Shown piece after piece: positions 1-64,000 of a DNA stretch of 64,000 bases. The notes under the pieces are model-generated. The model was not told the DNA's origin. It did not search any database and saw nothing but the letters and a program-made list of their open reading frames with translations. This stretch comes from an uncultured Phycisphaerales bacterium (GTDB taxonomy: Bacteria; Planctomycetota; Phycisphaerae; Tepidisphaerales; Tepidisphaeraceae): positions 320,001 to 384,000 of the forward strand of contig CAVWLP010000003.1 of the NCBI GenBank assembly GCA_963755915.1, read 5' to 3'. Numbering within the stretch: position 1 is the first letter of the stretch; every line of letters begins with the position of its first letter. The translations under genes and the position numbers were made by a program.

Positions 1-1427
1 GCGCAGGTCTGAAGGCTGCGGGACACGCAGATTTGCCGGTTCATGACATCGGCGTAAATCTGCATGGCGAGGGGATTGCGCGCGGAAATTCCGCCGCAAT
101 TGACGACGCGGCGCACGGGTACACCATATTCCTCCAGGCGTTCCATGATGACCCGCGATCCCATTGCCGTCGATTCGATTAAGGCTCGATAGATTTCGGC
201 TGGCGAGCTGTGCAGCGTCAGGCCCAAAATCAGTCCGCTTAAGCGCTGATCGACGAGGATCGTCCGATTGCCGTTGAACCAGTCCAAGCAGAGCAATCCG
301 CTCTCTCCCGGCCGAAGTCCCTCGGCGGCGGCCGTCAGTGCCTGGTGCGATCCTGACTCCTCACCGCCTGGCTGAATTTTGCTGACGAACCAGTTGAAAA
401 TATCCCCTACCGCTGATTGGCCGGCCTCCAAGCCAAAATAATTCGGCAGAACCGAGTCCGGCACGATGCCGCACAAACCCGGCACATCCGCGATTGCCCG
501 CGACTTCGGCGCTACCATGATATCACACGTCGAAGTCCCCATGATTTTGACCAATGTTCCGTCGGAAATTCCCGCGCCGATGGCCCCGAGGTGGGCATCG
601 AACGCCCCGATGGCGACGGGTATCCCCTCCGGAAGGTTGAGTTTTCCGGCCCACTCGGCGCTTAGCTTCCCCGCTGCATGGGCCACATTTTCGCATTTCG
701 CCGGCAGCGTCTTGCGAACGCGAACCAGCGCCGAATTCAGCATCCCCAGAAAGGCCTCGTCCGGGTATCCGCCCCACTCCGGGTTGTAAAACGCTTTGTG
801 CCCCGCCGCGCAAACACCGCGGCGAATTTCGTTCGCATCCTTCGCCCCCGTGAGCACTGCCGGAATCCAATCTGCGATTTCAATCCACGTATAAGCCGCC
901 TCAAAAACCGTCGGCTGGGTTCGCGCGCAGCGTAGGAGCTTCGCCCAGAACCATTCCGATGAATATCGCCCCCCGATCTTGCTCATGAATTTCGGGCGAT
1001 GTTTCAGCCCCAGCGCCGTGATCTCTTCCGCTTCGTCGTGAGCGGTGTGATCTTTCCAGAGCCACGCCATCGCATGGGGATTGCCGGCGAAACCCGGGAG
1101 CATCGCCAGGCTTCGCCCTTGCCGGTCCACCGGCATCGGTGTGCTGCCGGTCGTGTCGACCCCGATCCCAATCACGCTATTGGCGGAAAATTCCCCATCC
1201 GTCGCGGCGTGCTCCAGCGCCTGGGTGATTCCGCGCGAAATCGCCTCGAGGTAATCCGCTGGATTTTGGCGAGCGAGGTCGGCATCGGTATCGTCGAGCA
1301 CGACGCCGGCATCGCCGGTGGGATAATCCGCAACGAACGAGGCCAGTTCCCTGCCGTTGCGGACGTCCACGATCAGCGTCCGCATCGAGTTTGTTCCGAA
1401 GTCCAGTCCTATGACGTATCGGCCCAC
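1..1427 (-). CDS. araB: L-ribulokinase (FGGY kinase), runs off the left edge; absent from the ORF track
   Basis: Manual translation from GTG at 1427 (AAGGA upstream): MGRYVIGLDFGT..., GIGVDTTGSTP, WKDHTA, YSSEWFWAK, GAFDAHLGA, KIMGTSTCD, GLEAGQSAVGDIFNWF, LDWFNGNRT. Confidence 0.93.
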   Translation of the reverse strand, partial: MGRYVIGLDFGTNSMRTLIVDVRNGRELASFVADYPTGDAGVVLDDTDADLARQNPADYLEAISRGITQALEHAATDGEFSANSVIGIGVDTTGSTPMPVDRQGRSLAMLPGFAGNPHAMAWLWKDHTAHDEAEEITALGLKHRPKFMSKIGGRYSSEWFWAKLLRCARTQPTVFEAAYTWIEIADWIPAVLTGAKDANEIRRGVCAAGHKAFYNPEWGGYPDEAFLGMLNSALVRVRKTLPAKCENVAHAAGKLSAEWAGKLNLPEGIPVAIGAFDAHLGAIGAGISDGTLVKIMGTSTCDIMVAPKSRAIADVPGLCGIVPDSVLPNYFGLEAGQSAVGDIFNWFVSKIQPGGEESGSHQALTAAAEGLRPGESGLLCLDWFNGNRTILVDQRLSGLILGLTLHSSPAEIYRALIESTAMGSRVIMERLEEYGVPVRRVVNCGGISARNPLAMQIYADVMNRQICVSRSLQTC

Positions 1428-1602
1428 GGACAGATCCTTTCAGAGTGGCAAAAAGACCGAAATTAGTGCAACGGGATAGGATGTCAAGCCGTTGCACCCC
1501 CATTGTTTAGGGGGGCCTCTATTTTTACGGGCCAAGTTGGTTACCTTCGCTCCCCGACTGCCATATTCACAATGGCGAAGATTTGTTTCCGAGGCTCTGG
1601 CG

Positions 1603-2241
1603 ATGCAAGATGAACCCGTGGCGGTTGCGGATTTGCCAAGCCCGGCTGGCAGCGGAAACGATCAAACCGAGCTCGATGAGCGGCAGTGCCGCCAGTGCAT
1701 TGCCGGCGACAACCGGGCCTGCGGGGAGCTTCTCAAACGGTATGAGGCCCGCATCGCACGCCTGATGTGGCGATTTACCCGCAACCGGACCGAGCACGTC
1801 GAACTGGTGCAGGAAACCATGGTGCAGGTTTACACATCCCTCCCGCGATTCCGCTGGGGGAAAGCTCCGCTTGAGCATTGGGTTATGCGGATCGCCACCC
1901 GAACCGGGTATCAGTTCTGGCGTTCCCAGAAACGCCGGCGAAATTTACAGCCCATCGACGAAATCGATCCGCCCGCCCCTGCCGAAGCCGGCCAGATGGA
2001 CGCGACGGCCGCCGCGGCTGCGCTTCACAACCTGCTTGCGGAACTTCCGCGGGCCGACAGGCTCGTCCTCACCCTCATGTATTTCGAGGAGTGTTCGCTG
2101 CGCGAAATCGCCAAACGGGCCGGATGGAACGAAACCATTGTCAAAATGCGCGTCTATCGCGCCCGGCAACGGCTGAAAAAGATGATTGAAGAGAAGAAGA
2201 TGACGGAATTTCTAATGGGAATAAGCCATGGATCCGCTTGA
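1603..2241 (+). CDS. ECF-type RNA polymerase sigma-70 factor
   Basis: Region 2-like ELVQETMVQVY...LEHWVMRIA; region 4 LPRADRLVLTLMYFEECSLREIA...VKMRVYRARQRLK. Confidence 0.9.
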   Translation: MQDEPVAVADLPSPAGSGNDQTELDERQCRQCIAGDNRACGELLKRYEARIARLMWRFTRNRTEHVELVQETMVQVYTSLPRFRWGKAPLEHWVMRIATRTGYQFWRSQKRRRNLQPIDEIDPPAPAEAGQMDATAAAAALHNLLAELPRADRLVLTLMYFEECSLREIAKRAGWNETIVKMRVYRARQRLKKMIEEKKMTEFLMGISHGSA

Positions 2242-2494
2242 CGCCATCGAATCTCTGGCCCGGCTGGCCCGCTGCGAGGAGCCGCCGGGGACGAATATCA
2301 ACGTGGCCGCGGTGCTGCGCGCCGCCGCCAATGCGGAGCCACCCCTTCGCCTCGCGCCGCTGGCCTGGTCGGCCGCCGTTTCAGCGCTGGCGGCCGGAAT
2401 CATTCTCAGCTTCGCCATCCACACCCGCCAGACCACCTCCAGCATCGATTCCATCTCGCCCCTTTTCAACGCTACACAGGTGCAGTTGCCATGA
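2228..2494 (+). CDS. Small single-TM protein, putative anti-sigma factor
   Basis: 88 aa, overlaps the sigma stop, one hydrophobic segment (LAPLAWSAAVSALAAGIILSFAI); function from context only. Confidence 0.55.
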   Translation: MDPLDAIESLARLARCEEPPGTNINVAAVLRAAANAEPPLRLAPLAWSAAVSALAAGIILSFAIHTRQTTSSIDSISPLFNATQVQLP

Positions 2495-3111
2495 CCCAAA
2501 GCAACCCTCCCATCGAACAAATTCTCCCACCGAAGCGCGGCCGCTTCCGCGTCTTGAAGGCGTTGGCCCTCTCCGCGGTCATCTTCCTGGCGGGCGGCGC
2601 CGCGGGGTATGGCGTTTCATGGCTCTGGCATCCACCATTCCCCCCCCCGCCGATGGGGCGGTTTGATCCAGACCCTCCGGTGGGAAGCCTGGTTGATCGT
2701 CTGCGCATCGAGCTCTCGCTCAGCGACGATCAGGCGAAGCACGTCCGGCAGATTTACCAGGACTGCCGGGATGGACTGATGAAAATCCGGGAACAGGTTC
2801 GCCCGCAGTTCAAAGCGCAGTTCGATAAGCTCGATGCGCAGATGAAGCAGGCGCTGAATGCGGACCAGTACCAGCAGTGGAGCGAGCGTTTCCGCAATAT
2901 CCGGGACCAGATGCTCCCCCCGCCCCGCGGCGGTCCAGGAGGCCCCGGCGGTCCAGGCCCGTGGGGTGGACCAGGCGGCCCCGGTGGATTCGGCCCGCAC
3001 GGTCCCCCGCCCGGCGAGGGCGGCCAAGGACAAGGAGGACCGCCCGATAATGGGCCGCCCGGCGGACCGCCGGGAGGACCACAGGGCATGCCGCCTCCTG
3101 GCGGTGGATGA
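2491..3111 (+). CDS. Membrane-anchored periplasmic Spy/CpxP-like helical protein with Gly/Pro-rich tail
   Basis: ATGA overlap; N-terminal TM; LSLSDDQ and LNADQ (LTxxQ-like) motifs; GGP repeats at the C-terminus. Confidence 0.6.
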   Translation: MTQSNPPIEQILPPKRGRFRVLKALALSAVIFLAGGAAGYGVSWLWHPPFPPPPMGRFDPDPPVGSLVDRLRIELSLSDDQAKHVRQIYQDCRDGLMKIREQVRPQFKAQFDKLDAQMKQALNADQYQQWSERFRNIRDQMLPPPRGGPGGPGGPGPWGGPGGPGGFGPHGPPPGEGGQGQGGPPDNGPPGGPPGGPQGMPPPGGG

Positions 3112-3201
3112 GCCGCATCACCTGCGCTGCAATCTATTCGTCAAACCAAAGGAAAACCGTCAGTGCGAAAACGGATCGGAATTCCCCCCTAGGCGTGACG
3201 T

Positions 3202-3360
3202 TTACATCGAGCTGTTCAGCGAGTTCCAGGAGGCCAGCACCTTACCGCCGACCGACCCGATGGTGGCAATCGCCGCCACCACGATCAGCCCTGCGATCAG
3301 GGCGTATTCCAGAACTTCACCGCCCGATTCATCGCGAAGAAAAGAAAAAATGGTTTTCAT
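3202..3360 (-). CDS. flp: Flp-family type IVb pilin (52 aa, below the ORF-track cut-off)
   Basis: MKTIFSFLRDESG|GEVLEYALIAGLIVVAAIATIGSVGGKVLASWNSLNSSM: classic DESG-xxxxEY-ALI Flp motif. Confidence 0.88.
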   Translation of the reverse strand: MKTIFSFLRDESGGEVLEYALIAGLIVVAAIATIGSVGGKVLASWNSLNSSM

Positions 3361-3566
3361 AGCCGCTCAATCGACCGCCCCCATCTTAAGCTTGAAATCA
3401 GAAAATTTCCTTGGTTTTGGCTCGTGTCCACGATCGTAATTAGTGCGGTGCCTCATTGTCGCCATTACTGTTTGATCGTAGCAATCTTGGACGCCACGCC
3501 CCGCGTTTTCACCTTTAACATCATTTCATTCCCGAATTTGCGTCATTGAAAGATGGGGAATATACA

Positions 3567-4648
3567 ATGGCTCTAATGATTAGACCCAGCCAACCAACGC
3601 GTTTCCTTGTGATGAATCGACTTGCATGGATGGCAATTTTAATCCTACTTATGAAGATTAAGACGACCTACGCCGCCGGCGCAGACATCGCCGGCTTCCA
3701 CGCCGATTTCATCGTCGCCCCCGACGGCTCGGGCGATTTCAAGACCGTGCAGGAAGCCGTCAGCGCCGTCCCCTCCGATAACTCTGCCCCAAAGATCATC
3801 TTCATCAAACCTGGAACCTATCACGAGAAGCTTCACATCACCTCCCCGATGATCCACCTCCTCGCCCAGGACCCCGAAAAAACCATCCTCACCTTTGACG
3901 ATTTTGCCCGCAAACCAAACGCCGCCGGCAAGAATATGGGAACCTCCGGGTCCGCCAGCGTCACCATCCGCGCCCCCGGGTTCAACGCCGAAAACATCAC
4001 CTTCGAAAACAGCGCCGCGCCGCGCTCCGTGGTAGGGCAGGCCGTCGCCATCCTCATCTATTCCGACCGCGCCGTCTTCCGCAACTGCCGATTTCTGGGA
4101 AACCAGGACACCCTCTACGCCAACGCCGGCCGCGAATATTTCTACCACTGCTTCATCCGCGGCGACGTCGATTTCATCTTCGGCAACGCTGCCGCCGTCT
4201 TCGACCAATGTGAAATCCAGAGCACCGGCCTCGGTTTCCTCACCGCCCAGTCCCGCACCAGCGACAAGCAAACGACCGGCTACGTGCTCACCGATTGCAA
4301 GCTCACCGCCGTCCCGACTGTCCCCGATGGATCGATTTACCTCGGCCGCCCCTGGCGACCCTATTCCCGCGTCGTCTACCTCCACTGCGAATTGGGCACG
4401 CAGATCAACCCCCGCGGCTGGTCGAAATGGAACCCCACCGACACCGACGCCGACATCAAAGCCTATTACGCCGAATACGCCAACACCGGCCCGGGGCAGC
4501 CACCGACAAACGCGTAAGCTGGTCGCACCAGCTTACGGAGGCCGAGGCCCAGCAATTCTCGAAGGAGAATTTCCTCAAAGGGGACGACAACTGGGCGCCG
4601 TGGAAAGATAACGCAGCCGCAACCCAGCCGGCCGCGACTCAGCCCTGA
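3567..4648 (+). CDS. Pectinesterase (CE8), one frameshift near 4500; start uncertain
   Basis: GDFKTVQEAV, QAVA, GNQDTL, GDVDFIFG, YLGRPW; C-terminus (RVSWSHQLT...NWAP) continues in another frame. Confidence 0.9.
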
Positions 4649-4741
4649 ATGATGTTTTGTGTTTCTGGGCTGCGGGAACGCGCCCGCAAGCGGGGCCGCT
4701 AAACTTGGCGATCGAGGCCTGGTCCGGACATCCGCAACACT

Positions 4742-5341
4742 TTAGACGATTTTGCAGGCCTCATCGAAATCGAGCCGCGGAAAGCGCGGTCGCAGCTTGC
4801 TGTGATCGCCATACCCGATGTTCATGATGAAATTCGATCTGTGCCGTCCATCCGGGAAAAATTCCGCATCGAGCTTGGCATTATCGAACCCGGACATCGG
4901 GCCGCAATCCAGTCCCAGGGCCCGCGCGGCGATGATGAAATACCCCGCCTGAAGCGTCGCATTGCGAAACGCATGGATCCTGGCTCGCTCCGCCGCCTCG
5001 GGCTTGGAAAACATCGCCCCAAACTGCGGGGCGACCGGAAAGAGCTTCGGCACGTGCTCATAAAACTTCTGATCATCGGCGAAGATCGCCGTCACCGGGG
5101 CGGCCATGGTCTTTTCGACGTTCCCCTCCGCAAGCGCCGGCTTGAGCCGCTCCTTGCCCTCTTTCGATTTCACAAAGACGATTCGGAGCGGCATGGTGTT
5201 CGCCGAGGTCGGGCCCATCTTGGCCACGTCATAAGCTTCGCGCAGGAGGCTGTCGTCAACCGGCTTATCCAGCCACGCCACGTGCGTCCGTGCATGGCGA
5301 AAAATCACATCCAGGCACTGCTCTGCAATTCTGCTTGCCAT
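4742..5341 (-). CDS. RutE/YcdI-like nitroreductase (malonic semialdehyde reductase family)
   Basis: ARTH, GPTSANTMPLRIVFV, GNVEKTMAAP, RNATLQAGYFIIAARALGLDCGPMSGFD. Confidence 0.88.
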   Translation of the reverse strand: MASRIAEQCLDVIFRHARTHVAWLDKPVDDSLLREAYDVAKMGPTSANTMPLRIVFVKSKEGKERLKPALAEGNVEKTMAAPVTAIFADDQKFYEHVPKLFPVAPQFGAMFSKPEAAERARIHAFRNATLQAGYFIIAARALGLDCGPMSGFDNAKLDAEFFPDGRHRSNFIMNIGYGDHSKLRPRFPRLDFDEACKIV

Positions 5342-5406
5342 CGATTTTCCTTCCTTCTGGTTGATTGGTTGGACGATAGGCGCAAAGCAATCCAACTTCA
5401 AATACG

Positions 5407-7632
5407 ATGTCGATCAGCTTGAAGCATTCGTTGACGTACCTGTGGCTCTGGATCGCACTGGCAACATTAACAACCCCCCATTGCGCCGTCGCAAAACTAT
5501 TAAACGGCCGCTACGAAATCGGTAGCGGAAACTGGGCTATCAGTTGCAAGTGGCCCGGCTCCGACAAACCCACCCAAGGCTCCGACTCAATCGGAAAATT
5601 CAGCGAAATCAGTCTCAGCACCACCCTGTCCGGCACCCCCGTCCTCGAGCGCATCCGCACCTACGCCGACCGCGCCCTCGCCCTCTTCTCCCTCACCTAT
5701 GAATCCCCCGCCCCCCAACCCGTCGGCCCCTTCCCCGTTTTTGATCGTCTGCCCCGCAATTTCCACGTCATGAGCTACGCGCAAAGACCGCACGCCCCGA
5801 TCGCCTTCGACGGCGAACCGAGCGGCAGCCCCTGGGCGCTCTTCAACGACAACGCCGATACCTTCATCATCTCCCCCGCCTCCCACTTCTTCATCCAAAC
5901 CATTTCCGGAGATTCCCAGCCGGAAATCCGCGGCGAGCTTCGCGAGACCGTCGCCAACATCCCCGCCGGCTTCACCCAGCAAACCCTCGTCGCCTGGGGC
6001 CCCGGCATCAACCGCACCTGGGACGCCTTCGGCCACGGCCTCACCGACCTGCTCGGCAAAATCCGCCCGGCCAACGACAGCGACATCGCCCTCCACTATC
6101 TCGGCTACTGGACCAACACCGGCACCTGGTATTACTACAATTACGATAAATCCCTCGGCTACGCCGGTACGCTCTTATCTATCGCCGACCATTACCGCAA
6201 GGAAAACATCCCTCTCGGCTACATGCAGCTCGATAGCTGGTGGTACCCCAAAAGCTTCACCAAGCAGGACGGCACGGTCCTGGCGGACAAAAATCCCAGT
6301 TTACCCGCCGGCCCCTGGAACCGCAGCGGCGGGCTGCTCGAATACCGCGCCGACCCTGCCGTCTTCCCCGAAGGACTCCCCGCCTTTCAGAAAAAACTTG
6401 GCCTGCCGATCCTCACCCACAACCGTTGGATCGACCCCACCAGCCCCTACCAGCACAAATATAAAATCACCGGCTACGCCGCCCTCGACGCCCGCTATTG
6501 GCAGGAGGTGATCGGCTACGTCCACTCGGCCGGCGGCTTCGGATACGAACAAGATTGGCTCAGCGAAATTTTTGTCCGCTCCCCCGCCCTCTTCCGCACC
6601 GTCGACGCCGGCAGCGAATTCACAGACGCCATGGCCACCGCCGCCGCCGACAATGGGATGACGCTGCAATATTGCATGCCGATCCCCTGCTACTTCCTGC
6701 AAGCCGCCTCCTACCCCAACGTCACCACCATCCGCACCAGCCAGGACCGCCTTCTTCGCGACCGCTGGCACGACTTTCTTTACGGCTCGCGCCTGGCCTA
6801 CTCCGTCGGCGTCTGGCCCTGGACCGATTGCTGCATGAGCACCGAACCCGCCAACCTCCTCCTCGCCGATCTCTCCGCCGGCCCCATCGGCATCGGCGAT
6901 CAGATCGGAACCGAAAACAAGCAGAACATTTTCCAGGCCATCCGATCCGACGGGGTCATCATCAAACCCGATGCCCCGCTTCTCCCTCTCGATTCCACCA
7001 TTATCGCCGAATCCCGCGGCGAAGCCCGCCCCCTCATCGCCGAAACTTATAGCGATCACGAAGGGCTCCGCACGCATTACCTTCTCGCCTACCGCGTCCC
7101 GTTATCGATGGGCCGGGGCCACCTCGACTCTCCCGAGGATCTGCGCCAGCGGGAACGCCTCGACGCCGACGAAAACTCCCCCGTCCGAACCGTTACGATC
7201 TCTATGAAAGAAATCGGGGTAACCGCCCCCGCATATATCTACGACTACTTCGCCAAATCGATTCATCGCCCCGATTCGGGCGGCCGATTCACCGCCCCCT
7301 TGCACCGCGACGGCTTCAACTACTACGTCATCGCCGAGCCCGGCCCCAGCGGCATCGCCCTCTTCGGCGACGAAGACAAATTCATCTCCAGCGGGCGGCA
7401 ACGCATCGCCTCCATCACCGAAACCGCAAAATCGCTTTCCGTGGTGGTCATTTTCGCCCCCGGCGAACAATCCATCCGCCTGCACGGCTGCTCCCCCACC
7501 CCGATCACCGCGGGCGGGAACCTCAAGGTCTCTTACGACTCCGCCTCCGAACATTTCACGGCTGAGGTGCCCCGAAACCAGCAAGCCTCAAAAGACGCGG
7601 TAACCACCGTCGAAGTCACCCTCCAGCGATAA
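5407..7632 (+). CDS. Secreted hypothetical protein, probable clan GH-D-like TIM-barrel glycoside hydrolase
   Basis: Signal peptide; YMQLDSWW, YEQDW, IRTSQD motifs resemble GH27/31/36 strand motifs. Confidence 0.55.
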   Translation: MSISLKHSLTYLWLWIALATLTTPHCAVAKLLNGRYEIGSGNWAISCKWPGSDKPTQGSDSIGKFSEISLSTTLSGTPVLERIRTYADRALALFSLTYESPAPQPVGPFPVFDRLPRNFHVMSYAQRPHAPIAFDGEPSGSPWALFNDNADTFIISPASHFFIQTISGDSQPEIRGELRETVANIPAGFTQQTLVAWGPGINRTWDAFGHGLTDLLGKIRPANDSDIALHYLGYWTNTGTWYYYNYDKSLGYAGTLLSIADHYRKENIPLGYMQLDSWWYPKSFTKQDGTVLADKNPSLPAGPWNRSGGLLEYRADPAVFPEGLPAFQKKLGLPILTHNRWIDPTSPYQHKYKITGYAALDARYWQEVIGYVHSAGGFGYEQDWLSEIFVRSPALFRTVDAGSEFTDAMATAAADNGMTLQYCMPIPCYFLQAASYPNVTTIRTSQDRLLRDRWHDFLYGSRLAYSVGVWPWTDCCMSTEPANLLLADLSAGPIGIGDQIGTENKQNIFQAIRSDGVIIKPDAPLLPLDSTIIAESRGEARPLIAETYSDHEGLRTHYLLAYRVPLSMGRGHLDSPEDLRQRERLDADENSPVRTVTISMKEIGVTAPAYIYDYFAKSIHRPDSGGRFTAPLHRDGFNYYVIAEPGPSGIALFGDEDKFISSGRQRIASITETAKSLSVVVIFAPGEQSIRLHGCSPTPITAGGNLKVSYDSASEHFTAEVPRNQQASKDAVTTVEVTLQR

Positions 7633-7688
7633 AAAATGGTCAAATTTTGCATTCAACCACCGTTGTCTATAATCGCCGCACGAGTTTC

Positions 7689-8777
7689 ATGAACACCCAA
7701 CCGGAACTTGAGTTAAGCGCCCGAGCAACCCCCGCGCGTTCTCGTCGTGGCCTGCCCCGACTCCAGGAACTCGGACTCGTCATCGTGATTCTCATCATGG
7801 GCTTGGGCCTCAGCATCTGGGGATACACGCAGGCCGCCCCCGGCGAGCAAAATCTCTTTCTCAATCCCGGCAACCTACTCGATGAGATTGCCACCCCCGC
7901 CTCCTACTACGCCATCATGGCCGTGGGCATGACGCTGGTCATCATCTCCGGGGGCATCGACATCTCCGTCGGCTCGACCATGGCCCTGTCGGCCTTCACC
8001 ACCGCGCGGATCATCCAGTATTTCCCGAGCAATGCCCCGGCCTGGCAGGTTCTGCCCGCCGCGATGTTCCTGCCGATGGGCGTGGGCCTGCTTTGCGGAC
8101 TGCTCAACGGAATCCTGATTGTCGGCCTCAACATCCACCCCTTCATCGTCACGCTGGGCACGATGAGCATCCTGCGCGGCATTACCGTCGTCACGACGAA
8201 GCTGCAGGAAATCCCTATGCAGGATCACCAGATCCCCGCCGCCTTCACGGATCATTTCATGCGGCTGGAAATCATGGGCCAGCGCCCGATGCCGATGGTC
8301 GTCATGCTGGTCGTCACGGCCATCGCCGGTTTTTATCTATCGCAAACCGCCGGTGGGCGGGAAATTTACGCCGTTGGCGGTAACGAAGAAGCGGCGCGGT
8401 TCAGCGGGCTGCGGACGAACCTCATCAAGCTGCGCGTCTACGCCGTCGCCGGACTTACCGCGGGAATCGCCGGGATGGTGTGGCTGGGACGCTTTGGCGC
8501 TACTTCCACCGGCTCGGGAACCGGATATGAGCTGACGGTGATCGCGGCCGCCGTCGTTGGCGGCGCCAGCCTTACCGGGGGCAAGGGGACGGCGCTGGGC
8601 GCGCTCCTTGGAACCATCATCATCGCCATGATTCAGGACGGAATTATCACCCTGCATTGGAAAACGGAATATCAGCTCATCATCGTGGGCAGCGCGATCA
8701 TCGTCGCGGTCGCCATCGATTCGATCAGCGAATATTTCCGGCAACGCCGACTGGCAGGGGCGAAATTATCCATCTGA
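7689..8777 (+). CDS. Monosaccharide ABC transporter permease (RbsC-like)
   Basis: GMTLVIISGGIDISVGS, PFIVTLGTMSILRG, GREIYAVGGNEEAARFSG, YELTVIAAAVVGG. Confidence 0.92.
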   Translation: MNTQPELELSARATPARSRRGLPRLQELGLVIVILIMGLGLSIWGYTQAAPGEQNLFLNPGNLLDEIATPASYYAIMAVGMTLVIISGGIDISVGSTMALSAFTTARIIQYFPSNAPAWQVLPAAMFLPMGVGLLCGLLNGILIVGLNIHPFIVTLGTMSILRGITVVTTKLQEIPMQDHQIPAAFTDHFMRLEIMGQRPMPMVVMLVVTAIAGFYLSQTAGGREIYAVGGNEEAARFSGLRTNLIKLRVYAVAGLTAGIAGMVWLGRFGATSTGSGTGYELTVIAAAVVGGASLTGGKGTALGALLGTIIIAMIQDGIITLHWKTEYQLIIVGSAIIVAVAIDSISEYFRQRRLAGAKLSI

Positions 8778-8803
8778 CCAACCACCAACTGCGGAGGAAC
8801 TCC

Positions 8804-9899
8804 ATGCGCACGCTCACCAGAATTTTTCTCGCTCTCACCGCCGGCTGCCTCATCGCCGCCGCCGGCTGTTCCAAGGCCGCCGCGCCCACACCCACCGGCG
8901 ACCGCCGCCCCCACGCGAACGATTCGCATCGGCATGATCGCCAAAAGCGAATCCAACGACGTCTTCCAGGCCGCCCACACTGGAGCGGTCGATGCCGCAC
9001 AGGAGCTGAGCGCGAAGGACGGCATTGATGTGGAGATCGAATGGCGCACGCCTCCGAACGAAGATCCCGCCGCTCAGGCGGACGCCATCGCTTCGCTCAC
9101 CAATGAAAAGGTTGACGCCATCCTCGTCTCCTGCTCGGCGGCGCAAATGCTCACGCCGGCGATCAATGACGCGATCGACAAAGGCGTTCTCGTCGCTTGC
9201 TTCGATTCCGATGCACCGCAGAGCAAGCGCTTCTGCGACTACGGCACCGACGATGCGCAGCTCGGCCACCTGCTCATGTCGGAGCTCGCCCGGTACATGG
9301 GCGAAAAAGGGACCATCGCCATCCTCGGCGGAAATCAGACGGGGCCCAATCTGCAGAAGCGCATCAAAGCCGTCCGCGATGAACTGGCGAACTACCCCAA
9401 CATGCACGAGCTGAACAACGGCAACGGCGTCTTCTACCACCAGGAGGAACCCGGCGCTGCCGCCCAGGCCATCAGCCAGGCCATGGCCGCCAACCCGGGC
9501 AAGATCGACGGCTGGGTCTTCGTCGGTGGCTGGCCGCTCTTCACGGAAAACGCCCTCACCTGGCCAGTGCCGGGCTCGATCAAGGTCGTCTCCTGCGATG
9601 CACTGCCCAAGTGCCTCACCTATCTCCGCAACGGGTACGTCAACGAACTGATTTCGCAGGACTGCTACGGGTGGGGGCACCGCACCGTTGAAATCGTGGT
9701 GGACAAGATCCTCAACGGCAAAGACCCGGACGGAATGGATCCGACCACCCACACCATCGCCAATCCGCTTACGCTGGTAACGAAGGATCCGCCTGATCCG
9801 AGCCTGGCCGTCCCGGCTAACACGAAGCGCATGGCCGTGGATGATTTCGCCGGGTATTGGAACCAGTGGTTGAAGACGACCGCGACGACGCAGCCATAG
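8804..9899 (+). CDS. Sugar ABC substrate-binding lipoprotein (RbsB-like), frameshift near 8900-8920
   Basis: GGAGG RBS, lipobox LIAAAG-C in one frame; binding domain (CFDSDAP, GTDD) in the 8934-9899 frame. Confidence 0.85.
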
Positions 9900-9929
9900 T
9901 CGAATAGGGCAACATTCAGCAGAATAAGC

Positions 9930-11956
9930 CTAATTTCGGCGTCGGCGCAGTAATGCGCCTACCGTCGTAGATATAAGAATCATTGCGGCGGCTGGTTCCG
10001 GCACATCCGCCAGCAAACCATTGGCCGCGGCGAAGGCATCGAGGGCGGCGACATCGCCGGCGGAGACCGTGGCTGCGCCGCTGTCGCCCTGGCCGAAGTT
10101 GGCGGCGAGGGCGGCAAAGTCGGAGCCGTTGACGGAACTTTCGTAGAGGAAGTTGCCCTGGTCCCAGTTGGTGGCGCCGGTGCCGAAGTTGGTGGCGAGG
10201 ATGCTGAAATCACTTCCGTTGACGGTGCCGTCGAGATTGGCGTCGCCAAGGAGCGTGTATTTCACTTCGATCTGGCCGGAGCTCAGGCCGGCGACGACTC
10301 CATCGGCGCCGTCTGCATATCCCACGCCGTAACGCAGGCCGTTGGTCAGCGTCGCAGCCGCGGAAGAGATGATACCGTCGCCGGTGTTAGCACCGGATTT
10401 GATGTAGCCTGCGATGGTGTTGATCGGATCGCTGGAGCCGTAGGTGAGGATAAAATGGTTGTTGCCGATGTCGAAGGTGCCTGTGCCACTGATGGACAAC
10501 GAGGTTAGTTGGGCGAGGCCCGTGCTGGATCCGAGTTGGAGAATTCCGCCGGTGATGTTGACGCTTCCATCGGGGAGCGCGCGGCCGCGCCGATGATGAG
10601 CTTGCCGGCGCTGACGGTTGTGCCGCCGGTGTAGGTGTCGATGGTCGAGAGGGTGACGGTGGCGCTGCCGGATTTGGAGAGGGAGCCGGAGCCGGCGATG
10701 GTTCCGGTGCCGGAAATGGTGTAGTTGTTCGCGCTGTTGTTGAAGGTGATCCCGCCGGGGTTGACGGTGGTGCTCAGGGTGACGTTGTAGTGGCCGTTGT
10801 TTACGTCGCCGAAGCTGACGCTGTCGCCGTCGAAATAGTTGGCGTTTCCTACCGTATCCTGCCAGTTCATATTTCCTGAGACGTCCCAGGTTGCGCCGTC
10901 GCCGAGGCCGCCGGTGTTGTTCCAGTTGACGGTTTCCAGCGCCGGCGCCGTAACGGTGGGCCAGCCCTGGTTGGTCCAGTAGAGCGAACGGAGGGCGTAG
11001 GTTGGTGCGCCGTTGTTGTTGGCGTCTAAGTAGTGGTAGCTCATCCAGTCGGCGTTTCCCTGGGGCAAGATGCCGATCTGGCCTGGGGCGACGTAATTGC
11101 CTTCGGTGCCGAGGAGAAGCGATCCGCCGCCGTTGGTCATGGCCACGCCGTTTTCGTCGTAATAGGTGCCATTCACGGAGGTGCTGCGGCCCATGCGGAT
11201 GTTGTAGGTGCTGCTGAGACCGTCGCAGCAGGTTCCCCAGTTCACGAAGAGATAATAGTAATTTCCCTGGTGATAGAGGTAGGAGGCTTCGATCGAGGAG
11301 TTGTAGGCGATCTGCTCGACGGTGGAGTTCAACGGCTTGCCCGTGGACGGATTTATTTGCGTGAGGTAGATGCCGTTCCAAAATGAACCGAACGACATCC
11401 AGACCGAGCCGTTGGACTGGACCAGGATGCTGGGGTCGATGGTGTTATAGGCACTGCCATTTGTTGAGCCGATGACCTCACCCTGATCGACCCAATCATA
11501 GGTGCCGAAATCGAGGGTATTGAGGGTCGTGTTGGTCGCCATTCCAATGGCGGAAACCTGGCTGCCGAAGGTGGAGACGGCGTAGTAAAGGTGATAGAGG
11601 CCGTCGAAATAGGCGACGTCGGGAGCCCAGAAATCGCCGGTAAATCCGGGGACGGCGGTGGATGTCCAGGCGGGAATGGTGGAGTTGGTGAAGACGGATG
11701 GTCCGTTCTGCCAGGTTTCCATGTTGTAGGAGACGCGGGAGAGGATGTCCTGGCCGGTGCTGAAGTAGAGGTATTCGGTGCCGGTTGGGGTGGAGACCGC
11801 CTGGAGGGTGGAGGGGTCGTGAGCGCTGGTGACGCCGTAGGCGGGTAGGATTTGGGCGAGGGAGGGGTGGGAAAAAAGCGGGCTGACGAGAATCGCTCCA
11901 AAGCCACTTATCCCCAGGCGTTTGGAAAGCTTCCGGCGTGCGGATGGATCACTCAT
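9930..11956 (-). CDS. GH43 endo-1,5-alpha-L-arabinanase-like enzyme + autotransporter-associated beta-strand repeat + dockerin-like module + PEP-CTERM; frameshift near 10580
   Basis: AHDPS, FWAPD, IDPS, SFGSFWNGI, IEAS, WGTCC (GH43); LSKSGSATVTL...TYTGGTTV; GDANLDG; VPEP-TM-RRRRN. Confidence 0.88.
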
Positions 11957-12186
11957 AAGCTCCTCGACGCCACAACCCGTCGTTCCGCGTATCCGGTGAG
12001 AATTTAACCACGCATTTTTAGTAGTTCAAGACTATTGCTTGCAAATCGAAATTAATCGAGCGGCTTTCCAATCCTCGTGCTATAGAAACGACGCTTGCCC
12101 GCGAAGTCATCTGAGCGGGGTGTTTCGGTTCGGCTTAGATTTGAGCCGCTTGCCCAATGCCGGCCGCCTTCCGGCGTTGATCCTTA

Positions 12187-13137
12187 TTACCACCAGAAAT
12201 AGACGCCGGTCTTGCTAATGGCTGTGTTACCGGGGATGTAAACCCTGGGAACCATTTGTGTAAACGGACGCCATTCCGCATGTCCATCCATGAACAGGAT
12301 ATTCCCACCAGACGGTTCGCGTCCGTAGAGATGCGCGCTTGGCTCGGGAGTCGGCCAGCCGCCGATAACCAGGTAGTCGTAAGTAGCGCGCTCCCCGTTT
12401 GTCAAGTTCGTGAAGGTTTGGCTAACCACTGCATCGAGCACAAGTTCCGTTTGGGAGGAAAGCGCCGGCCTGGAGACCTTAAACCGGTTAGCGGTCGCGA
12501 TGGGCTTGGTTAATTTGGTCTGAAGATTCCAAAAGTAGGTGGTGCTGGCGTTGGAAAGCGAATTCCCTTCATTTTCAGTCAACCACAAGTTGTTGAGGTT
12601 TGGGTCCAGCCGCTGGATCAGGAAGACGTAACCCATAACGCCAAATCCGGCCGAATCAACATTCGTTCCCTGACTGGGGACGAGCTGATGCGTGACGACT
12701 GGGTAGTTGTAGGAAACGTTGAAATCCCATTCGCTGGGTCCCACTCCCAATGAACCGGGGACGTTGGCGAGATCCTGAGTCTCCTTATTGCTTGGGCAAT
12801 AAAACGCATCGTGGGTAACGCCATATCTGACGAGCAGATCGCGCATGGGAGCGGACATGTCCCACATCCAGTTTTCGGTCGGAGCGGTTGGATACCACCC
12901 GCCATTGCAAGCCTTTGCCGGCAGCCAGCCGGCATTGTCGGCCGCATAGGCAAACAGGGCTCCGGCGATATTGTGCTCCTGGGCGGCGCACTGCACGATC
13001 TGGGCCTGCTGCCTGGCTTTGGTCAGGGCGGGAAGAAGAATCCCGATCAGGATCGCTATGATTCCGATGACCACCAGTAATTCCACGAGCGTGAAACCGC
13101 GTCGGTTTTCCGTATGATTTACCGCATGATTTTCCAC
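12187..13137 (-). CDS. Prepilin-type N-terminal cleavage/methylation protein (DUF1559-like, H-X9-DG type)
   Basis: RRG|FTLVELLVVIGIIAILIGILLPAL, FYCPS, HLYGREPSGGNILFMDGHAEW; GTG at 13137 with GGAGG RBS. Confidence 0.9.
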   Translation of the reverse strand: MENHAVNHTENRRGFTLVELLVVIGIIAILIGILLPALTKARQQAQIVQCAAQEHNIAGALFAYAADNAGWLPAKACNGGWYPTAPTENWMWDMSAPMRDLLVRYGVTHDAFYCPSNKETQDLANVPGSLGVGPSEWDFNVSYNYPVVTHQLVPSQGTNVDSAGFGVMGYVFLIQRLDPNLNNLWLTENEGNSLSNASTTYFWNLQTKLTKPIATANRFKVSRPALSSQTELVLDAVVSQTFTNLTNGERATYDYLVIGGWPTPEPSAHLYGREPSGGNILFMDGHAEWRPFTQMVPRVYIPGNTAISKTGVYFWW

Positions 13138-13570
13138 GAATTTCCTCCGAAGCGATCGATCGTTGTATTGTGTGTGCACGAGCAACTCCTTGAAGTTTCC
13201 GCGGGATGGGGCACGCACCGACTTATGATTTTCGCCAATGGATTTGCACTCCCATAGACGCGATCGATCAATCGACATGAAACCACTCCGAACAACGTGC
13301 CGTCTGTATCGAGATTGCGGATGCGTCCCTTTATGAGACTTTCAGAGGCTCCCGCAGAGACTCATGGGGGGACGGATCGCTCCTCTTCGAAATCCTTCCC
13401 CAGCACGTGATTTCACAGCATAAACATCACTCTGAAAGTTTACAAGCATTTTTTTCTTTCACACAGAAAATAACTCGGTATACTCTCCATCCGTTGACCT
13501 GCGGTGGTTTAATAAGAGCGGGTCGGCAAAGTGTCATTTCACGGCTCAATACATCACATTCGGAGGAGAC

Positions 13571-16500
13571 ATGCAGTCGAGGACAAAGGCAAAGTTAACG
13601 GCAGCAGTAGCGGCTTTCACGGGCAGTATTCTGACCTTCGGCCACTATGCGATGGCACAGAACGACACGTGGGCGGTAGACACCGCAGGCAATGGGTCGG
13701 GGAGTTTTAACACGCCCGGAAACTGGAGCACCGCCGCCGTTCCTACCGGGGCGGCAACGGCGTTCTTCAATGAGAACATCACCTCCACCAGCACGATCAC
13801 GCTGGATGGATCCCAGACATTGGGAACCGTGAACTTCGGAAACACCAACGCGTCGAGCAACGCGGGATGGGTGATCAATACCGGCACGGGCGGCCCGCTG
13901 AATCTCAACAATCCCGGCTACAACATTTTTACCGTGAACCAGGCGACCGGGCAGACGGAAGTCGTCACGATCAATGCCACGCTTGCGAACGGCAACAACG
14001 GTGATAACGAGTTGGCCAAGGGCGGACGCGGAACCCTGGTTCTCACAGGGAACAACAGCGCGCTCTCGGGTACTGTGGCGATCAATGACGGTGTATTGGA
14101 ACTCAACTTCGCTGCGCCGGGAGCACCGGCAACCAACATCCTTGGAGACGACGGGGCGGCCACCCCCGATGCGGGCTCGACACACCTTGAGGATCAAGGG
14201 GGCACTCTGGTTCTCAACGGCGCAAGCGGTGGAACAAACAGCCAGACCTTCAGCAACGGAACGGGCCTGGAATTGGGCGACTCCAGCATCGTGCTAAATC
14301 AGAATGGCGCGGCATCGCTGTCGTTGAATCTGGGCCTCCTGCAGCACAACTGGGCCAGCTCCCTTGATATTCAGCTCCCCACCACGGGAACGGTCTCGCT
14401 CACCCTCGCAGCCACCGGTGGCAACCAGGCTTTTGGCACCACCACCAGCACGGGCGGACTCCTGGTCGACACCGGAGGCATGGCCTTCGCGACCGTTAAC
14501 AACGGCGCCGACTGGGCCGCGGTCGTAACCAACACCATGACCTCCACCAGTAGCATCGTTGCCGGCTCGTCCCTTCCAACTTTCTATACCGCAAGCACCG
14601 CGACGACTCTCTCCGGAAACGCGGATGTGAGTGGAGCCGTGACGCTGCCGGCCAGCACGAACACCACCGTGACCTCCCTTCGGTTCAACGGGGCGGCAAC
14701 CAGCATCGATATCGGCGGAGCCACCAACACGCTGACCACCGCGGGCATTCTCATGACCCCCTCTGCCACCGGAAACGTGACGATTTCCGACGGCAATCTG
14801 GTCACCTCGGCCACCAATGAGCTTTTTATCGATCAGAATAATGCGACCAACACCCTGACGATCAGCGCCAATCTCACCGGTGGCGGCGACATCCTCAAGA
14901 GCGGAGCGGGAACTCTTGTTTTGAGCGGCAACGATACTCAGTCGGGCTGGAACTACCTGAACAGCGGTACGACGGTTCTTGCCGGCGGCGGCACACGCGG
15001 AGTCGAGGCAAGCGCCGGCGACACGTATGTCGGCCAGGCATTCGGCAACACCTCAACGCTCGACATCGTCAACGGAACCTGGAATTCCGGCAGGACGGTC
15101 ATGGCCGGAAATCCGGGCAACTACTCGGGCGGAACCGGTACCATCAACCAGACCGGCGGAACCATCAATTCCAACTATTGGTTCACCGTGGGCGGTTTCG
15201 GCCAAGGCACTTACAACAATAGCGGCGGCGTTTTGAACACGAACCCGCTCGGTTTCGGTGTTTCAGAACTGGAAATCGGGGTCTTCACAACCGGATCCGG
15301 TGTGGTCAACCTCAGCGGCACTGGTCAGATCAACATCGACAACAACGGCACCATCTCTTTCGGCGACGTTAACGGTAACGCCGCCCAAACCGGCGTGTTC
15401 AACCAGAACGGCGGAGCCGTAACTTTTTATAGCGACGGCGGCTCCACGGTTGGCGGAGGCGGTGGCATCAATTTAGGAATAGGCGGCGTTGGCACCTATA
15501 CCTATAACCTCAATGCCGGAACCCTTACCGTACCGACCATCGGCCACAGCACAGGCACGGCGATTTTCAACTTCAACGGTGGAACGCTTCAGGCCGCGGA
15601 GGCCACGGCGGGCTTCATGGGTGGTATCACTCATGCCTATGTGCAGGCAGGCGGCGCCAACATCAATACGAATGGCTATAATGTTACCGTGTCACAGCCG
15701 CTCTCCAGCGGTGTTACGGGCCCGGCAGTGGACGGCGGATTGACCAAGCTTGGCGTGGGCACCCTTGTGCTTTCCGTCGCGTCGACCTATACCGGCGCCA
15801 CGACAATCACGCAGGGTACCGTCCAGCTTCCGGCCGTTGGTATCCCCACGGCAGTCGCCTCATATTCTTTCGATAGCTTTACTCCTAGTTCGAACCCCCT
15901 GCCGCAAAACACTGTTATCCCCAATACCGGTTCGGGCGGTTCGGCCCTGAACGGCATCATCGATAATACTTACTACACGGGCGGCTCGACCAGTGGCGCG
16001 ACCATTGTTTCGCCTGGCCCGACCATTGGTTCCTTGACGACCCATGCCTTGCAATTGGACGGCTCGGGAACCGACGTGCTGATTAACTCTCAGATCGTCG
16101 ACATGAGCAATGCCGCGAGCTGGACGTTCTCGGCGTGGATTCAAACCACGGTCGACGGGTCGGCGTTCCTGAGCAAGGGAACGAACAACGGAAGTTCCTG
16201 GACGACGGGAAACACAGTGTTCTATCTGGGCGCTAATCCGGTCAGCGGGACGCCCGGGCCGTATCCAACCGGCGTCCGTTACGCGGGTGGATTCGTCCAG
16301 GGCACCACGCCTGTTGACGACGGCAACTGGCACATGGTTACCTTCGTCGATGCCGGCGGTACCGAAACCGTCTACGTGGATGGGAATGCCGTGACTTCCT
16401 TGACCTATCCCAACATGGCCGGCTCCGATGCCAGCAACAGCACGCTGATTGGATACGACGAAGACGCGCTGTCGGATCTGGACGGCAACTCGAACTATGC

Positions 16501-17590
16501 CGGCAACCTGGATGAACTGAACTTCTTTAACACGGCTCTATCGGCAACGCAGGTCAATGAGCTGAAGAACACCAACAGCGTGTCAACCGCAGGCGGATCC
16601 CAGCAGATTCTCCCCGCCACGACACCTGTGAATATTACCGCCAGCGGCGCGTCACTTGACCTCAACAGTGAGAACCAATCGATCGGCTCTCTTGCCGGCG
16701 TGGCAGGATCGGCCGTGACCCTTGAAACGGGAACTCTTACCACCGGCGGAAACAACACGTCGACGGCGTTCGCCGGAAGCATTTCGGGCTCGGGAGGTTT
16801 GGTGAAGAACGGCACGGGCACGCAGACCCTCAGCGGTTCCAACAGCTATAGCGGAGGCACAACCGTTAATGCTGGCGAGCTGCTGATTGCGGCCAACGGA
16901 GCACTGCCCGATGGGGCACTCGCCATCACGGGCGGCACGGCTCAGTTGGGCCACCAAACCGGCCTCGCCAGCCTCACCTCGTTGTCGATCAGCGGCGGTA
17001 TCTTCGACATCACGAATAACCACGTGCTGATCACCTACGGCGCCAGCGACCCGGTCGGTTCCATTTACGCCTACCTGAAGAGTGGCTTCAACAACGGCGG
17101 TTGGAACGGTGCAACGGGAATCATCTCCAGCACCGCCCAAACCCTCACCAACGGATTCCGCTATGGCGTCGGCTGGGCGGACGGGGCCGATGGGACGCAT
17201 AACGTCGCCGGCCTGGTTAGCGGTGAGATCGAGCTGAAGTACACCCTCCTTGGCGACGCCAATCTCGACGGCAGCGTCAACGGGAGCGACTTCTCGATCC
17301 TGGCCGCGAACTTCGGGCTGGGCGTCACCAACTGGGACCAGGGCAACTTCCTGTTTAGCAGCTCTGTGAACGGTTCGGACTTCAGCGCGTTGGCCGCGAA
17401 CTTCGGCCAGGGCGACAGCGGCGCGGATACGTCGGTGACACCCGCCGACATCGCTGCTCTCGACGCCTTCGCCGCCGCAAACAATTTGGCGGTTCCGACG
17501 ATCGGCGCCGTTCCGGAACCTGCAACAACGGGAATCCTGCTGATGGCTGCGACCGGCTTGATCGCTCGCCGGCGTCGCAGACAGGAGTAG
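13571..17590 (+). CDS. 1339-aa PEP-CTERM surface protein with autotransporter-associated beta-strand repeats, LamG-like domain and dockerin-like module
   Basis: Signal peptide; four KxGxGTLxL repeats; WTFSAWI...DDGNWHMV...GNLDELNFF; GDANLDG; VPEP-TM-RRRRQE. Confidence 0.88.
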   Translation: MQSRTKAKLTAAVAAFTGSILTFGHYAMAQNDTWAVDTAGNGSGSFNTPGNWSTAAVPTGAATAFFNENITSTSTITLDGSQTLGTVNFGNTNASSNAGWVINTGTGGPLNLNNPGYNIFTVNQATGQTEVVTINATLANGNNGDNELAKGGRGTLVLTGNNSALSGTVAINDGVLELNFAAPGAPATNILGDDGAATPDAGSTHLEDQGGTLVLNGASGGTNSQTFSNGTGLELGDSSIVLNQNGAASLSLNLGLLQHNWASSLDIQLPTTGTVSLTLAATGGNQAFGTTTSTGGLLVDTGGMAFATVNNGADWAAVVTNTMTSTSSIVAGSSLPTFYTASTATTLSGNADVSGAVTLPASTNTTVTSLRFNGAATSIDIGGATNTLTTAGILMTPSATGNVTISDGNLVTSATNELFIDQNNATNTLTISANLTGGGDILKSGAGTLVLSGNDTQSGWNYLNSGTTVLAGGGTRGVEASAGDTYVGQAFGNTSTLDIVNGTWNSGRTVMAGNPGNYSGGTGTINQTGGTINSNYWFTVGGFGQGTYNNSGGVLNTNPLGFGVSELEIGVFTTGSGVVNLSGTGQINIDNNGTISFGDVNGNAAQTGVFNQNGGAVTFYSDGGSTVGGGGGINLGIGGVGTYTYNLNAGTLTVPTIGHSTGTAIFNFNGGTLQAAEATAGFMGGITHAYVQAGGANINTNGYNVTVSQPLSSGVTGPAVDGGLTKLGVGTLVLSVASTYTGATTITQGTVQLPAVGIPTAVASYSFDSFTPSSNPLPQNTVIPNTGSGGSALNGIIDNTYYTGGSTSGATIVSPGPTIGSLTTHALQLDGSGTDVLINSQIVDMSNAASWTFSAWIQTTVDGSAFLSKGTNNGSSWTTGNTVFYLGANPVSGTPGPYPTGVRYAGGFVQGTTPVDDGNWHMVTFVDAGGTETVYVDGNAVTSLTYPNMAGSDASNSTLIGYDEDALSDLDGNSNYAGNLDELNFFNTALSATQVNELKNTNSVSTAGGSQQILPATTPVNITASGASLDLNSENQSIGSLAGVAGSAVTLETGTLTTGGNNTSTAFAGSISGSGGLVKNGTGTQTLSGSNSYSGGTTVNAGELLIAANGALPDGALAITGGTAQLGHQTGLASLTSLSISGGIFDITNNHVLITYGASDPVGSIYAYLKSGFNNGGWNGATGIISSTAQTLTNGFRYGVGWADGADGTHNVAGLVSGEIELKYTLLGDANLDGSVNGSDFSILAANFGLGVTNWDQGNFLFSSSVNGSDFSALAANFGQGDSGADTSVTPADIAALDAFAAANNLAVPTIGAVPEPATTGILLMAATGLIARRRRRQE

Positions 17591-17603
17591 GGGAATACGA
17601 AAG

Positions 17604-17625
17604 GGGGCCGGGTAAAACCGGCCCC
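17604..17625 (+). terminator. Stem-loop after the PEP-CTERM gene, probable terminator
   Basis: GGGGCCGG-gtaaaa-CCGGCCCC perfect 8-bp stem 14 nt after the stop; weak U tract. Confidence 0.6.
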
Positions 17626-17769
17626 TCTGTCAAACTTTCTCGGGTTTTCTTTCGCCTGCAGACCAGTCCACGGGACGGGTCTATCAGGCGAAACCGTGGA
17701 ATGTACGCTTATGTAACCAAGGATTAGTTCTTGACTGACGCGCTTTCCGGAGATAATTGCTTCCTTTGG

Positions 17770-18915
17770 ATGGCGACCTCGTCACACCTAAGGAAGATCA
17801 ACCAGCGTAAAATCGTGCATTCGATGCTACGGCTCCAGACCAGCACGTCGCGCACGGCGCTGGCCGAGATGGCTGGAATGAGCCAGGCGACCGTCGGCCG
17901 AATCGTGGACGATTTGATCTCGCAGTCCGTACTTTCCGAGGTCGAAACCGAGGAAGGCCGGCCGCGTTCGGATTCGCGGCAACTTGGCCGCCCCTCGAAA
18001 CTTCTGGAGCTCGACAAGGTTCGGCCCCGTTTCCTGCTGATTCAGCTCGGAGTCCGTCAAACCCGCCTGGCGCTTTCCTCCGTTGCAATTCCCACAACCG
18101 ACCGCTGGTCGATTATGTTCGCAACCCCTCGGATGAAGTCCGACTGGTTTGCGAAGCTGGCCCGCGTCTGCCGGAAGATTTCACTCCGCGGGATCGACGC
18201 CATCATCATGAGCTGCCCGGGGGTGGTCGACGAATCGGAAGGCCGGATTTTGCTCTGCCCCAACATCCACTGGGCCGAGGAAGCCAATTTCGCTTCGGGG
18301 TTGCGGTCGATCGCCCGATTGCCGGTTGTGTTTATCCAGGAGATTCGCGCGCTGGCGCTGGGGCAGTTGGCGGTCGAGCCGGCGCTCAAGGATTTTCTGC
18401 TCGTCGATGTCGGAGACGGCATGGGGGGCGCTTCCATTGTCGGCTCGAAGCTGGAAACAGGGCATCTGCCGCTCAGCGGCGAGCTAGGACACACGCCCGT
18501 GCTGGGCAATACGCGCAAATGCGGGTGCGGGGCCATCGGATGCACCGAGACCCTGATTTCCCGCAAGGGGATTCTCAAGAGTTTCCGCGACAATGCCGAC
18601 ATCCGCACCTGGCCGGCGCTGATGAGCTATGTGCAGGAGGCGGGTTTGCCGGAGTGGTTCAAGGTTTCGCTGGACGCGGTGGCGATCACCGTCGCCGGCG
18701 CCTTGAACGTCGAGGGAATCGCCAACGTGATTTTCACGGGCAATCTTTCTGAATTCCCCCCGGAGGCAACCGACTATCTCTGCCAGAAGGTTCGCGAGCA
18801 CGCGATGTGGAGCCGGCTGGGGGAGGTCGGAGCGCGAATCGCGCCGCGGCACCGCATGGCGGGCATGGTCTGGGCCGGGATCGATCGCGTGCTGTTCGCC
18901 GTCATGTCCTCTTAA
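17770..18915 (+). CDS. ROK-family transcriptional regulator
   Basis: N-terminal HTH (SRTALAEMAGMSQATVGRIVDDL, GRP); GELGH...CGCGAIGCTE zinc motif. Confidence 0.92.
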   Translation: MATSSHLRKINQRKIVHSMLRLQTSTSRTALAEMAGMSQATVGRIVDDLISQSVLSEVETEEGRPRSDSRQLGRPSKLLELDKVRPRFLLIQLGVRQTRLALSSVAIPTTDRWSIMFATPRMKSDWFAKLARVCRKISLRGIDAIIMSCPGVVDESEGRILLCPNIHWAEEANFASGLRSIARLPVVFIQEIRALALGQLAVEPALKDFLLVDVGDGMGGASIVGSKLETGHLPLSGELGHTPVLGNTRKCGCGAIGCTETLISRKGILKSFRDNADIRTWPALMSYVQEAGLPEWFKVSLDAVAITVAGALNVEGIANVIFTGNLSEFPPEATDYLCQKVREHAMWSRLGEVGARIAPRHRMAGMVWAGIDRVLFAVMSS

Positions 18916-18953
18916 AAAACTCTCTGAATCTCAAAACCGGAAGGAGCGAAGCG

Positions 18954-19917
18954 ATGTTCTCGAAAAAATTGGCCTTTCTTTGTCTTGTCTGCGCAGTCGC
19001 CCTCGGCCTGGGGCCGTGGGCTTCGGCCTGCGCACGCGAAGAAAGTAAAGCTCGCGTTTGTGACCAACAACGCCGCGGATTTCTGGACCATTTGCCGGGC
19101 CGGGTGCATGAAGGCGGCGGAGGAAAACCCCGATATCGACGTCGATTTCCAGATGCTGGGCGACGCCAGCCCGGCAGGACAGAAGCGCGTCGTCGACGAC
19201 CTGCTGGCGCGGGGAATCGACGGCATGGCGATCAGCCCCGTCGATCCCGTCAATGAAACGCCGATGCTCAACGATGCCGCGCAGCAGATCACCGTCTTCT
19301 GCAGCGACAGCGACGCCGCCAATTCGCAGCGTGCCTGCTACATCGGCACGAACAATGTCGATGCGGGCAAACAGGCGGGAGGATTGATCAAGGAAGCGAT
19401 TCCCAGTGGCGGGAAGATCATGCTCTTTGTCGGGAAGCTGGATGCGCAGAATGCCAAGGACCGAATCGCGGGGATTCGCCAGGCGCTGGATGGGTCGAAC
19501 GTGCAGATCCTCGACGTCCGCACGGATGACACGGATGCCGTGCGGGCAAAGGCCAATGCGCAAGACACTCTCGTGAAATATCCGGACATCGCGGCCCTTG
19601 TCGGGCTTTGGAGCTACAACGGGCCGGCGATTCTCGGGGCCGTGCGCGATGCCGGAAAATCGGGGCAGGTGAAGATCGTCTGCTTTGATTCGGATGCCGA
19701 GACGCTTTCCGGGATCAAGAGCGGGGAGATTTATGCGACGGTGGTGCAGCAGCCGTTTGAGTTTGGCAGGCTTTCGATGCTGAACCTCGCCAAGGTAATC
19801 AACGGCGACAATTCCGTGGTTCCGGATACGAAGCAGATTTTTATTCCGACCCTGGCGATCAAGAAGGATAACGTGGATGACTTCGTGGCGCAGCAGAATA
19901 AGCTGCTGGGGAAATGA
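18954..19917 (+). CDS. Sugar ABC substrate-binding protein (RbsB-like), frameshift near 19030
   Basis: AAGGAG RBS + signal peptide; LAFVTNNAADFW, AISPVDP, YIGTNN, VGLWSYNGPA, TVVQQPFEFG. Confidence 0.87.
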
Positions 19918-20207
19918 GCCGGATTATTCACCGGGGAGATCGCGGAGAGCGCGGAGATTTTTCTTGTGAGGCAATTGCGTTTTGGGGGTTTGGACCCTTC
20001 AATACAAAACTGGACAGTCCGCAACAAAATGGGTGGGATGGGCAAAATAGGTAAGGGGAAATCGGGGTTTTGGTACTTATTTGACCACAGATTGTCATGG
20101 GGCGCAAAACCGGCCAATTGAGGGCGCGCCAAAACCGGCCATTTTGAGGCACAGGAGATTGGGTTATCGACCTTGGCTTTCGGCGGTTGCCGCAAGCCAA
20201 TGGTGGG

Positions 20208-22009
20208 ATGGCCAATCAACTCAAGATGGCGGAAGTACAAGCAATTTTGGCACTTGCGCCAGCGGCTGGTCCAATCGGAACATCGCCCGCCAACTCGGCG
20301 TTCACCGGGAGACCGTTGGACGCCACATCCGGTTGTCGGGCGGCGATCCTGCGGCGCCCGGATCGGATTCAAAACCGGCCAGCGCGCCCTCGGCTCGACG
20401 GTGCTCGCCGCAGGCGGCTCGACGGTGCTCGCCGCAGGCGGCTCGACGGTGCTCGCCGCAGGCGGCTCGACGGTGCTCGCCGCAGGCGGCTCGACGGTGC
20501 TCGCCGCAGGCGGCTCGACGGTGCTCGCCGCAGGCGGCTCGACGGTGCTCGCCGCAGGCGGCTCGACGGTGCTCGCCGCAGGCGGCTCGGAGAGCGCGCC
20601 ACCGGGTTATCCGGCGCGCCCATCGGGTCGGTCAGTACGGCATCGCCCTGGCGTGAGGTCATTGTTCAGAAGTTGGAAGCCGGGCTGACGGCCCAGCGGA
20701 TTTATCAAGACATCTCCAGCGATCACGGCTATGCCGGCAGCTATTACAGCGTGCGCCGGTTCATCAAGAAGCTCTCGGCTGCCGCGCCGGCGCCCTTTCG
20801 CCGGATGGAATGCGAGCCGGGAGCCGAGGCGCAGGTGGACTTCGGCCGGGGTGCGCCCTGGTCGGTCCTGACGGCAAACGCAAAGCAACCTGGGTCTTCC
20901 GCATTGTGCTGAGCCACAGCCGCAAGGGGTACGCCGAGGCGGTGGAGCGGCAGACGACCGATGATTTTCTGCGTTGTCTGGAAAATGCCTTTACGCACTT
21001 CGGCGGGATGCCGTCAGCGCTGGTGATCGACAATCTTCGCGCGGCGGTGACGCGGGCGGACTGGTTCGAGGCGGAGTTGTGTCCCAAGGTCCGGTCGTTC
21101 GCCGAACATTATGGAATCGCCATTCTGCCCACCAAGCCGTACACGCCGCGGCACAAGGGGAAGATCGAGCGGGGCATCGGCTATGTGAAGAGCAATGCTC
21201 TCAAAGGCCGGCAATTCGCCTCGCTCTCGGATCAGAACGCGCATCTGCTGACGTGGGAGAAGAGCGTGGCCGACACGCGCATCCACGGCACGACGCGGCG
21301 GCAGGTGAAGGAAGTCTTCGAGCAGGTAGAGAAGCCGGCACTGTTGGCTCTGCCGCCGGTGCGATTCGATCTTTTCACCGAGGCGTTGCGCAGTGTTCAC
21401 CGCGACGGGCACGTGGAGATCAAGGGGGCGTACTATTCGGTCCCGCCGGAGTTTTTGGGCCAGCGGGTCTGGGCGCGGTGGGACGGGCGCACGGTCCGGC
21501 TGTTCGATCAGAAGATGCGTGCGATCGCTCTGCACGCGCAGCGTCCGCCGGGCAGGTTCTCGACGCAAGACGCCCATATCCTGCCGGAGAAGATCAGCGG
21601 CATCGAGCGTGGAACGACCTGGCTTCTCCAGCGGATCGAATGCATCGGGCCGCACGCCACGCAGTGGGCGCAGTCAATGCTTCAGCATCGCGGCATCGAA
21701 GGCGTGCGCGTGTTGATGGGGCTGCTGTCGCTGGCCAATCAGCAGCCGCGACCGGCCGTGGAACGAGCCTGCGAGATTGCTCTGGGGCATGGCGCGTATC
21801 ACCTGCGCTCCCTGCGGCAGCTCATCGAACACCAAAACGGCGCGCCGGTTCAACAACACTTCGAGTTTGTTCAGGAACATCCAATCATCCGCGGACTGGC
21901 CGATTACGGACAGTTCGTACGCGACGCAATCACCCAAGCGGAGGCTTTGCCTGCCGCACAACCTTTACAGGCCTGCCCTGAGCAGAGCCGAAGGGAGTCC
22001 ACCCCATGA
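20208..22009 (+). CDS. istA: IS21 transposase IstA, several frameshifts in the 5' third
   Basis: MANQLKM, WSNRNIARQLGVHRETV HTH, EAQVDFG, VIDNLRAAV, PRHKGKIERG, YYSVPP. Confidence 0.88.
20392..20583 (+). repeat. Perfect tandem array, 8 x 24 bp (GGCTCGACGGTGCTCGCCGCAGGC) inside istA
   Basis: 192 bp = 8 identical units read directly, no spacers. Confidence 0.97.
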
Positions 22010-22896
22010 GACCTTCGTTGATGCAGACGCTCAAGCAACTTCGGCTTTCAGGTCTGGCGAGCAGCCTTGAAGTTCGCCTGAGCGAGGCGGCCGGCAATCG
22101 GCTCGACCACAGTGAGTTTTTGGAACTGATCCTTCAGGATGAACTGAACGTCCGATCCAGCCGGCAGATCGGCCGGCGCGTCAAGGCGGCGATGTTCCGC
22201 GACACCAAAAACCTCGACGAGTTCGACTTCTCCTTCAACACCTCCATCAAACGCAAACAGATTCACGATCTGGCCGCCGGCCAGTTCATTCGTGACAAAC
22301 GTGACGTGCTCTTGCTGGGTCCGCCCGGCGTGGGCAAATCGTTTTTGGCCCAGGCCATCGGACACCAGGCGATCAAGAGCGGCTTGGTGGTCCTGTACCG
22401 ATCCATCTTCGACCTGGCCCGCGACTTTTTAGGCGACGAGGATCTGGGAGCCCAGGACAAGACGCTGGCCCGGTATCTCAAGCCTGATCTGCTTATCATC
22501 GACGACATGGGAATGAAGCAGCTTCCGCGGCGCAGCGGCGAATGCCTGCTGGAGATCGTCATGCGCCGGCACGAGAACCGCTCGACGATGATGACCAGCA
22601 ACCGTCCACTGGAGGACTGGGCCAAGCTGATCGGCGACGTGCCGGCGGCCACGGCCATTCTGGATCGGTTCCTGCAGCACGCCACGATCATCAACATCAC
22701 CGGCAAGAGCTACCGCCTTCGGCATGGGGGCCATTCGACTTCGCTCACGGCAGGCCAATCCGGGACACCGGAAAAGACAAATCCAAAAGGACGGCGGAGT
22801 ACCGCCGGCGATGAAGGGTGCTCCCCCCCGGAAGACACCGTGACAGAGCCGCCGTTGTCTTCTGATGTGGGGGTATCCGCCGGCCAGACGGCGTGA
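22006..22896 (+). CDS. istB: IS21 helper ATPase IstB
   Basis: ATGA overlap with istA; LDEFDFSFN, GPPGVGKS, LLIIDDMG, TSNRP, AILDRFL. Confidence 0.95.
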   Translation: MRPSLMQTLKQLRLSGLASSLEVRLSEAAGNRLDHSEFLELILQDELNVRSSRQIGRRVKAAMFRDTKNLDEFDFSFNTSIKRKQIHDLAAGQFIRDKRDVLLLGPPGVGKSFLAQAIGHQAIKSGLVVLYRSIFDLARDFLGDEDLGAQDKTLARYLKPDLLIIDDMGMKQLPRRSGECLLEIVMRRHENRSTMMTSNRPLEDWAKLIGDVPAATAILDRFLQHATIINITGKSYRLRHGGHSTSLTAGQSGTPEKTNPKGRRSTAGDEGCSPPEDTVTEPPLSSDVGVSAGQTA

Positions 22897-23018
22897 ACGG
22901 GGACCAATAACTCAAGGAACAGTTGCGTCGGATAGAACGGATGCGGTATAGAATACGTCAGCACATTGGCCGGTTTTGAAGCGCCCCGCCCTGGCTGGTT
23001 TTGGCGCGCCCCGTGACA

Positions 23019-23611
23019 CTATAAGTACTGCCATACCCGGTAACCTCGTGACTAACTCTGGATTCGAGACGGGGGACTTTACCGGCTGGACGATCAGCGG
23101 CAATACCGCAAATCCGTTCGGTACTTACTACGGCGTCGACGCCTTCGACGCCAATAGCGGGAATTTTGGCGCATACATGAGCCAGGATTTTATCGACGAT
23201 GGCACGGCGCCGGTGGACTTGAGCCAAACCCTGGCGACGACTCTTGGCGACACGTATAACGTCACGTACTATTTGAAGCAGGACACGGCACCAGTCGTGG
23301 GATATACGCATTCATTCAGTGCGGCTTTTGGAGGAACGACAATTCAGAGCCTGACGCCAACGGTCGGTTCTCCGGGAACTGTTGGGTCGTTTACCAAATA
23401 CTCTTTCTCGGAAACGGCGGCAGGGCCGAGCACAACCCTGCAATTCGCCTTTGAGAATGACGATGATTATTGGTCGTTCGACGATGTCTCGGTGGTAGAC
23501 ACGACGGCGGTGCCCGAGCCCTCTACGGGCGTTCTGGGGGGAATGGCATTGGGGGCCTTGTTGCTCCTGAAGGGCCGTCGGGCCAGGGGACCGAAACTGG
23601 AATGCATATGA
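23019..23611 (+). pseudogene. 5'-truncated PEP-CTERM protein with carbohydrate-binding-like domain
   Basis: NLVTNSGFETGDFTGW...FDDVSV, VPEPST-TM-KGRR; reading frame starts at the IS21 right end with no start codon or signal peptide. Confidence 0.75.
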
Positions 23612-23676
23612 TATTTATATGCGTACATTACTATCTGCGTACAGCGTAACCGTTTCGCTCGCCCATTTTACTGTCT

Positions 23677-23716
23677 GGAGAACTAAAGTTGACGCGGGAG
23701 AACTAAAGGTGACGCG
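23677..23716 (+). repeat. Tandem 20-bp direct repeat GGAGAACTAAAG(T/G)TGACGCG x2
   Basis: Two adjacent copies with one mismatch in AT-rich non-coding DNA. Confidence 0.85.
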
Positions 23717-23931
23717 AACCGTAAACTACTAATCTATGCAATTGATGAATTAAATTGCCAGTAAGAACTAATAAAGGGACGAAACGCAAATTCCCGACAA
23801 ACGAAGCGCTCTCGGCGCGACCAAGGCGCCCAGCCCCAAAAGCCCGCCCCAAGCCCCTGCCCCACCAATACTTGCGTCAGCCAATAAAGCTAGCGATCAC
23901 TAAGCAAAGTCTGAAAACTGTAGCAATGTGT

Positions 23932-25420
23932 TAATCCCGTTCGGCACGCAGGCTTCATCGGAGCATTCCAAAGCTGTGGAGGACGCGAAACAATTGAAGC
24001 TTAGATACTTTTACTTTCCCCTGCTGCACGCCGGCGTCCGCAAGAGCGCAGCATCAACCGCGAGGTCTCCGCGGCGACGGATTCCCCTTCAGTTTACTCC
24101 CAGTTTTTTCAAGGCCTCCGCTCTTGCCCTCAGCTTAATCCCGGTGTTATCCGGCTTGTTCAGGAATCGAAGCACGTCCTGTTCCTCGGCCAGCCCCAGC
24201 AGATACCAGCCGATCATGTTCCGCATCGCCTTGTTCGGCTTCCTGCCGCTGATCAGCTGAATCAGCACGCAGACGATCAGCGCGCAGTGGATTTGGATGT
24301 CGATCCCCTCCTGGCGTTGGCTCAGCAGGTGACGCATGCCCAGCAGTTGCTTGAAGATCCGGAAGAACAACTCAACGGTGTAGCGGTACAGATAAATCAG
24401 GGCGATCAATTCCGCCGGCAGGTCCAGCAGGTTCGTGTACAGGATGATCAGGTCCGTCGGCTTGTTGCCGCTGCGCGTGCGGCGCGGATGGGGTTTCACC
24501 TGCACTTCCACCCGTCGCACCACCCTATCCGCCGCCGTCTCCAGGCCGTCGAGTTTCACCAGCGCGTCTCGCACCACGCCGCCGTCCAATGCTTCCTGTG
24601 AAAGCAATCGTTCTTCAAACAGCTCAAACACCGAGTTTTCCGCGGCCCGCATCACAAAGGAGCTTTGCGCCGCGGCGATGTCCGCAAAGAGGCTCCGGTC
24701 GGCGTAGCCGCCGTCTCCTACATAGCACCGTCCTGCTTCCAGGCTGCGCCGCAGGACGTTGTTTTCACGGTTGGCCCCCGCGTTGCGAGCGCCAGTGCGG
24801 TCGAGGCGATGGACTTTGAACGTCTCCAGATCGAATTGAACGTGCAAACGCCAGCCATAGACCGCTTTCCCGTCCCGGGAGGTGTTGTAGCGCGCATCGA
24901 TGCCGCAAGCGGATTTGGCCAGCCGACTCAGCGCCGTCAGCACCGTCCCGTCGACCAGCGTGATCGCCTGCCCAAAGTCCGCAAGACGCGGATCGGCGCC
25001 TGGGGCAGTTCCCCCGCCAATTCCTCAATCAGCGGCGTCAAACGCCCCGGCTCGAACACCCGAACCGATTCAGAGAAACTGCCCACGGAAAAACGCTTAA
25101 TTCCCAGCGCCTTGGCCACCTTGGGCAGTTCAGCAACCTCCTGAAGATCCCGCAGGGATTGGATCAGCGGATTCCAGGTGTAAAGCAAAACCAGCTTGCA
25201 ATAATCGTCGAAGTGAAGCTGGCGGTTCCCGGCTCGATCCCGCTCACAGCCCACATCCCGCAGCGTGGGCAGCAGCGCGAAGACGCGCCGCAGATGTCCG
25301 AGGCACAGGATCTCTTTTTCCTTCAGTCTTGCCTGCACGTCCGGCAGCATGCCATAAAAAGATCAAAGGCGCAATCTCAATATCTTGCTGCTTGCGCGAA
25401 CCCCGTGCCGAACGGGATTA
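23932..25420 (-). mobile_element. IS4-family insertion sequence
   Basis: Perfect 17-bp terminal IR TAATCCCGTTCGGCACG; 9-bp target duplication GCAATGTGT (23923-23931, 25421-25429). Confidence 0.95.
24089..25350 (-). CDS. IS4-family DDE transposase, frameshift near 24990
   Basis: TLVDGT, YVGDGGYAD, YLYRYTVELFFRIFK (YREK motif). Confidence 0.9.
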
Positions 25421-25440
25421 GCAATGTGTAGCAACCCGTC

Positions 25441-28400
25441 TCACCGCCGCAGCCGGTCGGTTGCGCGCTCGTTTTTCGTTTTGTGCAGCGTCTGATCGGT
25501 GGTGCTCGCGGAAGGTGCAGACGAGACGGGACTCGGTGTCGATGTTATCGATGAGCCGACGACGGTTATGGCCGCGGCCGAGGCGAATGGGGTGGCTACG
25601 ACCGCGGGCGCAGCCGCGGCGATCTGATCCCCCTGGCCGAAATTCCCGGAGAGGGCCGAGAAATCGCTTCCGTTGACGCTGGAGCCGAAGAAGAAATTGC
25701 CCTGGTCCCAGTTTGTGAGTCCCAATCCAAAGCCGGCGGCGAGGATGCTGAAGTCGGTGCCGTTGACGGCGCCGTCCAGGTTGGCGTCGCCGAGGAGGGT
25801 GTATCGCAGCTCGATCTGGCCGGTGGAGAGGCCGGGGACGTTGTGGACGCCGTCGTTGCCGTCGGCCCAGCCGATGCCGTATTGGAGGGCGCCGGGAGTG
25901 GCGTTTTGGGCGGCGGCGGAGGAGGAAATAATTCCCGGGCCGTTCCAGGCGCCGTTGTTATAGCCGCTCTTGAGATAGCCGTAGATGGTGGAGATGGGGT
26001 CGGAGGCAGCGCCGTATTTGACGAAGATTTCGCTGTTGGTCATGTCCAGCTTGCCGGTGCCGCTGACGAGGAGGATGGAGACGTTAAGGACATTGGGGGT
26101 GTTGGTTGCGGAGGGGGTCATTAACGCGGTAGCGCCGCTGGCGATGTTCAGGGCGCCCAGGGTAATTGAGGCGGCGGAGGCGAAGGTGAGTGAGCCGGCG
26201 TTGACGTTTATGGTCGACGTGGACGCGCCGGTGAAGGTGAAGGGGATTGAACTGGGGCCGGTGAAATTGAAGACGTCGCCCGAGCCGGTATCGGTAACGG
26301 TGATGGCGGCGACGCCGGTGAAGCTGATTTGCTCGCCGTTTTGGGTGGCGGTGATTGTGGAGCCGGTATTGCTGAGAGAAACCGCCCCACCGCTGCCGAG
26401 GTTGATGCCGAGGGTGGAGCCGCTGGGGACGGCGAAGTTTTCGGCGATGATGACGGCCGAGCCCTGGGCACTGCCGTCCATGGCGGTGACGAGGAATGTT
26501 CCGGGCGTCGAGCCGAGCGTGGCGTTGCCGCTGCTGTTGATCGAGTTATTCGATCCGGTGATGCCCCAGGTGAAGCTGGGGGAGTTGATCGGGTTGCCGA
26601 ATTGGTCGGTCACCGTGGCGGAGAAGAGCTGGCTGAAACCGATGGGGAGCACCGGGGAATTGCCGGGGGTGACGGCGACTCTGGTTGGGTTTTGAGCGAC
26701 GACGACCGTCAGGGTGCTGGTGGTGGTGCCGCCGAGGGGATTGGTGATGGTTACCAGGAAGTTGTAGGTGCCGGCTATCAGGAAAGTGGCGGTGACATTC
26801 TTGGCGGCGTTGGTGCCGTTCGCGCTGAAGATGACGTTGGCGGGTCCGATGGCGGACCAGGTGTAGGTGAGGTTGGATTCACCGGCCGCATCCGCGCCGA
26901 GAACGGAGAGGCTGGTGCTGGTGGCCGTAACGGGCGGCGCGGGACTGGAGGCGGCGGCCTGGGCGACGGTCGGGGCGTTGTCGGCCTGGAACTCAATGAC
27001 CGTGATTGAATAGCCGGCGAAGGTATAGTCGAAGCTGGTGCCGAGGCCGGTGGCGGTTGAGGTTTCGGGGACGATGTTGGTGGGCTGGGTGATGGAATTG
27101 GTGTCGGTGCTGGAAGCGGCGCTCATGCTGGTGACGGTGCCGGTGGAAGAGACTTCGGTAACCCCCGAGAGATCGATCGTCGTGTTGTTGGCGGTTCCGA
27201 GGGTGTTGATGACGGTGAGGTAGTAGTTGTCGCCGGTGCGGGTGACGATGGTTTGCAGGCCGCCCGCGCCGCTGACGGAGTCGGAGACGACGGTGGCGCC
27301 GTGGTCCTGGCCGAGGATGATCTGGGCGTAGTAGCTGGGTGAGCCGTAGGCGGAGGTGTTGTTGAAGCCGATGAGGTCGGGGGTCCACTGGAGGCCGTTG
27401 ACGTTGGCCCAGAGGGGTGCGTAGGAGGACATCGTCACCAGGTCGGAATTTGCTTCGAGGCCGAGGAGCCAGGAGGCGTCGCCGAGGGCGGATTCCATGT
27501 CGTTGGTGGGGGAGCCCTGGTCGGAGGCGTATTCACCGATGAAGATCTGGGTGGAGCCGCGGGCGACGGTGTCGAAGTAGTTTGAGTTGGCCTCGAACCA
27601 CTGGGGGGTTTCGTAGAAGTGCTCGTCGAGAACATTGTAGGGAGAGCCGCCGGTGGCGGTGCTGGTGGCGATGATCTGAAGGGTGGGAAACGCGGCGTGG
27701 ATGGCGTTGTAGAAGAGGGGATAGCGGGTCGAATAAGTTGAGGAGAAGAAATCCTCGTTGCCGATCTCGACATATTGGATGTTGTAGGGGGCGGGGTGGC
27801 CGTTGGCGGCGCGCTCGGCGCCCCAGGTTGTGGTGACGGGGTCGAGGCAATAATGGAGCTCGTCGACGGCGGAGGTGACGTCGGCGGTGAGAGTGGCGCC
27901 GGTGTCGGAGGTGCCGTTGAGCGTGTAGCCGGCGTAGACGGCAAGGATTGGCATGGCGCCGACTTCCTCGGCCATTTGGAGGTATTCGTCGAGGCCCATG
28001 CCGTCGGTGGACCAGTATCCCCAGGCGGAATTGTAGTGCCCGGTGCGATCCTGGACGGGGCCGATGGTTGCCTGCCAGTTGAAGCGGGTGGCGTAGGTGT
28101 CGCCCTCGAGGTAATTGCCGCCGGGCACGCGGAAAATGGCGGGCTTGAGGGCGGCGAGCATGTCCATCAGGTCGATGCGGAGGTGATTGGACTGGCCTTC
28201 ATAGGAAGGGGGATAGAGATAGGTGGCGCCGATCCAGATGGTTTTGCCGTTGGCGGAGGCGCTGTTGGTGTAGATGTTAAAAACATTGGTGGCGGTGGTT
28301 GGGGTGCTGGCGGTGGTGGTGAGGTTTACGGTGTACTCGGTCCAGGCGGTGGAGATGGAGGAGACGGTGGCGGTTGCCCAGACGGTGCCGGTGGTGGATT

Positions 28401-30240
28401 CGATGTCGACGGTGAGGGGGCCGGTGAAACCGGAGCTGGCCTTGGCGTAGAAGATGACCTGGTAGGTGGTAGAGGGTGCGATGGCGACGCCGAAATAACC
28501 GGAGTTGGAGATGCCGACGCGGGCTGAAGACGACACGCCGGAGGTGACGGTAATTTTGGCGGATTGGGTGAGGGCGCTGGTTGGGCCGGTGGTGGTGTCG
28601 GAGGCGAGGTTGGCGGTGACGCCGGAGCTGGTGAGGAGGGACCAGGCGTTGAGGGCGCCGGTGGAGTCGTTGAAACCGCTGTTTTGGACTTCGTCGTTGT
28701 AGATGCCGCCGGTGGCGCCGTAGTTGATGTCCTCCATGAAGGCGCCGAAGAGGTTTGGGGAGACGGTGACCCCGGTGCTGGTGGTGGCGACGTTGATGGT
28801 GGAGCTGCCGTCGGTGCCGATATAGGCGGCGTCGGCGGTGTTGAGGGGGGAATCGTAAAAGTGGACATCGTCGATGTCGCCGTTGACGAAATCGGTGCGG
28901 GCGCCGTTGAACAGTCCGCCGCCGATGACGGTTGGTCCGGTGGCCTGCCAGCCGCCGGTGTAGGAGACGGAATTTTGGAGGACACCGTTGACGTAGAGCT
29001 GGATTTGGCCGGTGGCGGGGTCGTTGACGCCGATGAGGTTGTACCAGACGCCGGCGGTGGGCGTGAAAGTTGAGTCGGCCTGGGAGACGGCGGCGGAGTC
29101 GCTGTCGGAGGCGAGGCGCGTGAAGGCGAATGTTCCGGTGTCGCCGCGGAGTTGGAGGTAGAAGCCGGAAGTGTTGACGCCGTCGATGGAGACGAAGGTT
29201 TGGTAGCCGGAGGTGTTGTTGAGCAGGACCCAGGCGGAGACGGAGAATGGGAGAGCGGTGTTGATGACGGGGTTGGGGTTGGTGGCGTTGCCGGTGGCGG
29301 TGCCGTTAACGGCGATGGAGTTGGAGCCGATGCGTCCGGCGGCCCAGGTTGCGCCGGAGCCGAGGGTGAGGGTGTTTCCGTGGCCGGTGATGTCGGCGGC
29401 GGTGGTTCCCGAGCCGTCATCAAAAGACCAGGCCGCCGGCTGTGCCAGCGCGGCGACCTGGGGGGCCGAGAGAGCGGAGGAAAAAACTTGAACGTCGTCA
29501 ATTTCGCCGTCGACGTAATCCACCGCCCCGCCGCTGTACCATCCGTGACCGATCATGAGATTGCCGTTGGCCTGCCAGCCGCCGGTGTAGGCGACAGAGC
29601 CCATGGATTGGCCGTCGACGTAGAGGGTGAGGGTGCCGGCGGTGGCGTCGTCCACGCCGACAATCTGGTACCAGGTTCCGGTGAGCGGCGTTTCCGGGGC
29701 GGCAACGACGGTGGCGGTGCCATCGGCGTCGGAGCCGAGACGGGCGAAGGAAAAGGCATCGGTATCGGCGCGAAGGCCGAGGTAGAAGCCGGCAACATTG
29801 GTGCCGGCGATGGAGACGACCGTCTGGTATCCGTTGGTATTGGCCAGGTTGACCCATGCGGAAACGGTGAAGCTGCCGGCGGTGTTGATGATCGGCCCGT
29901 TGGCGGTGACGACACTGTTGGCGGTACCGTTAAGGCTGATGGCTCCGCTGCCGACGTTTCCGGTGACCCAGGAGACGCCTGCGCCGAGGGTTGCCGTGTT
30001 TCCATTTCCTGAGGAGTCGTTGGCGATGGTGCCGGTGCCTTCGTCGAAGGTCCAGTGGGCGGCTGGGGTGGGAACGGTGGGGACGGTTACGGAGAAAAGG
30101 AGGCGGTTTTCGAGGGATTCGACGATGCCGTGGAGAACGTGCCGGCTCCTATTTGCAAACCGTTTCCCCCTTCTTCTTTTCTTGTCGGATTTGGAATAAA
30201 CAGAGGAAGCGCCAGACGATACGGATCCCGGCATACGCAT
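25441..30240 (-). CDS. Large extracellular GH51 alpha-L-arabinofuranosidase with two LamG domains, Ig/PKD-like domains and dockerin-like module
   Basis: ESLENRLL N-terminal motif; FMEDIN, FRVPGGNYLEG, YVEIGNED, DEHFY, IFIGEYA, SYAPL; GDANLDG; no PEP-CTERM. Confidence 0.9.
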   Translation of the reverse strand: MRMPGSVSSGASSVYSKSDKKRRRGKRFANRSRHVLHGIVESLENRLLFSVTVPTVPTPAAHWTFDEGTGTIANDSSGNGNTATLGAGVSWVTGNVGSGAISLNGTANSVVTANGPIINTAGSFTVSAWVNLANTNGYQTVVSIAGTNVAGFYLGLRADTDAFSFARLGSDADGTATVVAAPETPLTGTWYQIVGVDDATAGTLTLYVDGQSMGSVAYTGGWQANGNLMIGHGWYSGGAVDYVDGEIDDVQVFSSALSAPQVAALAQPAAWSFDDGSGTTAADITGHGNTLTLGSGATWAAGRIGSNSIAVNGTATGNATNPNPVINTALPFSVSAWVLLNNTSGYQTFVSIDGVNTSGFYLQLRGDTGTFAFTRLASDSDSAAVSQADSTFTPTAGVWYNLIGVNDPATGQIQLYVNGVLQNSVSYTGGWQATGPTVIGGGLFNGARTDFVNGDIDDVHFYDSPLNTADAAYIGTDGSSTINVATTSTGVTVSPNLFGAFMEDINYGATGGIYNDEVQNSGFNDSTGALNAWSLLTSSGVTANLASDTTTGPTSALTQSAKITVTSGVSSSARVGISNSGYFGVAIAPSTTYQVIFYAKASSGFTGPLTVDIESTTGTVWATATVSSISTAWTEYTVNLTTTASTPTTATNVFNIYTNSASANGKTIWIGATYLYPPSYEGQSNHLRIDLMDMLAALKPAIFRVPGGNYLEGDTYATRFNWQATIGPVQDRTGHYNSAWGYWSTDGMGLDEYLQMAEEVGAMPILAVYAGYTLNGTSDTGATLTADVTSAVDELHYCLDPVTTTWGAERAANGHPAPYNIQYVEIGNEDFFSSTYSTRYPLFYNAIHAAFPTLQIIATSTATGGSPYNVLDEHFYETPQWFEANSNYFDTVARGSTQIFIGEYASDQGSPTNDMESALGDASWLLGLEANSDLVTMSSYAPLWANVNGLQWTPDLIGFNNTSAYGSPSYYAQIILGQDHGATVVSDSVSGAGGLQTIVTRTGDNYYLTVINTLGTANNTTIDLSGVTEVSSTGTVTSMSAASSTDTNSITQPTNIVPETSTATGLGTSFDYTFAGYSITVIEFQADNAPTVAQAAASSPAPPVTATSTSLSVLGADAAGESNLTYTWSAIGPANVIFSANGTNAAKNVTATFLIAGTYNFLVTITNPLGGTTTSTLTVVVAQNPTRVAVTPGNSPVLPIGFSQLFSATVTDQFGNPINSPSFTWGITGSNNSINSSGNATLGSTPGTFLVTAMDGSAQGSAVIIAENFAVPSGSTLGINLGSGGAVSLSNTGSTITATQNGEQISFTGVAAITVTDTGSGDVFNFTGPSSIPFTFTGASTSTINVNAGSLTFASAASITLGALNIASGATALMTPSATNTPNVLNVSILLVSGTGKLDMTNSEIFVKYGAASDPISTIYGYLKSGYNNGAWNGPGIISSSAAAQNATPGALQYGIGWADGNDGVHNVPGLSTGQIELRYTLLGDANLDGAVNGTDFSILAAGFGLGLTNWDQGNFFFGSSVNGSDFSALSGNFGQGDQIAAAAPAVVATPFASAAAITVVGSSITSTPSPVSSAPSASTTDQTLHKTKNERATDRLRR

Positions 30241-30383
30241 GCTCAACCCTCTTGCCGCGAATACGAACCTGGGACGTACATTGCGAACCGCGGCGGGGGC
30301 TATTTAAGCCTAAAATGGGAGCAAAAACAAGCTTTTTTTTCATCGCGAAAGTAAAGGGAATATGGTGGCAATTTGGCGGGCGA

Positions 30384-30423
30384 CCCCCTCCCCGACCCTC
30401 CCCCGGCGTACCGGGGGCGGGGG
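30384..30423. repeat. REP-like GC-rich stem-loop
   Basis: CCCTCCCCCGG-cgta-CCGGGGGCGGG imperfect palindrome preceded by CCCCCTCCCCGA, downstream of the halogenase gene. Confidence 0.55.
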
Positions 30424-30448
30424 AAATAAGGAAGGACGGTGCCGTGGA

Positions 30449-31950
30449 TCAGCGCTCGGCGTTCCACTTCCAGCCCGGGTGATGGACGAAGCGGAGTGCT
30501 TCGGCGGGGTCGAGCCCGTTTCGCGCGGCGGCGCGATATTCCTCTCGATGCCGACTCCAGTTTTGCTTCTCAAGATCGGTAGAGATGTGACGACCCTTGT
30601 AAGGTACCCTGTTTCCCACCAGCATGACCAGGAACCCTTCGAGGCCAAACTGGTTGCCGGTTCCGGACATATTTCGCAGCGTGTGCCGGCAGAGGCCGGT
30701 GGGGCCGTTTTCCGCGTAAAATTCCAGCAGCTCGGCGGAGCCGGAGACGTCGGTCTCGGCGTTGCAGTGTTGCCAGAATGGGGTTTGGAGCATCGTGTTA
30801 AAGCGGTAATGAAATGCGAGGAAGTCGCGGATTTCGTCCCAGGTTCCGGCAGCGATTTTGTTATACATGTTGCGTGCCGTGGGAGCGGGCGAGAGTTCGG
30901 ACTGAACGAGGATTTCGACCAGGGCCTGGGTGCTGCCGCAGATGACCATGAGGGCGGTCGATTCGAGGGGCTCGACGAATCCCGAGGCGTTGCCGATGGA
31001 GACGACGTTGTCGACCCACGCCCGCTCGAATCGGCCGGAGCGGAACTTGACGACGCGGTCCCATGTTTTGGCCTTGGAATTCTTGCGTGTGAATTCGGCG
31101 TGGGCCTGGTCATCGGAGAGAAAGCGGGAGCTGAAGACGTATCCGCGGTTGATGGCGGTTTCGTGTTCGATCTGCCAGCACCATCCGGCGTCCATGGTTT
31201 CGGCGGTGGTGTAAGGGAGAATCGGTTCGCCGTCGCGCTGCCAACTGCCTACGACGGCGCGGTCGCAGATGAGGGATTTGTCGTAACTGATCCAGGGCTC
31301 ATTGAGGGCGCGGCCGAGGAGTTCGCTGCGGAAGCCGCTGGCGTCGATGAAGAGGTCGGCTTCAAGGCGGCGGCCGTCTTCGAGGATTACGGCGGAGATG
31401 CCCTGCGGACCGCGCTCGGCGCCGCTGGTCTTGGCATCAATGAAGTCGATCCCGATTTCGCCGCGACCGCTTCCAGGCAGGCTACGAATTTCGGATTTTC
31501 AATGTGAAACGCGTGCCAGGGAGGGATTTCCGGACCCGGGCCGTTTTGCTGACGTGGGAAGGCTTTTTTCTGTGCCATCAGCGCGGAGCAGAGACTGGCG
31601 CTTTCGAATTCCTCATCGCAGTAGAAACCGTTGGGACGAGGTAGGTCCGGGAGCTGCACGTCAAGCTGAAACTCAAAGCCGTAATCGAATTGGCCCCGCG
31701 GTCCCCAGAGGAAATGGATGCCCATTTTCCAGGTCGGGCGCGTCGTGGAATAAAAGTGCTTGCGGCTGATCCCCAGGTATTCAAACAGAAATTTGGGAAG
31801 GGCTGGCGTGGTGCTTTCACCGACGCCGATTACGCCGATATCGGGACTGCGCACCACTCGAACGCCCAGAGCGGGGATCTTGCGCTTCAGTGAAATGGCG
31901 GCGAGCAGGCCGGCATTTCCAGCGCCGAGGACCAGAATGTTTTTGATCAT
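30449..31950 (-). CDS. Tryptophan-halogenase-family flavin-dependent enzyme, frameshift near 31455
   Basis: LGAGNAG, IGVGEST, PTWKMGI (catalytic Lys), FIDASGF, GWCWQI, GFVEPLEST. Confidence 0.9.
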
Positions 31951-32207
31951 AGGCGATTCGGGGTGAAAGGCCGGATTTACCCTACGTTTGCCGGCGATTC
32001 TATCGTCATATTTCCAGGCTGCAATCAAAATCGACGGGGTCGGGCGCTGGAGGGAAACTCCTTTCCAATCCGGCCTGCGGCGCGATATACTTGCAGACTG
32101 ATAGTAAGTAGGGTCCTGGCGGTCTGCATTCGAGGAAATGGGCACCCGGTCCTGATATACTTTCGCCGAATCGAACTCTGGTCTCTAATTGGCGGACGAG
32201 GCGCGCA

Positions 32208-33530
32208 ATGGGCCCTAAATCGTCTTTGACACTCTTGCTGGCGATCTGTATTGCGCTGGAGATCGTGCGCGCGGATTTTACGTCGCTGCGGGCGGTGACC
32301 CCGATCGGGTCCACACAGGCGCCGGTGCAGATCGGGTTCTGGAATGGATTCACCGGCCCCGATGGCCGGGTGATGCTCGACCTGGTCCGGCAGTTCAATG
32401 AGACGCACCCGGACGTGCAGGTCACGATGCAGCGAATCGTCTGGGCGACGTTTTACAACAAGGTGATGGTGGCGGCGATCGACCATCGGGGGCCGGAAGT
32501 TTTTGTGCTTCAGTGGGATCTGACGCCGCGGATGGATCGGGCGGGGATTCTGGATGATGTGGATGACATGTTTGCCGATCCGGCATTTGCGGCGGATTTT
32601 GAGCCTTGGTTGCTGGACCGGGTGAATTTCGGGACGGATGGGAAGACCAGACGGATTGGCGTGCCGCTGGATATCTGGCCGCACGGGATGTACTGCAACG
32701 CGGAGATGTTTCGGCAGGCGGGGATCGTGAATGCGGATGGGTCGGCGCGGTTGCCGAGAACCCGAGAGGAATTCTTGGAGGATGCGAAGGCGCTCGAGCG
32801 CGTGGATAATTCCGATCAATCGGCGCAGTGGGGGTTTGCGTATGGGGATTGGACGTATAACTTCGAGTCGCTGCTGCCGCAGTGGCACGGGCATTTGGTG
32901 GACAAAGAGGGGAATCCGACGATTGACGATCCGGGAAATGTGGCGGCGCTGCAGTTTCTGGCGGACATGAATCTGAAATATCACCTGGCGCCGCCCCTGG
33001 AGGGGGGCGTTGCGGGATGGGTCGGATTTCGCCAGCATCGCGTGGCGATGGAATTTGATGGGGTTTACATGGTTGGCGATTTAAAGCGGCTTACGGGGCT
33101 GGATTATGAGGGCGCCCCCCTGCCGCAGATCGGGCCATATCCGGGAACATTCGCGAATTCGCACATTATGTGCATTCGAAAGGGGCTGGATGAGCGACGA
33201 AGAGAGGCGGCAAAGGCGTTTATTCGATTTTTATCGGACCACAGCCTGACGTGGGCGGATGCCGGGCAGGTTCCGGCGCGGACGAGCGCGCGGGAGAGCC
33301 CGGCGTTCAAGAAGCTGCAGGTGCAGTATGCGTTTTCGCAGCAACTGGATTATGTGCAGTATCCGGCCAGGACCGCGCTGATCAGCGAGATGCAGCAATA
33401 TGTGAACCTCGCGGTGGAGGCAGCGCTTCGCGGGCATGCGACGGCGGCGGAAGCGCTGCACCAGGCGCAGGAAAACTTCGAGACGTTGCTCGAGCACGAC
33501 CGGCAGGAGCTGATGGCGAGCCAGCCGTGA
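32208..33530 (+). CDS. Oligosaccharide ABC substrate-binding protein
   Basis: FWNGFTGPDG...FNETHPD, GVPLD, AMEFDG, WADAGQVP. Confidence 0.9.
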   Translation: MGPKSSLTLLLAICIALEIVRADFTSLRAVTPIGSTQAPVQIGFWNGFTGPDGRVMLDLVRQFNETHPDVQVTMQRIVWATFYNKVMVAAIDHRGPEVFVLQWDLTPRMDRAGILDDVDDMFADPAFAADFEPWLLDRVNFGTDGKTRRIGVPLDIWPHGMYCNAEMFRQAGIVNADGSARLPRTREEFLEDAKALERVDNSDQSAQWGFAYGDWTYNFESLLPQWHGHLVDKEGNPTIDDPGNVAALQFLADMNLKYHLAPPLEGGVAGWVGFRQHRVAMEFDGVYMVGDLKRLTGLDYEGAPLPQIGPYPGTFANSHIMCIRKGLDERRREAAKAFIRFLSDHSLTWADAGQVPARTSARESPAFKKLQVQYAFSQQLDYVQYPARTALISEMQQYVNLAVEAALRGHATAAEALHQAQENFETLLEHDRQELMASQP

Positions 33531-34402
33531 CGAAAAAGATCCGAAGCGAAATGGTCGCCTATGCGTTCCTGCTGCCTTACGCGGCGGTCTTCTTTTTATT
33601 CATCGTGCTGCCGTTTGTGGTGTCGCTGGTGCTGGCGTTTTGCCAATATGATCTGACGACGCAGCGGGCGATTCGGTTTGTGGGGACGCGGAATTTCACC
33701 GAGGCCTTTCACGACCAATTTTTCTGGCGGGCGGTTGGGGCGACGTTTCGATACGTCGCGATGATCATTCCAGCGCAGACGGTGCTGGGGATGCTGCTCG
33801 CGCTGGGGATGAACGCGATGTCGCGGGGGCGGAAATCGGTTCGGGCGCTGCTTTTTCTGCCCGGGCTGTTCAGCATTTCGGTGACGGCGCTGCTTTGGAA
33901 TTGGTTCTTCGACGAGGAATTTGGACTGTTTAATCATTTGCTGCATGAGATTCATTTGCCCGGGGTGCCGTGGTTATCGAACGCGCATGTGGCGATGCCA
34001 AGCATCGTTCTGATGACGCTATGGTGGACGGTGGGAGGATCAGCGGCGATTTTGCTCACCGGCCTGCAGCAGATTCCGTCGCAGATCATGGAGGCGGCGG
34101 CGATCGACGGGGCCAGCGCCTGGCATGCGTTCTGGAAGGTGACGCTGCCGATGCTGCGGCCCGTGCTGCTGTTCATCGTGGTGATGAACACCATCGGCGG
34201 GTTTCAAATGTTTGCGCAGTCGATGCTGCTGACCAACGGCGGGCCGGAATTTACAACGCGGGGGGTGGTTCAGCTCATCTACGACACGGCGTTCATGAAC
34301 TACCGGCTCGGATACGGAGCGGCAATCAGTTGGCTGCTGTTCCTGCTGATCGCGGGATTTTCGCTGGCCCAATACCGGCTTTTGCGGAGGTATTCGGATT
34401 GA
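33527..34402 (+). CDS. Carbohydrate ABC permease (MalF-like)
   Basis: GTGA overlap; EAAAIDGA...VTLPMLRP EAA loop. Confidence 0.92.
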   Translation: MTKKIRSEMVAYAFLLPYAAVFFLFIVLPFVVSLVLAFCQYDLTTQRAIRFVGTRNFTEAFHDQFFWRAVGATFRYVAMIIPAQTVLGMLLALGMNAMSRGRKSVRALLFLPGLFSISVTALLWNWFFDEEFGLFNHLLHEIHLPGVPWLSNAHVAMPSIVLMTLWWTVGGSAAILLTGLQQIPSQIMEAAAIDGASAWHAFWKVTLPMLRPVLLFIVVMNTIGGFQMFAQSMLLTNGGPEFTTRGVVQLIYDTAFMNYRLGYGAAISWLLFLLIAGFSLAQYRLLRRYSD

Positions 34403-35222
34403 AGCGCACTGGGCCGCAAATTTCGACGGGGGTGATGATAGCGGTTGGGCTGCTGTTTATTGCCCCGCTCTTTGTAATGATCTTCACGTCATTCAAGCCG
34501 GAGTCGGAGGTTTTGAATCCGCAGTCGATTATTCCGAAACACTGGACCACAGAAAATTTCCGGTACGTGCTGAATTATTCGGAAGAAGCGCCGTTTCGCG
34601 CTGGCTGCTGAACAGCATCTTCGTGTCGACGGCGGTGACGCTGGGAGTGCTGGTCTTTTCGTCAATGGCGGCCTATGCGCTCACGCGGCTGAGATTGCGC
34701 GGCGGCGGGAAGATCCTGGGGGCTGTGGTGCTGACGATGATGCTTCCGGCCCAGTTATTTTTGGTGCCGGACTATTTGATTTTGAGCTGGTTTCACTGGC
34801 TCGATACGCCCTGGGCACTGATCGTCCCGGCAACGGCGGGAGGCTTCGGCGTGTTTATGCTCGCCAGCTTTATGCGGGCCATCCCCACTTCAATCGACGA
34901 GGCGGCGGTGATCGACGGCTGTTCGCCGCTGGGGGTTTACCTGCACGTGGTGCTGCCGCTGAGCGCACCCGCGCTGGCGACGCTGGGGATTTTCACGTTC
35001 ATCGGATCCTGGAACGATTTCGTGGCGCCGCTGGTGTTCCTGGATTCGGTGCGGAATTACACGCTGCCGGTGGGGATCGCGCTCTATCAGAATTCATACT
35101 ACACCGAATATGGGCTGACCCTGGCCACAAGCGTTCTGGCAACGATGCCGCTGGTCGTGATGTTCGCGATTTTCCAGCGGCACATCATTGAAAGCATGTC
35201 TTCAACCGGTTTGAAGGAATAG
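34399..35222 (+). CDS. Carbohydrate ABC permease (MalG-like), frameshift near 34600
   Basis: FTSFKP, MAAYAL, DEAAVIDG, FIGSWNDF. Confidence 0.9.
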
Positions 35223-35231
35223 AAAGGAAAC

Positions 35232-36725
35232 ATGAATACCAAGCTTCATCTTCACACGGCGTTTCTGGTCGATGACGTTGACCCGCGCGTCTTCGGCGGA
35301 TTTCTCGAGCATTTGGGCAGGGCCGTTTACGAGGGCGTCTACGAGCCCAAGAGCAAGCACGCCGACGAGACCGGCTGCCGCAAGGACGTTCTGGAGGCCC
35401 TGAAGCGTTTGCGATTCACCGCGATGCGATATCCCGGCGGCAATTTCGTCAGCGGATACCACTGGCAGGATGCCGTCGGCCCCCGCAACAAGCGCCCGAA
35501 GGTGCGCGACCTCGCCTGGCAAAGTTTGGAGACAAACGAATTCGGACCGGATGAATTTGTCCCCCTTTCCCGCCGCATGAATTGGACCCCCATGATGGCC
35601 GTCAACCTCGGTACCGGCACGCCCGAAGAAGCCAGAAACTGGCTGGAATATTGCAACCTCGAATCCGGCTCAAAATGGGCCGAAATGCGCATCGCCAACG
35701 GATCCAAACGCCCGCACGACATCAAGCTCTGGTGTCTCGGCAACGAAATGGATGGCCCCTGGCAAATCGGGCACATCCCCGCGGAAACTTATGCAATAAA
35801 CGCCCAGCAGACCGCGCGGATGATGAAGATGGTCGACCCCAGCGTCGAGCTCGTCGTTTGCGGCTCCTGCACGATCGATCTCCCCACATACCTGGAGTGG
35901 GATCGGAAGGTCCTGGAACATTGCAAAAACGATGTGGAATTCATCAGCTTGCACCGTTACGTCGGCAACGAAGCCAACGATACGCCCGATTTTCTGGCGG
36001 TCAGCAACAGCATCGACGATCAGATCGAATCGATGGATTCGGTCTGCAAAGCCGTTCAAAAGACCAAGCGCCTCAAAAAGCGCGTCTATCTGAGTTTCGA
36101 CGAATGGAACATCTGGTATCGCGCCCGCACCGGCCCGCACATGGACGGTCGCGGCAAATTCGCCCCGCATCTGCTGGAAGAGGTGTATAACCTCGAGGAT
36201 GCGCTGGTCGCTGCTGAATTTCTGAACAGCTTCGTTCGTCATGCCGACTCTGTGAAGATCGCGAACATTGCCCAGATCGTGAACGTGATCGCACCGATAC
36301 TCACGCGCGGGGACGAGATGGTGATCCAGACGATTTTTTATCCGATCGAAATGATGACCAAACGCCGGGATGGGAAGGCGATGCGGATTGCGATCGATGG
36401 GCCGGCGTATGATTCGAAAAGCTTTGGACGGGCCAATTACCTCGATGCTTCCGCCATTCAAAACGGGAAACAGATCAGCGTTTTCGCGGTGAATCGCAGC
36501 CTTGAGGAGGCGATGGACCTCGAAGTCCGCCTCGGTGGAGGCCGAATCGAGAAACTCGTAAGCGGCGAGATTATCAGCAGTAATGATCCGAAGGCGAGCA
36601 ATACATTCGAGAACCCCAATCACGTGACGCCGCGGGAATTTAAGGATGCGGTCATCAACTCGGCGGGGGCAACTCTGAAACTGCCGCCGCTTTCGTTTGT
36701 CGCGGCGACGTTTGAAATATCGTGA
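35232..36725 (+). CDS. abfA: Cytoplasmic GH51 alpha-L-arabinofuranosidase
   Basis: FLEHLGRAVYEG, RYPGGNFVSGY, WCLGNEMDGPWQIG, SFDEWNIW, AQIVNVIAPI; no signal peptide. Confidence 0.93.
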   Translation: MNTKLHLHTAFLVDDVDPRVFGGFLEHLGRAVYEGVYEPKSKHADETGCRKDVLEALKRLRFTAMRYPGGNFVSGYHWQDAVGPRNKRPKVRDLAWQSLETNEFGPDEFVPLSRRMNWTPMMAVNLGTGTPEEARNWLEYCNLESGSKWAEMRIANGSKRPHDIKLWCLGNEMDGPWQIGHIPAETYAINAQQTARMMKMVDPSVELVVCGSCTIDLPTYLEWDRKVLEHCKNDVEFISLHRYVGNEANDTPDFLAVSNSIDDQIESMDSVCKAVQKTKRLKKRVYLSFDEWNIWYRARTGPHMDGRGKFAPHLLEEVYNLEDALVAAEFLNSFVRHADSVKIANIAQIVNVIAPILTRGDEMVIQTIFYPIEMMTKRRDGKAMRIAIDGPAYDSKSFGRANYLDASAIQNGKQISVFAVNRSLEEAMDLEVRLGGGRIEKLVSGEIISSNDPKASNTFENPNHVTPREFKDAVINSAGATLKLPPLSFVAATFEIS

Positions 36726-36792
36726 CGATCGTGCGCCGATTCGCGGTTTGTTAAAATGTGCCGGCCCGGGGGAAAATGGGCGAGATTCGCCA

Positions 36793-37635
36793 GTGAAAAA
36801 GCTGCGCTCATACATTCTCGGCAACGCTTCCACCGCGGAATATCAGCGGCTGGATCTCATGTCCAAGATTCTTGATCCGTGGACGAGATCATTGATTGCC
36901 GGACTTGGTTTGCGGGAGGGTTGGCATTGCCTGGAACTGGGGGGCGGCAATGGGAGCATGACGGAGTGGCTGTGCGAAAAGGTCGGGGCGTCGGGAAGCG
37001 TTACCTCGGTGGACATCGAACCGAAGCTTATTGCACTGGTGCCGGCGCAAAACCTTGTGGTTCGGCAGACGGACGTGCGGGTCGCGGATTTGCCGGGAGG
37101 GCCGTTTGACCTCGTGATGTGCCGGGCGATGCTGCACCAGATTTCGGAGCACGCGCAGGGTGTGCTGGGCAAAATGGCGGCGGCAGTGAAACCCGGCGGG
37201 TGGCTGTTTGCGTGCGAGCCGGATTTTAACCTGGCGCGGACCTGTGAGCCCAAAGCGTGGGCGAAGACATGGGATGGAATTTTGAAGTGGGGAAAATCGC
37301 AGGGCGTTGACTGGTTAATCGGCCGCAGGCTGCCGGGAATGGTAAAGGCGCTGGGGCTGGGATATCCCGAAGTGGCGACGCACGTGCCGAGCATTCGGGG
37401 GACGACGCGCGATGCGGAATATTTTCAGATGTTTCTGGAGATGGTGCGAAAACGCGTGCTGGAATCGCGGTCGGTGGATGCGAAAACATTCGATGCGGCT
37501 GCCGCGGCGCTGCGGGATCCGGATTGCTGGACGCAGTGCTGGATGCTGACCGGCGTTTGGGTGCGCAAGCCGTGGTTTGAACGCGATCAATCAGAGCAGC
37601 GGGTCGTTGATCTTGCGCTTCATCAGCAGGTTTGA
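36793..37635 (+). CDS. Class I SAM-dependent methyltransferase
   Basis: CLELGGGNGS, SVDI, FDLV, VKPGGWL. Confidence 0.88.
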   Translation: MKKLRSYILGNASTAEYQRLDLMSKILDPWTRSLIAGLGLREGWHCLELGGGNGSMTEWLCEKVGASGSVTSVDIEPKLIALVPAQNLVVRQTDVRVADLPGGPFDLVMCRAMLHQISEHAQGVLGKMAAAVKPGGWLFACEPDFNLARTCEPKAWAKTWDGILKWGKSQGVDWLIGRRLPGMVKALGLGYPEVATHVPSIRGTTRDAEYFQMFLEMVRKRVLESRSVDAKTFDAAAAALRDPDCWTQCWMLTGVWVRKPWFERDQSEQRVVDLALHQQV

Positions 37636-38163
37636 GGGGAGGCTCGTGGGGTCCAGCGCTTTGCGGGCGGTTTCCACGCCGGCGACCGGGAGATTTTTGG
37701 GGTCGAGCAATCCGAGTTGAACAAGCGCCGAGGCCTGGTCCCAGTGGATGTGCTCGTGATGAATTTTTCCGCCTTCGAAGGCGACGACCACGATCGTGAC
37801 CAATTCGATCCTCCGGCCGGTCGGCGGCACACCGGGAAGCAGCCAGTCCATTTGCTTGGTGTGGGTGCAGCGGAAGACGAATTCATCGACGATGCGGTCG
37901 TAGCCGACGGTCCGCGAGATGGGGAGGAGTTCGACATCGGGCGGCATCGAGGGAATGAAATACGTGCCGTAAAAGTGCTCGAGCTGGGTGCGACCAACGC
38001 CGCCGGTCAGCACCGGCACGTGGTTGACATAGGGGCGGGCGACCATGGTATCGCAGGAAGCGGCGGCATTTTTGTCCTGGAATTCCGCGGCCAGATGCTT
38101 TTCCCACAGATCGACCATCGCCAGTTGATCGGGCGTGAGCTTTGAAAGGTCGAGGGCGAACAT
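37591..38163 (-). CDS. SnoaL/NTF2-like ester cyclase-family protein
   Basis: WEKHLAAEF, PYVNHVP, SRTVG, VDEF, PGVPPTG, HEHIHWDQAS. Confidence 0.8.
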   Translation of the reverse strand: MFALDLSKLTPDQLAMVDLWEKHLAAEFQDKNAAASCDTMVARPYVNHVPVLTGGVGRTQLEHFYGTYFIPSMPPDVELLPISRTVGYDRIVDEFVFRCTHTKQMDWLLPGVPPTGRRIELVTIVVVAFEGGKIHHEHIHWDQASALVQLGLLDPKNLPVAGVETARKALDPTSLPSNLLMKRKINDPLL

Positions 38164-38393
38164 GACGACCACCTCCCCAAAAGAAGTAGTTTGTCCGGGG
38201 ACGCCGGGACGCGCGCAGGCATTCTAACACAAGGCGTGCAGTAATCAGTTATCGCTCCCATTTTACGCGGGGAAAATAATTCATTTGCTTCAAAACAGCC
38301 GCTGGGCGCAAAACCTGCCATGGGGCCACAAGTTAAGTGATGTTTCGGGTTCTTCGATAAAGGGCAATATCGGTCTTTTGCCTTAAGCCAGGA

Positions 38394-40012
38394 ATGCCAA
38401 TGGAAAGCAGCAATCAAAGTGTTTCAATCCGCTGGGGACTCGTAGCCGTCCTGCTCGCAGCATCGATTGCGCGCCTGTCGACGCTGAGCGACCCATTTAC
38501 CCGAAACCACGAAAGCACCGCCTGCGGCCCCATGGTCTGCGCCGCCCGAAATATGGTGCGCTACGGATTCTTCGCCTGCCATTTCGGCTACGTTGAAAAC
38601 GCCGATCACGTCGATCCGAGCCAGTTCACTTATTACAACCACCATCCGCCCCTGGTTCCGATACTCGAGGCCCTCAGCGCCAAGGTCTTCGGCGATGTCC
38701 CCTGGGCTTACCGCCTACCCGGCGCTCTCTGCTCCGTGCTCACCAGCGGGCTGCTCTTTGTGATGCTGGCGGCAAGTTTGACTGGCGCGTCGGGCTCGCC
38801 ACGGCGCTGCTTTATACCCTCTGCCCTTTCATCTGGATGTTCGGCGACATGCCCGACGTCGTCGGCCCCCACATGATGCTCTTCGGACTCCTCACCCTGG
38901 AGTGCTATTCACGCTGGTCCGACGAAGGCAACGCAAGGTGGCTCCCCTGGGCCGTTCTCTGCTGGTTTCTGGCCTTTATGTGCGACTGGCCGGCCTTTTT
39001 CCTCGTCCCCATCCTCTGCGCCGATTATGCCATCAAGCATCCCTGGCGCGCCTGGTGGCGGATGATTCCCTACTGCGTGATCGCCGTCCTCGTCCTCGGA
39101 TCGACCATCGGCTGGCTGATGGCCGGTGGCGACAACAGCGTCATCTCCGAAACCATCCGCAGGGTCAACGGCGGCGCCTCCGACGCCGGCCTGAAGATCG
39201 GCCTGGCAAGCTGGTTCCGCGTCGCCATCGGTTATTACGTTTATCACACGTTCACCCTCCCGGTAATTCTGCTCGGCCTGGCCTATATTCCCGCGGTGGT
39301 GTGGATCGTTAAGAAACACCGCTCAGAGTTGGCGGCCAATGATACAACGCTGATGATGGTCTGCTGGGGACTGATGCACGTTCTGATCGGCTTCCAGAGC
39401 AGCTACCAGCACATGTGGGTCTGGTGCGTCCTGGTGCCGGGCGCCTGCGCCGCCGCCGTCCTGGGCGGACGGGCCATCTGGAATATTCTCCCCGCCAAAA
39501 TTCAGACCAGTTCCTACGTGCCCTTTACCGCCGGAGCGCTGGCGGTTGTCTTCATCGTCTCCTGTTGCCTGGAGGCCAAAACCCTCAGCAATCTCGGCCT
39601 GCCTGTCGAGGAAAACAGCTATACAATGAAGGACATGGGCGAGGTGATTCAGCAGACCGTGCCCCCTGGCCAGGGAGTTTTGACCAGCGATATGAGCGAC
39701 CCCCTGACGCATCAAAGCGAGCCGGCCCTGTGGTTCTACTCCGACCGCCAGCTTCGCAACGGCATTCGCAGCGTCAGCCAGCTTGATAATTCACTGGGTG
39801 AGGGGGACTACCAGCTCTTCTACGATTTCGTGCAGCCCGGCGGCCCGGCGCCTTTGTGGTTCATCATGCCGCTGGAGCATCACGAGCGATTCAAGCAACT
39901 GGCGGCCGCGCTCGACAGCCGATACGCCCGCTGGCAGAAAAACGGGTTCTTCATCTACTACCTCCCGGAGACCCCCGCCGACGTAGGCAAGGTCGCCGAT
40001 ACCGGCAGGTAG
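38394..40012 (+). CDS. ArnT/PMT-like GT-C membrane glycosyltransferase, frameshift near 38775
   Basis: ARNM...YYNHHPPL...KVFG...WAYRLP N-terminal motif; about 11 hydrophobic segments. Confidence 0.75.
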
Positions 40013-40025
40013 ACTTCCACCACTT

Positions 40026-40835
40026 TTAGTTTGCGTCGGCCCCCGCCGACGCACCCACAAGCTTGCCCACCGGTGCAGCAGTCTTGCGTGGCTCATGCCA
40101 GAGCCGCCAGCGAAGGCGGATCGTGTCGAGGATCATGGACCAGCCGTGCTTCACCATGCGGACCGTGGTCGGGTCTACATATTCGAAATGGATCGGCGTC
40201 TCCTTGATCGTGAGATTGGCGGCGCCGGCGTAGGCGAGGAGCTCTACGTCGAAGAAGAAGCCGTCGGTTACGATGTGTGCGCCGATTCGATCCCACGTTT
40301 TGGCGGTGAAGCCTTTCAGGCCGGCCTGGGTGTCGAGGATTTTTATGGGCAGCATCCAGCGCAGGAAGGCGTTGAAGGCGCGGCTCATGCGGTGACGCTT
40401 GTAGATGTTAGGGAAATCGAGGGGGCTGATCAGGAACCGCGAATCGGGGTGGGCGCGGTTGACGACGACCATGTCGGCCCCTTCGCGCAATTTCGCCAGG
40501 ACCTTGACCGCTTCCTCGGGGGCATACGCCAGATCGGCATCGGTGAAGATCCGATACGGCGTCTGCGCCCGCCACATGCCGTTCTTCACCGCGAATCCCT
40601 TGCCGCGGTTCTTGGTATAGCTCTGCACCGTCATCCGCGGCTCATTGCGCGTAAGCATCTCGAGCTTCGCCGAGGTATCGTCCGTGCACCCGTCGCAGAC
40701 GAACAGAACGCAGAATTCGGGATTCACCGCAAGAAAGGCGCTGAGCCTTTCCACCGATTTGGCGATGAACGCCGACGCGTTATAGGTCGGAATGACCAGT
40801 GTGCAGATAGGATTGGTCCCAATTTGAGCATTCAT
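40026..40835 (-). CDS. GT2 polyprenyl-phosphate sugar synthase (dolichyl-P glucosyl/mannosyltransferase-like)
   Basis: LVIPTYN, CDGCTDDT, NRGKGFAV, FTDADL, DTQAGLKGF, GFFFDVELL. Confidence 0.88.
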   Translation of the reverse strand: MNAQIGTNPICTLVIPTYNASAFIAKSVERLSAFLAVNPEFCVLFVCDGCTDDTSAKLEMLTRNEPRMTVQSYTKNRGKGFAVKNGMWRAQTPYRIFTDADLAYAPEEAVKVLAKLREGADMVVVNRAHPDSRFLISPLDFPNIYKRHRMSRAFNAFLRWMLPIKILDTQAGLKGFTAKTWDRIGAHIVTDGFFFDVELLAYAGAANLTIKETPIHFEYVDPTTVRMVKHGWSMILDTIRLRWRLWHEPRKTAAPVGKLVGASAGADAN

Positions 40836-40897
40836 ATTTCTCCCGGTCCGTTTTTAGTTCTTGCCAGTTTGTTATCGGTCCAAGCGCATAAATCCTG

Positions 40898-42535
40898 TTA
40901 AAACCTGTAAGTGAGCCCCGCGGAGAGCCCGTTGCCGGAATAGGGCACAGACGATCCGGGGAGGTAGTAGTACGTATACGACACCGACAGTTGGAGACGA
41001 TTCCCAATGTGCAGCGTGGGCCCGATCGACAGCTCCACGCCGAAGTCGGCGGGGCTCAGGATGTACAGGGGATAGACATACATCGGTAGCGTAAGCCCGG
41101 GCACGATCTGCGGCTCGGCACGCAAAATCGGACCGACGGTTTGGAAATCCGCCCGGCTGCTGTAGGCGGTGTTTTGCCCATACTGGGTCATTTCGTAAGC
41201 GCCGCCGAGGCGGATATTCCAGGTGTAATTGAGGACGTAATAGGGTTCGACGTGGAGGAACTGGCGGCTATTGCCGTCGTTGTATTCGGCGTAGGTGTAG
41301 ACGACGTTGGCGGCGATGTAATCGGTGAACTGGTAGCCACCACTGACGCCGGCGACGTCCTGCGAGAGGTCGTTGGCGACTGTGTACATCGTGTCGTTAA
41401 CCGGGTCGTTGAGGCGATACGTTCCGTCGAGCCAGAGCTTATCGGTGGGCTTCCAGGTAGCGCCGACGTTGAAGCCGGTGACTTGACGCCCGGGCTGCTG
41501 GAAGGCGTCAACGCCGCCGCGGAAATTCCATTCGCTGTTGACGTGATATTCGAGGCCTAGGTCCTCCTGGTAGCGGATCACGGGGCCAAAGCTCATCTTG
41601 TTGTTGGCGAAGTAATTGTTGTTGTATTCCGCGTCGATGGCGATGTGATCCGACACCGGAACGGTCAGGGTATTGAACCATCCCATCTGGTGGAACCCAT
41701 CGCTGCCGAAGAAGAGGTAATAGTCGCTGGAAAACTGCACGGCCGTATTGGTTTCGATATTCGAAAGCCCTGTCTTGGCCGTTTCGAATGTCGGGTCAAA
41801 CTCCATCGCCTTGGCGTATTCCTGCCGAGCTTCGGACAGATCCCAGTTGTTCCGGTGAATATCCCCCAGCAGGCCCAGGGCATCGACCGACTTGGGATTC
41901 TTGGCCAGCACCGCCTTGGCAATCTTTTCCGCCTCCGCATCGCGCCCATGGGCGTGCAGGAATTTGGCGTGGGCCAGGAGGATCCATTCCTCATCGACGG
42001 CATTGCGATCAGCCGCTTCGTAGGCTTTTTCGGCGTCCGCGGTCCGGCCCGCGTGATCCAGCGCGGCGCCGAGCTGCGCATAGGTTTCCGCGTCGTTAGG
42101 GTCGTGTCGAATGACTTCGTTGAGAACGTCTATTTCGCGATCGGTCATCCCGGCCGCATCCGCGGCCTTGGCGAGCTCCAGGCCCCAGCTGGTGTCGTTG
42201 GGATCCTGGATGTAGGCCGTGTCGAGATGCACGTAGGCTTTTTGGGGATCGTTCAGTTTGTCCAGATAGATCCAGCCGAGGGTTCGCCGCAGGATGATTT
42301 CATCCGGGCGCGCCGCCAGGGCCTTTTCCATCGCGTCGGCGGCGGCCTGGTAGTCGGCCTTGGTTTTCGTCTGCTCCGCGCGGCTTTCCAGCTCCCACGC
42401 GGAATCCATCAGCGCGTCGGTCTGCTGCTTGGTAAGCGACGGAGTCGTCTGCGCACCCGCGCGGCCGCAAAGCATGGCCAGGGTCGCCAGCGCCAACAGG
42501 ATTCTTGCCGGAGATTTTGGAGAGATGGTTTTCAT
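40898..42535 (-). CDS. TPR-containing outer-membrane beta-barrel protein, putative polysaccharide exporter
   Basis: Signal peptide; about 7 TPR-like repeats; aromatic alternating C-terminal half ending AGLTYRF. Confidence 0.7.
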   Translation of the reverse strand: MKTISPKSPARILLALATLAMLCGRAGAQTTPSLTKQQTDALMDSAWELESRAEQTKTKADYQAAADAMEKALAARPDEIILRRTLGWIYLDKLNDPQKAYVHLDTAYIQDPNDTSWGLELAKAADAAGMTDREIDVLNEVIRHDPNDAETYAQLGAALDHAGRTADAEKAYEAADRNAVDEEWILLAHAKFLHAHGRDAEAEKIAKAVLAKNPKSVDALGLLGDIHRNNWDLSEARQEYAKAMEFDPTFETAKTGLSNIETNTAVQFSSDYYLFFGSDGFHQMGWFNTLTVPVSDHIAIDAEYNNNYFANNKMSFGPVIRYQEDLGLEYHVNSEWNFRGGVDAFQQPGRQVTGFNVGATWKPTDKLWLDGTYRLNDPVNDTMYTVANDLSQDVAGVSGGYQFTDYIAANVVYTYAEYNDGNSRQFLHVEPYYVLNYTWNIRLGGAYEMTQYGQNTAYSSRADFQTVGPILRAEPQIVPGLTLPMYVYPLYILSPADFGVELSIGPTLHIGNRLQLSVSYTYYYLPGSSVPYSGNGLSAGLTYRF

Positions 42536-42536
42536 G

Positions 42537-45500
42537 TTATTGATGGAACTCTCTTGAAAACTCATTTATCGACAAGAACTGCGGTGCGCCGTTTTCAGAG
42601 TCGTGAACGAATATTGGGACGTTGGCCTCATCGATCCCCCTGGTGGCGATAACCTTCAATTGCACCCTGTACCAGCCTGGAACGTCGGGCAGCTCGATCG
42701 CCGCCATCTGGCCGCCCTGCATCGGAGTGATCGTTCCCGCGTCCGGCTTGAAATTCGGACCTGTCACGCTCCAGCGATACTCCACATGATCCAATGGCAA
42801 CGATCGCACGTTCGCCTTGACCACAAACGGCTCACCGGGCCACTGCGCATCGGTCGGATAATTGATTTCCAGGATCTCCGGGCCGGGATTAGTGAAGGCT
42901 CCAAACAGCTTCGGATTCGGATTATGCCAGGCGTCGCGCATCGCGGCGCACACCGGTTTTTCGCGGCCGTCGAGGTCCACCATTCCGAACCAGGTGGCGG
43001 TTCCTTCGTAACGATCGCTCCAGCAATAGGCGATGCCGCCCACGTTGCTCCCCTTATTCGCCTGGATATCCTCGCGCCACCGATCCGCGTAATACCAGCC
43101 CTTCACCGCCGCCGTCGGTTCCAGCAGCCCCTTCTGGCTGTCGTAATGATTGCGGTCGTTGTTCCAGTACCCATCCGGACCAAATTCGCTCACCAGATAC
43201 GGCCGCCCCGGATCGAAGCGGGCGAAAAGCTCGTGAAGGTGCCCAATGTCAGGCTGGTAATACGCATTCACCGCAACCGCATCGAGCGTCGGCGCCCCAA
43301 CCGCGTAGTCGGCAATCGCCCCACCAACCTGGTCAGCCTCCTGCGCGGAGAAGATCGGATGATTAGGATCGAGCTGCCGAATAACCTGCGCCATCCGCTC
43401 CACGAAAAGCACGTGGGCATGCCGAACTTCCGTCAAATACGGCTGCGAATACTTGTGCTTCAGCAGCCCCCAAACTTCGTTGCCCAGGCACCACCCCAGC
43501 AGCCCCGGATGATCGTGATAAGCGAGAACCGTCGATTCAATTTGCGCCTGATATTCCTGCTGTTTGGCCGCATCCGCCAGGTAATTCTCGTCCTGCATGA
43601 ACCAGAACCCGTACATCACCTTGAGATGATTTTCCTGTGCCGCGTTGAGGATATTGCGGTCCGACCAGGTCCGCCCATACCGGCGGATGGTGTTGCCTCC
43701 CATTTCGTGAATGATCGAAAAATCGCGACTAAGCTGGGCCGAGCTCAACGGCACGTTGGCGTCGCGCCAATCCTGCCCCGGATTGTAAGCAATTCCCTTG
43801 ACGTAGAACGGCCTTCCATCCACTAACAGCGAGAAATGCCCCGGCGAACCGCTGATGCAGCGCGACTGATGATGCTGGGGATGCAAATCAAACCACAGCG
43901 GCAACGATTGCGCTGCGCGTGGCCGGCGCTGAAAGGCTGAAGATTCAGCGTCCGCTTTGTTTCCGACAACCAGGACGAATCGTCGGTCGGCGGCGCAATC
44001 GCATTGTTGTCGTCGAGAACGACGCTCTTGATCTCCGGATAGCGCACGCTGATGTCGGAAAGAGCATCACGCTCCCAATTGGCCCCCAGCTCATTGTTGG
44101 CCGCATTCAGCCCGGTAATCATGATCGGTCGGTGCCACTGGGCAATGCGCGGATGGAAGGCGTCATACTGCTCGGCAAAAGATTTCCTCGGCGAAGCCGG
44201 ATCCTGGGCGATCGGCAGGGCGATCCAGTCGATGAATCCCGCCTGCTCCGGAAAATACGTCGCCGCGGTCTTGGGCGAAGCCGGAGACCAGACCCACCCA
44301 ATATTAGCCGCACCTTCCGTTTGGAGCGTCAGCACCAGGTGCTGCCAGGCGGCGATAAAATCCGCCGGTTTGTTGCCGGTACGGGCAGACCACGGCATTG
44401 CCGCGTTGTCCGGCTGCGGAGCGAAGGAGATAAGAATCGGTTCACCAAACGCCCGCGCCGAGGCCGCAAACTGGTGAATGTACGCGTCATAATTCCCCGC
44501 CCCGATGCGCTGGAGAATCGGATGCCTCTGCCACGAATGCATTGCAGTTCCATCGACGGGCAGCCAATTCAGCATCGGGATCGCCCCGCCGCGGCGGAGC
44601 TCCTTAAGCTGGTCGACCGGCAAATCCGCGCCCCAGGGCAAATCAACGGCCACGATCCGGAACTGGATATCAAACTGCAACTGGAGATTGGCCGTGCTCG
44701 GCAGCCAGGCCTCTTTGCCCGCGCTCAGGTGTACGCCCGTGTAAAAGCCTCCGGTATCCGGCACCAGCGTGTCGTCGAACGCATTTTCCAGACCGTTCCC
44801 CTGCGACGGAACGAGGTTGATGAAATAAATCGCCAATGTTGCCGTCGCGATTCCCAGCGGAAGCAGCCGTCCCTCGCGGAACTGCCGCAGCATCGCCCGA
44901 TACGCCATTCCCGCGCCGCGCCGAACGCTCCGGGCGATCTGGATGACGAATCGCAGCCGCTGAAGCTGCCGGCGAAGTTTCAGCAGCGTTACCTGCTGCG
45001 AAGTGACGGAAATATGTAAAAGCGAAATCGAGTTGAGCACCGCCAAAACCGCCATGAGCAGTGCCGGCGGAGAGCTGTCGTAATAAACCCCGAAGCATGC
45101 CGCGAGGATAAGAACGCCGGCCGCGACGAAGTTGGGCAGCGTGATCCTGCCCGCGTTGGAAGGTTCATCTTCCTTCGGCGTCGGGATATACGGAACCTTG
45201 ATCCGAAACACCGCGCAGAAAACGCCCGCCAGATAAATCCACCAGGTCGCGATCGCCAGCGACCCGCCGGCGATATGCATCCCGCGCTCCTGCGGCTCCA
45301 TGAGCCACCGCTGCACGCGCAGCCGCACCAGCGTCGCGAAAACCAGCATCGGCGCGAACCAGAGCACCAGTTCCGTCGCCGTCGCCCGCCAGGCGATCAG
45401 CCCCACGGTGAGCGTGGCGATCGGCACCAGCATTTCCAGAAGCGTCACCACGCCGCGAAGAAAGAAAATCGGGCACAGCAGGTAGTGAATGCGCTGCCGC

Positions 45501-46558
45501 CAGGTAAAGCCGCTGTAAAGTTTTGGATATTCCTGGAAGAGCAAATCGAACACGCCGCACGCCCATTTGATCTGCTGCTTGTAAAACGCCGCCAGCGTCG
45601 AGGGAACCAGTCCGCGGGTGAGAATCTCCGGCACGTAAACCGAGTGCCACCCCTTCGAATAGAGCCGCATCGACGTGTGCATGTCCTCGGCGAGTCCCGG
45701 CGCGTGCCCGCCGATGCTGTCCAGCGCCGTCCGGCGAAAGACGCAGTTTGCGCCGATGGCCTGTGTCGTGCCGCACCCGTTCATCCCCATCATGTAGGGG
45801 CCGTAAAAGTGATACGACTGCTCCGCCGCGCCTCGCGCCACGATCGAATCCGACTGATTCCGATACGCCTGCACCGACTGCACAAACCCAACGGATGGAT
45901 CCTCGAAATATCCCAGCGTCCGCTCCAGCAAATAGGGCGAAGGCTCATGATCTGGATCCAGAACGACGGCGATTTCCCCCGTCGCCTGCCGAAGCGCATT
46001 ATTGATGTTCCCCGCCTTGGCGTTCTTCTTGACGGTGCGCGTCACGTGAACAACGCCCAGCTCCTCGCAGATCGCCTTGAGAATCGGGTCGTTGCCTTCG
46101 TCGCAAAGGTAATTGGTATGCGGATACGGGATCGCCACCATCGCCTTGAGCGTCCGCACGATCATCCCGCGCGGCTCACCCGGGCAGGCGGTCGTCAGGA
46201 TATCGACGGACCATTTCCGCCGCGCCTTCAATACGCGGGGAATCGAAATGTGAAAATAGTTGTACCATTCAAACAGCCAGCAGGCGGCGCGAAGCCCCAG
46301 CGCCAGCGTGAGCCCCAGATAAACGATCGGATCGCCGATCCGGCCCGGACTCAGCAGCCAGGCCATCAGCGAAATCAGCGAACCCGCGGCCAGCAGGATC
46401 AGCACCCGAAGCTTGAGCAGCTCCCGCCGCGGCAGAATCGTCGCGCGGACCGGATGCGCCGGCCACTTGTAGGGCGGCCAGCATTCGACGGCATCAAGTG
46501 CCGAAGCCGGCGACTCCGCCGACTCTGCGTCGACAATCTGGGTGTCCAAGAGACTCAT
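42537..46558 (-). CDS. Processive GT2 polysaccharide synthase fused to a GH26-like domain and a clan GH-A (GH2/GH158-like) domain; probable frameshift near 43910
   Basis: CDEG, AKAGNIN, DPDH, AED, QQIKW, YIPTPK; GNYDAYI...WVWSP; GNTIRRY, LGNEV, SEFGP. The two ORFs overlap and the second lacks a signal peptide. Confidence 0.8.
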
Positions 46559-46691
46559 GCTTCTCCCATACTCCTCGGGCGATCTTAAGGTCGCCTTCGA
46601 TTGTGCTGTCCAACCCCGGTGCCTTCCGGCACTTATTCGATCGGTTTAATTCACGGATGGATTCAACGCCCGATCCGTAAAGCTGTTCCGT

Positions 46692-48179
46692 TTATGACGG
46701 CGAAAGCCCGAATTCGTTGATGTCTCGATAGACCTGTTGCGGCACAGCCTTCGGTTGCACCGGCGCCGCCGCCCCCAGGAAATATTTCCGATACCGCGCC
46801 TTCGGCAGCGCGTTCACGATAGCCACCATTTGCTTCGCCCCATGGGCCTTCAGCAGCTCCCGGCACTGCCCCGCCGCAGCCAGAGACGCCCGCCGCGCGT
46901 TCATCACCAGCAGCGTCGCCCGGCATCGCGCCGCCAGCGCCAGCGTGTCTGGATTCCCCAGCGCCGGACCCGCGTCGAACATCACGAACCGATACGATCC
47001 CGTCAGTTGCCGGATCACGTCCGACAAAGCGCTGCCCTGAAGCTTCGCCGCCGAAACCGACGACGGCTTTCCGCACGGCAGCAGGTGCAAATTCTGAATG
47101 TGCGTCGGCCGGATGAAATCCGACGCCACCAGCGGATTGTCCAGCCCGTCATAAAAGCCCGGCGAAGGATTATTGTCCCCGAAAATCTTGTGAAGGATCG
47201 GCGAGCGAAAATTCACGTCGATCAGCAAAACGCTTTCCCCCGCCATCGCGATCGTCGTTGCCAGGTTCACCGCGACGGTAGAAGTCCCCTCCCCACGCGA
47301 TGGAGAAGTCACCAGCAGCGAACCCGCCTGCCGGCTCACGTTCGCCCCGAACAGATTCAGCAGCAACGACCGGCACAAAAGCGCCCCTTCGGATGCCGGA
47401 TCGATATAAGCGGCCAGACCCCGCCCCGCCGTCGAGCTTTCTGGAAGAATCGGCAGATGCCCCGCCGTCTGCAATCCCGTCCGCTCAAAAATCTGCGCCG
47501 GTGTGCGTATCCGATCGTGCGAAGAGCCCGCAATCAGTTCGATCAATATCCCCAGAATCACGCCCGCCGCCGCTGCAATTCCCAGCATCTCCCCAAACGA
47601 CGGATTCTCCGGCTGAACGTCCCCGCTGGCCAGCGTGCAATCCGCAACGGCCTTGGGATCGATCAGCAACATACTCATCCCCGTCAACGGATCATTCCTC
47701 GTCGCCGACGCCAGTGACGCCAGCACCGCGTTGATAATCTTCGCCGCCTGGTGCGGATAGGGCGTATGGGCCACGATCTTCAGTTGATCGTCCTGCGTGA
47801 CTGTTTGAATCGTCAGCATGCGCCTCAGCGATTCGACCGTGTTGGACCCCAGTCCCAGAATCGCGAGCTGCGAAAGATCGAGCCGCCGCCCCGCCGCGGC
47901 CAGGACTGCATCAGACCGCGCCGCATCGGCAAGCTGGTCCAGATATTCCGCTGCCGCAACGCCCGATTCCACGTTCTGATCCGTCTGCGAAATGTTCGCA
48001 AACGACAAAACTCCCTGCACCTGGTAGGAGGGCTGGGATGCGTTCATATACGCCAGCATCCCCACCACTGAAATCAGCGTGGTAAAGAGGATACCGAAGC
48101 GTCCGTGAACCACTGCACTCACTAAACGGGATGTCCACGAAGCGCCGCGCGGTGCGCTAGTCTGTCTGCTACCAATCAT
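46692..48179 (-). CDS. Wzc/CapAB-like polysaccharide co-polymerase with degenerate BY-kinase domain
   Basis: TM-periplasmic-TM then VTSPSRGEGTST, LLIDVNFR, NLHLLPCG, MFDAGP. Confidence 0.82.
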   Translation of the reverse strand: MIGSRQTSAPRGASWTSRLVSAVVHGRFGILFTTLISVVGMLAYMNASQPSYQVQGVLSFANISQTDQNVESGVAAAEYLDQLADAARSDAVLAAAGRRLDLSQLAILGLGSNTVESLRRMLTIQTVTQDDQLKIVAHTPYPHQAAKIINAVLASLASATRNDPLTGMSMLLIDPKAVADCTLASGDVQPENPSFGEMLGIAAAAGVILGILIELIAGSSHDRIRTPAQIFERTGLQTAGHLPILPESSTAGRGLAAYIDPASEGALLCRSLLLNLFGANVSRQAGSLLVTSPSRGEGTSTVAVNLATTIAMAGESVLLIDVNFRSPILHKIFGDNNPSPGFYDGLDNPLVASDFIRPTHIQNLHLLPCGKPSSVSAAKLQGSALSDVIRQLTGSYRFVMFDAGPALGNPDTLALAARCRATLLVMNARRASLAAAGQCRELLKAHGAKQMVAIVNALPKARYRKYFLGAAAPVQPKAVPQQVYRDINEFGLSPS

Positions 48180-48481
48180 AAGTGCCCTTCAATACGGAGA
48201 TGCCCGAATAATCGGTTGTTGCGACCGGAATATAAACGCGCCAAACCCGACCGACCAATGAATCCGACCGATGTGAAGCCCTTGCGACCCCCCCAAATGA
48301 AAAACTCGGAAATCTGTAACGAGGACGCCAGCAAAGAGCCGAAACGAAAGACCCGATAATCCGCCTGGTCCGATAATTCGGCGCGGCCCAACACAGGCAT
48401 TATCGCCCCCAGACCCAAATAATGTTTTTGCCTTGGCCCCAAATTAGGGCGATATTCTCTCGTAATCTCACTGGAGTGTTA

Positions 48482-49671
48482 GTGAACCTCTCGATGCGGG
48501 GATTCCGCGAATATCTGCTGCTGATCGTCTCGATGCTCGCCCTCTTCTGCGCTGCCCACAATCGTGCGCCGCCGATGGTCTGATCGTCGGCGCCGATGTT
48601 TCCGACTGCGCCTATTTCCAGGGTCTTGGCGCTAAATATATGGATCACAGCCAGCCCGCGGACATCTTCTCCATCCTCAAAACCCACCACATCAATCTCG
48701 TCCGCCTCCGCCTCTTCACCAGCACCAATCAGCAGGCGCAGCAGGCCCCCTATGACAGCATCAACAACATGCTCTACACGCTCCCGCTCGCGGTTCATGC
48801 CGCCCAGGCCGGCTTGCCCTGGATGCTCGACTTCCACTACTCCGATCTCTGGGCTGATGCCAACCACCAGCTCAAACCCGCCGCCTGGAAAGGCCTCACC
48901 TTCTTCCAGCTCGAACAACGCATGTACGAATACAACCGCGATTGCATCCGCACCTTCCGCGAAGCCGGCGCAATGCCCCAATACGTCCAGATCGGCAATG
49001 AAATCACCTCCGGCCTCGTCTGGCCCGACGCCGAAACCGACACCCCGGGCCACTGGAAACGCCTCGGCAGACTCCTTAACGCCGCCATCCGCGGCATCCA
49101 CGACGGCGCCGGCTCACAAAAACCCAAAATCGTCATCCACATCGGCAGCGGCGATCAGTGGGACGTCATCCGCGCCTTTTTCGACCGCCTTCGCGATCAG
49201 CAGGTGGACTTCGACGTGATCGGCCTAAGCTATTTCCCCGACGCCACCAGCAAAATCGAAGATCTTCAATCAGCCATGGCCGGCGCGACAGCACGATATG
49301 CCCGCCCGGTCATGATCGCTGAAACCGCCTTTCCCTGGTCCCAGAATTCCGCCGATGCCGACGCCGGTGAACCCATCCTTGGCCTGACGCCCGGCGCTCA
49401 CGGACAAGCGCAATACGCCGCGATGCTTTGCCAGGCAATGGCAAGTGTCCCCAACCAAATGGGCATCGGAATCGTCTGGTGGGGCGCCGAATATGAAAAC
49501 ATAGGCCGTCTCGATTTGAACGGCTACGACTGCAGCTCACTCTTCGACGGCTCCGGGAATGTTCTCCCCGTGATCGACGTCCTCGGCCGCTTTGCGATAA
49601 AAGGAAACTCGCTCGCCAACAATGCCGTAACCCAAAGTCTGCAAGCATCCGCCAAACATCTCGCTCAATAG
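48482..49671 (+). CDS. GH53 endo-beta-1,4-galactanase, frameshift near 48570
   Basis: Signal peptide; GADVS, VRLRLF, LDFHYSDLWAD, VQIGNEIT, DFDVIGLSY, IAETA. Confidence 0.9.
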
Positions 49672-50355
49672 CCGCCCCTGCTCAGGCGTCAAATCGCGCC
49701 TCCACCGTCCGGGTTGCGCACTCCCAATATGATTATCGTGAAGCAACGTCACGCGATCGCGCCGGTGATTATCGATGCCCACGTCAACCTGCTCCGCCGG
49801 ACGCGAAGCAAGCTGCCCGCAAATCTTCCGGCTGAATTCGATATTCGTCTGCCCATCGATCCACTCGACTATTTTCTGATCGACCGGAACCTCCAGATGC
49901 TCTGCAATCTTTGCAATTTCCCGTGGCGGATCTTTAACCATCTCTTCGTACCGAACAAACAGAGTGCGCTGCGAATCCTGGTAAGACCTCAGCAGGCAAT
50001 CAAAGCTATGCGCCATGCGCCGCACCGAAGCCTCAAACCCGCCGGCCCAGAACACCAGATCGGAAGCCACGCAATCCCGCGGATCGCGATAGGTGCACAC
50101 CGCTTTCACGCGCCCGCTACGAATCGACTGAAGCGCAAAGGGCCCAAGCTCATGCACCTTGATAACCGCCGACCCCGAGCCGAGCGTTGCCTCCATCTGC
50201 AGAAACCGATCCAGCGAATTTTCCCCCAGGCACGCCATCCCGAACGGCTCCCCGCGCCGCTTCGCGCGGATTTGCCCCAGCAAACGGCAGACGTTGTACG
50301 ACCAGGTTGACCCCGAGCGGATAACGCCGTCACAAATAAAAATGGGCGATATCAT
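49537..50355 (-). CDS. Sulfotransferase-domain protein
   Basis: GVIRSGSTW (5'-PSB), IKVH, YRDPRDCVAS (3'-PB), VRYEEM, GRWRRDLT. Confidence 0.8.
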   Translation of the reverse strand: MISPIFICDGVIRSGSTWSYNVCRLLGQIRAKRRGEPFGMACLGENSLDRFLQMEATLGSGSAVIKVHELGPFALQSIRSGRVKAVCTYRDPRDCVASDLVFWAGGFEASVRRMAHSFDCLLRSYQDSQRTLFVRYEEMVKDPPREIAKIAEHLEVPVDQKIVEWIDGQTNIEFSRKICGQLASRPAEQVDVGIDNHRRDRVTLLHDNHIGSAQPGRWRRDLTPEQGRLLSEMFGGCLQTLGYGIVGERVSFYRKAAEDVDHGENIPGAVEE

Positions 50356-50627
50356 CGAACAAATTCGATTCGCTTGCGCGGTTGTCTTCACTTGGGAAGT
50401 CTGCGTCGCCCCCCAGGACGAAAAATCCAGACTAGTCCGCGACGACTTAAGCGAACATGAAGAAAATCCCCAAAATGCAGAACCCGACTCGATTACTCAG
50501 ATTTCCTGTTGAGCCGCCACCCCCAGGGAGAGTGCTTTCCCGAGCCCTTCCCAACCCGCGATCCCACCGACTCCCCCCGGATACTCCAAGCCAAGAATCC
50601 CACTTTGGCACGCATCTTGCGCTTTGC

Positions 50628-50700
50628 TTTTTGCCTACAAGGCAAAAATATCGCCATTTATGAGATTTTTATTGACCTACAGGCAACAAACCAGTACATT
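50628..50700 (+). promoter_or_regulatory. Sigma70-type promoter and two operator-like palindromes of the XRE/cupin gene
   Basis: TTGACC(50672)-17 bp-TACATT(50695); TTTTTGCCT-aca-AGGCAAAAA (50628-50648) and TTGACCTACAGGCAA (50672-50686). Confidence 0.7.
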
Positions 50701-50708
50701 CTCCATCC

Positions 50709-51335
50709 ATGGCGACGATCCATGACTATGCAACAGGGATTGGGTTTTCTCTGGGGCACCGAATCCACTCAATGCGCGAGTCGCGCGACTGGACCCTCGA
50801 AACCCTCGCCGAGGCCACCGGCCTCTCCAAGCCCTATCTCAGCCGCCTCGAGGCCGGCGCACGCGAGCCTTCGCTGGGAGCGCTCGGCCAGATCGCCCGC
50901 GCTTTCGGAGTCTCCATCGCTGCTCTCCTCGAGCACCCCGATGAGTCTGCCGATTGCGTCATCGTCCGCGGCGGAAGCACCTCCCGGCAGGAAGCCAATG
51001 GCCTCACCTTCCGGCCCCTGTCCAGCACAACCAAACCATTTAACATTCATCCCATCGGCGTAGTCATTCCCGCCGGCCGCGCTGGTGACGAATCTTATCG
51101 CCACGACGGTGAAGAGTGGCTCTACGTCACTTCCGGCCGCGTAAAACTGACCGTCAACGGAAACCAGTACACGCTTGAAAAGGGCGATGCCGCGCATTTC
51201 GACTCGCGGCAAAAACACAGGATCGACGCGCTGGATGGCAGGGATGCCGAGGTCATTCTCGTCGCCTGTCCCATACCAACCACCCTCCACGCGCAGCGCG
51301 GCTTGGCACAAGTGCCGGCCGGTGTGATCGGGTAA
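50709..51335 (+). CDS. XRE-family HTH regulator with cupin sensor domain
   Basis: TLETLAEATGLSKPYLSRLEAG..EPSL; HDGEEWLYV...GDAAHFDS..KH. Confidence 0.92.
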   Translation: MATIHDYATGIGFSLGHRIHSMRESRDWTLETLAEATGLSKPYLSRLEAGAREPSLGALGQIARAFGVSIAALLEHPDESADCVIVRGGSTSRQEANGLTFRPLSSTTKPFNIHPIGVVIPAGRAGDESYRHDGEEWLYVTSGRVKLTVNGNQYTLEKGDAAHFDSRQKHRIDALDGRDAEVILVACPIPTTLHAQRGLAQVPAGVIG

Positions 51336-51482
51336 CGCTGCACTCAAAAGCGGAAGACGGAAAACGAACCGAGATTCTGGCGGATTCGAGGAAAAAAGCC
51401 CGCGTGCGGTGCGCACGGCGGCATGTGTTGCCACGCACCATCGCTCACGCAGGCAGGTGAGGTTTTTTGCTTGGAGTCTGTC

Positions 51483-53021
51483 ATGAACGAAACGAAAGTT
51501 TCCAGTACGTCCGGCGGCTACGCCGAAACCGTCAAGAACACACACACGAAACTCAAACATAACGCGCTGAACTTCTGGGAGGTGAGCGCCCAGGCCATCG
51601 CCCTGATATCCCCGAGCATGACCGCGGCGCTGATCGTGCCGCTGATGTTCGCCACATCGGGCACCGCCGGCTGGCTTTGCTATCTCTTCGGCACCGTCAT
51701 GCTCCTCTTCGTCGCCATCAGCCTCAACCAGTTCGCCAAGCGATACACCTCCGCCGGCAGCATGTACGAATACACTGTCAAGGGCCTCGGCCCCAAGGTG
51801 GGCGGCGTCTCTGGATGGTCCCTCATCTTCGCTTACATGTTCATCGGAATCGCCGGCGTCACCGGCTTCACCCACTTCGCCTCCATGCTCCTCACCCAGG
51901 CCGGCGCAACCGGTTGGCTCTCCCACCCCTGGATCACCCTCTTCGCCATCTGCGTCTTCTCCTCCTGGTTCCTTGCCTATAAAGACATCACCTTCTCAAC
52001 CCTCCTGATGCTCATCCTCGAGGGCGCATCGGTCACCGTGATCATGCTTCTCGCCATCGTCGCCATCTTCAAAACCGGCGCGGTTGATACCGCCCAGCTC
52101 CACCCTATGGCCGGCCACGGCCTCTCCGACATCGGCCTCGGCGTGGTGGTCGCCATCTTCAGTCTCGTCGGCTTCGAATGCGCCACCGCCTTCGGTGAAG
52201 AAGCAAAAAAGCCCCTGGTAACCATCCCCCGCGCCGTCATCGCCAGCCTCCTCATCACCGGCGCCTTCTTCGTCTTCATCACCTACGTCGAAACCCACGC
52301 CCTCGCCAACAACAATCCCACGCTCGACCAGCTCACCGCCCCACTGACCACCCTCAGCCAAAACCTCGGCATGGGCTGGATGGGCATCGTGATTGAGTTC
52401 GGCGCAATGTTCAGCTTCTTCGCCCTGGCAATGTCCTGCCTCAACGCCGGTTCGCGAATCATCTTCAGCATGGCACGCTACGGAATCTTCCCCATCTCAA
52501 TGGGCAGCAGCCACAAGCATAACCTGACGCCCCACTTCGCTCTGGCGATCTTCGCCGTAATTCAATTCCTGATTCCCACGGCTTTCATGCTTATCGCCTA
52601 CGCCGGCGGGTGGCAGGCCGACGGCATCTGCATTCCCTACGACGCCTTCAACGCCGCCGGACTCTTCGGCGCAATGGGCTTCAGCGGCGCCTACGTTCTG
52701 ATCTCCCTCGCCACCCCCTTCTACCTCCACAAGATCGGCGAGCTGAAAGCCTGGCACATCGTCGTCTGCGTCCTCGCCGAACTCCTCCTCATCGTCCCCA
52801 TCGTCGGCCTCGTCTATCCGGTGCCCCCCTTCCCCGCCAATGTTCAGCCCTACGTCTACGGCGGCTACCTCGTCATCGGCATCATCCTCGTCCTGATCCG
52901 CAGCCGCAGCGGCAAGGAAATCGACGAGATCCGCAAAGTCCTCGACGTCTCCACCGCCGTACCGGCCAAGCCCCTCGACGACGCCGCCATGCCCGCGGAT
53001 GGATCGCCGGCCATCGCATGA
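51483..53021 (+). CDS. APC-family amino acid/polyamine permease
   Basis: About 12 TM; SAGSMYEY, SLVGFECATAFGEEAK, SRIIFSMAR. Confidence 0.9.
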   Translation: MNETKVSSTSGGYAETVKNTHTKLKHNALNFWEVSAQAIALISPSMTAALIVPLMFATSGTAGWLCYLFGTVMLLFVAISLNQFAKRYTSAGSMYEYTVKGLGPKVGGVSGWSLIFAYMFIGIAGVTGFTHFASMLLTQAGATGWLSHPWITLFAICVFSSWFLAYKDITFSTLLMLILEGASVTVIMLLAIVAIFKTGAVDTAQLHPMAGHGLSDIGLGVVVAIFSLVGFECATAFGEEAKKPLVTIPRAVIASLLITGAFFVFITYVETHALANNNPTLDQLTAPLTTLSQNLGMGWMGIVIEFGAMFSFFALAMSCLNAGSRIIFSMARYGIFPISMGSSHKHNLTPHFALAIFAVIQFLIPTAFMLIAYAGGWQADGICIPYDAFNAAGLFGAMGFSGAYVLISLATPFYLHKIGELKAWHIVVCVLAELLLIVPIVGLVYPVPPFPANVQPYVYGGYLVIGIILVLIRSRSGKEIDEIRKVLDVSTAVPAKPLDDAAMPADGSPAIA

Positions 53022-53026
53022 TGTTG

Positions 53027-53063
53027 AATTCAATCTCAAATCTCGAATTTGAAATTTGAGATT
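53027..53063. repeat. Heptamer inverted repeat between convergent genes (possible bidirectional terminator)
   Basis: AATCTCAAATCTC-gaattt-GAAATTTGAGATT. Confidence 0.5.
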
Positions 53064-53135
53064 TCCGGCCGTCTCGGCCGACGCGCGATCAAGGCAAATG
53101 GACGCGCTCGGCCGAGACGGGGAGAGTGACAAAAA

Positions 53136-55409
53136 TCACTCCCCCCATCCCGCCCACGCCGTCCGCAACACCGCTTCGACGTTCCGCGCAAACCGTTTCG
53201 CATCGCACAGCGGCGACGCCACCATCCGCGCCCGCAGATTTCTCCGCACCTCCGCAAGCCGCGGCAAATCCCCCGCCGTCTTCACCGCGATCTCCACAAA
53301 TTCCTCCTCCGTTCCCGCCGCCAATTCCCCCATCCCCAGATTGCTCAACTGGCTAAACCCCGCCCGCCCCACCGTGGTCTTCCCAACCAGCGTCACAATC
53401 GGCACCCCCATCCACAGCGACTCCAATCCCGTCGAGTGGCTGTTATACGGAAACGTGTCCAGCCCAAGATCGATCCGGCCAAACAGCCGCAAATACTCCG
53501 CCCTCGCCCGTCTCCCCGCAAACTCAATCCGCGACCCTTCAACCCCCCACTCCGCGAATCTTCCCAGGATTCTTTCCCGTACCTCCCCTTGAAGCGCCAA
53601 CATCAACAGCCGCGAATTCGGCACCCGCCCCAAAACCTTCCCCCACAGCTCCAGCGCCTGCTCGTTCATTTTGAACGGCACATTCAGACTCCCAAACGTC
53701 ACATACCCCGCCCGCAACGCCGGCAATTCGTTCACCTCATACCCGTGCGCCACCTCCATTGCCTCCGGATCAAAACACCAGAAACTATCCGCCACCCGCA
53801 GCACCCGCTCTGAACCACCCTTCTCTTCTCTTTCCCCCGGATCCAAATATGGATCGCTGATCCGGTAATCGATCGTCTTCAATCCCGTCCCCCCCGGGTA
53901 CCCCGCAAAGGTCATCTGCACTGGCGCCGGCTTACGTGCAAAGACCAGCAGCCGATGGTTAACCGTATGCAGCGCCAGATCGATCAGAACATCAATCCGA
54001 TCCTCCCGAATCCGCTGCGCCGCCGCCGCATCGCTCATCTCCCCGATCTCAACCCAATGCTCCGCATACGATTTAAATTTCTCCGTCATCACCCCCGGCC
54101 CCGCATGGTTCGAGTAACAAAAAACTTCGAATTCCCCACGATCATGCTCACGGATCAGCGGCAGCACGTTTCGCCCCACAACATGGGCACTAAAATCCGC
54201 CGAAACATACCCGATCCTCAGCCGCCGATTCGCGTCTCGATTGTTGACATGCGGAACGATCGCCGATCGCAGCGGCTGCGCATATCGCTCGTCCCAATCC
54301 GACTCCAGCCGCCGAATCGAATCGGCATCCATACCCGGATGATAAAAAGAGGTAAGAATCAAGCTGCTGCCAATGTACGGATCTTTCGGGTCAAGCTCCT
54401 GAGCCCGCGAAAACGCCGCCATCGCCTGATCAAATTCTCCCAAATCGCGCAACGCCAGCCCCAGCCCATGATGATTATTCGCGGATCCGGGCGCCAGCGC
54501 GACGGCCTTCCGACACGCCTCCACCGCCTCGTCACACCGGTCCAGCGTCGACAGAATTCTCCCCAGCGTCGCCAGCAGATCGGCATCGTCAGGCTGAATC
54601 TCGACCGCCTTCTGCAATTGTTCCAGCGCCTCTTCCCGCTTCCCCTCTTCAAGCAGCAGCCCGCCCAGATGCCCGCGGGCGACGGCCGAATTCGGCTCCA
54701 TCGCCACCACCTTCCTGAACTGCTCAATCGCTTCCCCTCTTTGTCCCGCCTTCGCAAGCGCCCCACCCAGGTTCATCAAAATCACCGGCGACTGAAGATT
54801 GGCCGATGCCTTACGATACGCCGCGATTGCCCCCTCCCGATTCCCCAGTTTCAACAGCACGCTTCCATAGTTCGTGAGAATCTCCGCCGACTCCGGCAAC
54901 TGCGCCACCGCCTTTTCGTAAATCGCCCGCGCCCCTTCGAGATCCCCCTTCTGAACCCGGAGCTGGGCCAAACCAATCCACGCATCCCGCCGCCGCGGCT
55001 GGACCTTCAGCGATTTCTCATATTCCGCCGCCGCTTCCTCCCCGCGCCCGATCTGCGAAAGCAGCGTCGCCGCCCCCAGATATGCATCACTATCCTCAGG
55101 CCGAAGCCGCGCCGCCGCGCGATACGAATCGACCGCTTCCTGCGTCTTTCCCGACGCCGCAAGCACTCGCGCGAGGTTCTTATGAAAGTCCGGCACGTCC
55201 GGCGCAAAAACGATCGCCCGCCGGATCAGTTGTTCCGCCGACGCGTTGTCCCCGCGCTGATGGAAAACCAATCCCAGCAGGTGCAGAACCACGGGATCAC
55301 CCGGCCGCTGCGCGAGGATATCGCGGTAAATCCGCTCCGCTTCGGCAAGCTGTCCCCCCTGATGCAGCTTTACTGCGCCGGCAAGCCTCGGATCGGCGGC
55401 GGGGATCAT
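53136..55409 (-). CDS. TPR-containing O-GlcNAc transferase-like protein (GT41/SPINDLY family)
   Basis: About 10 TPRs; RLRIGYVSADF, DVLIDLALHT, KPAPVQ, GYPGGTG, LDTFPYN, LWMGVP. Confidence 0.92.
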   Translation of the reverse strand: MIPAADPRLAGAVKLHQGGQLAEAERIYRDILAQRPGDPVVLHLLGLVFHQRGDNASAEQLIRRAIVFAPDVPDFHKNLARVLAASGKTQEAVDSYRAAARLRPEDSDAYLGAATLLSQIGRGEEAAAEYEKSLKVQPRRRDAWIGLAQLRVQKGDLEGARAIYEKAVAQLPESAEILTNYGSVLLKLGNREGAIAAYRKASANLQSPVILMNLGGALAKAGQRGEAIEQFRKVVAMEPNSAVARGHLGGLLLEEGKREEALEQLQKAVEIQPDDADLLATLGRILSTLDRCDEAVEACRKAVALAPGSANNHHGLGLALRDLGEFDQAMAAFSRAQELDPKDPYIGSSLILTSFYHPGMDADSIRRLESDWDERYAQPLRSAIVPHVNNRDANRRLRIGYVSADFSAHVVGRNVLPLIREHDRGEFEVFCYSNHAGPGVMTEKFKSYAEHWVEIGEMSDAAAAQRIREDRIDVLIDLALHTVNHRLLVFARKPAPVQMTFAGYPGGTGLKTIDYRISDPYLDPGEREEKGGSERVLRVADSFWCFDPEAMEVAHGYEVNELPALRAGYVTFGSLNVPFKMNEQALELWGKVLGRVPNSRLLMLALQGEVRERILGRFAEWGVEGSRIEFAGRRARAEYLRLFGRIDLGLDTFPYNSHSTGLESLWMGVPIVTLVGKTTVGRAGFSQLSNLGMGELAAGTEEEFVEIAVKTAGDLPRLAEVRRNLRARMVASPLCDAKRFARNVEAVLRTAWAGWGE

Positions 55410-55522
55410 CTCGGTCCTTCTTTCTCAATTGCGCCTTTGATGCGCACATCAAATTCAATGTTGTATGGCCTGTGCGATGATATAATGCATCCAGCAGCTT
55501 GCGAAATCCGGGAGACAACATA

Positions 55523-55825
55523 GTGATTGCCAATGCACCGCTCATAAAAAACGTGAAGCCCGTGGCTCCGGAATTGTTGTCCGGCGATCTGATCCGCCAG
55601 GGCCATCCCTTCTTTGGGATCATCTGGATCAACCCCGAGAGACTCAGCGGCGCGCCGTGTTTCTATGGAACGCGGGTTCCAATTAGAAATCTTTTTGATT
55701 ACATTGAGGGCGGATCGACGCTGAATGAATTCGTTGAAGGCTTTCCCGGCGTCAGCCATGAGCAGGCTGTCGCCGTGCTGGAAATCGCCCGATCGGGTTT
55801 GCTGGCGAAACTTCCCAGACGATGA
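55523..55825 (+). CDS. DUF433 antitoxin-like protein
   Basis: NPERLSGAPCFYGTRVPI...EFVEGFPGVS. Confidence 0.88.
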   Translation: MIANAPLIKNVKPVAPELLSGDLIRQGHPFFGIIWINPERLSGAPCFYGTRVPIRNLFDYIEGGSTLNEFVEGFPGVSHEQAVAVLEIARSGLLAKLPRR

Positions 55826-56175
55826 AGATCCTGCTTGACCATTGTATTGATTGGCGACTTAAGGGGTCGCTGCCAAAGCACAAGGTCAACTCGGCACAGG
55901 AAATGGGTTGGGAGGGACTGAAAAACCGAAAACTCCTCAGCACTGCCGCAACGGACTTCGACGTGATGATCACTGTCGATCAGAGCATCAAACATCAGCA
56001 AAACATCGATCGCCTGCCCATTGCAGTGCTGGCTCTGATCGCCCATTCGAACCGGCTTGAAGATGTTAAGAGACTCATACCCATGATTGAGGCTTGCCTG
56101 CCAAACCTAAAGAAGGGATCACTCGTCCAAATCGATGCGGCTCTGAACGCAGTTGTCATAGCGCCTGGGCGTTAG
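55822..56175 (+). CDS. DUF5615/PIN-like toxin (partner of DUF433)
   Basis: ATGA overlap; MKILLDHCI, MGWEGLKN, FDVMITVDQ, QQN. Confidence 0.85.
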   Translation: MKILLDHCIDWRLKGSLPKHKVNSAQEMGWEGLKNRKLLSTAATDFDVMITVDQSIKHQQNIDRLPIAVLALIAHSNRLEDVKRLIPMIEACLPNLKKGSLVQIDAALNAVVIAPGR

Positions 56176-56304
56176 GACCGCGAGCAGTTCTTTTGGCTCC
56201 GCGGAAAATCGAGTGACCCGCCCCGCCGCTTAAAAATATGTTTGACATTACCGCCGCGACAAAGACGATGTCGGGTTGCCCGTCATTAGGAAGGCAGGTA
56301 ACCC

Positions 56305-56772
56305 ATGGGTAAATTATTGCAATCGGGAGCAGCCGCTCCGGATTTCACGCTTCCGGTAACCCCCGACCAGAAACTTTCCCTCCGCGAGCTGCGCGGCAGA
56401 CCCGTCATTCTTGCTTTTTATCCGGCCGATTGGAGCCCCGTTTGCGGCGACCAGATGTCCCTCTACAACGAAATTCTGTCCGAGTTCAAAAAGCACAACG
56501 CCGAGCTCCTGGGCATTTCCGTCGACGGCGTCTGGTGCCACGACGCCTTCTCCAAGGACCGCCATCTTCATTTTCCGCTCCTGGCTGATTTCGAGCCCAA
56601 AGGCCTGGTCGCCCGGTCGTATGGGGCCTATCGCGAGCCGGAAGGCGAATGCGAGCGAGCCCTTTTCGTCATCGACGCGCAGGGCCAGATCGCCTGGAGC
56701 TATCGCTCTCCCGTGGCCGTCAATCCCGGAGCCGACGGAATCCTAAGTGCCTTGGAATCCCTCAAAAAGTAA
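56305..56772 (+). CDS. Peroxiredoxin (AhpC/TSA family)
   Basis: APDFTL, AFYPADWSPVC, GISVD, PLLADF, ERALFVID. Confidence 0.92.
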   Translation: MGKLLQSGAAAPDFTLPVTPDQKLSLRELRGRPVILAFYPADWSPVCGDQMSLYNEILSEFKKHNAELLGISVDGVWCHDAFSKDRHLHFPLLADFEPKGLVARSYGAYREPEGECERALFVIDAQGQIAWSYRSPVAVNPGADGILSALESLKK

Positions 56773-56784
56773 GGAACCCTAGCC

Positions 56785-57309
56785 ATGCTGACCATCCCCG
56801 TTGGACCCGACGATCACTTTCAGGGCGACCCCAAAGCCACCGTGGTGCTCGTCGAATACGGCGACTACGAATGCCCGCATTGCGGCAGGGCATACCCAAT
56901 CGTGAAGCGCGTCCAGAAACATCTCGGCCCGAAGCTGAAGTTTGTCTTCCGAAATTTCCCCTTGAACGAGATCCATCCCAACGCCGAGATCGCCGCCGAG
57001 ACGGCGGAGTTCGCCGGCGCAGGCGGAAAATTTTGGGAAATGCACGATGCGATCTTTGATCACCAGCAATCCCTCAGCGAGGACGTTCTCGTCGAACTGG
57101 CGGGAAAATTCCACCTGCCCAAGCAGGGCTTAGCCGAAGCCCTTGAGGAAGGCACGTTTCGCGAGCGCGTCCGAGCCGATTTCATCGGCGGCGTCCGCAG
57201 CGGCGTCAACGGAACCCCAACTTTCTTCATCAACGGCGAGCGACACGAAGGCCCGTTCGATTACGAAACGCTGGTGGCCGCCATCGAATCGCGCCTCAAG
57301 CCCGCATGA
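56785..57309 (+). CDS. DsbA-family thioredoxin-fold protein
   Basis: EYGDYECPHC, FRNFPL, KFWEMHD, GVNGTPTFFING. Confidence 0.92.
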   Translation: MLTIPVGPDDHFQGDPKATVVLVEYGDYECPHCGRAYPIVKRVQKHLGPKLKFVFRNFPLNEIHPNAEIAAETAEFAGAGGKFWEMHDAIFDHQQSLSEDVLVELAGKFHLPKQGLAEALEEGTFRERVRADFIGGVRSGVNGTPTFFINGERHEGPFDYETLVAAIESRLKPA

Positions 57310-57470
57310 TTTTTGTCTCTTGCCAGGCAAAACCTGCAAAATCGAAACTCGAATCCCGTCGCGCCGGGAGAAATTCGAAATTCGAATTTCCCCTAAGCGA
57401 AATCAGAATGCTGAATTCTCGCTAAAATTGGTGTAGAATTGGGGAGGCAGTAAAAAAAAGAAGAAGCCCC

Positions 57471-57806
57471 ATGACGATTCCTGTCGAACAACTTGGCGAG
57501 CGGCTTACCAAGGCCTTAGAGACACAACAGCAAAACGAGGCCATTGAGCTGACCAAAAACGACGACATCGTCGCCTGGGTCGTGCCGGTGCCGCAAAAAA
57601 TAAACGATAATTCACAGGGGGAAATCGTTTTCTCCGTGGAACAACCATCCGGACGCCGACTGACGGTGCACGTTGAGATTAAGTTAGACTCTTCCAGAAC
57701 TGATAAAAGTACTTCCATTCCTGTATTCGGCGCCGGCCGCGGAACACTTTCGATCGTCAGCGAGGATGAGGAGCATTTGAATGACTTCCAGGAGTACATG
57801 AAGTGA
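57471..57806 (+). CDS. Putative Phd/YefM-like antitoxin
   Basis: IELTK...VAWVVP N-terminus, PVFGAGRG...DFQEYM C-terminus; GTGA overlap with a PIN-like start. Confidence 0.6.
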   Translation: MTIPVEQLGERLTKALETQQQNEAIELTKNDDIVAWVVPVPQKINDNSQGEIVFSVEQPSGRRLTVHVEIKLDSSRTDKSTSIPVFGAGRGTLSIVSEDEEHLNDFQEYMK

Positions 57807-57976
57807 ATCTTCTCCTGGATACGCAGGCGTGGCTGTGGTTTCATCTCGGAAATGCGCGGTTGAGGCAGAAAGCGAAACCCGGACCTGTCCTGTCTTCCGA
57901 ATTTGATTTAGCAGAGCGGCGGCGTACGGTAGTGAAATGCTGCAGACGGTGCATGGCAGGCTCGGGTCCAACATAA
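57803..57976 (+). pseudogene. Truncated VapC/PIN toxin
   Basis: MNLLLDTQAWLWFHLGNARL is a typical PIN N-terminus; resemblance ends after about 24 codons and the frame stops at codon 58. Confidence 0.7.
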
Positions 57977-58761
57977 TTGCGCCGAGCGGATCGATCGACC
58001 TCTACGTTTTCATTGATGCCGGTGGGCGCAAGTCTGAAACGTGTCTGGGGCGGCGTCGCCTGCCTAAACGCGAACGAGGTTTCGTGGATTGATACTGAGC
58101 TCTCCCGACTCCGCTCGCTTCTTCCTGGTTCGCTTACTCAGAGCGGCGAACTAAAAGGCAAGGACGTTCCGACACAACTCGCTCAGGAGATCGGCCGTAG
58201 AATCCGTCAGCAGGACCGTAGGATTCTCTTTTGGGCGAACTTGTATCCTGAGTTTGATGGGCCGGAGTTGATCGAACTGAGGCGCAGCTTTCGGAGTTCC
58301 TGCAGAATTTGCGTCCTGATCCCAACAATCTTGAGCGTTCGGAAATTGAAGCATGGCATGCAGACATGCGGGATTACTTCGATCGACTTCGGGAGATCAA
58401 CGGCCACAAAGTCATCTCAATAGTGGGGCAAATGATTTGGTTGTGTAACGAAATTAAGAGGGTAAAACTTGGACCTCAACTTCGCTCGGCGCGTGTGCTA
58501 ATTGACGAAGAGAATCTGCCCACTTCGGGGCGCACCAACCGATTCATAACTGGGTTTGTCGCGGCAGGTCTCCAGCACGCGGGAATGTCCTTTCGCCGGA
58601 CCGGCGGCTGCTTCAGGCGTATAAATACTGGCGGGTGTCATGTGAGTGTGGACGCATCCGCGAAATCTGATGAGCATTCCGGACTTCAGTATGTAGACAT
58701 TCTGCTCCAAGTCGTCCAGCGGCAACTGCCCGGATTCGCGACGAAGAAAAACGGAACGTAA
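57937..58761 (+). CDS. DUF3800-like protein, two frameshifts (about 58040 and 58290)
   Basis: LYVFIDAGG, GELKG, VLIDE, KSDEHSGLQYVD distributed over three frames. Confidence 0.55.
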
Positions 58762-59005
58762 ATCTAGCGAAAAGAACGAATGGATCGGTCTACGGACGAA
58801 CCGTCGGCTACTTTACACTGCTCCATTCAGATCACCTTCCGAAGGTCTCGGTCGGCACCGGAGCCCCGCGTTTTTAGGCAGAGTCTTGGAGCTGAAAGAT
58901 CTCGACTGTCTACAGAACGGTGGTCCTACTATCGGAAGAACACTCGCTCCATCACCGATTGGCCAATGGGTGATGCTCCTATTCGTTTCAGTAAAACGCT
59001 AGCAA

Positions 59006-60145
59006 TTAGAGGGCTGGTAGTGTTCCTTCCTCGGCGAATTTAGACACGCGAATTACGGAAAACACCACGGCGGAAACCGCCAATTGCTTGGCTGTGTCAT
59101 TATAAAGATTAAGAGCGTCATCGATTACGTGCGCAGATTGTTCCTTAGCCTGACAGTAAGATAGCACGCGATGCCGATTCGCTCGGCGCGAGTGCCAGCC
59201 CCAGTCATCGCGCAGACAATCGTCTATCAACCAATTTAGCGCTGTGACGTTCTCCATCTGGCCTGGAAACTGGGCGCTAAATCGCACCCTGGTACTCTCG
59301 TACGCTGCGGCCGCGGCAGGGTTGTATGCGAGCATCGCGCACATTCTCTGATCCAACTGACCCTGAACCTGATTTTGCCATCGTCTCATAGAGCTTTCCA
59401 AAACCAAGACCAGGTCGCCGAGCGCCTGCATACGAAGGTGACGACTTGCAGTGTTGTCCGGTATGACCTGCAGGGCGGCAAAGCGCTGCAGGCTTACAAC
59501 TATTTGCAGCGCATCGGTCAACCTTCTTGACGCCCAATCCAAAACACTGATGTACTCTGATTTTGAAAGGGCAATTCCCGTCAATTCGCCGTAGGCGGTT
59601 CCCCAGACATTGGCGCTCGCGAGCCACGCGCATAAGGGGTCGACTAGTATTTTCGAAGATAATTCATTTGCGCCCACTAATACGCAATGCGCAGGCCCGC
59701 GCCCGGAAGCCTCATCCTCTATACCGGCCTCCGCTATAAAAGTTACGGCCCTCTCGAAGTCACCTGCGGCGAAGAACGCCAACCCCACGTTAAATATCGG
59801 CGCACCCTTATGAATTCTCCTTCCCGCCGCAACCTCGGTCTCCCGCGTTTTCTGCGCCAGTTGGCCTAGCCAAAGCGCGACGCTCCTCTGTGGAATTAAT
59901 CTATCACAGCAGAAGACAACGTACCAATTGAACGGCTGGAATATGTCATCGTCACTTCCTTGAAATGCGCCCGTAGACCACATTAGTAGATTTTCTGCGA
60001 CCAATCCGGCGACTTGTTCCTCAAGGCACTCGATCCAGCATTCCACCCTTTCCTGGGCCTCATCAACCGAGGTGAAGGATTCTGAATTTTTCCAAGCCTC
60101 CGGGTCCGCCGACTGCGACCCGCTGCCTTCATAACTATTGGACAT
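59006..60145 (-). CDS. Hypothetical protein in low-GC islet (C-terminus may contain indels)
   Basis: 379-aa ORF with atypical codon usage; no family recognised. Confidence 0.6.
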   Translation of the reverse strand: MSNSYEGSGSQSADPEAWKNSESFTSVDEAQERVECWIECLEEQVAGLVAENLLMWSTGAFQGSDDDIFQPFNWYVVFCCDRLIPQRSVALWLGQLAQKTRETEVAAGRRIHKGAPIFNVGLAFFAAGDFERAVTFIAEAGIEDEASGRGPAHCVLVGANELSSKILVDPLCAWLASANVWGTAYGELTGIALSKSEYISVLDWASRRLTDALQIVVSLQRFAALQVIPDNTASRHLRMQALGDLVLVLESSMRRWQNQVQGQLDQRMCAMLAYNPAAAAAYESTRVRFSAQFPGQMENVTALNWLIDDCLRDDWGWHSRRANRHRVLSYCQAKEQSAHVIDDALNLYNDTAKQLAVSAVVFSVIRVSKFAEEGTLPAL

Positions 60146-60455
60146 TACAGCTCCAGTTCGATTTCTAGATCATAGCACCTAGCTGGTCAAATCTAGCCCA
60201 AACCTTGCTGACCAGCGTCCCCATTGACCATTCGTTAAAATTCCATCTATTCGGGGCGGCATGACAATGAACCCTTGCCTCTCCCTCCGATCAACTTCCT
60301 CTTCGCGATTAATCAATCATTGGCATCCTTTGTGGACAATTTAGAACAAAAATGCGCGATTTAGCCATACCCAGATTGCCCATCTTACCCAGCTTGTTGC
60401 GGACTGTTACCTTTTGTACCCAATGCCCTGGCGCCAAAAAAATCATCGGAACACC

Positions 60456-60501
60456 CCTTCACACTTTCATACGTTCACACTTTTCACACCTTCACACTTT
60501 C
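60456..60501. repeat. Degenerate short tandem repeat (TTCACAC core, 5 units)
   Basis: ccttcacac tttcatac gttcacac ttttcacac cttcacac upstream of the aldo/keto reductase. Confidence 0.6.
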
Positions 60502-60528
60502 CCACCCGAATAGTAGCATCCCCCCTCC

Positions 60529-61513
60529 ATGACCTACGTCCGTCTCGGCAACACCGGCCTAAAAGTCTCCCGAATCTGCCTCGGCTGCATGAGCTACGGA
60601 ATCCCCGAGCGCGGCAACCACCCCTGGACCCTCGGCGAAGAACAAACCCGCCCCTTCATCAAAAAAGCCCTCGACCTCGGCATCAACTTCTTCGACACCG
60701 CCAACGTCTATTCCGACGGCACCAGCGAAGAAATCGTCGGCAAGCTCCTCAAGGAAATGTCCCCGCGCCATTCGATCGTCCTGGCGACGAAGGTTCATGG
60801 CCGGATGCATCCCGATGCCAACGGCGCGGGCCTCGGCCGCAAGGCGATCATGCAGGAGATCGACGCAAGCCTGAAGCGGCTCCAGATGGATTATGTCGAT
60901 CTCTACCAGACGCACCGCTGGGATTACGAAACCCCCATCGAGGAGACGCTAGAGGCCCTGCACGACGTGGTGAAAGCCGGCAAGGCGCGCTACATCGGCG
61001 CCAGCAGCATGTTCGCCTGGCAGTTCGCCAAGGCGCTTTACCTTGCCGACCAGCACGGCTGGACGCGCTTCGTCTCGATGCAGAACCATTACAACCTGAT
61101 CTATCGCGAAGAAGAGCGCGAGATGATGAAGCTCTGCGCCGATCAGGGCGTCGGCGTAATCCCCTGGAGCCCCCTGGCGCACGGCCGCCTGACCCGCCCC
61201 TGGGCCCTGCGCTCAATCCGATCGCGCCGGCAAAGACGAATTCGGCAAAGGTTTGTATGCAAAATCGGAGGAGTCCGATCGCCACGTCGTCGATGCCGTC
61301 GAGCAGGTCGCGAAAAACCGCGGCGCACGAATGTCGCAGATCGCGCTGGCGTGGCACTTTGCCAAGGGATATATAACGTCGCCGATCATCGGCGCGACTA
61401 AGCCCAATCATCTCGACGACGCCATCGCGGCCGAGCCGTTGAAATTGACGGATGAAGAAGTGGCGGCAGTGGAGAAGCCATACGAGCCGCACGGGGTTCA
61501 GGGGTTTTCATGA
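60529..61513 (+). CDS. Aldo/keto reductase, frameshift near 61210
   Basis: LGNTGLKVSRICLGCM, FFDTANVY, LATK, DYVDLYQTHRWD, MQNHYNL, WSPLA; PIIGATK in second frame. Confidence 0.92.
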
Positions 61514-61521
61514 GGAGCGAA

Positions 61522-62289
61522 ATGAACCGGATTTTTGTTCGTCTGTTTGTCGGATTAGGGGTTCTGGCATTTTTTGGCGGCATGGCTCTGGCGGACGCGC
61601 CGCCTGCCACGATGCCCAGCGCGGTGACGCCGAAGCCAGCGCCTGGCCCGCGCACGCCGGACAGCGCGCTGACGCCGAAGATCAAGGATCCCAATCGGCA
61701 TGCGCAGTTTCTTTACCGGATCAAGGAGGGACCAATTGGCGTGCTGTTCATGGGAGACTCGATCACCGATTTCTGGCCGCGGGTGGGAGAATATAGCTGG
61801 CTGAAGTTTGCCCCCTATCAACCGGCCGATTTTGGAGTCAGCGGCGACGCCACGGAAAACGTCATCTGGCGGATCACCAACGGAGAGCTCGACGGAATTA
61901 ATCCGAAAGTTGTCGTGCTGATGATCGGCACCAACAACATCGGCCACAATCCACCGGACCAGCCGGAGTGGGCGGCGGCCGGAGTTGTGAAGATTGTGCA
62001 GATCTTCCGCGAGAAACTGCCGGATTCGAAAATCCTTCTGCTGGCGGTCTTTCCGCGCGATACGCCCGGGAGCATTCGCCGAAATGCGGTGGACACGATC
62101 AATGGGATCATTTCCAAGCTCGACGATGGAAAGATGGTCCGCTACCTCGACATCGGCCACGTTTTTCTCGACGACAGCGGCAACATCCCACATGACATTA
62201 TGGCCGATCGGCTGCACCCCACCGCCAAGGGGTATGACATTTGGTACGGGGCGATGCAGCCGACGCTGGACGAGATGATGAAGCCATAG
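61522..62289 (+). CDS. Secreted GDSL/SGNH esterase
   Basis: Signal peptide; FMGDSIT, GVSGD, MIGTNN, DRLHP. Confidence 0.9.
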   Translation: MNRIFVRLFVGLGVLAFFGGMALADAPPATMPSAVTPKPAPGPRTPDSALTPKIKDPNRHAQFLYRIKEGPIGVLFMGDSITDFWPRVGEYSWLKFAPYQPADFGVSGDATENVIWRITNGELDGINPKVVVLMIGTNNIGHNPPDQPEWAAAGVVKIVQIFREKLPDSKILLLAVFPRDTPGSIRRNAVDTINGIISKLDDGKMVRYLDIGHVFLDDSGNIPHDIMADRLHPTAKGYDIWYGAMQPTLDEMMKP

Positions 62290-62309
62290 AGCCAGGCAAT
62301 AGCGCCTGG

Positions 62310-62549
62310 TTACTGGCTATTGTTGGCGTTATTCATCCCGCTGTTGGTTCCGCTGCCGGGGTTTGCGCCGTTATTTTTAAGGGTTCCCTGGTCGCTGGAA
62401 TTACTGCCGGAGCTTTGGTTGTAGCCCTGGCTGGGTTGCTGGTTGTTCTGGCCGTTGTCAGGGTTGTTGCTCTAACATCCGAATAGCGACACCCCTGCGA
62501 GAGCGATCGAGCCCGCGAGCAGGGTTTTGGCGAAAGTGTGACTTTTCAC
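62310..62549 (-). CDS. Small Asn/Gln/Ser-rich lipoprotein with an in-frame TAG at codon 26
   Basis: AAGGAG RBS; MKSHTFAKTLLAGSIALAGVSLFG-C*SNNPDNGQNNQQPS...NNSQ. Confidence 0.6.
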
Positions 62550-62707
62550 AAACGCTCCTTGTAAAGGATTCATTCCCTGCCCCGCCACAACGTCGCGGCG
62601 CGGTGCAGGCGGAAGGTGTCCCGCAAATAAAGTGCCGGACGAAGGGATTGGGAGAGTTGGGCGAAATTTCCCAGGGCTTGGCCGAGGGTTAAAGCGACTT
62701 TATTTCC

Positions 62708-62980
62708 ATGACGCCCCTAAGAATCTTTCTCGCAACAATCGTACTGGCCTTCCAGTTCGGCTAGGTGATATTCGCGGCCTTCATGGTCGCCTGGGGTGCC
62801 AGCGACGCCGCCCCACATTGGACAGCCCCACAATGGACCCTTGCAATCGCCCTCTGGTCGCCCCCATTTCTGATCGCCGCGTGGATCGTCTACCGGCTAC
62901 TCTCCAGCCTCAAGCATTTCCTCATCTCCCAGGCAGCCGTGATCGCTCTGTTGCTGTTGGCGTTCTGGTGCGTTGTCTGA
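62708..62980 (+). CDS. Small 3-TM membrane protein with an in-frame TAG at codon 19
   Basis: MTPLRIFLATIVLAFQFG*VIFAAFMVAW...; hydrophobic character continues across the stop. Confidence 0.45.
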
Positions 62981-62995
62981 ATTCTTCCGTCCCCC

Positions 62996-63973
62996 TTACG
63001 GCTTCGTCGCAGCCACACCCTCCATCAGCGTCGAATCCGTCGTCGCCAGCATTCCCGTGTGCTCGACGTAATCCACCCGGGTAATTCCCAGATAGCTCCG
63101 AAGTTTCTCGGCCGCGATATTTTTCATCGGGCCTGGTGAATCGGCTGTTCCGGGAACCGGCTGCGGGAATGCGGTCGATCGAGCGGTGTGGAAACTGATG
63201 TTTCCCTCTACCTTCTGCATGATCTGGTGGATGTGGCCATTGAGGACGCTGACAGAGCCGAATCGGCGGAGCAAGCCCAGCGCTTGCGCCGAATCCTGCG
63301 TGCCCCAGCCCCATTTTTCATAGACCGTCCAGAGCGGGACGTGGGCAAAGACGACGACGGGTGTGCTGGCGCTGAGGCCGGCCAGGTCGTTCAGCATCCA
63401 TGCAAGCTGGTCGTCCCCGAGGACGCCCAGCGCGGTCTGGCCATTGGAAATGTTGGCAACATTGACCAGACCGACGAAATGAACGCCGCGGTAGTCGAAG
63501 CTCTGCCAGCCCAAACCCTTGGTGCCTTTGCCGAAGCGCTCGAGGTAGCGCTTGCCATTGTCGACGAAATAGTCGTGTTCGCCGGGGACGAAGAAGGATT
63601 GCTGGGTGTTGATCGATTTCATGACCTGCGACACCGCGTCGAACTCCGCCGGCTTGGAGAGATGCGAGAGGTCGCCCGTGTGCAGGACCAGCGCGGGGGA
63701 TGTGGGGAGGGAATTGATTCGAGAGACGGCGGTTTGGAACGTGCCGACGACATCGGTGTACACGCCGCGGTGGAAACCGATGTGGCTGTCGCTCACCTGC
63801 ACGAAAGAAAAATCGGCATTGTCGGCGCTGGCGTCGGCGCCGAAGGCGCGGGCGGTGAGGATGCCTCCTTTCATAGCCCATACCAGGCCCGCGCCGGCCC
63901 AGGCCATGCATTTGAGAAATCCCCGGCGGTCGATGCCATCGTTCGTCGTATCTTTATCGATAAAGTTGGACAT
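62996..63973 (-). CDS. Tat-exported metallophosphoesterase (CpdA-like)
   Basis: DRRGFLK Tat motif; SDSH, TGD, PGEHD, FAH, GHIH. Confidence 0.9.
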   Translation of the reverse strand: MSNFIDKDTTNDGIDRRGFLKCMAWAGAGLVWAMKGGILTARAFGADASADNADFSFVQVSDSHIGFHRGVYTDVVGTFQTAVSRINSLPTSPALVLHTGDLSHLSKPAEFDAVSQVMKSINTQQSFFVPGEHDYFVDNGKRYLERFGKGTKGLGWQSFDYRGVHFVGLVNVANISNGQTALGVLGDDQLAWMLNDLAGLSASTPVVVFAHVPLWTVYEKWGWGTQDSAQALGLLRRFGSVSVLNGHIHQIMQKVEGNISFHTARSTAFPQPVPGTADSPGPMKNIAAEKLRSYLGITRVDYVEHTGMLATTDSTLMEGVAATKP

Positions 63974-64000
63974 TTGTTCTCCTTTATTTGACGGTGATGA

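Follow-up and report, generated by a model that had tools for sequence, protein, structure and literature searches.

A candidate synthase-dependent beta-glucan secretion system with hydrolase-type domains fused to the synthase in an uncultured Phycisphaerales bacterium

A set of genes in the genome of an uncultured Phycisphaerales bacterium most likely serves to build a beta-glucan slime polymer, trim it and carry it out of the cell, and it is fairly probable that these genes encode a synthase-dependent secretion system that works without BcsB. The genes lie in the window, that is, the whole stretch of 64,000 nucleotides that was analysed, and include a protein in which a BcsA-like GT2 synthase is fused to two barrels of glycoside hydrolase (GH) type and an Ig-like domain. 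The gene set is apparently unstudied: no publication describing this architecture was found in the literature, in line with the original prediction, which had put forward the system as undescribed.

Gene layout and conservation of gene order

The five-gene set of that prediction was recovered at the positions that had been given for it in the window:

46692..48179, minus strand, Wzc-like protein, a short PCP-2-like protein (495 aa)
42537..46558, minus strand, synthase, whole gene (1340 aa with the added base)
44810..46558, minus strand, synthase N-terminal part, residues 1-583 (BcsA-like GT2 and membrane helices)
43919..44761, minus strand, synthase middle domain (TIM barrel of GH26 lichenase type)
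42537..43918, minus strand, synthase C-terminal part (GH158-type TIM barrel and Ig-like domain)
40898..42565, minus strand, TPR/barrel outer-membrane exporter (555 aa; Pfam and AF2/Foldseek)
40026..40835, minus strand, small GT2 (269 aa; Pfam Glycos_transf_2)
38394..40012, plus strand, GT-C of the PMT_2/ArnT kind (539 aa with the added base; Pfam PMT_2)

The spacings hold as well. The stops of the convergent GT-C and small GT2 genes are separated by 13 nt. Read from its second ATG (42535), the barrel gene begins 2 nt past the synthase stop (42537); read from its first ATG (42565), it overlaps the synthase by 29 nt. In the window as assembled, the synthase is split into frames of 911 and 455 aa and the GT-C into frames of 160 and 391 aa. 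In contigs built from public short-read data, one more C is present at both sites, behind position 43912 in the synthase (run X1; one contig) and behind position 38771 in the GT-C (runs X1, X2 and X4; one contig each), which indicates that the apparent breaks are assembly errors. The added bases restore single frames for both; the synthase fusion is one gene and both genes are intact. The frame splits had not been recorded in the original prediction.

In all 12 loci that contain the barrel gene and have sequence upstream of it (the window, L003-L006, L009, L083, L084 and L086-L089), the synthase is the gene immediately before the barrel gene. These loci come from several lineages, and the arrangement is not a chance one. 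The order Wzc-like gene, synthase, barrel is seen in six of eight assessable loci, and the synthases of the six loci that carry the Wzc-like gene are 54-75% identical. The two Verrucomicrobiota loci that could be assessed, L006 and L009, have no PCP-like gene on the upstream side of the synthase. In genome G143 the three genes form an island between unrelated genes. The synthase fusion itself is widespread, mainly in Bacteroidota, and there it occurs without the barrel: no exporter of this kind was found within 10 kb of the synthase in any of 72 Bacteroidota loci, so export through this pore is not general to the synthase family.

The synthase and its hydrolase-type domains

The original prediction was that a single protein polymerises, binds and trims the glycan, and each of the three activities finds a plausible domain in the fusion. 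For polymerisation, the family profile matched BcsA (4hg6, E 5.9e-56), and Pfam matches were obtained to GT2 families and Cellulose_synt. The NCBIfam match to CelA (E 1.1e-52) falls under the model cut-off (179 vs 699 bits), as all matches of the domain to named cellulose-synthase families fall below their curated cut-offs. The window protein carries the motifs DPD, ED and QQIKW, and DPD, ED and QQxKW are shared by all 24 relatives; the domain is a processive BcsA-like GT2. By hydropathy, two N-terminal membrane helices stand ahead of this domain, and it is followed by further membrane or interface helices with a YxPTPK gating-loop-like motif. The sequence of the GT2 domain alone can assign neither linkage nor sugar. 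The fusion is not rare, and 113 of the best 120 homologues listed are fused proteins of 1178-1393 aa.

Several other components were looked for and not found. The synthase has no PilZ domain, none of the PilZ matches of the genome falls within the window, and neither Pfam nor the PilZ search of the genome revealed a c-di-GMP receptor in the cluster. No GH8 was found at the locus. The window search agrees with the earlier failure to recognise Wzx, Wzy, Wza or BcsB, and BcsB gave no match in the whole genome, which is 81% complete.

Between the GT2 part and the GH domains, the protein has a basic linker (10 Lys/Arg in 46 residues) and then, by hydropathy, one extra membrane helix. By hydropathy and the positive-inside rule, the GH domains would be periplasmic. 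In the middle domain, the family profile matched endoglucanase H of C. thermocellum (Lic26A, 2bv9; E 1.7e-36). In a residue-by-residue alignment, Glu109 of Lic26A is paired with a Gln of the window protein and Glu222 with a Gly; among 24 relatives, seven keep both catalytic glutamates, eight keep the nucleophile only and nine have neither. The domain in the window is thus predicted to be catalytically dead, and the replacement of both glutamates suggests that it is probably a module that binds or guides the glucan. The C-terminal barrel, in turn, gave PDB sequence matches to the GH158 structures 9oro (E 5.7e-26) and 6pal (E 5.2e-19), and the family profile reaches the last residue of the chain; the Ig-like domain, the last of the extra domains, lies beyond the barrel. 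The Pfam match of the barrel includes GH72 glucanosyltransferase. The GH158 catalytic motifs NE and SEFG are intact and do not vary in any of the 24 relatives, so that the domain is a plausible candidate trimmer of the chain. GH158 enzymes are described, in the accessible part of the source, as active on beta-1,3 and mixed-linkage glucans and as requiring a beta-1,3 link between subsites -2 and -1 (PMC13195107).

The exporter, the Wzc-like protein and the accessory glycosyltransferases

In the product of the barrel gene, a signal peptide is followed by about 6.5 TPR repeats at residues 46-273 and by a beta-barrel of 16 strands at 277-554. Pfam recognised TPR families and OMP_b-brl, and the NCBIfam model of the PgaA barrel region matched below its cut-off (E 2.5e-6). 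An AF2 model of the protein (pLDDT 91.9, pTM 0.81) was compared with known structures by Foldseek, and the first four ranks were taken by BcsC (9b8a and 9b8h), PelBC (9h80) and PgaA (4y25), with a TMt of 0.79 and an rmsd of 3.4 for PgaA and a TMt of 0.69 for PelB (9h80). The modelled structure thus identifies the gene after the synthase as an exporter of the BcsC/PelB/PgaA type, and the barrel is polysaccharide-export-like, as had been proposed.

The Wzc-like protein has predicted membrane helices at residues 28-46 and 198-216, which flank a periplasmic domain of about 150 aa, and a C-terminal BY-kinase-like P-loop domain. Its relation to Wzc is visible in NCBIfam matches to tyrosine-autokinase models, which lie under their cut-offs, in a PDB sequence match to CapAB (E 2.9e-19) and in the AF2 model (pLDDT 71.8), for which the best Foldseek matches were full-length Wzc (7nhr, E 8e-23) and CapAB (TMt 0.88-0.90). 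However, the Walker-A lysine is missing (motif GEGTST), there is no tyrosine cluster at the C-terminus, and the long periplasmic helical hairpin of Wzc is deleted. The lysine is absent from nine of nine members of the short PCP family and present in five of five long Wzc relatives. These losses argue that the protein is not a working Wzc; by its sequence it would be a kinase-dead relative. What stands of the predicted Wzc-like member is therefore a conserved operon gene in Phycisphaerae-type loci, not a functional Wzc. The short family is small, with only eight clusters found among 5.8 billion proteins, and in four of the eight the longest contig has the same size as that of a synthase homologue.

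The small GT2 is soluble, without a membrane helix, and its NCBIfam matches to AglJ, ArnC, a dolichyl-phosphate hexose transferase and PpgS are weak and sub-cut-off; it may be a polyprenyl-phosphate sugar synthase. The GT-C has multiple membrane helices by hydropathy and a Pfam PMT_2 match on its N-terminal piece, and in the L085 orthologue the match extends over the complete PMT_2 domain (E 1.8e-14). Both had been counted as members of the pathway, but they are accessory rather than core. Apart from the window, only L003 and L004 have an orthologue of the small GT2 close to the cluster, which makes three of 13 loci, and the GT-C adjoins the cluster in four of 13, in three arrangements (window/L004, L003 and L085). 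Two core-bearing genomes, G143 (92% complete) and G203, have neither of them. No GtrA-type flippase was found within the window. Decoration of the polymer with lipid-carried sugars might nevertheless be the task of these two enzymes.

Proposed mechanism, known systems and alternative readings

In the mechanism that we propose, the BcsA-like GT2 domain of the 1340-aa inner-membrane protein would polymerise a sugar nucleotide, most likely UDP-glucose, and the nascent chain would be threaded through the synthase's own membrane channel. The basic linker and the extra helix would replace the cytoplasmic PilZ domain and place three extra domains in the periplasm, the third of them being the Ig-like domain. 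The GH26-type barrel, dead in this lineage, could act there as a chain-binding guide, taking over part of the job of BcsB, and the intact GH158 barrel, which belongs to an endo-beta-1,3-glucanase family, would cut, release or re-join the nascent chain. The polymer would leave the cell through the TPR and 16-strand barrel protein encoded directly downstream. In Phycisphaerae-type lineages, the upstream kinase-dead PCP-like protein would probably scaffold or couple the machine, and the GT-C and small GT2 would be an optional pair, which may decorate the polymer in the periplasm with lipid-carried sugars. The product is likely a glucan with beta-1,3 linkages, either curdlan-like or of mixed linkage, where the GH158 and GH26 assignments predict the ligand of the hydrolase domains and not the product of the synthase. 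Of the hybrid pathway first envisaged, the combined synthase, binder and trimmer, the exporter and the conserved Wzc-like gene are retained, whereas a working Wzc and a core role for the GT2 and GT-C are not.

The locus shares with the cellulose system (BcsA-BcsB-BcsC-BcsZ) a processive GT2 with D, D, D, Q(Q/R)xxW motifs, BcsA-like membrane/interface helices with a gating-loop-like motif, an exporter made of TPRs and a 16-strand barrel, and a glycoside hydrolase that is periplasmic (here by prediction). In contrast, it lacks PilZ, BcsB and GH8, it carries its hydrolase modules on the synthase itself, after an extra membrane helix, its TPR region is far shorter than that of BcsC, and the operon encodes a PCP-like protein. 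The PgaABCD (PgaA porin, PgaB hydrolase/deacetylase) and Pel (PelB/PelC, PelA) systems follow the same logic of an inner-membrane synthase, a periplasmic chain-processing enzyme and a TPR plus 16-strand barrel protein, but here the synthase is BcsA-like, not PgaC/D or PelF, no deacetylase or c-di-GMP receptor was found, and the processing domains are in cis on the synthase. Wzc and other PCP-2a proteins with a BY-kinase resemble the Wzc-like protein in overall layout, fold and the two membrane helices around a periplasmic domain; they differ from it in the kinase and hairpin features described above and in that it belongs to a synthase operon, with no Wza, Wzx or Wzy partner in the window. By description, the locus can also be likened to the curdlan synthase CrdS (CrdS/CrdA/CrdC), a BcsA-type GT2 without PilZ and with the same predicted product class. 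BgsBA and RiGT2, likewise compared by description, are BcsA-type GT2 synthases without PilZ that make beta-1,3 or beta-1,3/1,4 glucans, according to the available portions of the sources, which name a membrane-fusion protein and TolC as the partners of BgsBA (PMC13438883; PMC10374906). The product class of these three is the one that is predicted for this locus on the basis of its GH158 and GH26-lichenase-type domains, but they have neither fused hydrolase domains nor a TPR/barrel exporter. NdvB-type proteins (GH17-GT2) also combine a clan GH-A beta-1,3-glucan-active barrel and a GT2 synthase in one polypeptide, as the accessible text describes (PMC11005184). They differ in the reversed domain order, in the GH family (GH17), in that no exporter is encoded alongside and in a product that is periplasmic or cyclic.

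The product might instead be cellulose or another beta-1,4-glucan, with the cis hydrolase domains in the role of BcsZ and family names that mislead on linkage. GH26 enzymes of the Lic26A type cut beta-1,4 bonds in mixed-linkage glucan, the closest named GT2 relatives are the cellulose synthases CelA and BcsA, and BcsC is the top structural match of the exporter. This is nonetheless considered unlikely, as the cellulose-synthase family matches lie far under the curated cut-offs, BcsB, PilZ and GH8 are missing from genome, protein and locus, respectively, and the sole hydrolase domain with invariant catalytic residues is GH158, with its reported demand for a beta-1,3 link (PMC13195107, in part). 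It is judged rather improbable that the synthase makes a glucan of the periplasm or cell envelope, of an osmoregulated or NdvB-like cyclic kind, with GH158 as a cyclising or branching transglycosylase and not a slime trimmer. This reading would fit the GH17-GT2 fusions known for cyclic beta-1,3-glucan synthases, as far as the accessible text of the sources goes (PMC11005184; PMC10237404), the GH72 match of the C-terminal barrel and the 72 Bacteroidota loci without an exporter. However, the exporter gene directly after the synthase in all 12 assessable PVC-type loci argues for passage through the outer membrane in these loci, and the same motifs serve hydrolysis in solved GH158 enzymes, according to the part of the source at hand (PMC13195107).

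It seems very doubtful that only the synthase and the barrel belong together, with the Wzc-like protein, the small GT2 and the GT-C as neighbours that have separate jobs (a decayed Wzx/Wzy remnant and a pair for lipid A or protein glycosylation). GT-C enzymes of the PMT_2/ArnT type commonly modify lipid A or proteins, the kinase hallmarks are lost from the PCP-like protein, and most loci, as well as two core-bearing genomes, lack the GT2 and the GT-C. On the other hand, the PCP-like gene stands directly upstream of the synthase in six of eight loci despite synthase identities of 54-75%, it is part of the minimal three-gene island of G143, and its lysine-less family was found in only eight clusters. 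The GT-C, moreover, stays close to the cluster through three rearrangements, and in L085 it lies on the strand of the barrel gene, 37 nt after it.

Gene layout and integrity of the reading frames

The cluster lies in a high-GC window on contig 3 of a three-contig, 6.6-Mb genome with a marker completeness of 81%, and consists of the following genes.

Genes of the cluster, in window coordinates
46692-48179, minus strand, Wzc-like gene, 495 aa
42537-46558, minus strand, synthase gene, 1340 aa after base correction
40898-42565, minus strand, TPR/barrel gene, 555 aa
40026-40835, minus strand, small GT2 gene, 269 aa
38394-40012, plus strand and convergent on the four minus-strand genes, GT-C gene, 539 aa after base correction

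The original prediction of four co-oriented genes facing a convergent GT-C gene was borne out, with every gene at the position claimed, and its spacings were right as well: the stop codons of the GT-C and GT2 genes are 13 nt apart, and the synthase stop is followed after 2 nt by the second ATG of the barrel gene. A gap of 133 nt separates the Wzc-like gene from the synthase, and one of 62 nt separates the barrel gene from GT2. A scan of 37500-49000 was uninformative, with no promoter-like sites against 3.7 expected and 14 terminator-like sites against 10 expected.

As assembled, the window holds the synthase in two frames (911 + 455 aa) and the GT-C protein also in two (160 + 391 aa). Splitting of this kind can be read as gene decay, as programmed frameshifting or as an error of assembly. 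The homologues of the synthase are single proteins, 113 of the 120 best listed spanning 1178-1393 aa. Contigs assembled from four public short-read soil runs reported just two indels over 38300-48300, namely an extra C behind position 38771, present in one contig each from runs X1, X2 and X4, and an extra C behind position 43912, present in one X1 contig at a low depth of 3.8 (X1 may itself be the source sample). Insertion of both bases by script restored single frames of 539 aa for the GT-C protein and 1340 aa for the synthase. Because the two indel sites match the two frame breaks exactly, both genes were taken as intact, and the apparent frameshifts are assembly errors; the pseudogene and programmed-frameshift readings are both ruled out by the presence of the missing base in short-read contigs at both sites.

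Broken frames are found elsewhere in related assemblies. Locus L004, from a long-read soil MAG and 95% identical to the window, is interrupted at many other sites: its barrel gene is split into three, its GT2, GT-C, GH53 and sulfotransferase genes are each split into two, and at least seven genes are broken inside 12 kb. The GT-C orthologue of a long-read Phycisphaerales MAG (L003:5084-6737) is split into two frames at approximately the break position of the window, which points to a sequencing error that recurs in this sequence context and not to biology. The window assembly also seems to hold single-base errors beyond the two sites checked: a tryptophan-halogenase-like gene at 30340-32145 is fragmented, its profile matching only at positions 1-175 of 458, and an aldo-keto reductase frame and the frames of ABC permeases look truncated.

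The synthase fusion and its predicted product

Residues 1-345 of the synthase match GT2 families and cellulose synthase models far under the equivalog cut-offs (179 bits against 699 for TIGR03030, the BcsA/CelA equivalog, and 145 against 992 for PRK11498). A profile built from 24 synthase relatives recovered BcsA structures (4hg6) at E 5.9e-56, and none of the 24 departs from the DPD, ED and QQxKW motifs. Hydropathy analysis detected eight hydrophobic segments, two before the GT2 domain, five after it and one further helix at residues 565-583. Segment 433-451, the third of those after the GT2 domain, we take by comparison with BcsA to be an interface helix, and the YxPTPK motif that follows it presumably resembles the FxVTxK gating loop of BcsA. 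The position of the BcsA PilZ domain is taken in the synthase by a 46-residue linker containing 10 Lys/Arg, followed by the helix at 565-583; by the positive-inside rule, the domains beyond this helix would be periplasmic. Taken as a whole, the protein appears to be a BcsA-like inner-membrane processive GT2, a feature of synthase-dependent secretion systems.

Two clan GH-A barrels and an Ig-like domain make up the C-terminal portion of the synthase. The middle barrel is of the GH26 type represented by the lichenase Lic26A, matching 2bv9 at E 1.7e-36 with the family profile and at E 1.1e-6 with the window domain alone. In the alignment, the acid/base Glu109 is replaced in the window domain by Gln and the nucleophile Glu222 by Gly, substitutions that mark the domain as, in all probability, catalytically dead. 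Among the 24 relatives, both glutamates are kept in seven, the nucleophile only in eight and neither in nine, and the last group includes the six sequences closest to the window. The C-terminal barrel belongs to GH158 (9oro, E 5.7e-26; 6pal, E 5.2e-19). Since the solved chain is aligned with the profile through its final residue (424 of 424), the GH158 match takes in the Ig-like domain. All 24 relatives share the NE and SEFG motifs, and the catalytic pair is intact; placed in the periplasm by hydropathy, this domain would supply the periplasmic polymer-acting hydrolase that is characteristic of synthase-dependent systems. GH158 enzymes need a beta-1,3 linkage between subsites -2 and -1, as reported in PMC13195107, and a polymer with beta-1,3 linkages is predicted as the product on this basis, a prediction that is indirect and speaks to the hydrolase, not to the transferase.

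The exporter, the PCP-like protein and the conservation of gene order

The TPR/barrel protein was modelled with AF2 from an alignment of 43 sequences (pLDDT 91.9, pTM 0.81), giving about 6.5 TPR repeats and 16 strands. When the model was searched against the PDB with Foldseek, the first four ranks were taken by BcsC (9b8a and 9b8h), PelB in the PelBC complex (9h80, TMt 0.69) and PgaA (4y25, TMt 0.79, rmsd 3.4 Å), and general porins ranked far lower than these exporters. By its modelled structure the barrel is therefore polysaccharide-exporter-like, as originally proposed, and the protein has the TPR domain and beta-barrel porin that synthase-dependent systems possess. The barrel family is small, with 29 representatives at E < 1e-30 among 1.84 billion proteins.

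The C-terminal half of the Wzc-like protein matches CapAB (E 2.9e-19) and the kinase domains of Wzc. Among solved structures, full-length Wzc (7nhr, E 8e-23) and CapAB (TMt 0.88-0.90) come nearest to the model of the whole protein (pLDDT 71.8), which has membrane helices at 28-46 and 198-216 flanking a periplasmic domain that is followed by a P-loop domain of the BY-kinase fold. Its assignment as a Wzc relative therefore stands as far as the PCP-2a layout and fold are concerned, but three hallmarks of a working Wzc are lacking. The Walker-A motif reads GEGTST opposite GAGKST of CapB; all nine members of the short family have Thr, Ser, Cys or Arg where the Walker-A Lys would stand, five of five longer Wzc relatives retain it, and the orthologues of loci L083, L005 and L088 also have Arg at this position. 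No C-terminal tyrosine cluster was found in the family alignment, in which the tail tyrosines are scattered, and the short family has lost most of the periplasmic helical hairpin region, a deletion of about 240 columns. On these sequence features, the protein is best called a kinase-dead, shortened PCP.

How far this set of genes travels together was assessed by a scan of one genome per species, in which at least 580 synthase stretches were confirmed and the best 80 kept (72 from Bacteroidota, 3 from Phycisphaerales and 4 from Verrucomicrobiota). A profile search placed the barrel next to the synthase in six loci (L003, L004, L005, L006, L009 and L083), and a metagenome scan with 10 closer barrel sequences added six further barrel loci. 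Together with the window there are 13 barrel-bearing loci, of which 12 have DNA upstream of the barrel, L085 starting inside the barrel gene. Each of these 12 has the GH158 end of the synthase immediately before it on the same strand. Of the eight loci with enough upstream sequence, six (the window, L003, L004, L005, L083 and L088) have a PCP-like gene directly upstream of the synthase, and the two that lack it are Verrucomicrobiota MAGs. In G143, another genome of the class (92% complete), the three genes form a minimal island between zinc-transporter and Tad-pilus genes. The expectation of conserved synteny was thus upheld for the synthase-barrel order and for the PCP-like gene, but did not extend to Bacteroidota, where the profile search found the barrel family in none of the 72 loci among the best 80. 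The steady partner of the synthase in Bacteroidota is a separate GH158-like gene, and some genera of this phylum have shorter synthases that lack one or both GH domains. A tandem duplication was observed in Chitinophaga japonensis (L033:9866-20107), comprising a GH158-like gene, a synthase, a GH158-like gene and a second synthase with a GH26 match.

Within the class, the distribution of the fused synthase is patchy: among 201 sampled genomes it occurs only in that of the window and in G143, and 28 of the 200 others sampled besides the window's genome encode stand-alone GH158-like paralogues (28-34% identity, 430-703 aa) with no synthase. The short PCP form is represented by 8 clusters in a search of 5.8 billion proteins. 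For four of them, the longest contigs (25509, 32759, 2596599 and 6187) have the same size as the contig of a synthase homologue, which suggests, though it does not prove, that these clusters share contigs with synthase homologues. Co-folding of the synthase (residues 45-545) and the full-length PCP-like protein from separate alignments gave no verdict, with a score of 0.00 in two runs without controls, and counts neither way. The Wza-Wzc genes found beside the synthase in Pontibacter and Cesiribacter (L017, L018 and L077) were rejected as a link between synthase and PCP because they run on into ordinary Wzx/Wzy clusters. The same caution applies to a Chthoniobacteraceae MAG (L007:1-4132), in which a Lys-bearing Wzc, a short OPX protein (Poly_export/SLBB, 239 aa) and a separate 459-aa beta-barrel are encoded 6-9 kb from the synthase on the opposite strand, the contig stopping right after the synthase. 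This arrangement recalls the composite OPX/beta-barrel translocon described in PMC9601211.

Accessory genes and comparison with known systems

The GT-C protein is of the PMT_2/ArnT kind, with a PMT_2 match of E 5.2e-7 on its N-terminal piece, and its orthologue in metagenome locus L085 covers the whole domain (E 1.8e-14). Three arrangements of its gene were observed: convergent on the operon end in the window and L004; upstream of the PCP-like gene in L003, with a transposase between GT-C and GT2; and after the barrel gene on the same strand in L085, across a gap of 37 nt. The small GT2 gene occurs near the cluster only in the window, L004 and L003. The protein has no membrane helix by hydropathy, and its matches to polyprenyl-phosphate models are all weak (35 bits against 529 for ArnC, 29 against 375 for dolichyl-phosphate hexose transferase and 25 against 370 for PpgS). 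Neither G143 nor the genome of L005 has any GT-C match, and six other genomes of the family have GT-C matches (24-31% identity) without the fused synthase. The GT-C and the small GT2 are accessory, not core. In L003, L005 and the Cytophagales locus L046, an Acyl_transf_3 gene lies right after the barrel or synthase gene; because it stands in place of GT2/GT-C, the 3′ end of the operon seems, from gene content, to be a site where the modifying enzyme varies. Decoration of the polymer with lipid-carried sugars, as originally proposed, is possible given such a variable site, but the GT2/GT-C pair that would perform it is accessory and no GtrA-type flippase was found in the window, the one PF04138 match in the genome being sub-threshold and on another contig. 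A gene of the endo-beta-1,4-galactanase family GH53 adjoins the cluster (48640-49671), divergent from the Wzc-like gene, and another is found in the distant locus L085 (3500-4645), convergent on GT-C; this adjacency may be due to chance or may hint at the sugar handled by the GT-C enzyme.

The cluster follows the plan of the Bcs, Pga, Pel and Alg synthase-dependent systems in its synthase, hydrolase and TPR/barrel, and differs in that no PilZ-type c-di-GMP receptor was found among the five cluster proteins, all six PilZ matches of the genome lying outside the window. The difference from Bcs is wider: the synthase falls below the BcsA equivalog cut-offs, and BcsB, PilZ and GH8 are missing from the cluster. 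PF03170, which represents BcsB, had no match in the genome (81% complete) and did match in control genomes. Wza (OPX), Wzx and Wzy were likewise not found among the scanned window frames of at least 100 aa, so that the reported absence of all four components agrees with these searches. Compared with each of the named synthase-dependent systems, the hydrolase modules are here in cis, one of them apparently dead, and a seemingly kinase-dead PCP has been recruited. Consistent with the claim that this architecture had not been characterised, the literature searched yielded no description of a GT2-GH26-GH158 fusion or of a synthase with a PCP-like partner. Sphingomonas promonan is made by a Wzx/Wzy pathway (PMC11340318) and has no bearing here.

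One reading of these parts, which we put forward as speculative and rather improbable as a whole, is a trans-envelope machine in which a ring of the kinase-dead PCP and the dead hydrolase domain would replace BcsB and c-di-GMP gating and would dock the BcsA-like synthase to the TPR/barrel pore; a curdlan-like or mixed-linkage beta-glucan would be cut to length in cis by GH158 and, in some lineages, glycosylated in the periplasm by GT-C. If true, such a machine would unite synthase-dependent polymerisation and a Wzc-type co-polymerase scaffold for the first time in a natural system. Few synthase-dependent systems (cellulose, PNAG, Pel and alginate) are understood, and the rules for building biofilm matrices come from them; the synthase family described here occupies at least 580 stretches of species-representative genomes, and soil and water bacteria of three phyla account for the best 80. 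It raises the question of whether a synthase without BcsB can work when the binding and cutting domains are part of the synthase itself, and likewise the questions of what role a kinase-dead Wzc relative has and how outer-membrane pores are swapped within one synthase family. Should the product be a beta-1,3 or mixed-linkage glucan, the cluster would also be a compact means of producing commercially interesting polymers.

The flank at 3546-36725 is rich in genes for the degradation and uptake of plant polysaccharides, encoding a pectinesterase, a GH43 enzyme, a 1601-aa Laminin_G/arabinofuranosidase protein, a GH51-like arabinofuranosidase, parts of sugar ABC transporters and two large PATR-repeat proteins. 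Mobile elements are present at 20810-22893 and 24092-24943 (an IS21-type pair of integrase core and IstB ATPase, and a DDE transposase). On the other side, 53139-55409 encodes a 757-aa protein with many TPR repeats and a GT41 (O-GlcNAc-transferase-like) domain, and a sulfotransferase gene (49537-50391) lies between it and the cluster.

Follow-up and report, generated by a model that had tools for sequence, protein, structure and literature searches.

A region on the minus strand in the genome of an uncultured soil Phycisphaerales bacterium (42537-46558) reads as one gene of about 1340 codons that joins a BcsA-like GT2 synthase, a ninth transmembrane helix, a GH26-fold domain and a GH158 domain. 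Positions refer to the window, the whole 64,000-nucleotide stretch of contig CAVWLP010000003.1 that was analysed. The locus raises the question of whether these parts form one protein and, if so, which polymer the synthase makes and what its two hydrolase barrels contribute. To our knowledge, a periplasmic glycanase is required in all well-studied synthase-dependent systems for polysaccharides, for reasons that are still debated.

Gene unity and the single-base gap

In the window sequence the synthase gene (42537..46558, minus strand) appears as two ORFs, a GT2-side ORF of 911 aa (43823..46558, minus strand) and a GH158-side ORF of 455 aa (42537..43904, minus strand), which overlap by 82 nt in different frames. 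The split is due to a 1-nt gap at 43912/43913 (minus strand), located by comparison with a read-derived contig of run X1, with the related locus L002 and with the homologue P0003. The initial annotation had pointed to an indel near 43910; the gap is indeed present in the window sequence and is contradicted by the read-derived contig. This contig (43491-43934) is 100% identical to the window except for one extra base behind 43912, and the extra base restores the reading frame. The read evidence is one contig of low depth (3.84) that ends 22 nt past the site and possibly comes from the same sample as the window; X1 is the sole informative run, with X2, X3 and X4 giving no cover of 43912. In its alignment to the window, L002 shows a single additional base there too.

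The junction is unbroken in six homologues (P0003, P0004, P0005, P0006, P0007 and the ORF of L001). Complete, uninterrupted ORFs were found for P0004 (1346 aa), P0005 (1333 aa), P0006 (1356 aa) and L001 (1349 aa), and in L016 the GH26-like and GH158 matches share one open frame of 1368 aa. Relative to L002, dN/dS is 0.023 in the GT2 part, 0.095 in the GH26-like part and 0.03-0.07 in the GH158 part, which lies downstream of the split.

Were the frameshift genuine in this strain, the gene would be split or decaying and would yield a GT2-GH26-like protein ending in 29 out-of-frame residues and a GH158 fragment without an export signal. Besides the gap in the window sequence itself, two observations speak for such a state: L002, a relative of 90% identity, is also frameshifted in its GH158 part, at another place, and the genome has another GH158-like gene, at a different locus, that likewise lies in two frames. 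However, the X1 contig restores the frame, the GH158 part keeps a dN/dS of 0.03-0.07 downstream of both shifts, and the gene is intact in L001 and keeps its GH26-like and GH158 parts together in L016. Moreover, in the window-L002 alignment 1-nt gaps are spread over the coding regions of both assemblies (17 of the 21 gaps in a 10.4-kb segment), a scatter that fits consensus errors rather than biology. We consider a real frameshift very unlikely; a consensus error is the most likely cause of the split seen in the window. Thus, as far as sequence comparison goes, 42537-46558 is established as one gene. The fusion proposed in the initial annotation is borne out by the read contig, the continuous homologues and the low dN/dS on both sides of the gap, and homologues and reads alike speak for a single gene and against two separate ones.

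Domains of the fused protein

The first part of the protein (residues 40-590; 44789..46441, minus strand) was assigned as a BcsA-like processive GT2 domain with transmembrane helices from Pfam, phmmer, the family alignment and Foldseek. It matches PF13641 (3.5e-25), PF13632 (1.3e-23), PF00535 and PF03552, and aligns to BcsA (4hg6/5ej1) at about 2e-40 in phmmer; the equivalog cut-offs for BcsA proper are missed (TIGR03030, 179 bits vs 699; NF008558, 145 vs 992). D201xD203 (45950-45958, minus strand) aligns to the DAD of BcsA, E291-D292 (45683-45688, minus strand) to (T)ED, and QQIKW (Q328-Q-I-K331-W332; 45563-45577, minus strand) to QxxRW, with Lys replacing Arg. All three motifs are invariant in an alignment of 34 family sequences, in agreement with the earlier reading of intact D,D,D,QxxKW-type motifs. 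The AF2 model (pLDDT 85.9) has BcsA chains from E. coli and R. sphaeroides as its top eight Foldseek matches (500-580 aligned columns), and the channel fold around the GT domain matches the BcsA type. Identity to any named synthase is just 27-31%, so the domain is uninformative on linkage. Searched against plasmids with tblastn, it gave 27-31% identity to rhizobial bcsA-like genes.

The initial annotation had also noted that no PilZ RxxxR motif was recognisable after the transmembrane helices. This held for the domain, since a Pfam scan of the synthase gave no PilZ family at E<=0.1, but not for the bare string: RxxxR occurs at residues 530-534 and 554-558, in Arg-rich predicted cytosolic helices with no recognisable c-di-GMP-binding domain. 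Residues 520-565 hold 12 K/R and 1 D/E. They are followed by the ninth transmembrane helix (residues 566-582; 44813..44863, minus strand; taken from the AF2 helix list) and by a linker, residues 583-602, with 0 K/R and 4 D/E. From this model we infer that the ninth helix, behind the Arg-rich and predicted cytosolic segment 520-565, would carry the C-terminal domains across the inner membrane.

The middle domain (residues 603-882; 43913..44752, minus strand) was recognised as a GH26-fold pseudo-hydrolase from phmmer, family columns, AF2 and Foldseek. Its closest match is the lichenase CtLic26A (9e-7, phmmer), which also fills the top seven Foldseek places for the AF2 model (pLDDT 89.6; TM 0.78-0.82). 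The domain itself has no match to Pfam PF02156 (GH26) at E<=10; 39 of its 46 aligned relatives have one. On these grounds it is a true GH26 homologue. Both catalytic glutamates are lost, as had been suspected: the alignment places Q715 (in FAPQPD; 44414-44416, minus strand) at the acid/base position, E109 of CtLic26A (HEANG), and G816 (in IMITGL; 44111-44113, minus strand) at the nucleophile position, E222 (IIAEF). Glu occupies both columns in 108 of 201 related domain matches, and all five other Phycisphaerales copies likewise lack the catalytic Glu at both. Of 42 positions shared by at least 70% of live domains, the window domain retains 32, along with all eight conserved Trp (8/8); its non-conservative losses are R711S, H714P, E715Q, G771E and E816G. 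It is under purifying selection (omega about 0.1). Judged by its sequence, the domain is catalytically dead, yet conserved. A tblastn search against plasmids gave seven weak matches to it, none in Sinorhizobium.

Could the domain still act as a hydrolase or lyase through other residues? The clade conserves an Asp two residues past the lost acid/base (the D of QPD), and P0006, L016 and L017 have Asp at the nucleophile column. The former Asp is also found in live relatives (HE[MFP]DNP), however, and so is an ancestral feature rather than a replacement. Within the clade, close relatives vary between G, D and A at the nucleophile column and between Q and R at the acid/base column, and the adjacent His and the beta-4 Arg are gone too. 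We regard catalysis by substitute residues as highly improbable. A role of the dead domain in guiding the polymer in the manner of BcsB, as first suggested, is consistent with the data, because the domain follows the extra transmembrane helix on the predicted periplasmic side, because its fold and aromatic residues are kept under purifying selection, and because no BcsB was found beside it. The BcsB family was absent from the operon ORFs scanned in the window, L001 and L002, and PF03170 had 0 matches in the window's own 81%-complete genome (the control matched E. coli and B. subtilis).

The remainder of the gene (42537..43911, minus strand) encodes a GH158 domain, an (alpha/beta)8 barrel with a C-terminal Ig-like part. 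It matches the structures 9oro (5.7e-26) and 6pal (5.2e-19). In Pfam it scores 32.5 bits with GH72 and 25 bits with GH2_C, two families of clan-A barrels. The GNE and SEFGP motifs, read earlier as GH158-type, are both kept: E143 of the 455-aa ORF (GNE; 43476-43478, minus strand) aligns to the published acid/base Glu143, and E240 (SEFGP; 43185-43187, minus strand) to the nucleophile Glu229. These two align to chain positions 135 and 221, which correspond to Glu143 and Glu229 after an 8-residue numbering offset. The domain looks live. According to the available part of PMC13195107, published GH158 enzymes cut beta-1,3 and mixed-linkage glucans and require the bond that spans subsites -2 and -1 to be beta-1,3.

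A live GH158 domain might nevertheless be mainly a transglycosylase that branches, cyclises or remodels a nascent beta-1,3 chain, like GH17 in NdvB-type synthases, and not a trimming hydrolase. The proteobacterial Glt1/3/7 fuse a GH17 transglycosylase domain to GT2 (PMC11005184, available part), GH158 is a retaining clan-A enzyme for which the published excerpts report an observed covalent intermediate, and the window domain exceeds the Pfam cut-off for GH72 glucanosyltransferases (32.5 vs 25.9 bits). That GH72 match is, however, limited to the first half of the barrel (residues 28-163); the same excerpts describe GH158 members as hydrolases; and an outer-membrane porin speaks for export of a linear polymer rather than for a periplasmic cyclic glucan. 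We consider a mainly transglycosylating domain unlikely and favour trimming.

Operon, family and polymer

The porin is encoded downstream of the synthase (555 aa; 40898..42565, minus strand; Pfam TPR families and OMP_b-brl). Its signal peptide and TPR repeats are joined to a C-terminal outer-membrane beta-barrel, and it is BcsC/PgaA-like but smaller, with weak NCBIfam matches to BcsC and PgaA. The upstream gene (46692..48179, minus strand; Pfam AAA_31 and CBP_BcsQ) encodes a polysaccharide co-polymerase (PCP)/tyrosine-autokinase-like protein of 495 aa with two transmembrane segments, a part in the periplasm and a P-loop domain at the C-terminus (NCBIfam TIGR03018, 3.7e-27, and TIGR01007, 2e-23, both under cut-off). 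Its Walker A reads GEGTST, without Lys, and takes the form GEG[T/R]ST across the window, L001 and L002. PCP-like protein, synthase and porin form a conserved operon core in these three loci. An inner-membrane synthase and a TPR/beta-barrel export protein are thus found in one operon, the arrangement by which synthase-dependent secretion is recognised. Further downstream lies a small GT2 glycosyltransferase (269 aa; 40026..40835, minus strand), whose operon membership is uncertain and which is not in this place in L001. A sulfotransferase gene and further glycosyltransferase genes are also found near the synthase gene.

The GT2-GH26-GH158 architecture is widespread in metagenomes, and lineages differ in whether catalytic residues are lost in GH26, in GH158 or in both. 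The profile search for the family gave 5621 hits. Among 26 full-length family members, 11 have a live GH26 and have lost the GH158 acid/base Glu, seven have a dead GH26 and a live GH158, four have both hydrolase domains live, three have neither intact, and one could not be assigned. Catalytic residues are absent from both domains in two to three members (P0064, P0099 and perhaps P0103), so a hydrolase is not always required. The nearest relative with both domains live is P0026 (CtLic26A, 2.7e-33; GH158, 9e-28). This widespread three-part architecture, with alternating loss of the predicted catalytic residues among lineages, is new: the literature searched contained no published description of such a protein, although the GH158 similarity network of PMC13195107 may include synthase-fused members. 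Two further papers, PMC9693552 on bcsAB fusions and PMC13390465 on a Wzx/Wzy cluster that includes a GH26 gene, have in their available parts no bearing on a GT2-GH26-GH158 synthase.

Family genes are labelled only 'cellulose synthase' or 'glycosyltransferase'. A cluster look-up of ten family representatives returned no informative names, and in the ESM Atlas the only matches were unspecific 'glycosyltransferase' clusters (1255-1323 aa), for which taxonomy was nearly absent. On JGI metagenome contigs, a scan with the family alignment had 0 matches, and a query with P0005 retrieved one partial contig, L003, which was left out of the comparisons.

We favour, as the probable reading of these data, a single BcsA-like synthase gene for synthase-dependent export of a beta-glucan with 1,3 linkages, which the GH158 domain trims and the dead GH26 domain binds or scaffolds. 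With the ninth helix, both fused clan-A barrels would lie in the periplasm, next to where the synthase's own channel opens. The synthase, the PCP-like protein without its Walker-A lysine and the porin would together make up an export system that works without BcsB and PilZ. Its polymer would be mixed-linkage or curdlan-like; GH158 would serve as the system's periplasmic trimming glycanase, the counterpart of BcsZ, PslG or PgaB; and the GH26 domain may have been retained to bind the nascent glycan or to serve as its scaffold. That the product contains beta-1,3 linkages, raised at the outset as a possibility, can reasonably be inferred because a GH158 domain is present and the GH26 ancestor was of lichenase type.

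The polymer may instead be another polysaccharide, such as an APS-like heteropolymer, if the clan-A domains differ in specificity from their nearest characterised relatives. In S. meliloti, ApsS (GT2) and ApsE (GH26) belong to an operon for an arabinose-containing polysaccharide (PMC7902896, available part), so a GT2 together with a GH26 does not have to yield a glucan. The middle-domain profile picks up ApsE (hhalign 95%, E 2.8e-8), ApsS (27% identity, E 2e-33) and BcsA are equally close to the window GT2, GH26 also includes mannanases and beta-1,3-xylanases, and the nearby sulfotransferase and additional glycosyltransferases would suit a heteropolymer. Against this stand the strong GH158 match with both catalytic Glu retained, the beta-1,3 and mixed-linkage glucans named as GH158 targets in the published excerpts, and the live GH26 of P0026, which matches lichenase far better than mannanases or xylanases. 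Furthermore, no UDP-xylose synthase/epimerase (uxs/uxe) gene was found among the ten neighbouring ORFs scanned, and ApsS has QEFQW where the window's synthase family has QQxKW. A product other than beta-1,3 glucan is conceivable but doubtful, and we retain the beta-glucan.

Only tentatively do we suggest that the family is a distinct class of secretion machine, in which two fused GH barrels replace BcsB as the periplasmic conduit of the nascent chain. Their structural role would be primary, so that lineages could lose catalytic residues while the domains stay. In planctomycetes this machine would take the form of a 'GH26 lectin plus GH158 trimmer' with a pseudokinase co-polymerase, and its product might be a bacterial glucan, mixed-linkage or beta-1,3, of a kind so far undescribed in Planctomycetota.

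Glycanases that are fused to their synthase and catalytically lost again and again amount to a natural, repeated knock-out experiment, and the family offers a ready comparative set for parting the catalytic from the structural role of glycanase partners. It also hints that soil Planctomycetota and other uncultured bacteria may produce beta-glucan by an unexplored route. Two lessons concern annotation: bare 'cellulose synthase' or 'glycosyltransferase' labels hide three-domain synthases, and single-base gaps in few-contig MAGs split such genes artificially.

Comparison with known systems

The BcsA-BcsB-BcsZ-BcsC system is alike in that BcsA is the best sequence and fold match for a processive GT2 with a membrane channel, and in having a TPR and beta-barrel outer-membrane partner and a periplasmic glycanase. 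The window synthase differs in QxxKW vs the QxxRW of BcsA, in two rather than four transmembrane helices ahead of the GT domain, and in lacking a PilZ domain (none at E<=0.1) and an identifiable BcsB. Its glycanase is a GH158 fused via the ninth helix, whereas that of Bcs is a GH8 enzyme; a dead GH26 barrel stands between GT2 and glycanase; and the ATPase-like partner is PCP/BY-kinase-like, not BcsQ proper.

NdvB makes cyclic periplasmic glucans, whereas a porin gene follows the window synthase. The NdvB-type Glt1, Glt3 and Glt7 of Proteobacteria, likened here by their description in the available part of PMC11005184, also combine a GT2 and a clan-A domain active on beta-1,3-glucan in one polypeptide. 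The order is reversed, with an N-terminal GH17 and a C-terminal GT2, and GH17 stands in place of GH26 and GH158.

In the S. meliloti uxs1-uxe-apsS-apsH1-apsE-apsH2 operon, a GT2 synthase (ApsS, its 27% identity extending over 387 residues) has as its partner a GH26 that belongs to the same EMD-type subfamily. Unlike the window protein, ApsS and ApsE come from separate genes, ApsE has both Glu, GH158 is lacking and the motif is QEFQW; the product contains arabinose (PMC7902896, available part), and uxs/uxe are not found beside the window gene.

CtLic26A, the C. thermocellum CelH GH26 lichenase (2bv9, 2cip, 2v3g), is the best match of the middle domain in sequence (9e-7) and fold (TM about 0.8). 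Identity is 18-19%, and in the window the two catalytic Glu, like the preceding His, have given way to other residues. GH158(Pro) (9oro) and the 6pal protein share with the last domain both catalytic Glu, the Trp after the nucleophile motif and the C-terminal Ig-like part. R104 of GH158(Pro) is Glu in the window, and Tyr291 is Phe, as in 6pal. Whereas those proteins are secreted or PUL-encoded catabolic enzymes, the window GH158 is the C-terminal domain of a membrane synthase.

One gene with a BcsA-like synthase domain

The gene at 42537-46558 (minus strand) is represented in the window by two minus-strand ORFs, 43823..46558 (911 aa) and 42537..43904 (455 aa), which lie in different frames and share 82 nt; the frame of the second stays open far 5' of its first start codon. 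The initial annotation treated them as one fused gene with an indel near 43910, and continuous homologues and a contig with a frame-restoring base bear this out. Full-length, continuous homologues are P0004 (1346 aa), P0005 (1333 aa) and P0006 (1356 aa), and the ORF is intact (1349 aa) in L001, which like L002 is a locus from an uncultured Phycisphaerales MAG. In the protein of L002 (P0003, 90% identical) the junction is continuous and a separate frameshift cuts the protein later. When the DNA of the two is aligned, the window lacks one base at 43913 and L002 lacks one at window position 43300. Over the whole alignment (window 40021-50375, L002 6188-16509; 91% identity) there are 17 single-base gaps in 10.4 kb. 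Many single-base gaps fall in coding regions of both assemblies, several of them in genes that are conserved (window 42308 and 41101 in the porin, 46441 and 46454 in the synthase N-terminus), and ORF lengths are discordant (495 versus 560 aa, 555 versus 445 aa). Both assemblies appear to be indel-prone.

At the read level, the sole public contig spanning the site, from sequencing run X1 (43491-43934, depth 3.84, otherwise identical), has one extra base behind 43912. On the coding strand this base joins the frame-1 reading ending GHAQ to the frame-2 reading starting AQSLPLW, in agreement with P0003. Between the window and L002, dN/dS is 0.023 for GT2, 0.095 for the GH26-like domain and, for GH158, all of which lies downstream of the window's frameshift, 0.03 before and 0.07 after the frameshift of L002; the corresponding comparisons with L001 give 0.16, 0.26 and 0.16. 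Very probably, then, the gene is split only by an error in the consensus of an assembly prone to indels, a judgment we put no higher because a single shallow contig spans the indel site.

The GT2 domain lies at the start of the 911-aa ORF (Pfam PF13641 3.5e-25 and PF13632 1.3e-23, also PF00535 and PF03552), which matches the BcsA structures 4hg6 and 5ej1 at about 2e-40 (phmmer). As first noted, its D,D,D,QxxKW-type motifs are intact: in the phmmer alignment the BcsA motifs DAD, (T)ED and QxxRW pair with D201xD203, E291-D292 and Q328-Q-I-K331-W332, and they are invariant across a 34-sequence family alignment. The synthase is not a canonical BcsA: TIGR03030 gives it 179 bits, where the cut-off is 699. 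The top fold matches of an 882-residue AlphaFold2 model (pLDDT 85.9, pTM 0.73) are BcsA chains. The model runs from two TM helices through the GT domain, an interface helix bearing QQIKW, two TM helices and a second interface helix to two more TM helices, which are followed by two basic helices (520-565; 12 K/R, 1 D/E), TM 566-582 and an acidic linker (0 K/R, 4 D/E). The analogy to BcsA, together with the positive-inside rule, would put the two hydrolase-type domains in the periplasm, adjoining the channel exit. The reported lack of RxxxR after the TMs holds only in part: RQLQR (530-534) and RAMLR (554-558) are present in an Arg-rich segment, no PilZ barrel lies behind them, and Pfam detected no PilZ family in the synthase at E ≤ 0.1.

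The two hydrolase-type domains

Residues 603-882 have no Pfam match even at E ≤ 10; among PDB sequences they match the GH26 lichenase CtLic26A (2bv9, 2v3g, 2cip and others) at 9e-7 (phmmer). An AlphaFold2 model of this domain (mean pLDDT 89.6, alignment of 46 sequences) has CtLic26A chains as its best seven Foldseek matches in the PDB (E 2.5e-17, TM 0.78-0.82), followed by other GH26 enzymes. Pfam GH26 is matched at E ≤ 0.001 by 39 of the 46 aligned sequences, not by the window's own domain. The alignment agrees with the initial annotation that both catalytic glutamates are lost: the acid/base E109 of CtLic26A (HEANG) corresponds to Q715 in FAPQPD, and the nucleophile E222 (IIAEF) to G816 in IMITGL. 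The entry 2cip, titled a Michaelis complex, itself has Gln in the nucleophile column. Members of the window's clade have G, D or A as the residue in the nucleophile column and Q or R in that of the acid/base. The Asp at +2 from the lost acid/base Glu was considered as a substitute catalytic residue and ruled out, since live relatives share it (HE[MFP]DNP).

We defined 42 conserved positions, each kept in ≥70% of 108 related domains with Glu in both columns. The window's domain retains 32 of them, including all eight conserved tryptophans, and its non-conservative losses are R711S, H714P, E715Q, G771E and E816G. The middle domain is a GH26-derived barrel whose catalytic centre is gone and whose remainder is kept.

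The 455-aa ORF matches the GH158 structures 9oro (5.7e-26) and 6pal (5.2e-19); its Pfam matches include GH72 (32.5 bits) and the GH2 TIM barrel, both clan-A folds. According to PMC13195107, GH158(Pro) comprises a barrel and an Ig-like domain, has Glu143 as acid/base and Glu229 as nucleophile, and is active on glucans of the beta-1,3 and mixed-linkage types, needing a beta-1,3 bond between subsites -2 and -1. The GNE and SEFGP motifs, which had suggested a live GH158-type domain, place their glutamates at this Glu143 and Glu229 (8-residue numbering offset). A second, free-standing GH158-like gene in the same genome (G000:C2:4331897-4332669, 33% identity) lies in two overlapping frames (L010 ORFs 1270..2247 and 1902..3131), which reflects either a pseudogene or a further indel in the consensus.

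Catalytic states across the wider family

A search of 1.84 billion cluster representatives with the middle-domain profile retrieved 5621 proteins at E ≤ 0.001; among 157 sampled, 43 have the same QQxKW GT2 domain and 52 a GH158-like domain. Catalytic states were counted by hand in the 26 of these with that GT2 domain and more than 1200 aa, the 1230-1290-aa class being scored on the acid/base column alone because its nucleophile region is unaligned. Eleven have both glutamates in GH26 and have lost the GH158 acid/base Glu (D, N, S, P, A or T in most; the two sites of P0027 read Q and A). Seven show the window's pattern, a GH26 pair that is not intact and an intact GH158 pair (P0004, P0005, P0006, P0011, P0018, P0049, P0135). 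Both pairs are intact in four (P0023, P0026, P0043, P0055) and neither in three (P0064, P0099, P0103); P0050 was left unassigned. P0026 matches CtLic26A at 2.7e-33 and GH158 at 9e-28.

In a tree built from GT2 only, the window forms one clade with P0004, P0005, P0006 and P0011 (100% SH-aLRT), every member lacking the intact GH26 pair, and its closest neighbours include P0026 and P0023, which are live. Five state changes are needed, at least three of them forced by well-supported branches. The most interesting property of the feature is that which fused hydrolase remains catalytic alternates lineage by lineage.

Proteins of 1350-1563 aa (P0014, P0022, P0024, P0031, P0033, P0037, P0040, P0062, P0078, P0081) carry three tandem GH26-like domains, usually one with both glutamates and the rest D/D, D/G, D/S, N/G and so on; they are a further case of serial pseudo-hydrolase domains. 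An ESM Atlas cluster of ~934-aa proteins, commonest in Bacillota, joins GT2 to Pfam Cellulase (GH5), and therefore synthase-hydrolase fusions with other GH families exist.

Neighbourhood, distribution and known systems

The upstream partner (46692-48179, minus strand, 495 aa) combines two TM segments with a P-loop domain at the C-terminus and is nearest to polysaccharide tyrosine autokinases (TIGR03018 3.7e-27, TIGR01007 2e-23, both below cut-offs), with BcsQ reaching only 3e-4. Its Walker A reads GEG[T/R]ST, lacking the Lys of GEGKST, in the window, L001:8173-9672 and L002:8383-10065; it is probably a pseudokinase co-polymerase. The downstream partner (555 aa, TPR and beta-barrel) weakly matches BcsC and PgaA. 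This core of autokinase-like protein, synthase and TPR/beta-barrel porin is kept in L001 and L002, and the outer neighbours vary. After the porin gene, L001 carries an Acyl_transf_3 gene and then a YdjC-like gene (15581-17888), both missing from that place in the window, which hints at an O-acylated polymer in that relative. Upstream on the synthase strand lie a sulfotransferase (49537-50391, minus; PF00685, 8.5e-15) and a 757-aa TPR and GT41 protein (53136-55409, minus) that is syntenic in L002; 25441-30246 (minus) holds a very long 1601-aa ORF.

The order-level search covered 140 other genomes, every one from a single family. Matches at E ≤ 1e-20 turned up in six, and three of these belong to the window's genus, from which 12 genomes were included. 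The three-part gene is present in five of the six, in every case with a GH26 pair that is not intact and an intact GH158 pair. Of 400 other genomes sampled across the phylum, four have weak matches, none within a long fused frame. Given these sparse matches at both levels, the gene is an accessory, patchy trait.

Literature searches found no paper on the GT2-GH26-GH158 architecture. Among the nearest precedents is BcsA with BcsB, BcsZ and BcsC; a search for BcsB (PF03170) in the 81%-complete genome to which the window belongs gave no match. PMC11005184 provides another in Glt1/3/7 of Proteobacteria, which are GH17-GT2 proteins. As a split pair, ApsS/ApsE of S. meliloti is also close: the window's GT2 shares 27% identity with ApsS, whose motif reads QEFQW, and ApsE is matched by the middle-domain profile and keeps both glutamates. 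According to PMC7902896 their operon belongs to an arabinose-containing polysaccharide, and it is mainly because of this pair that we hold a beta-glucan product to be only somewhat probable. The initial interpretation, in which GH26 is repurposed to guide a polymer that may contain beta-1,3 linkages, is plausible and partly supported, and the underlying observation is confirmed. The feature is a new variation on synthase-dependent secretion, and our searches turned up no published study of its family.
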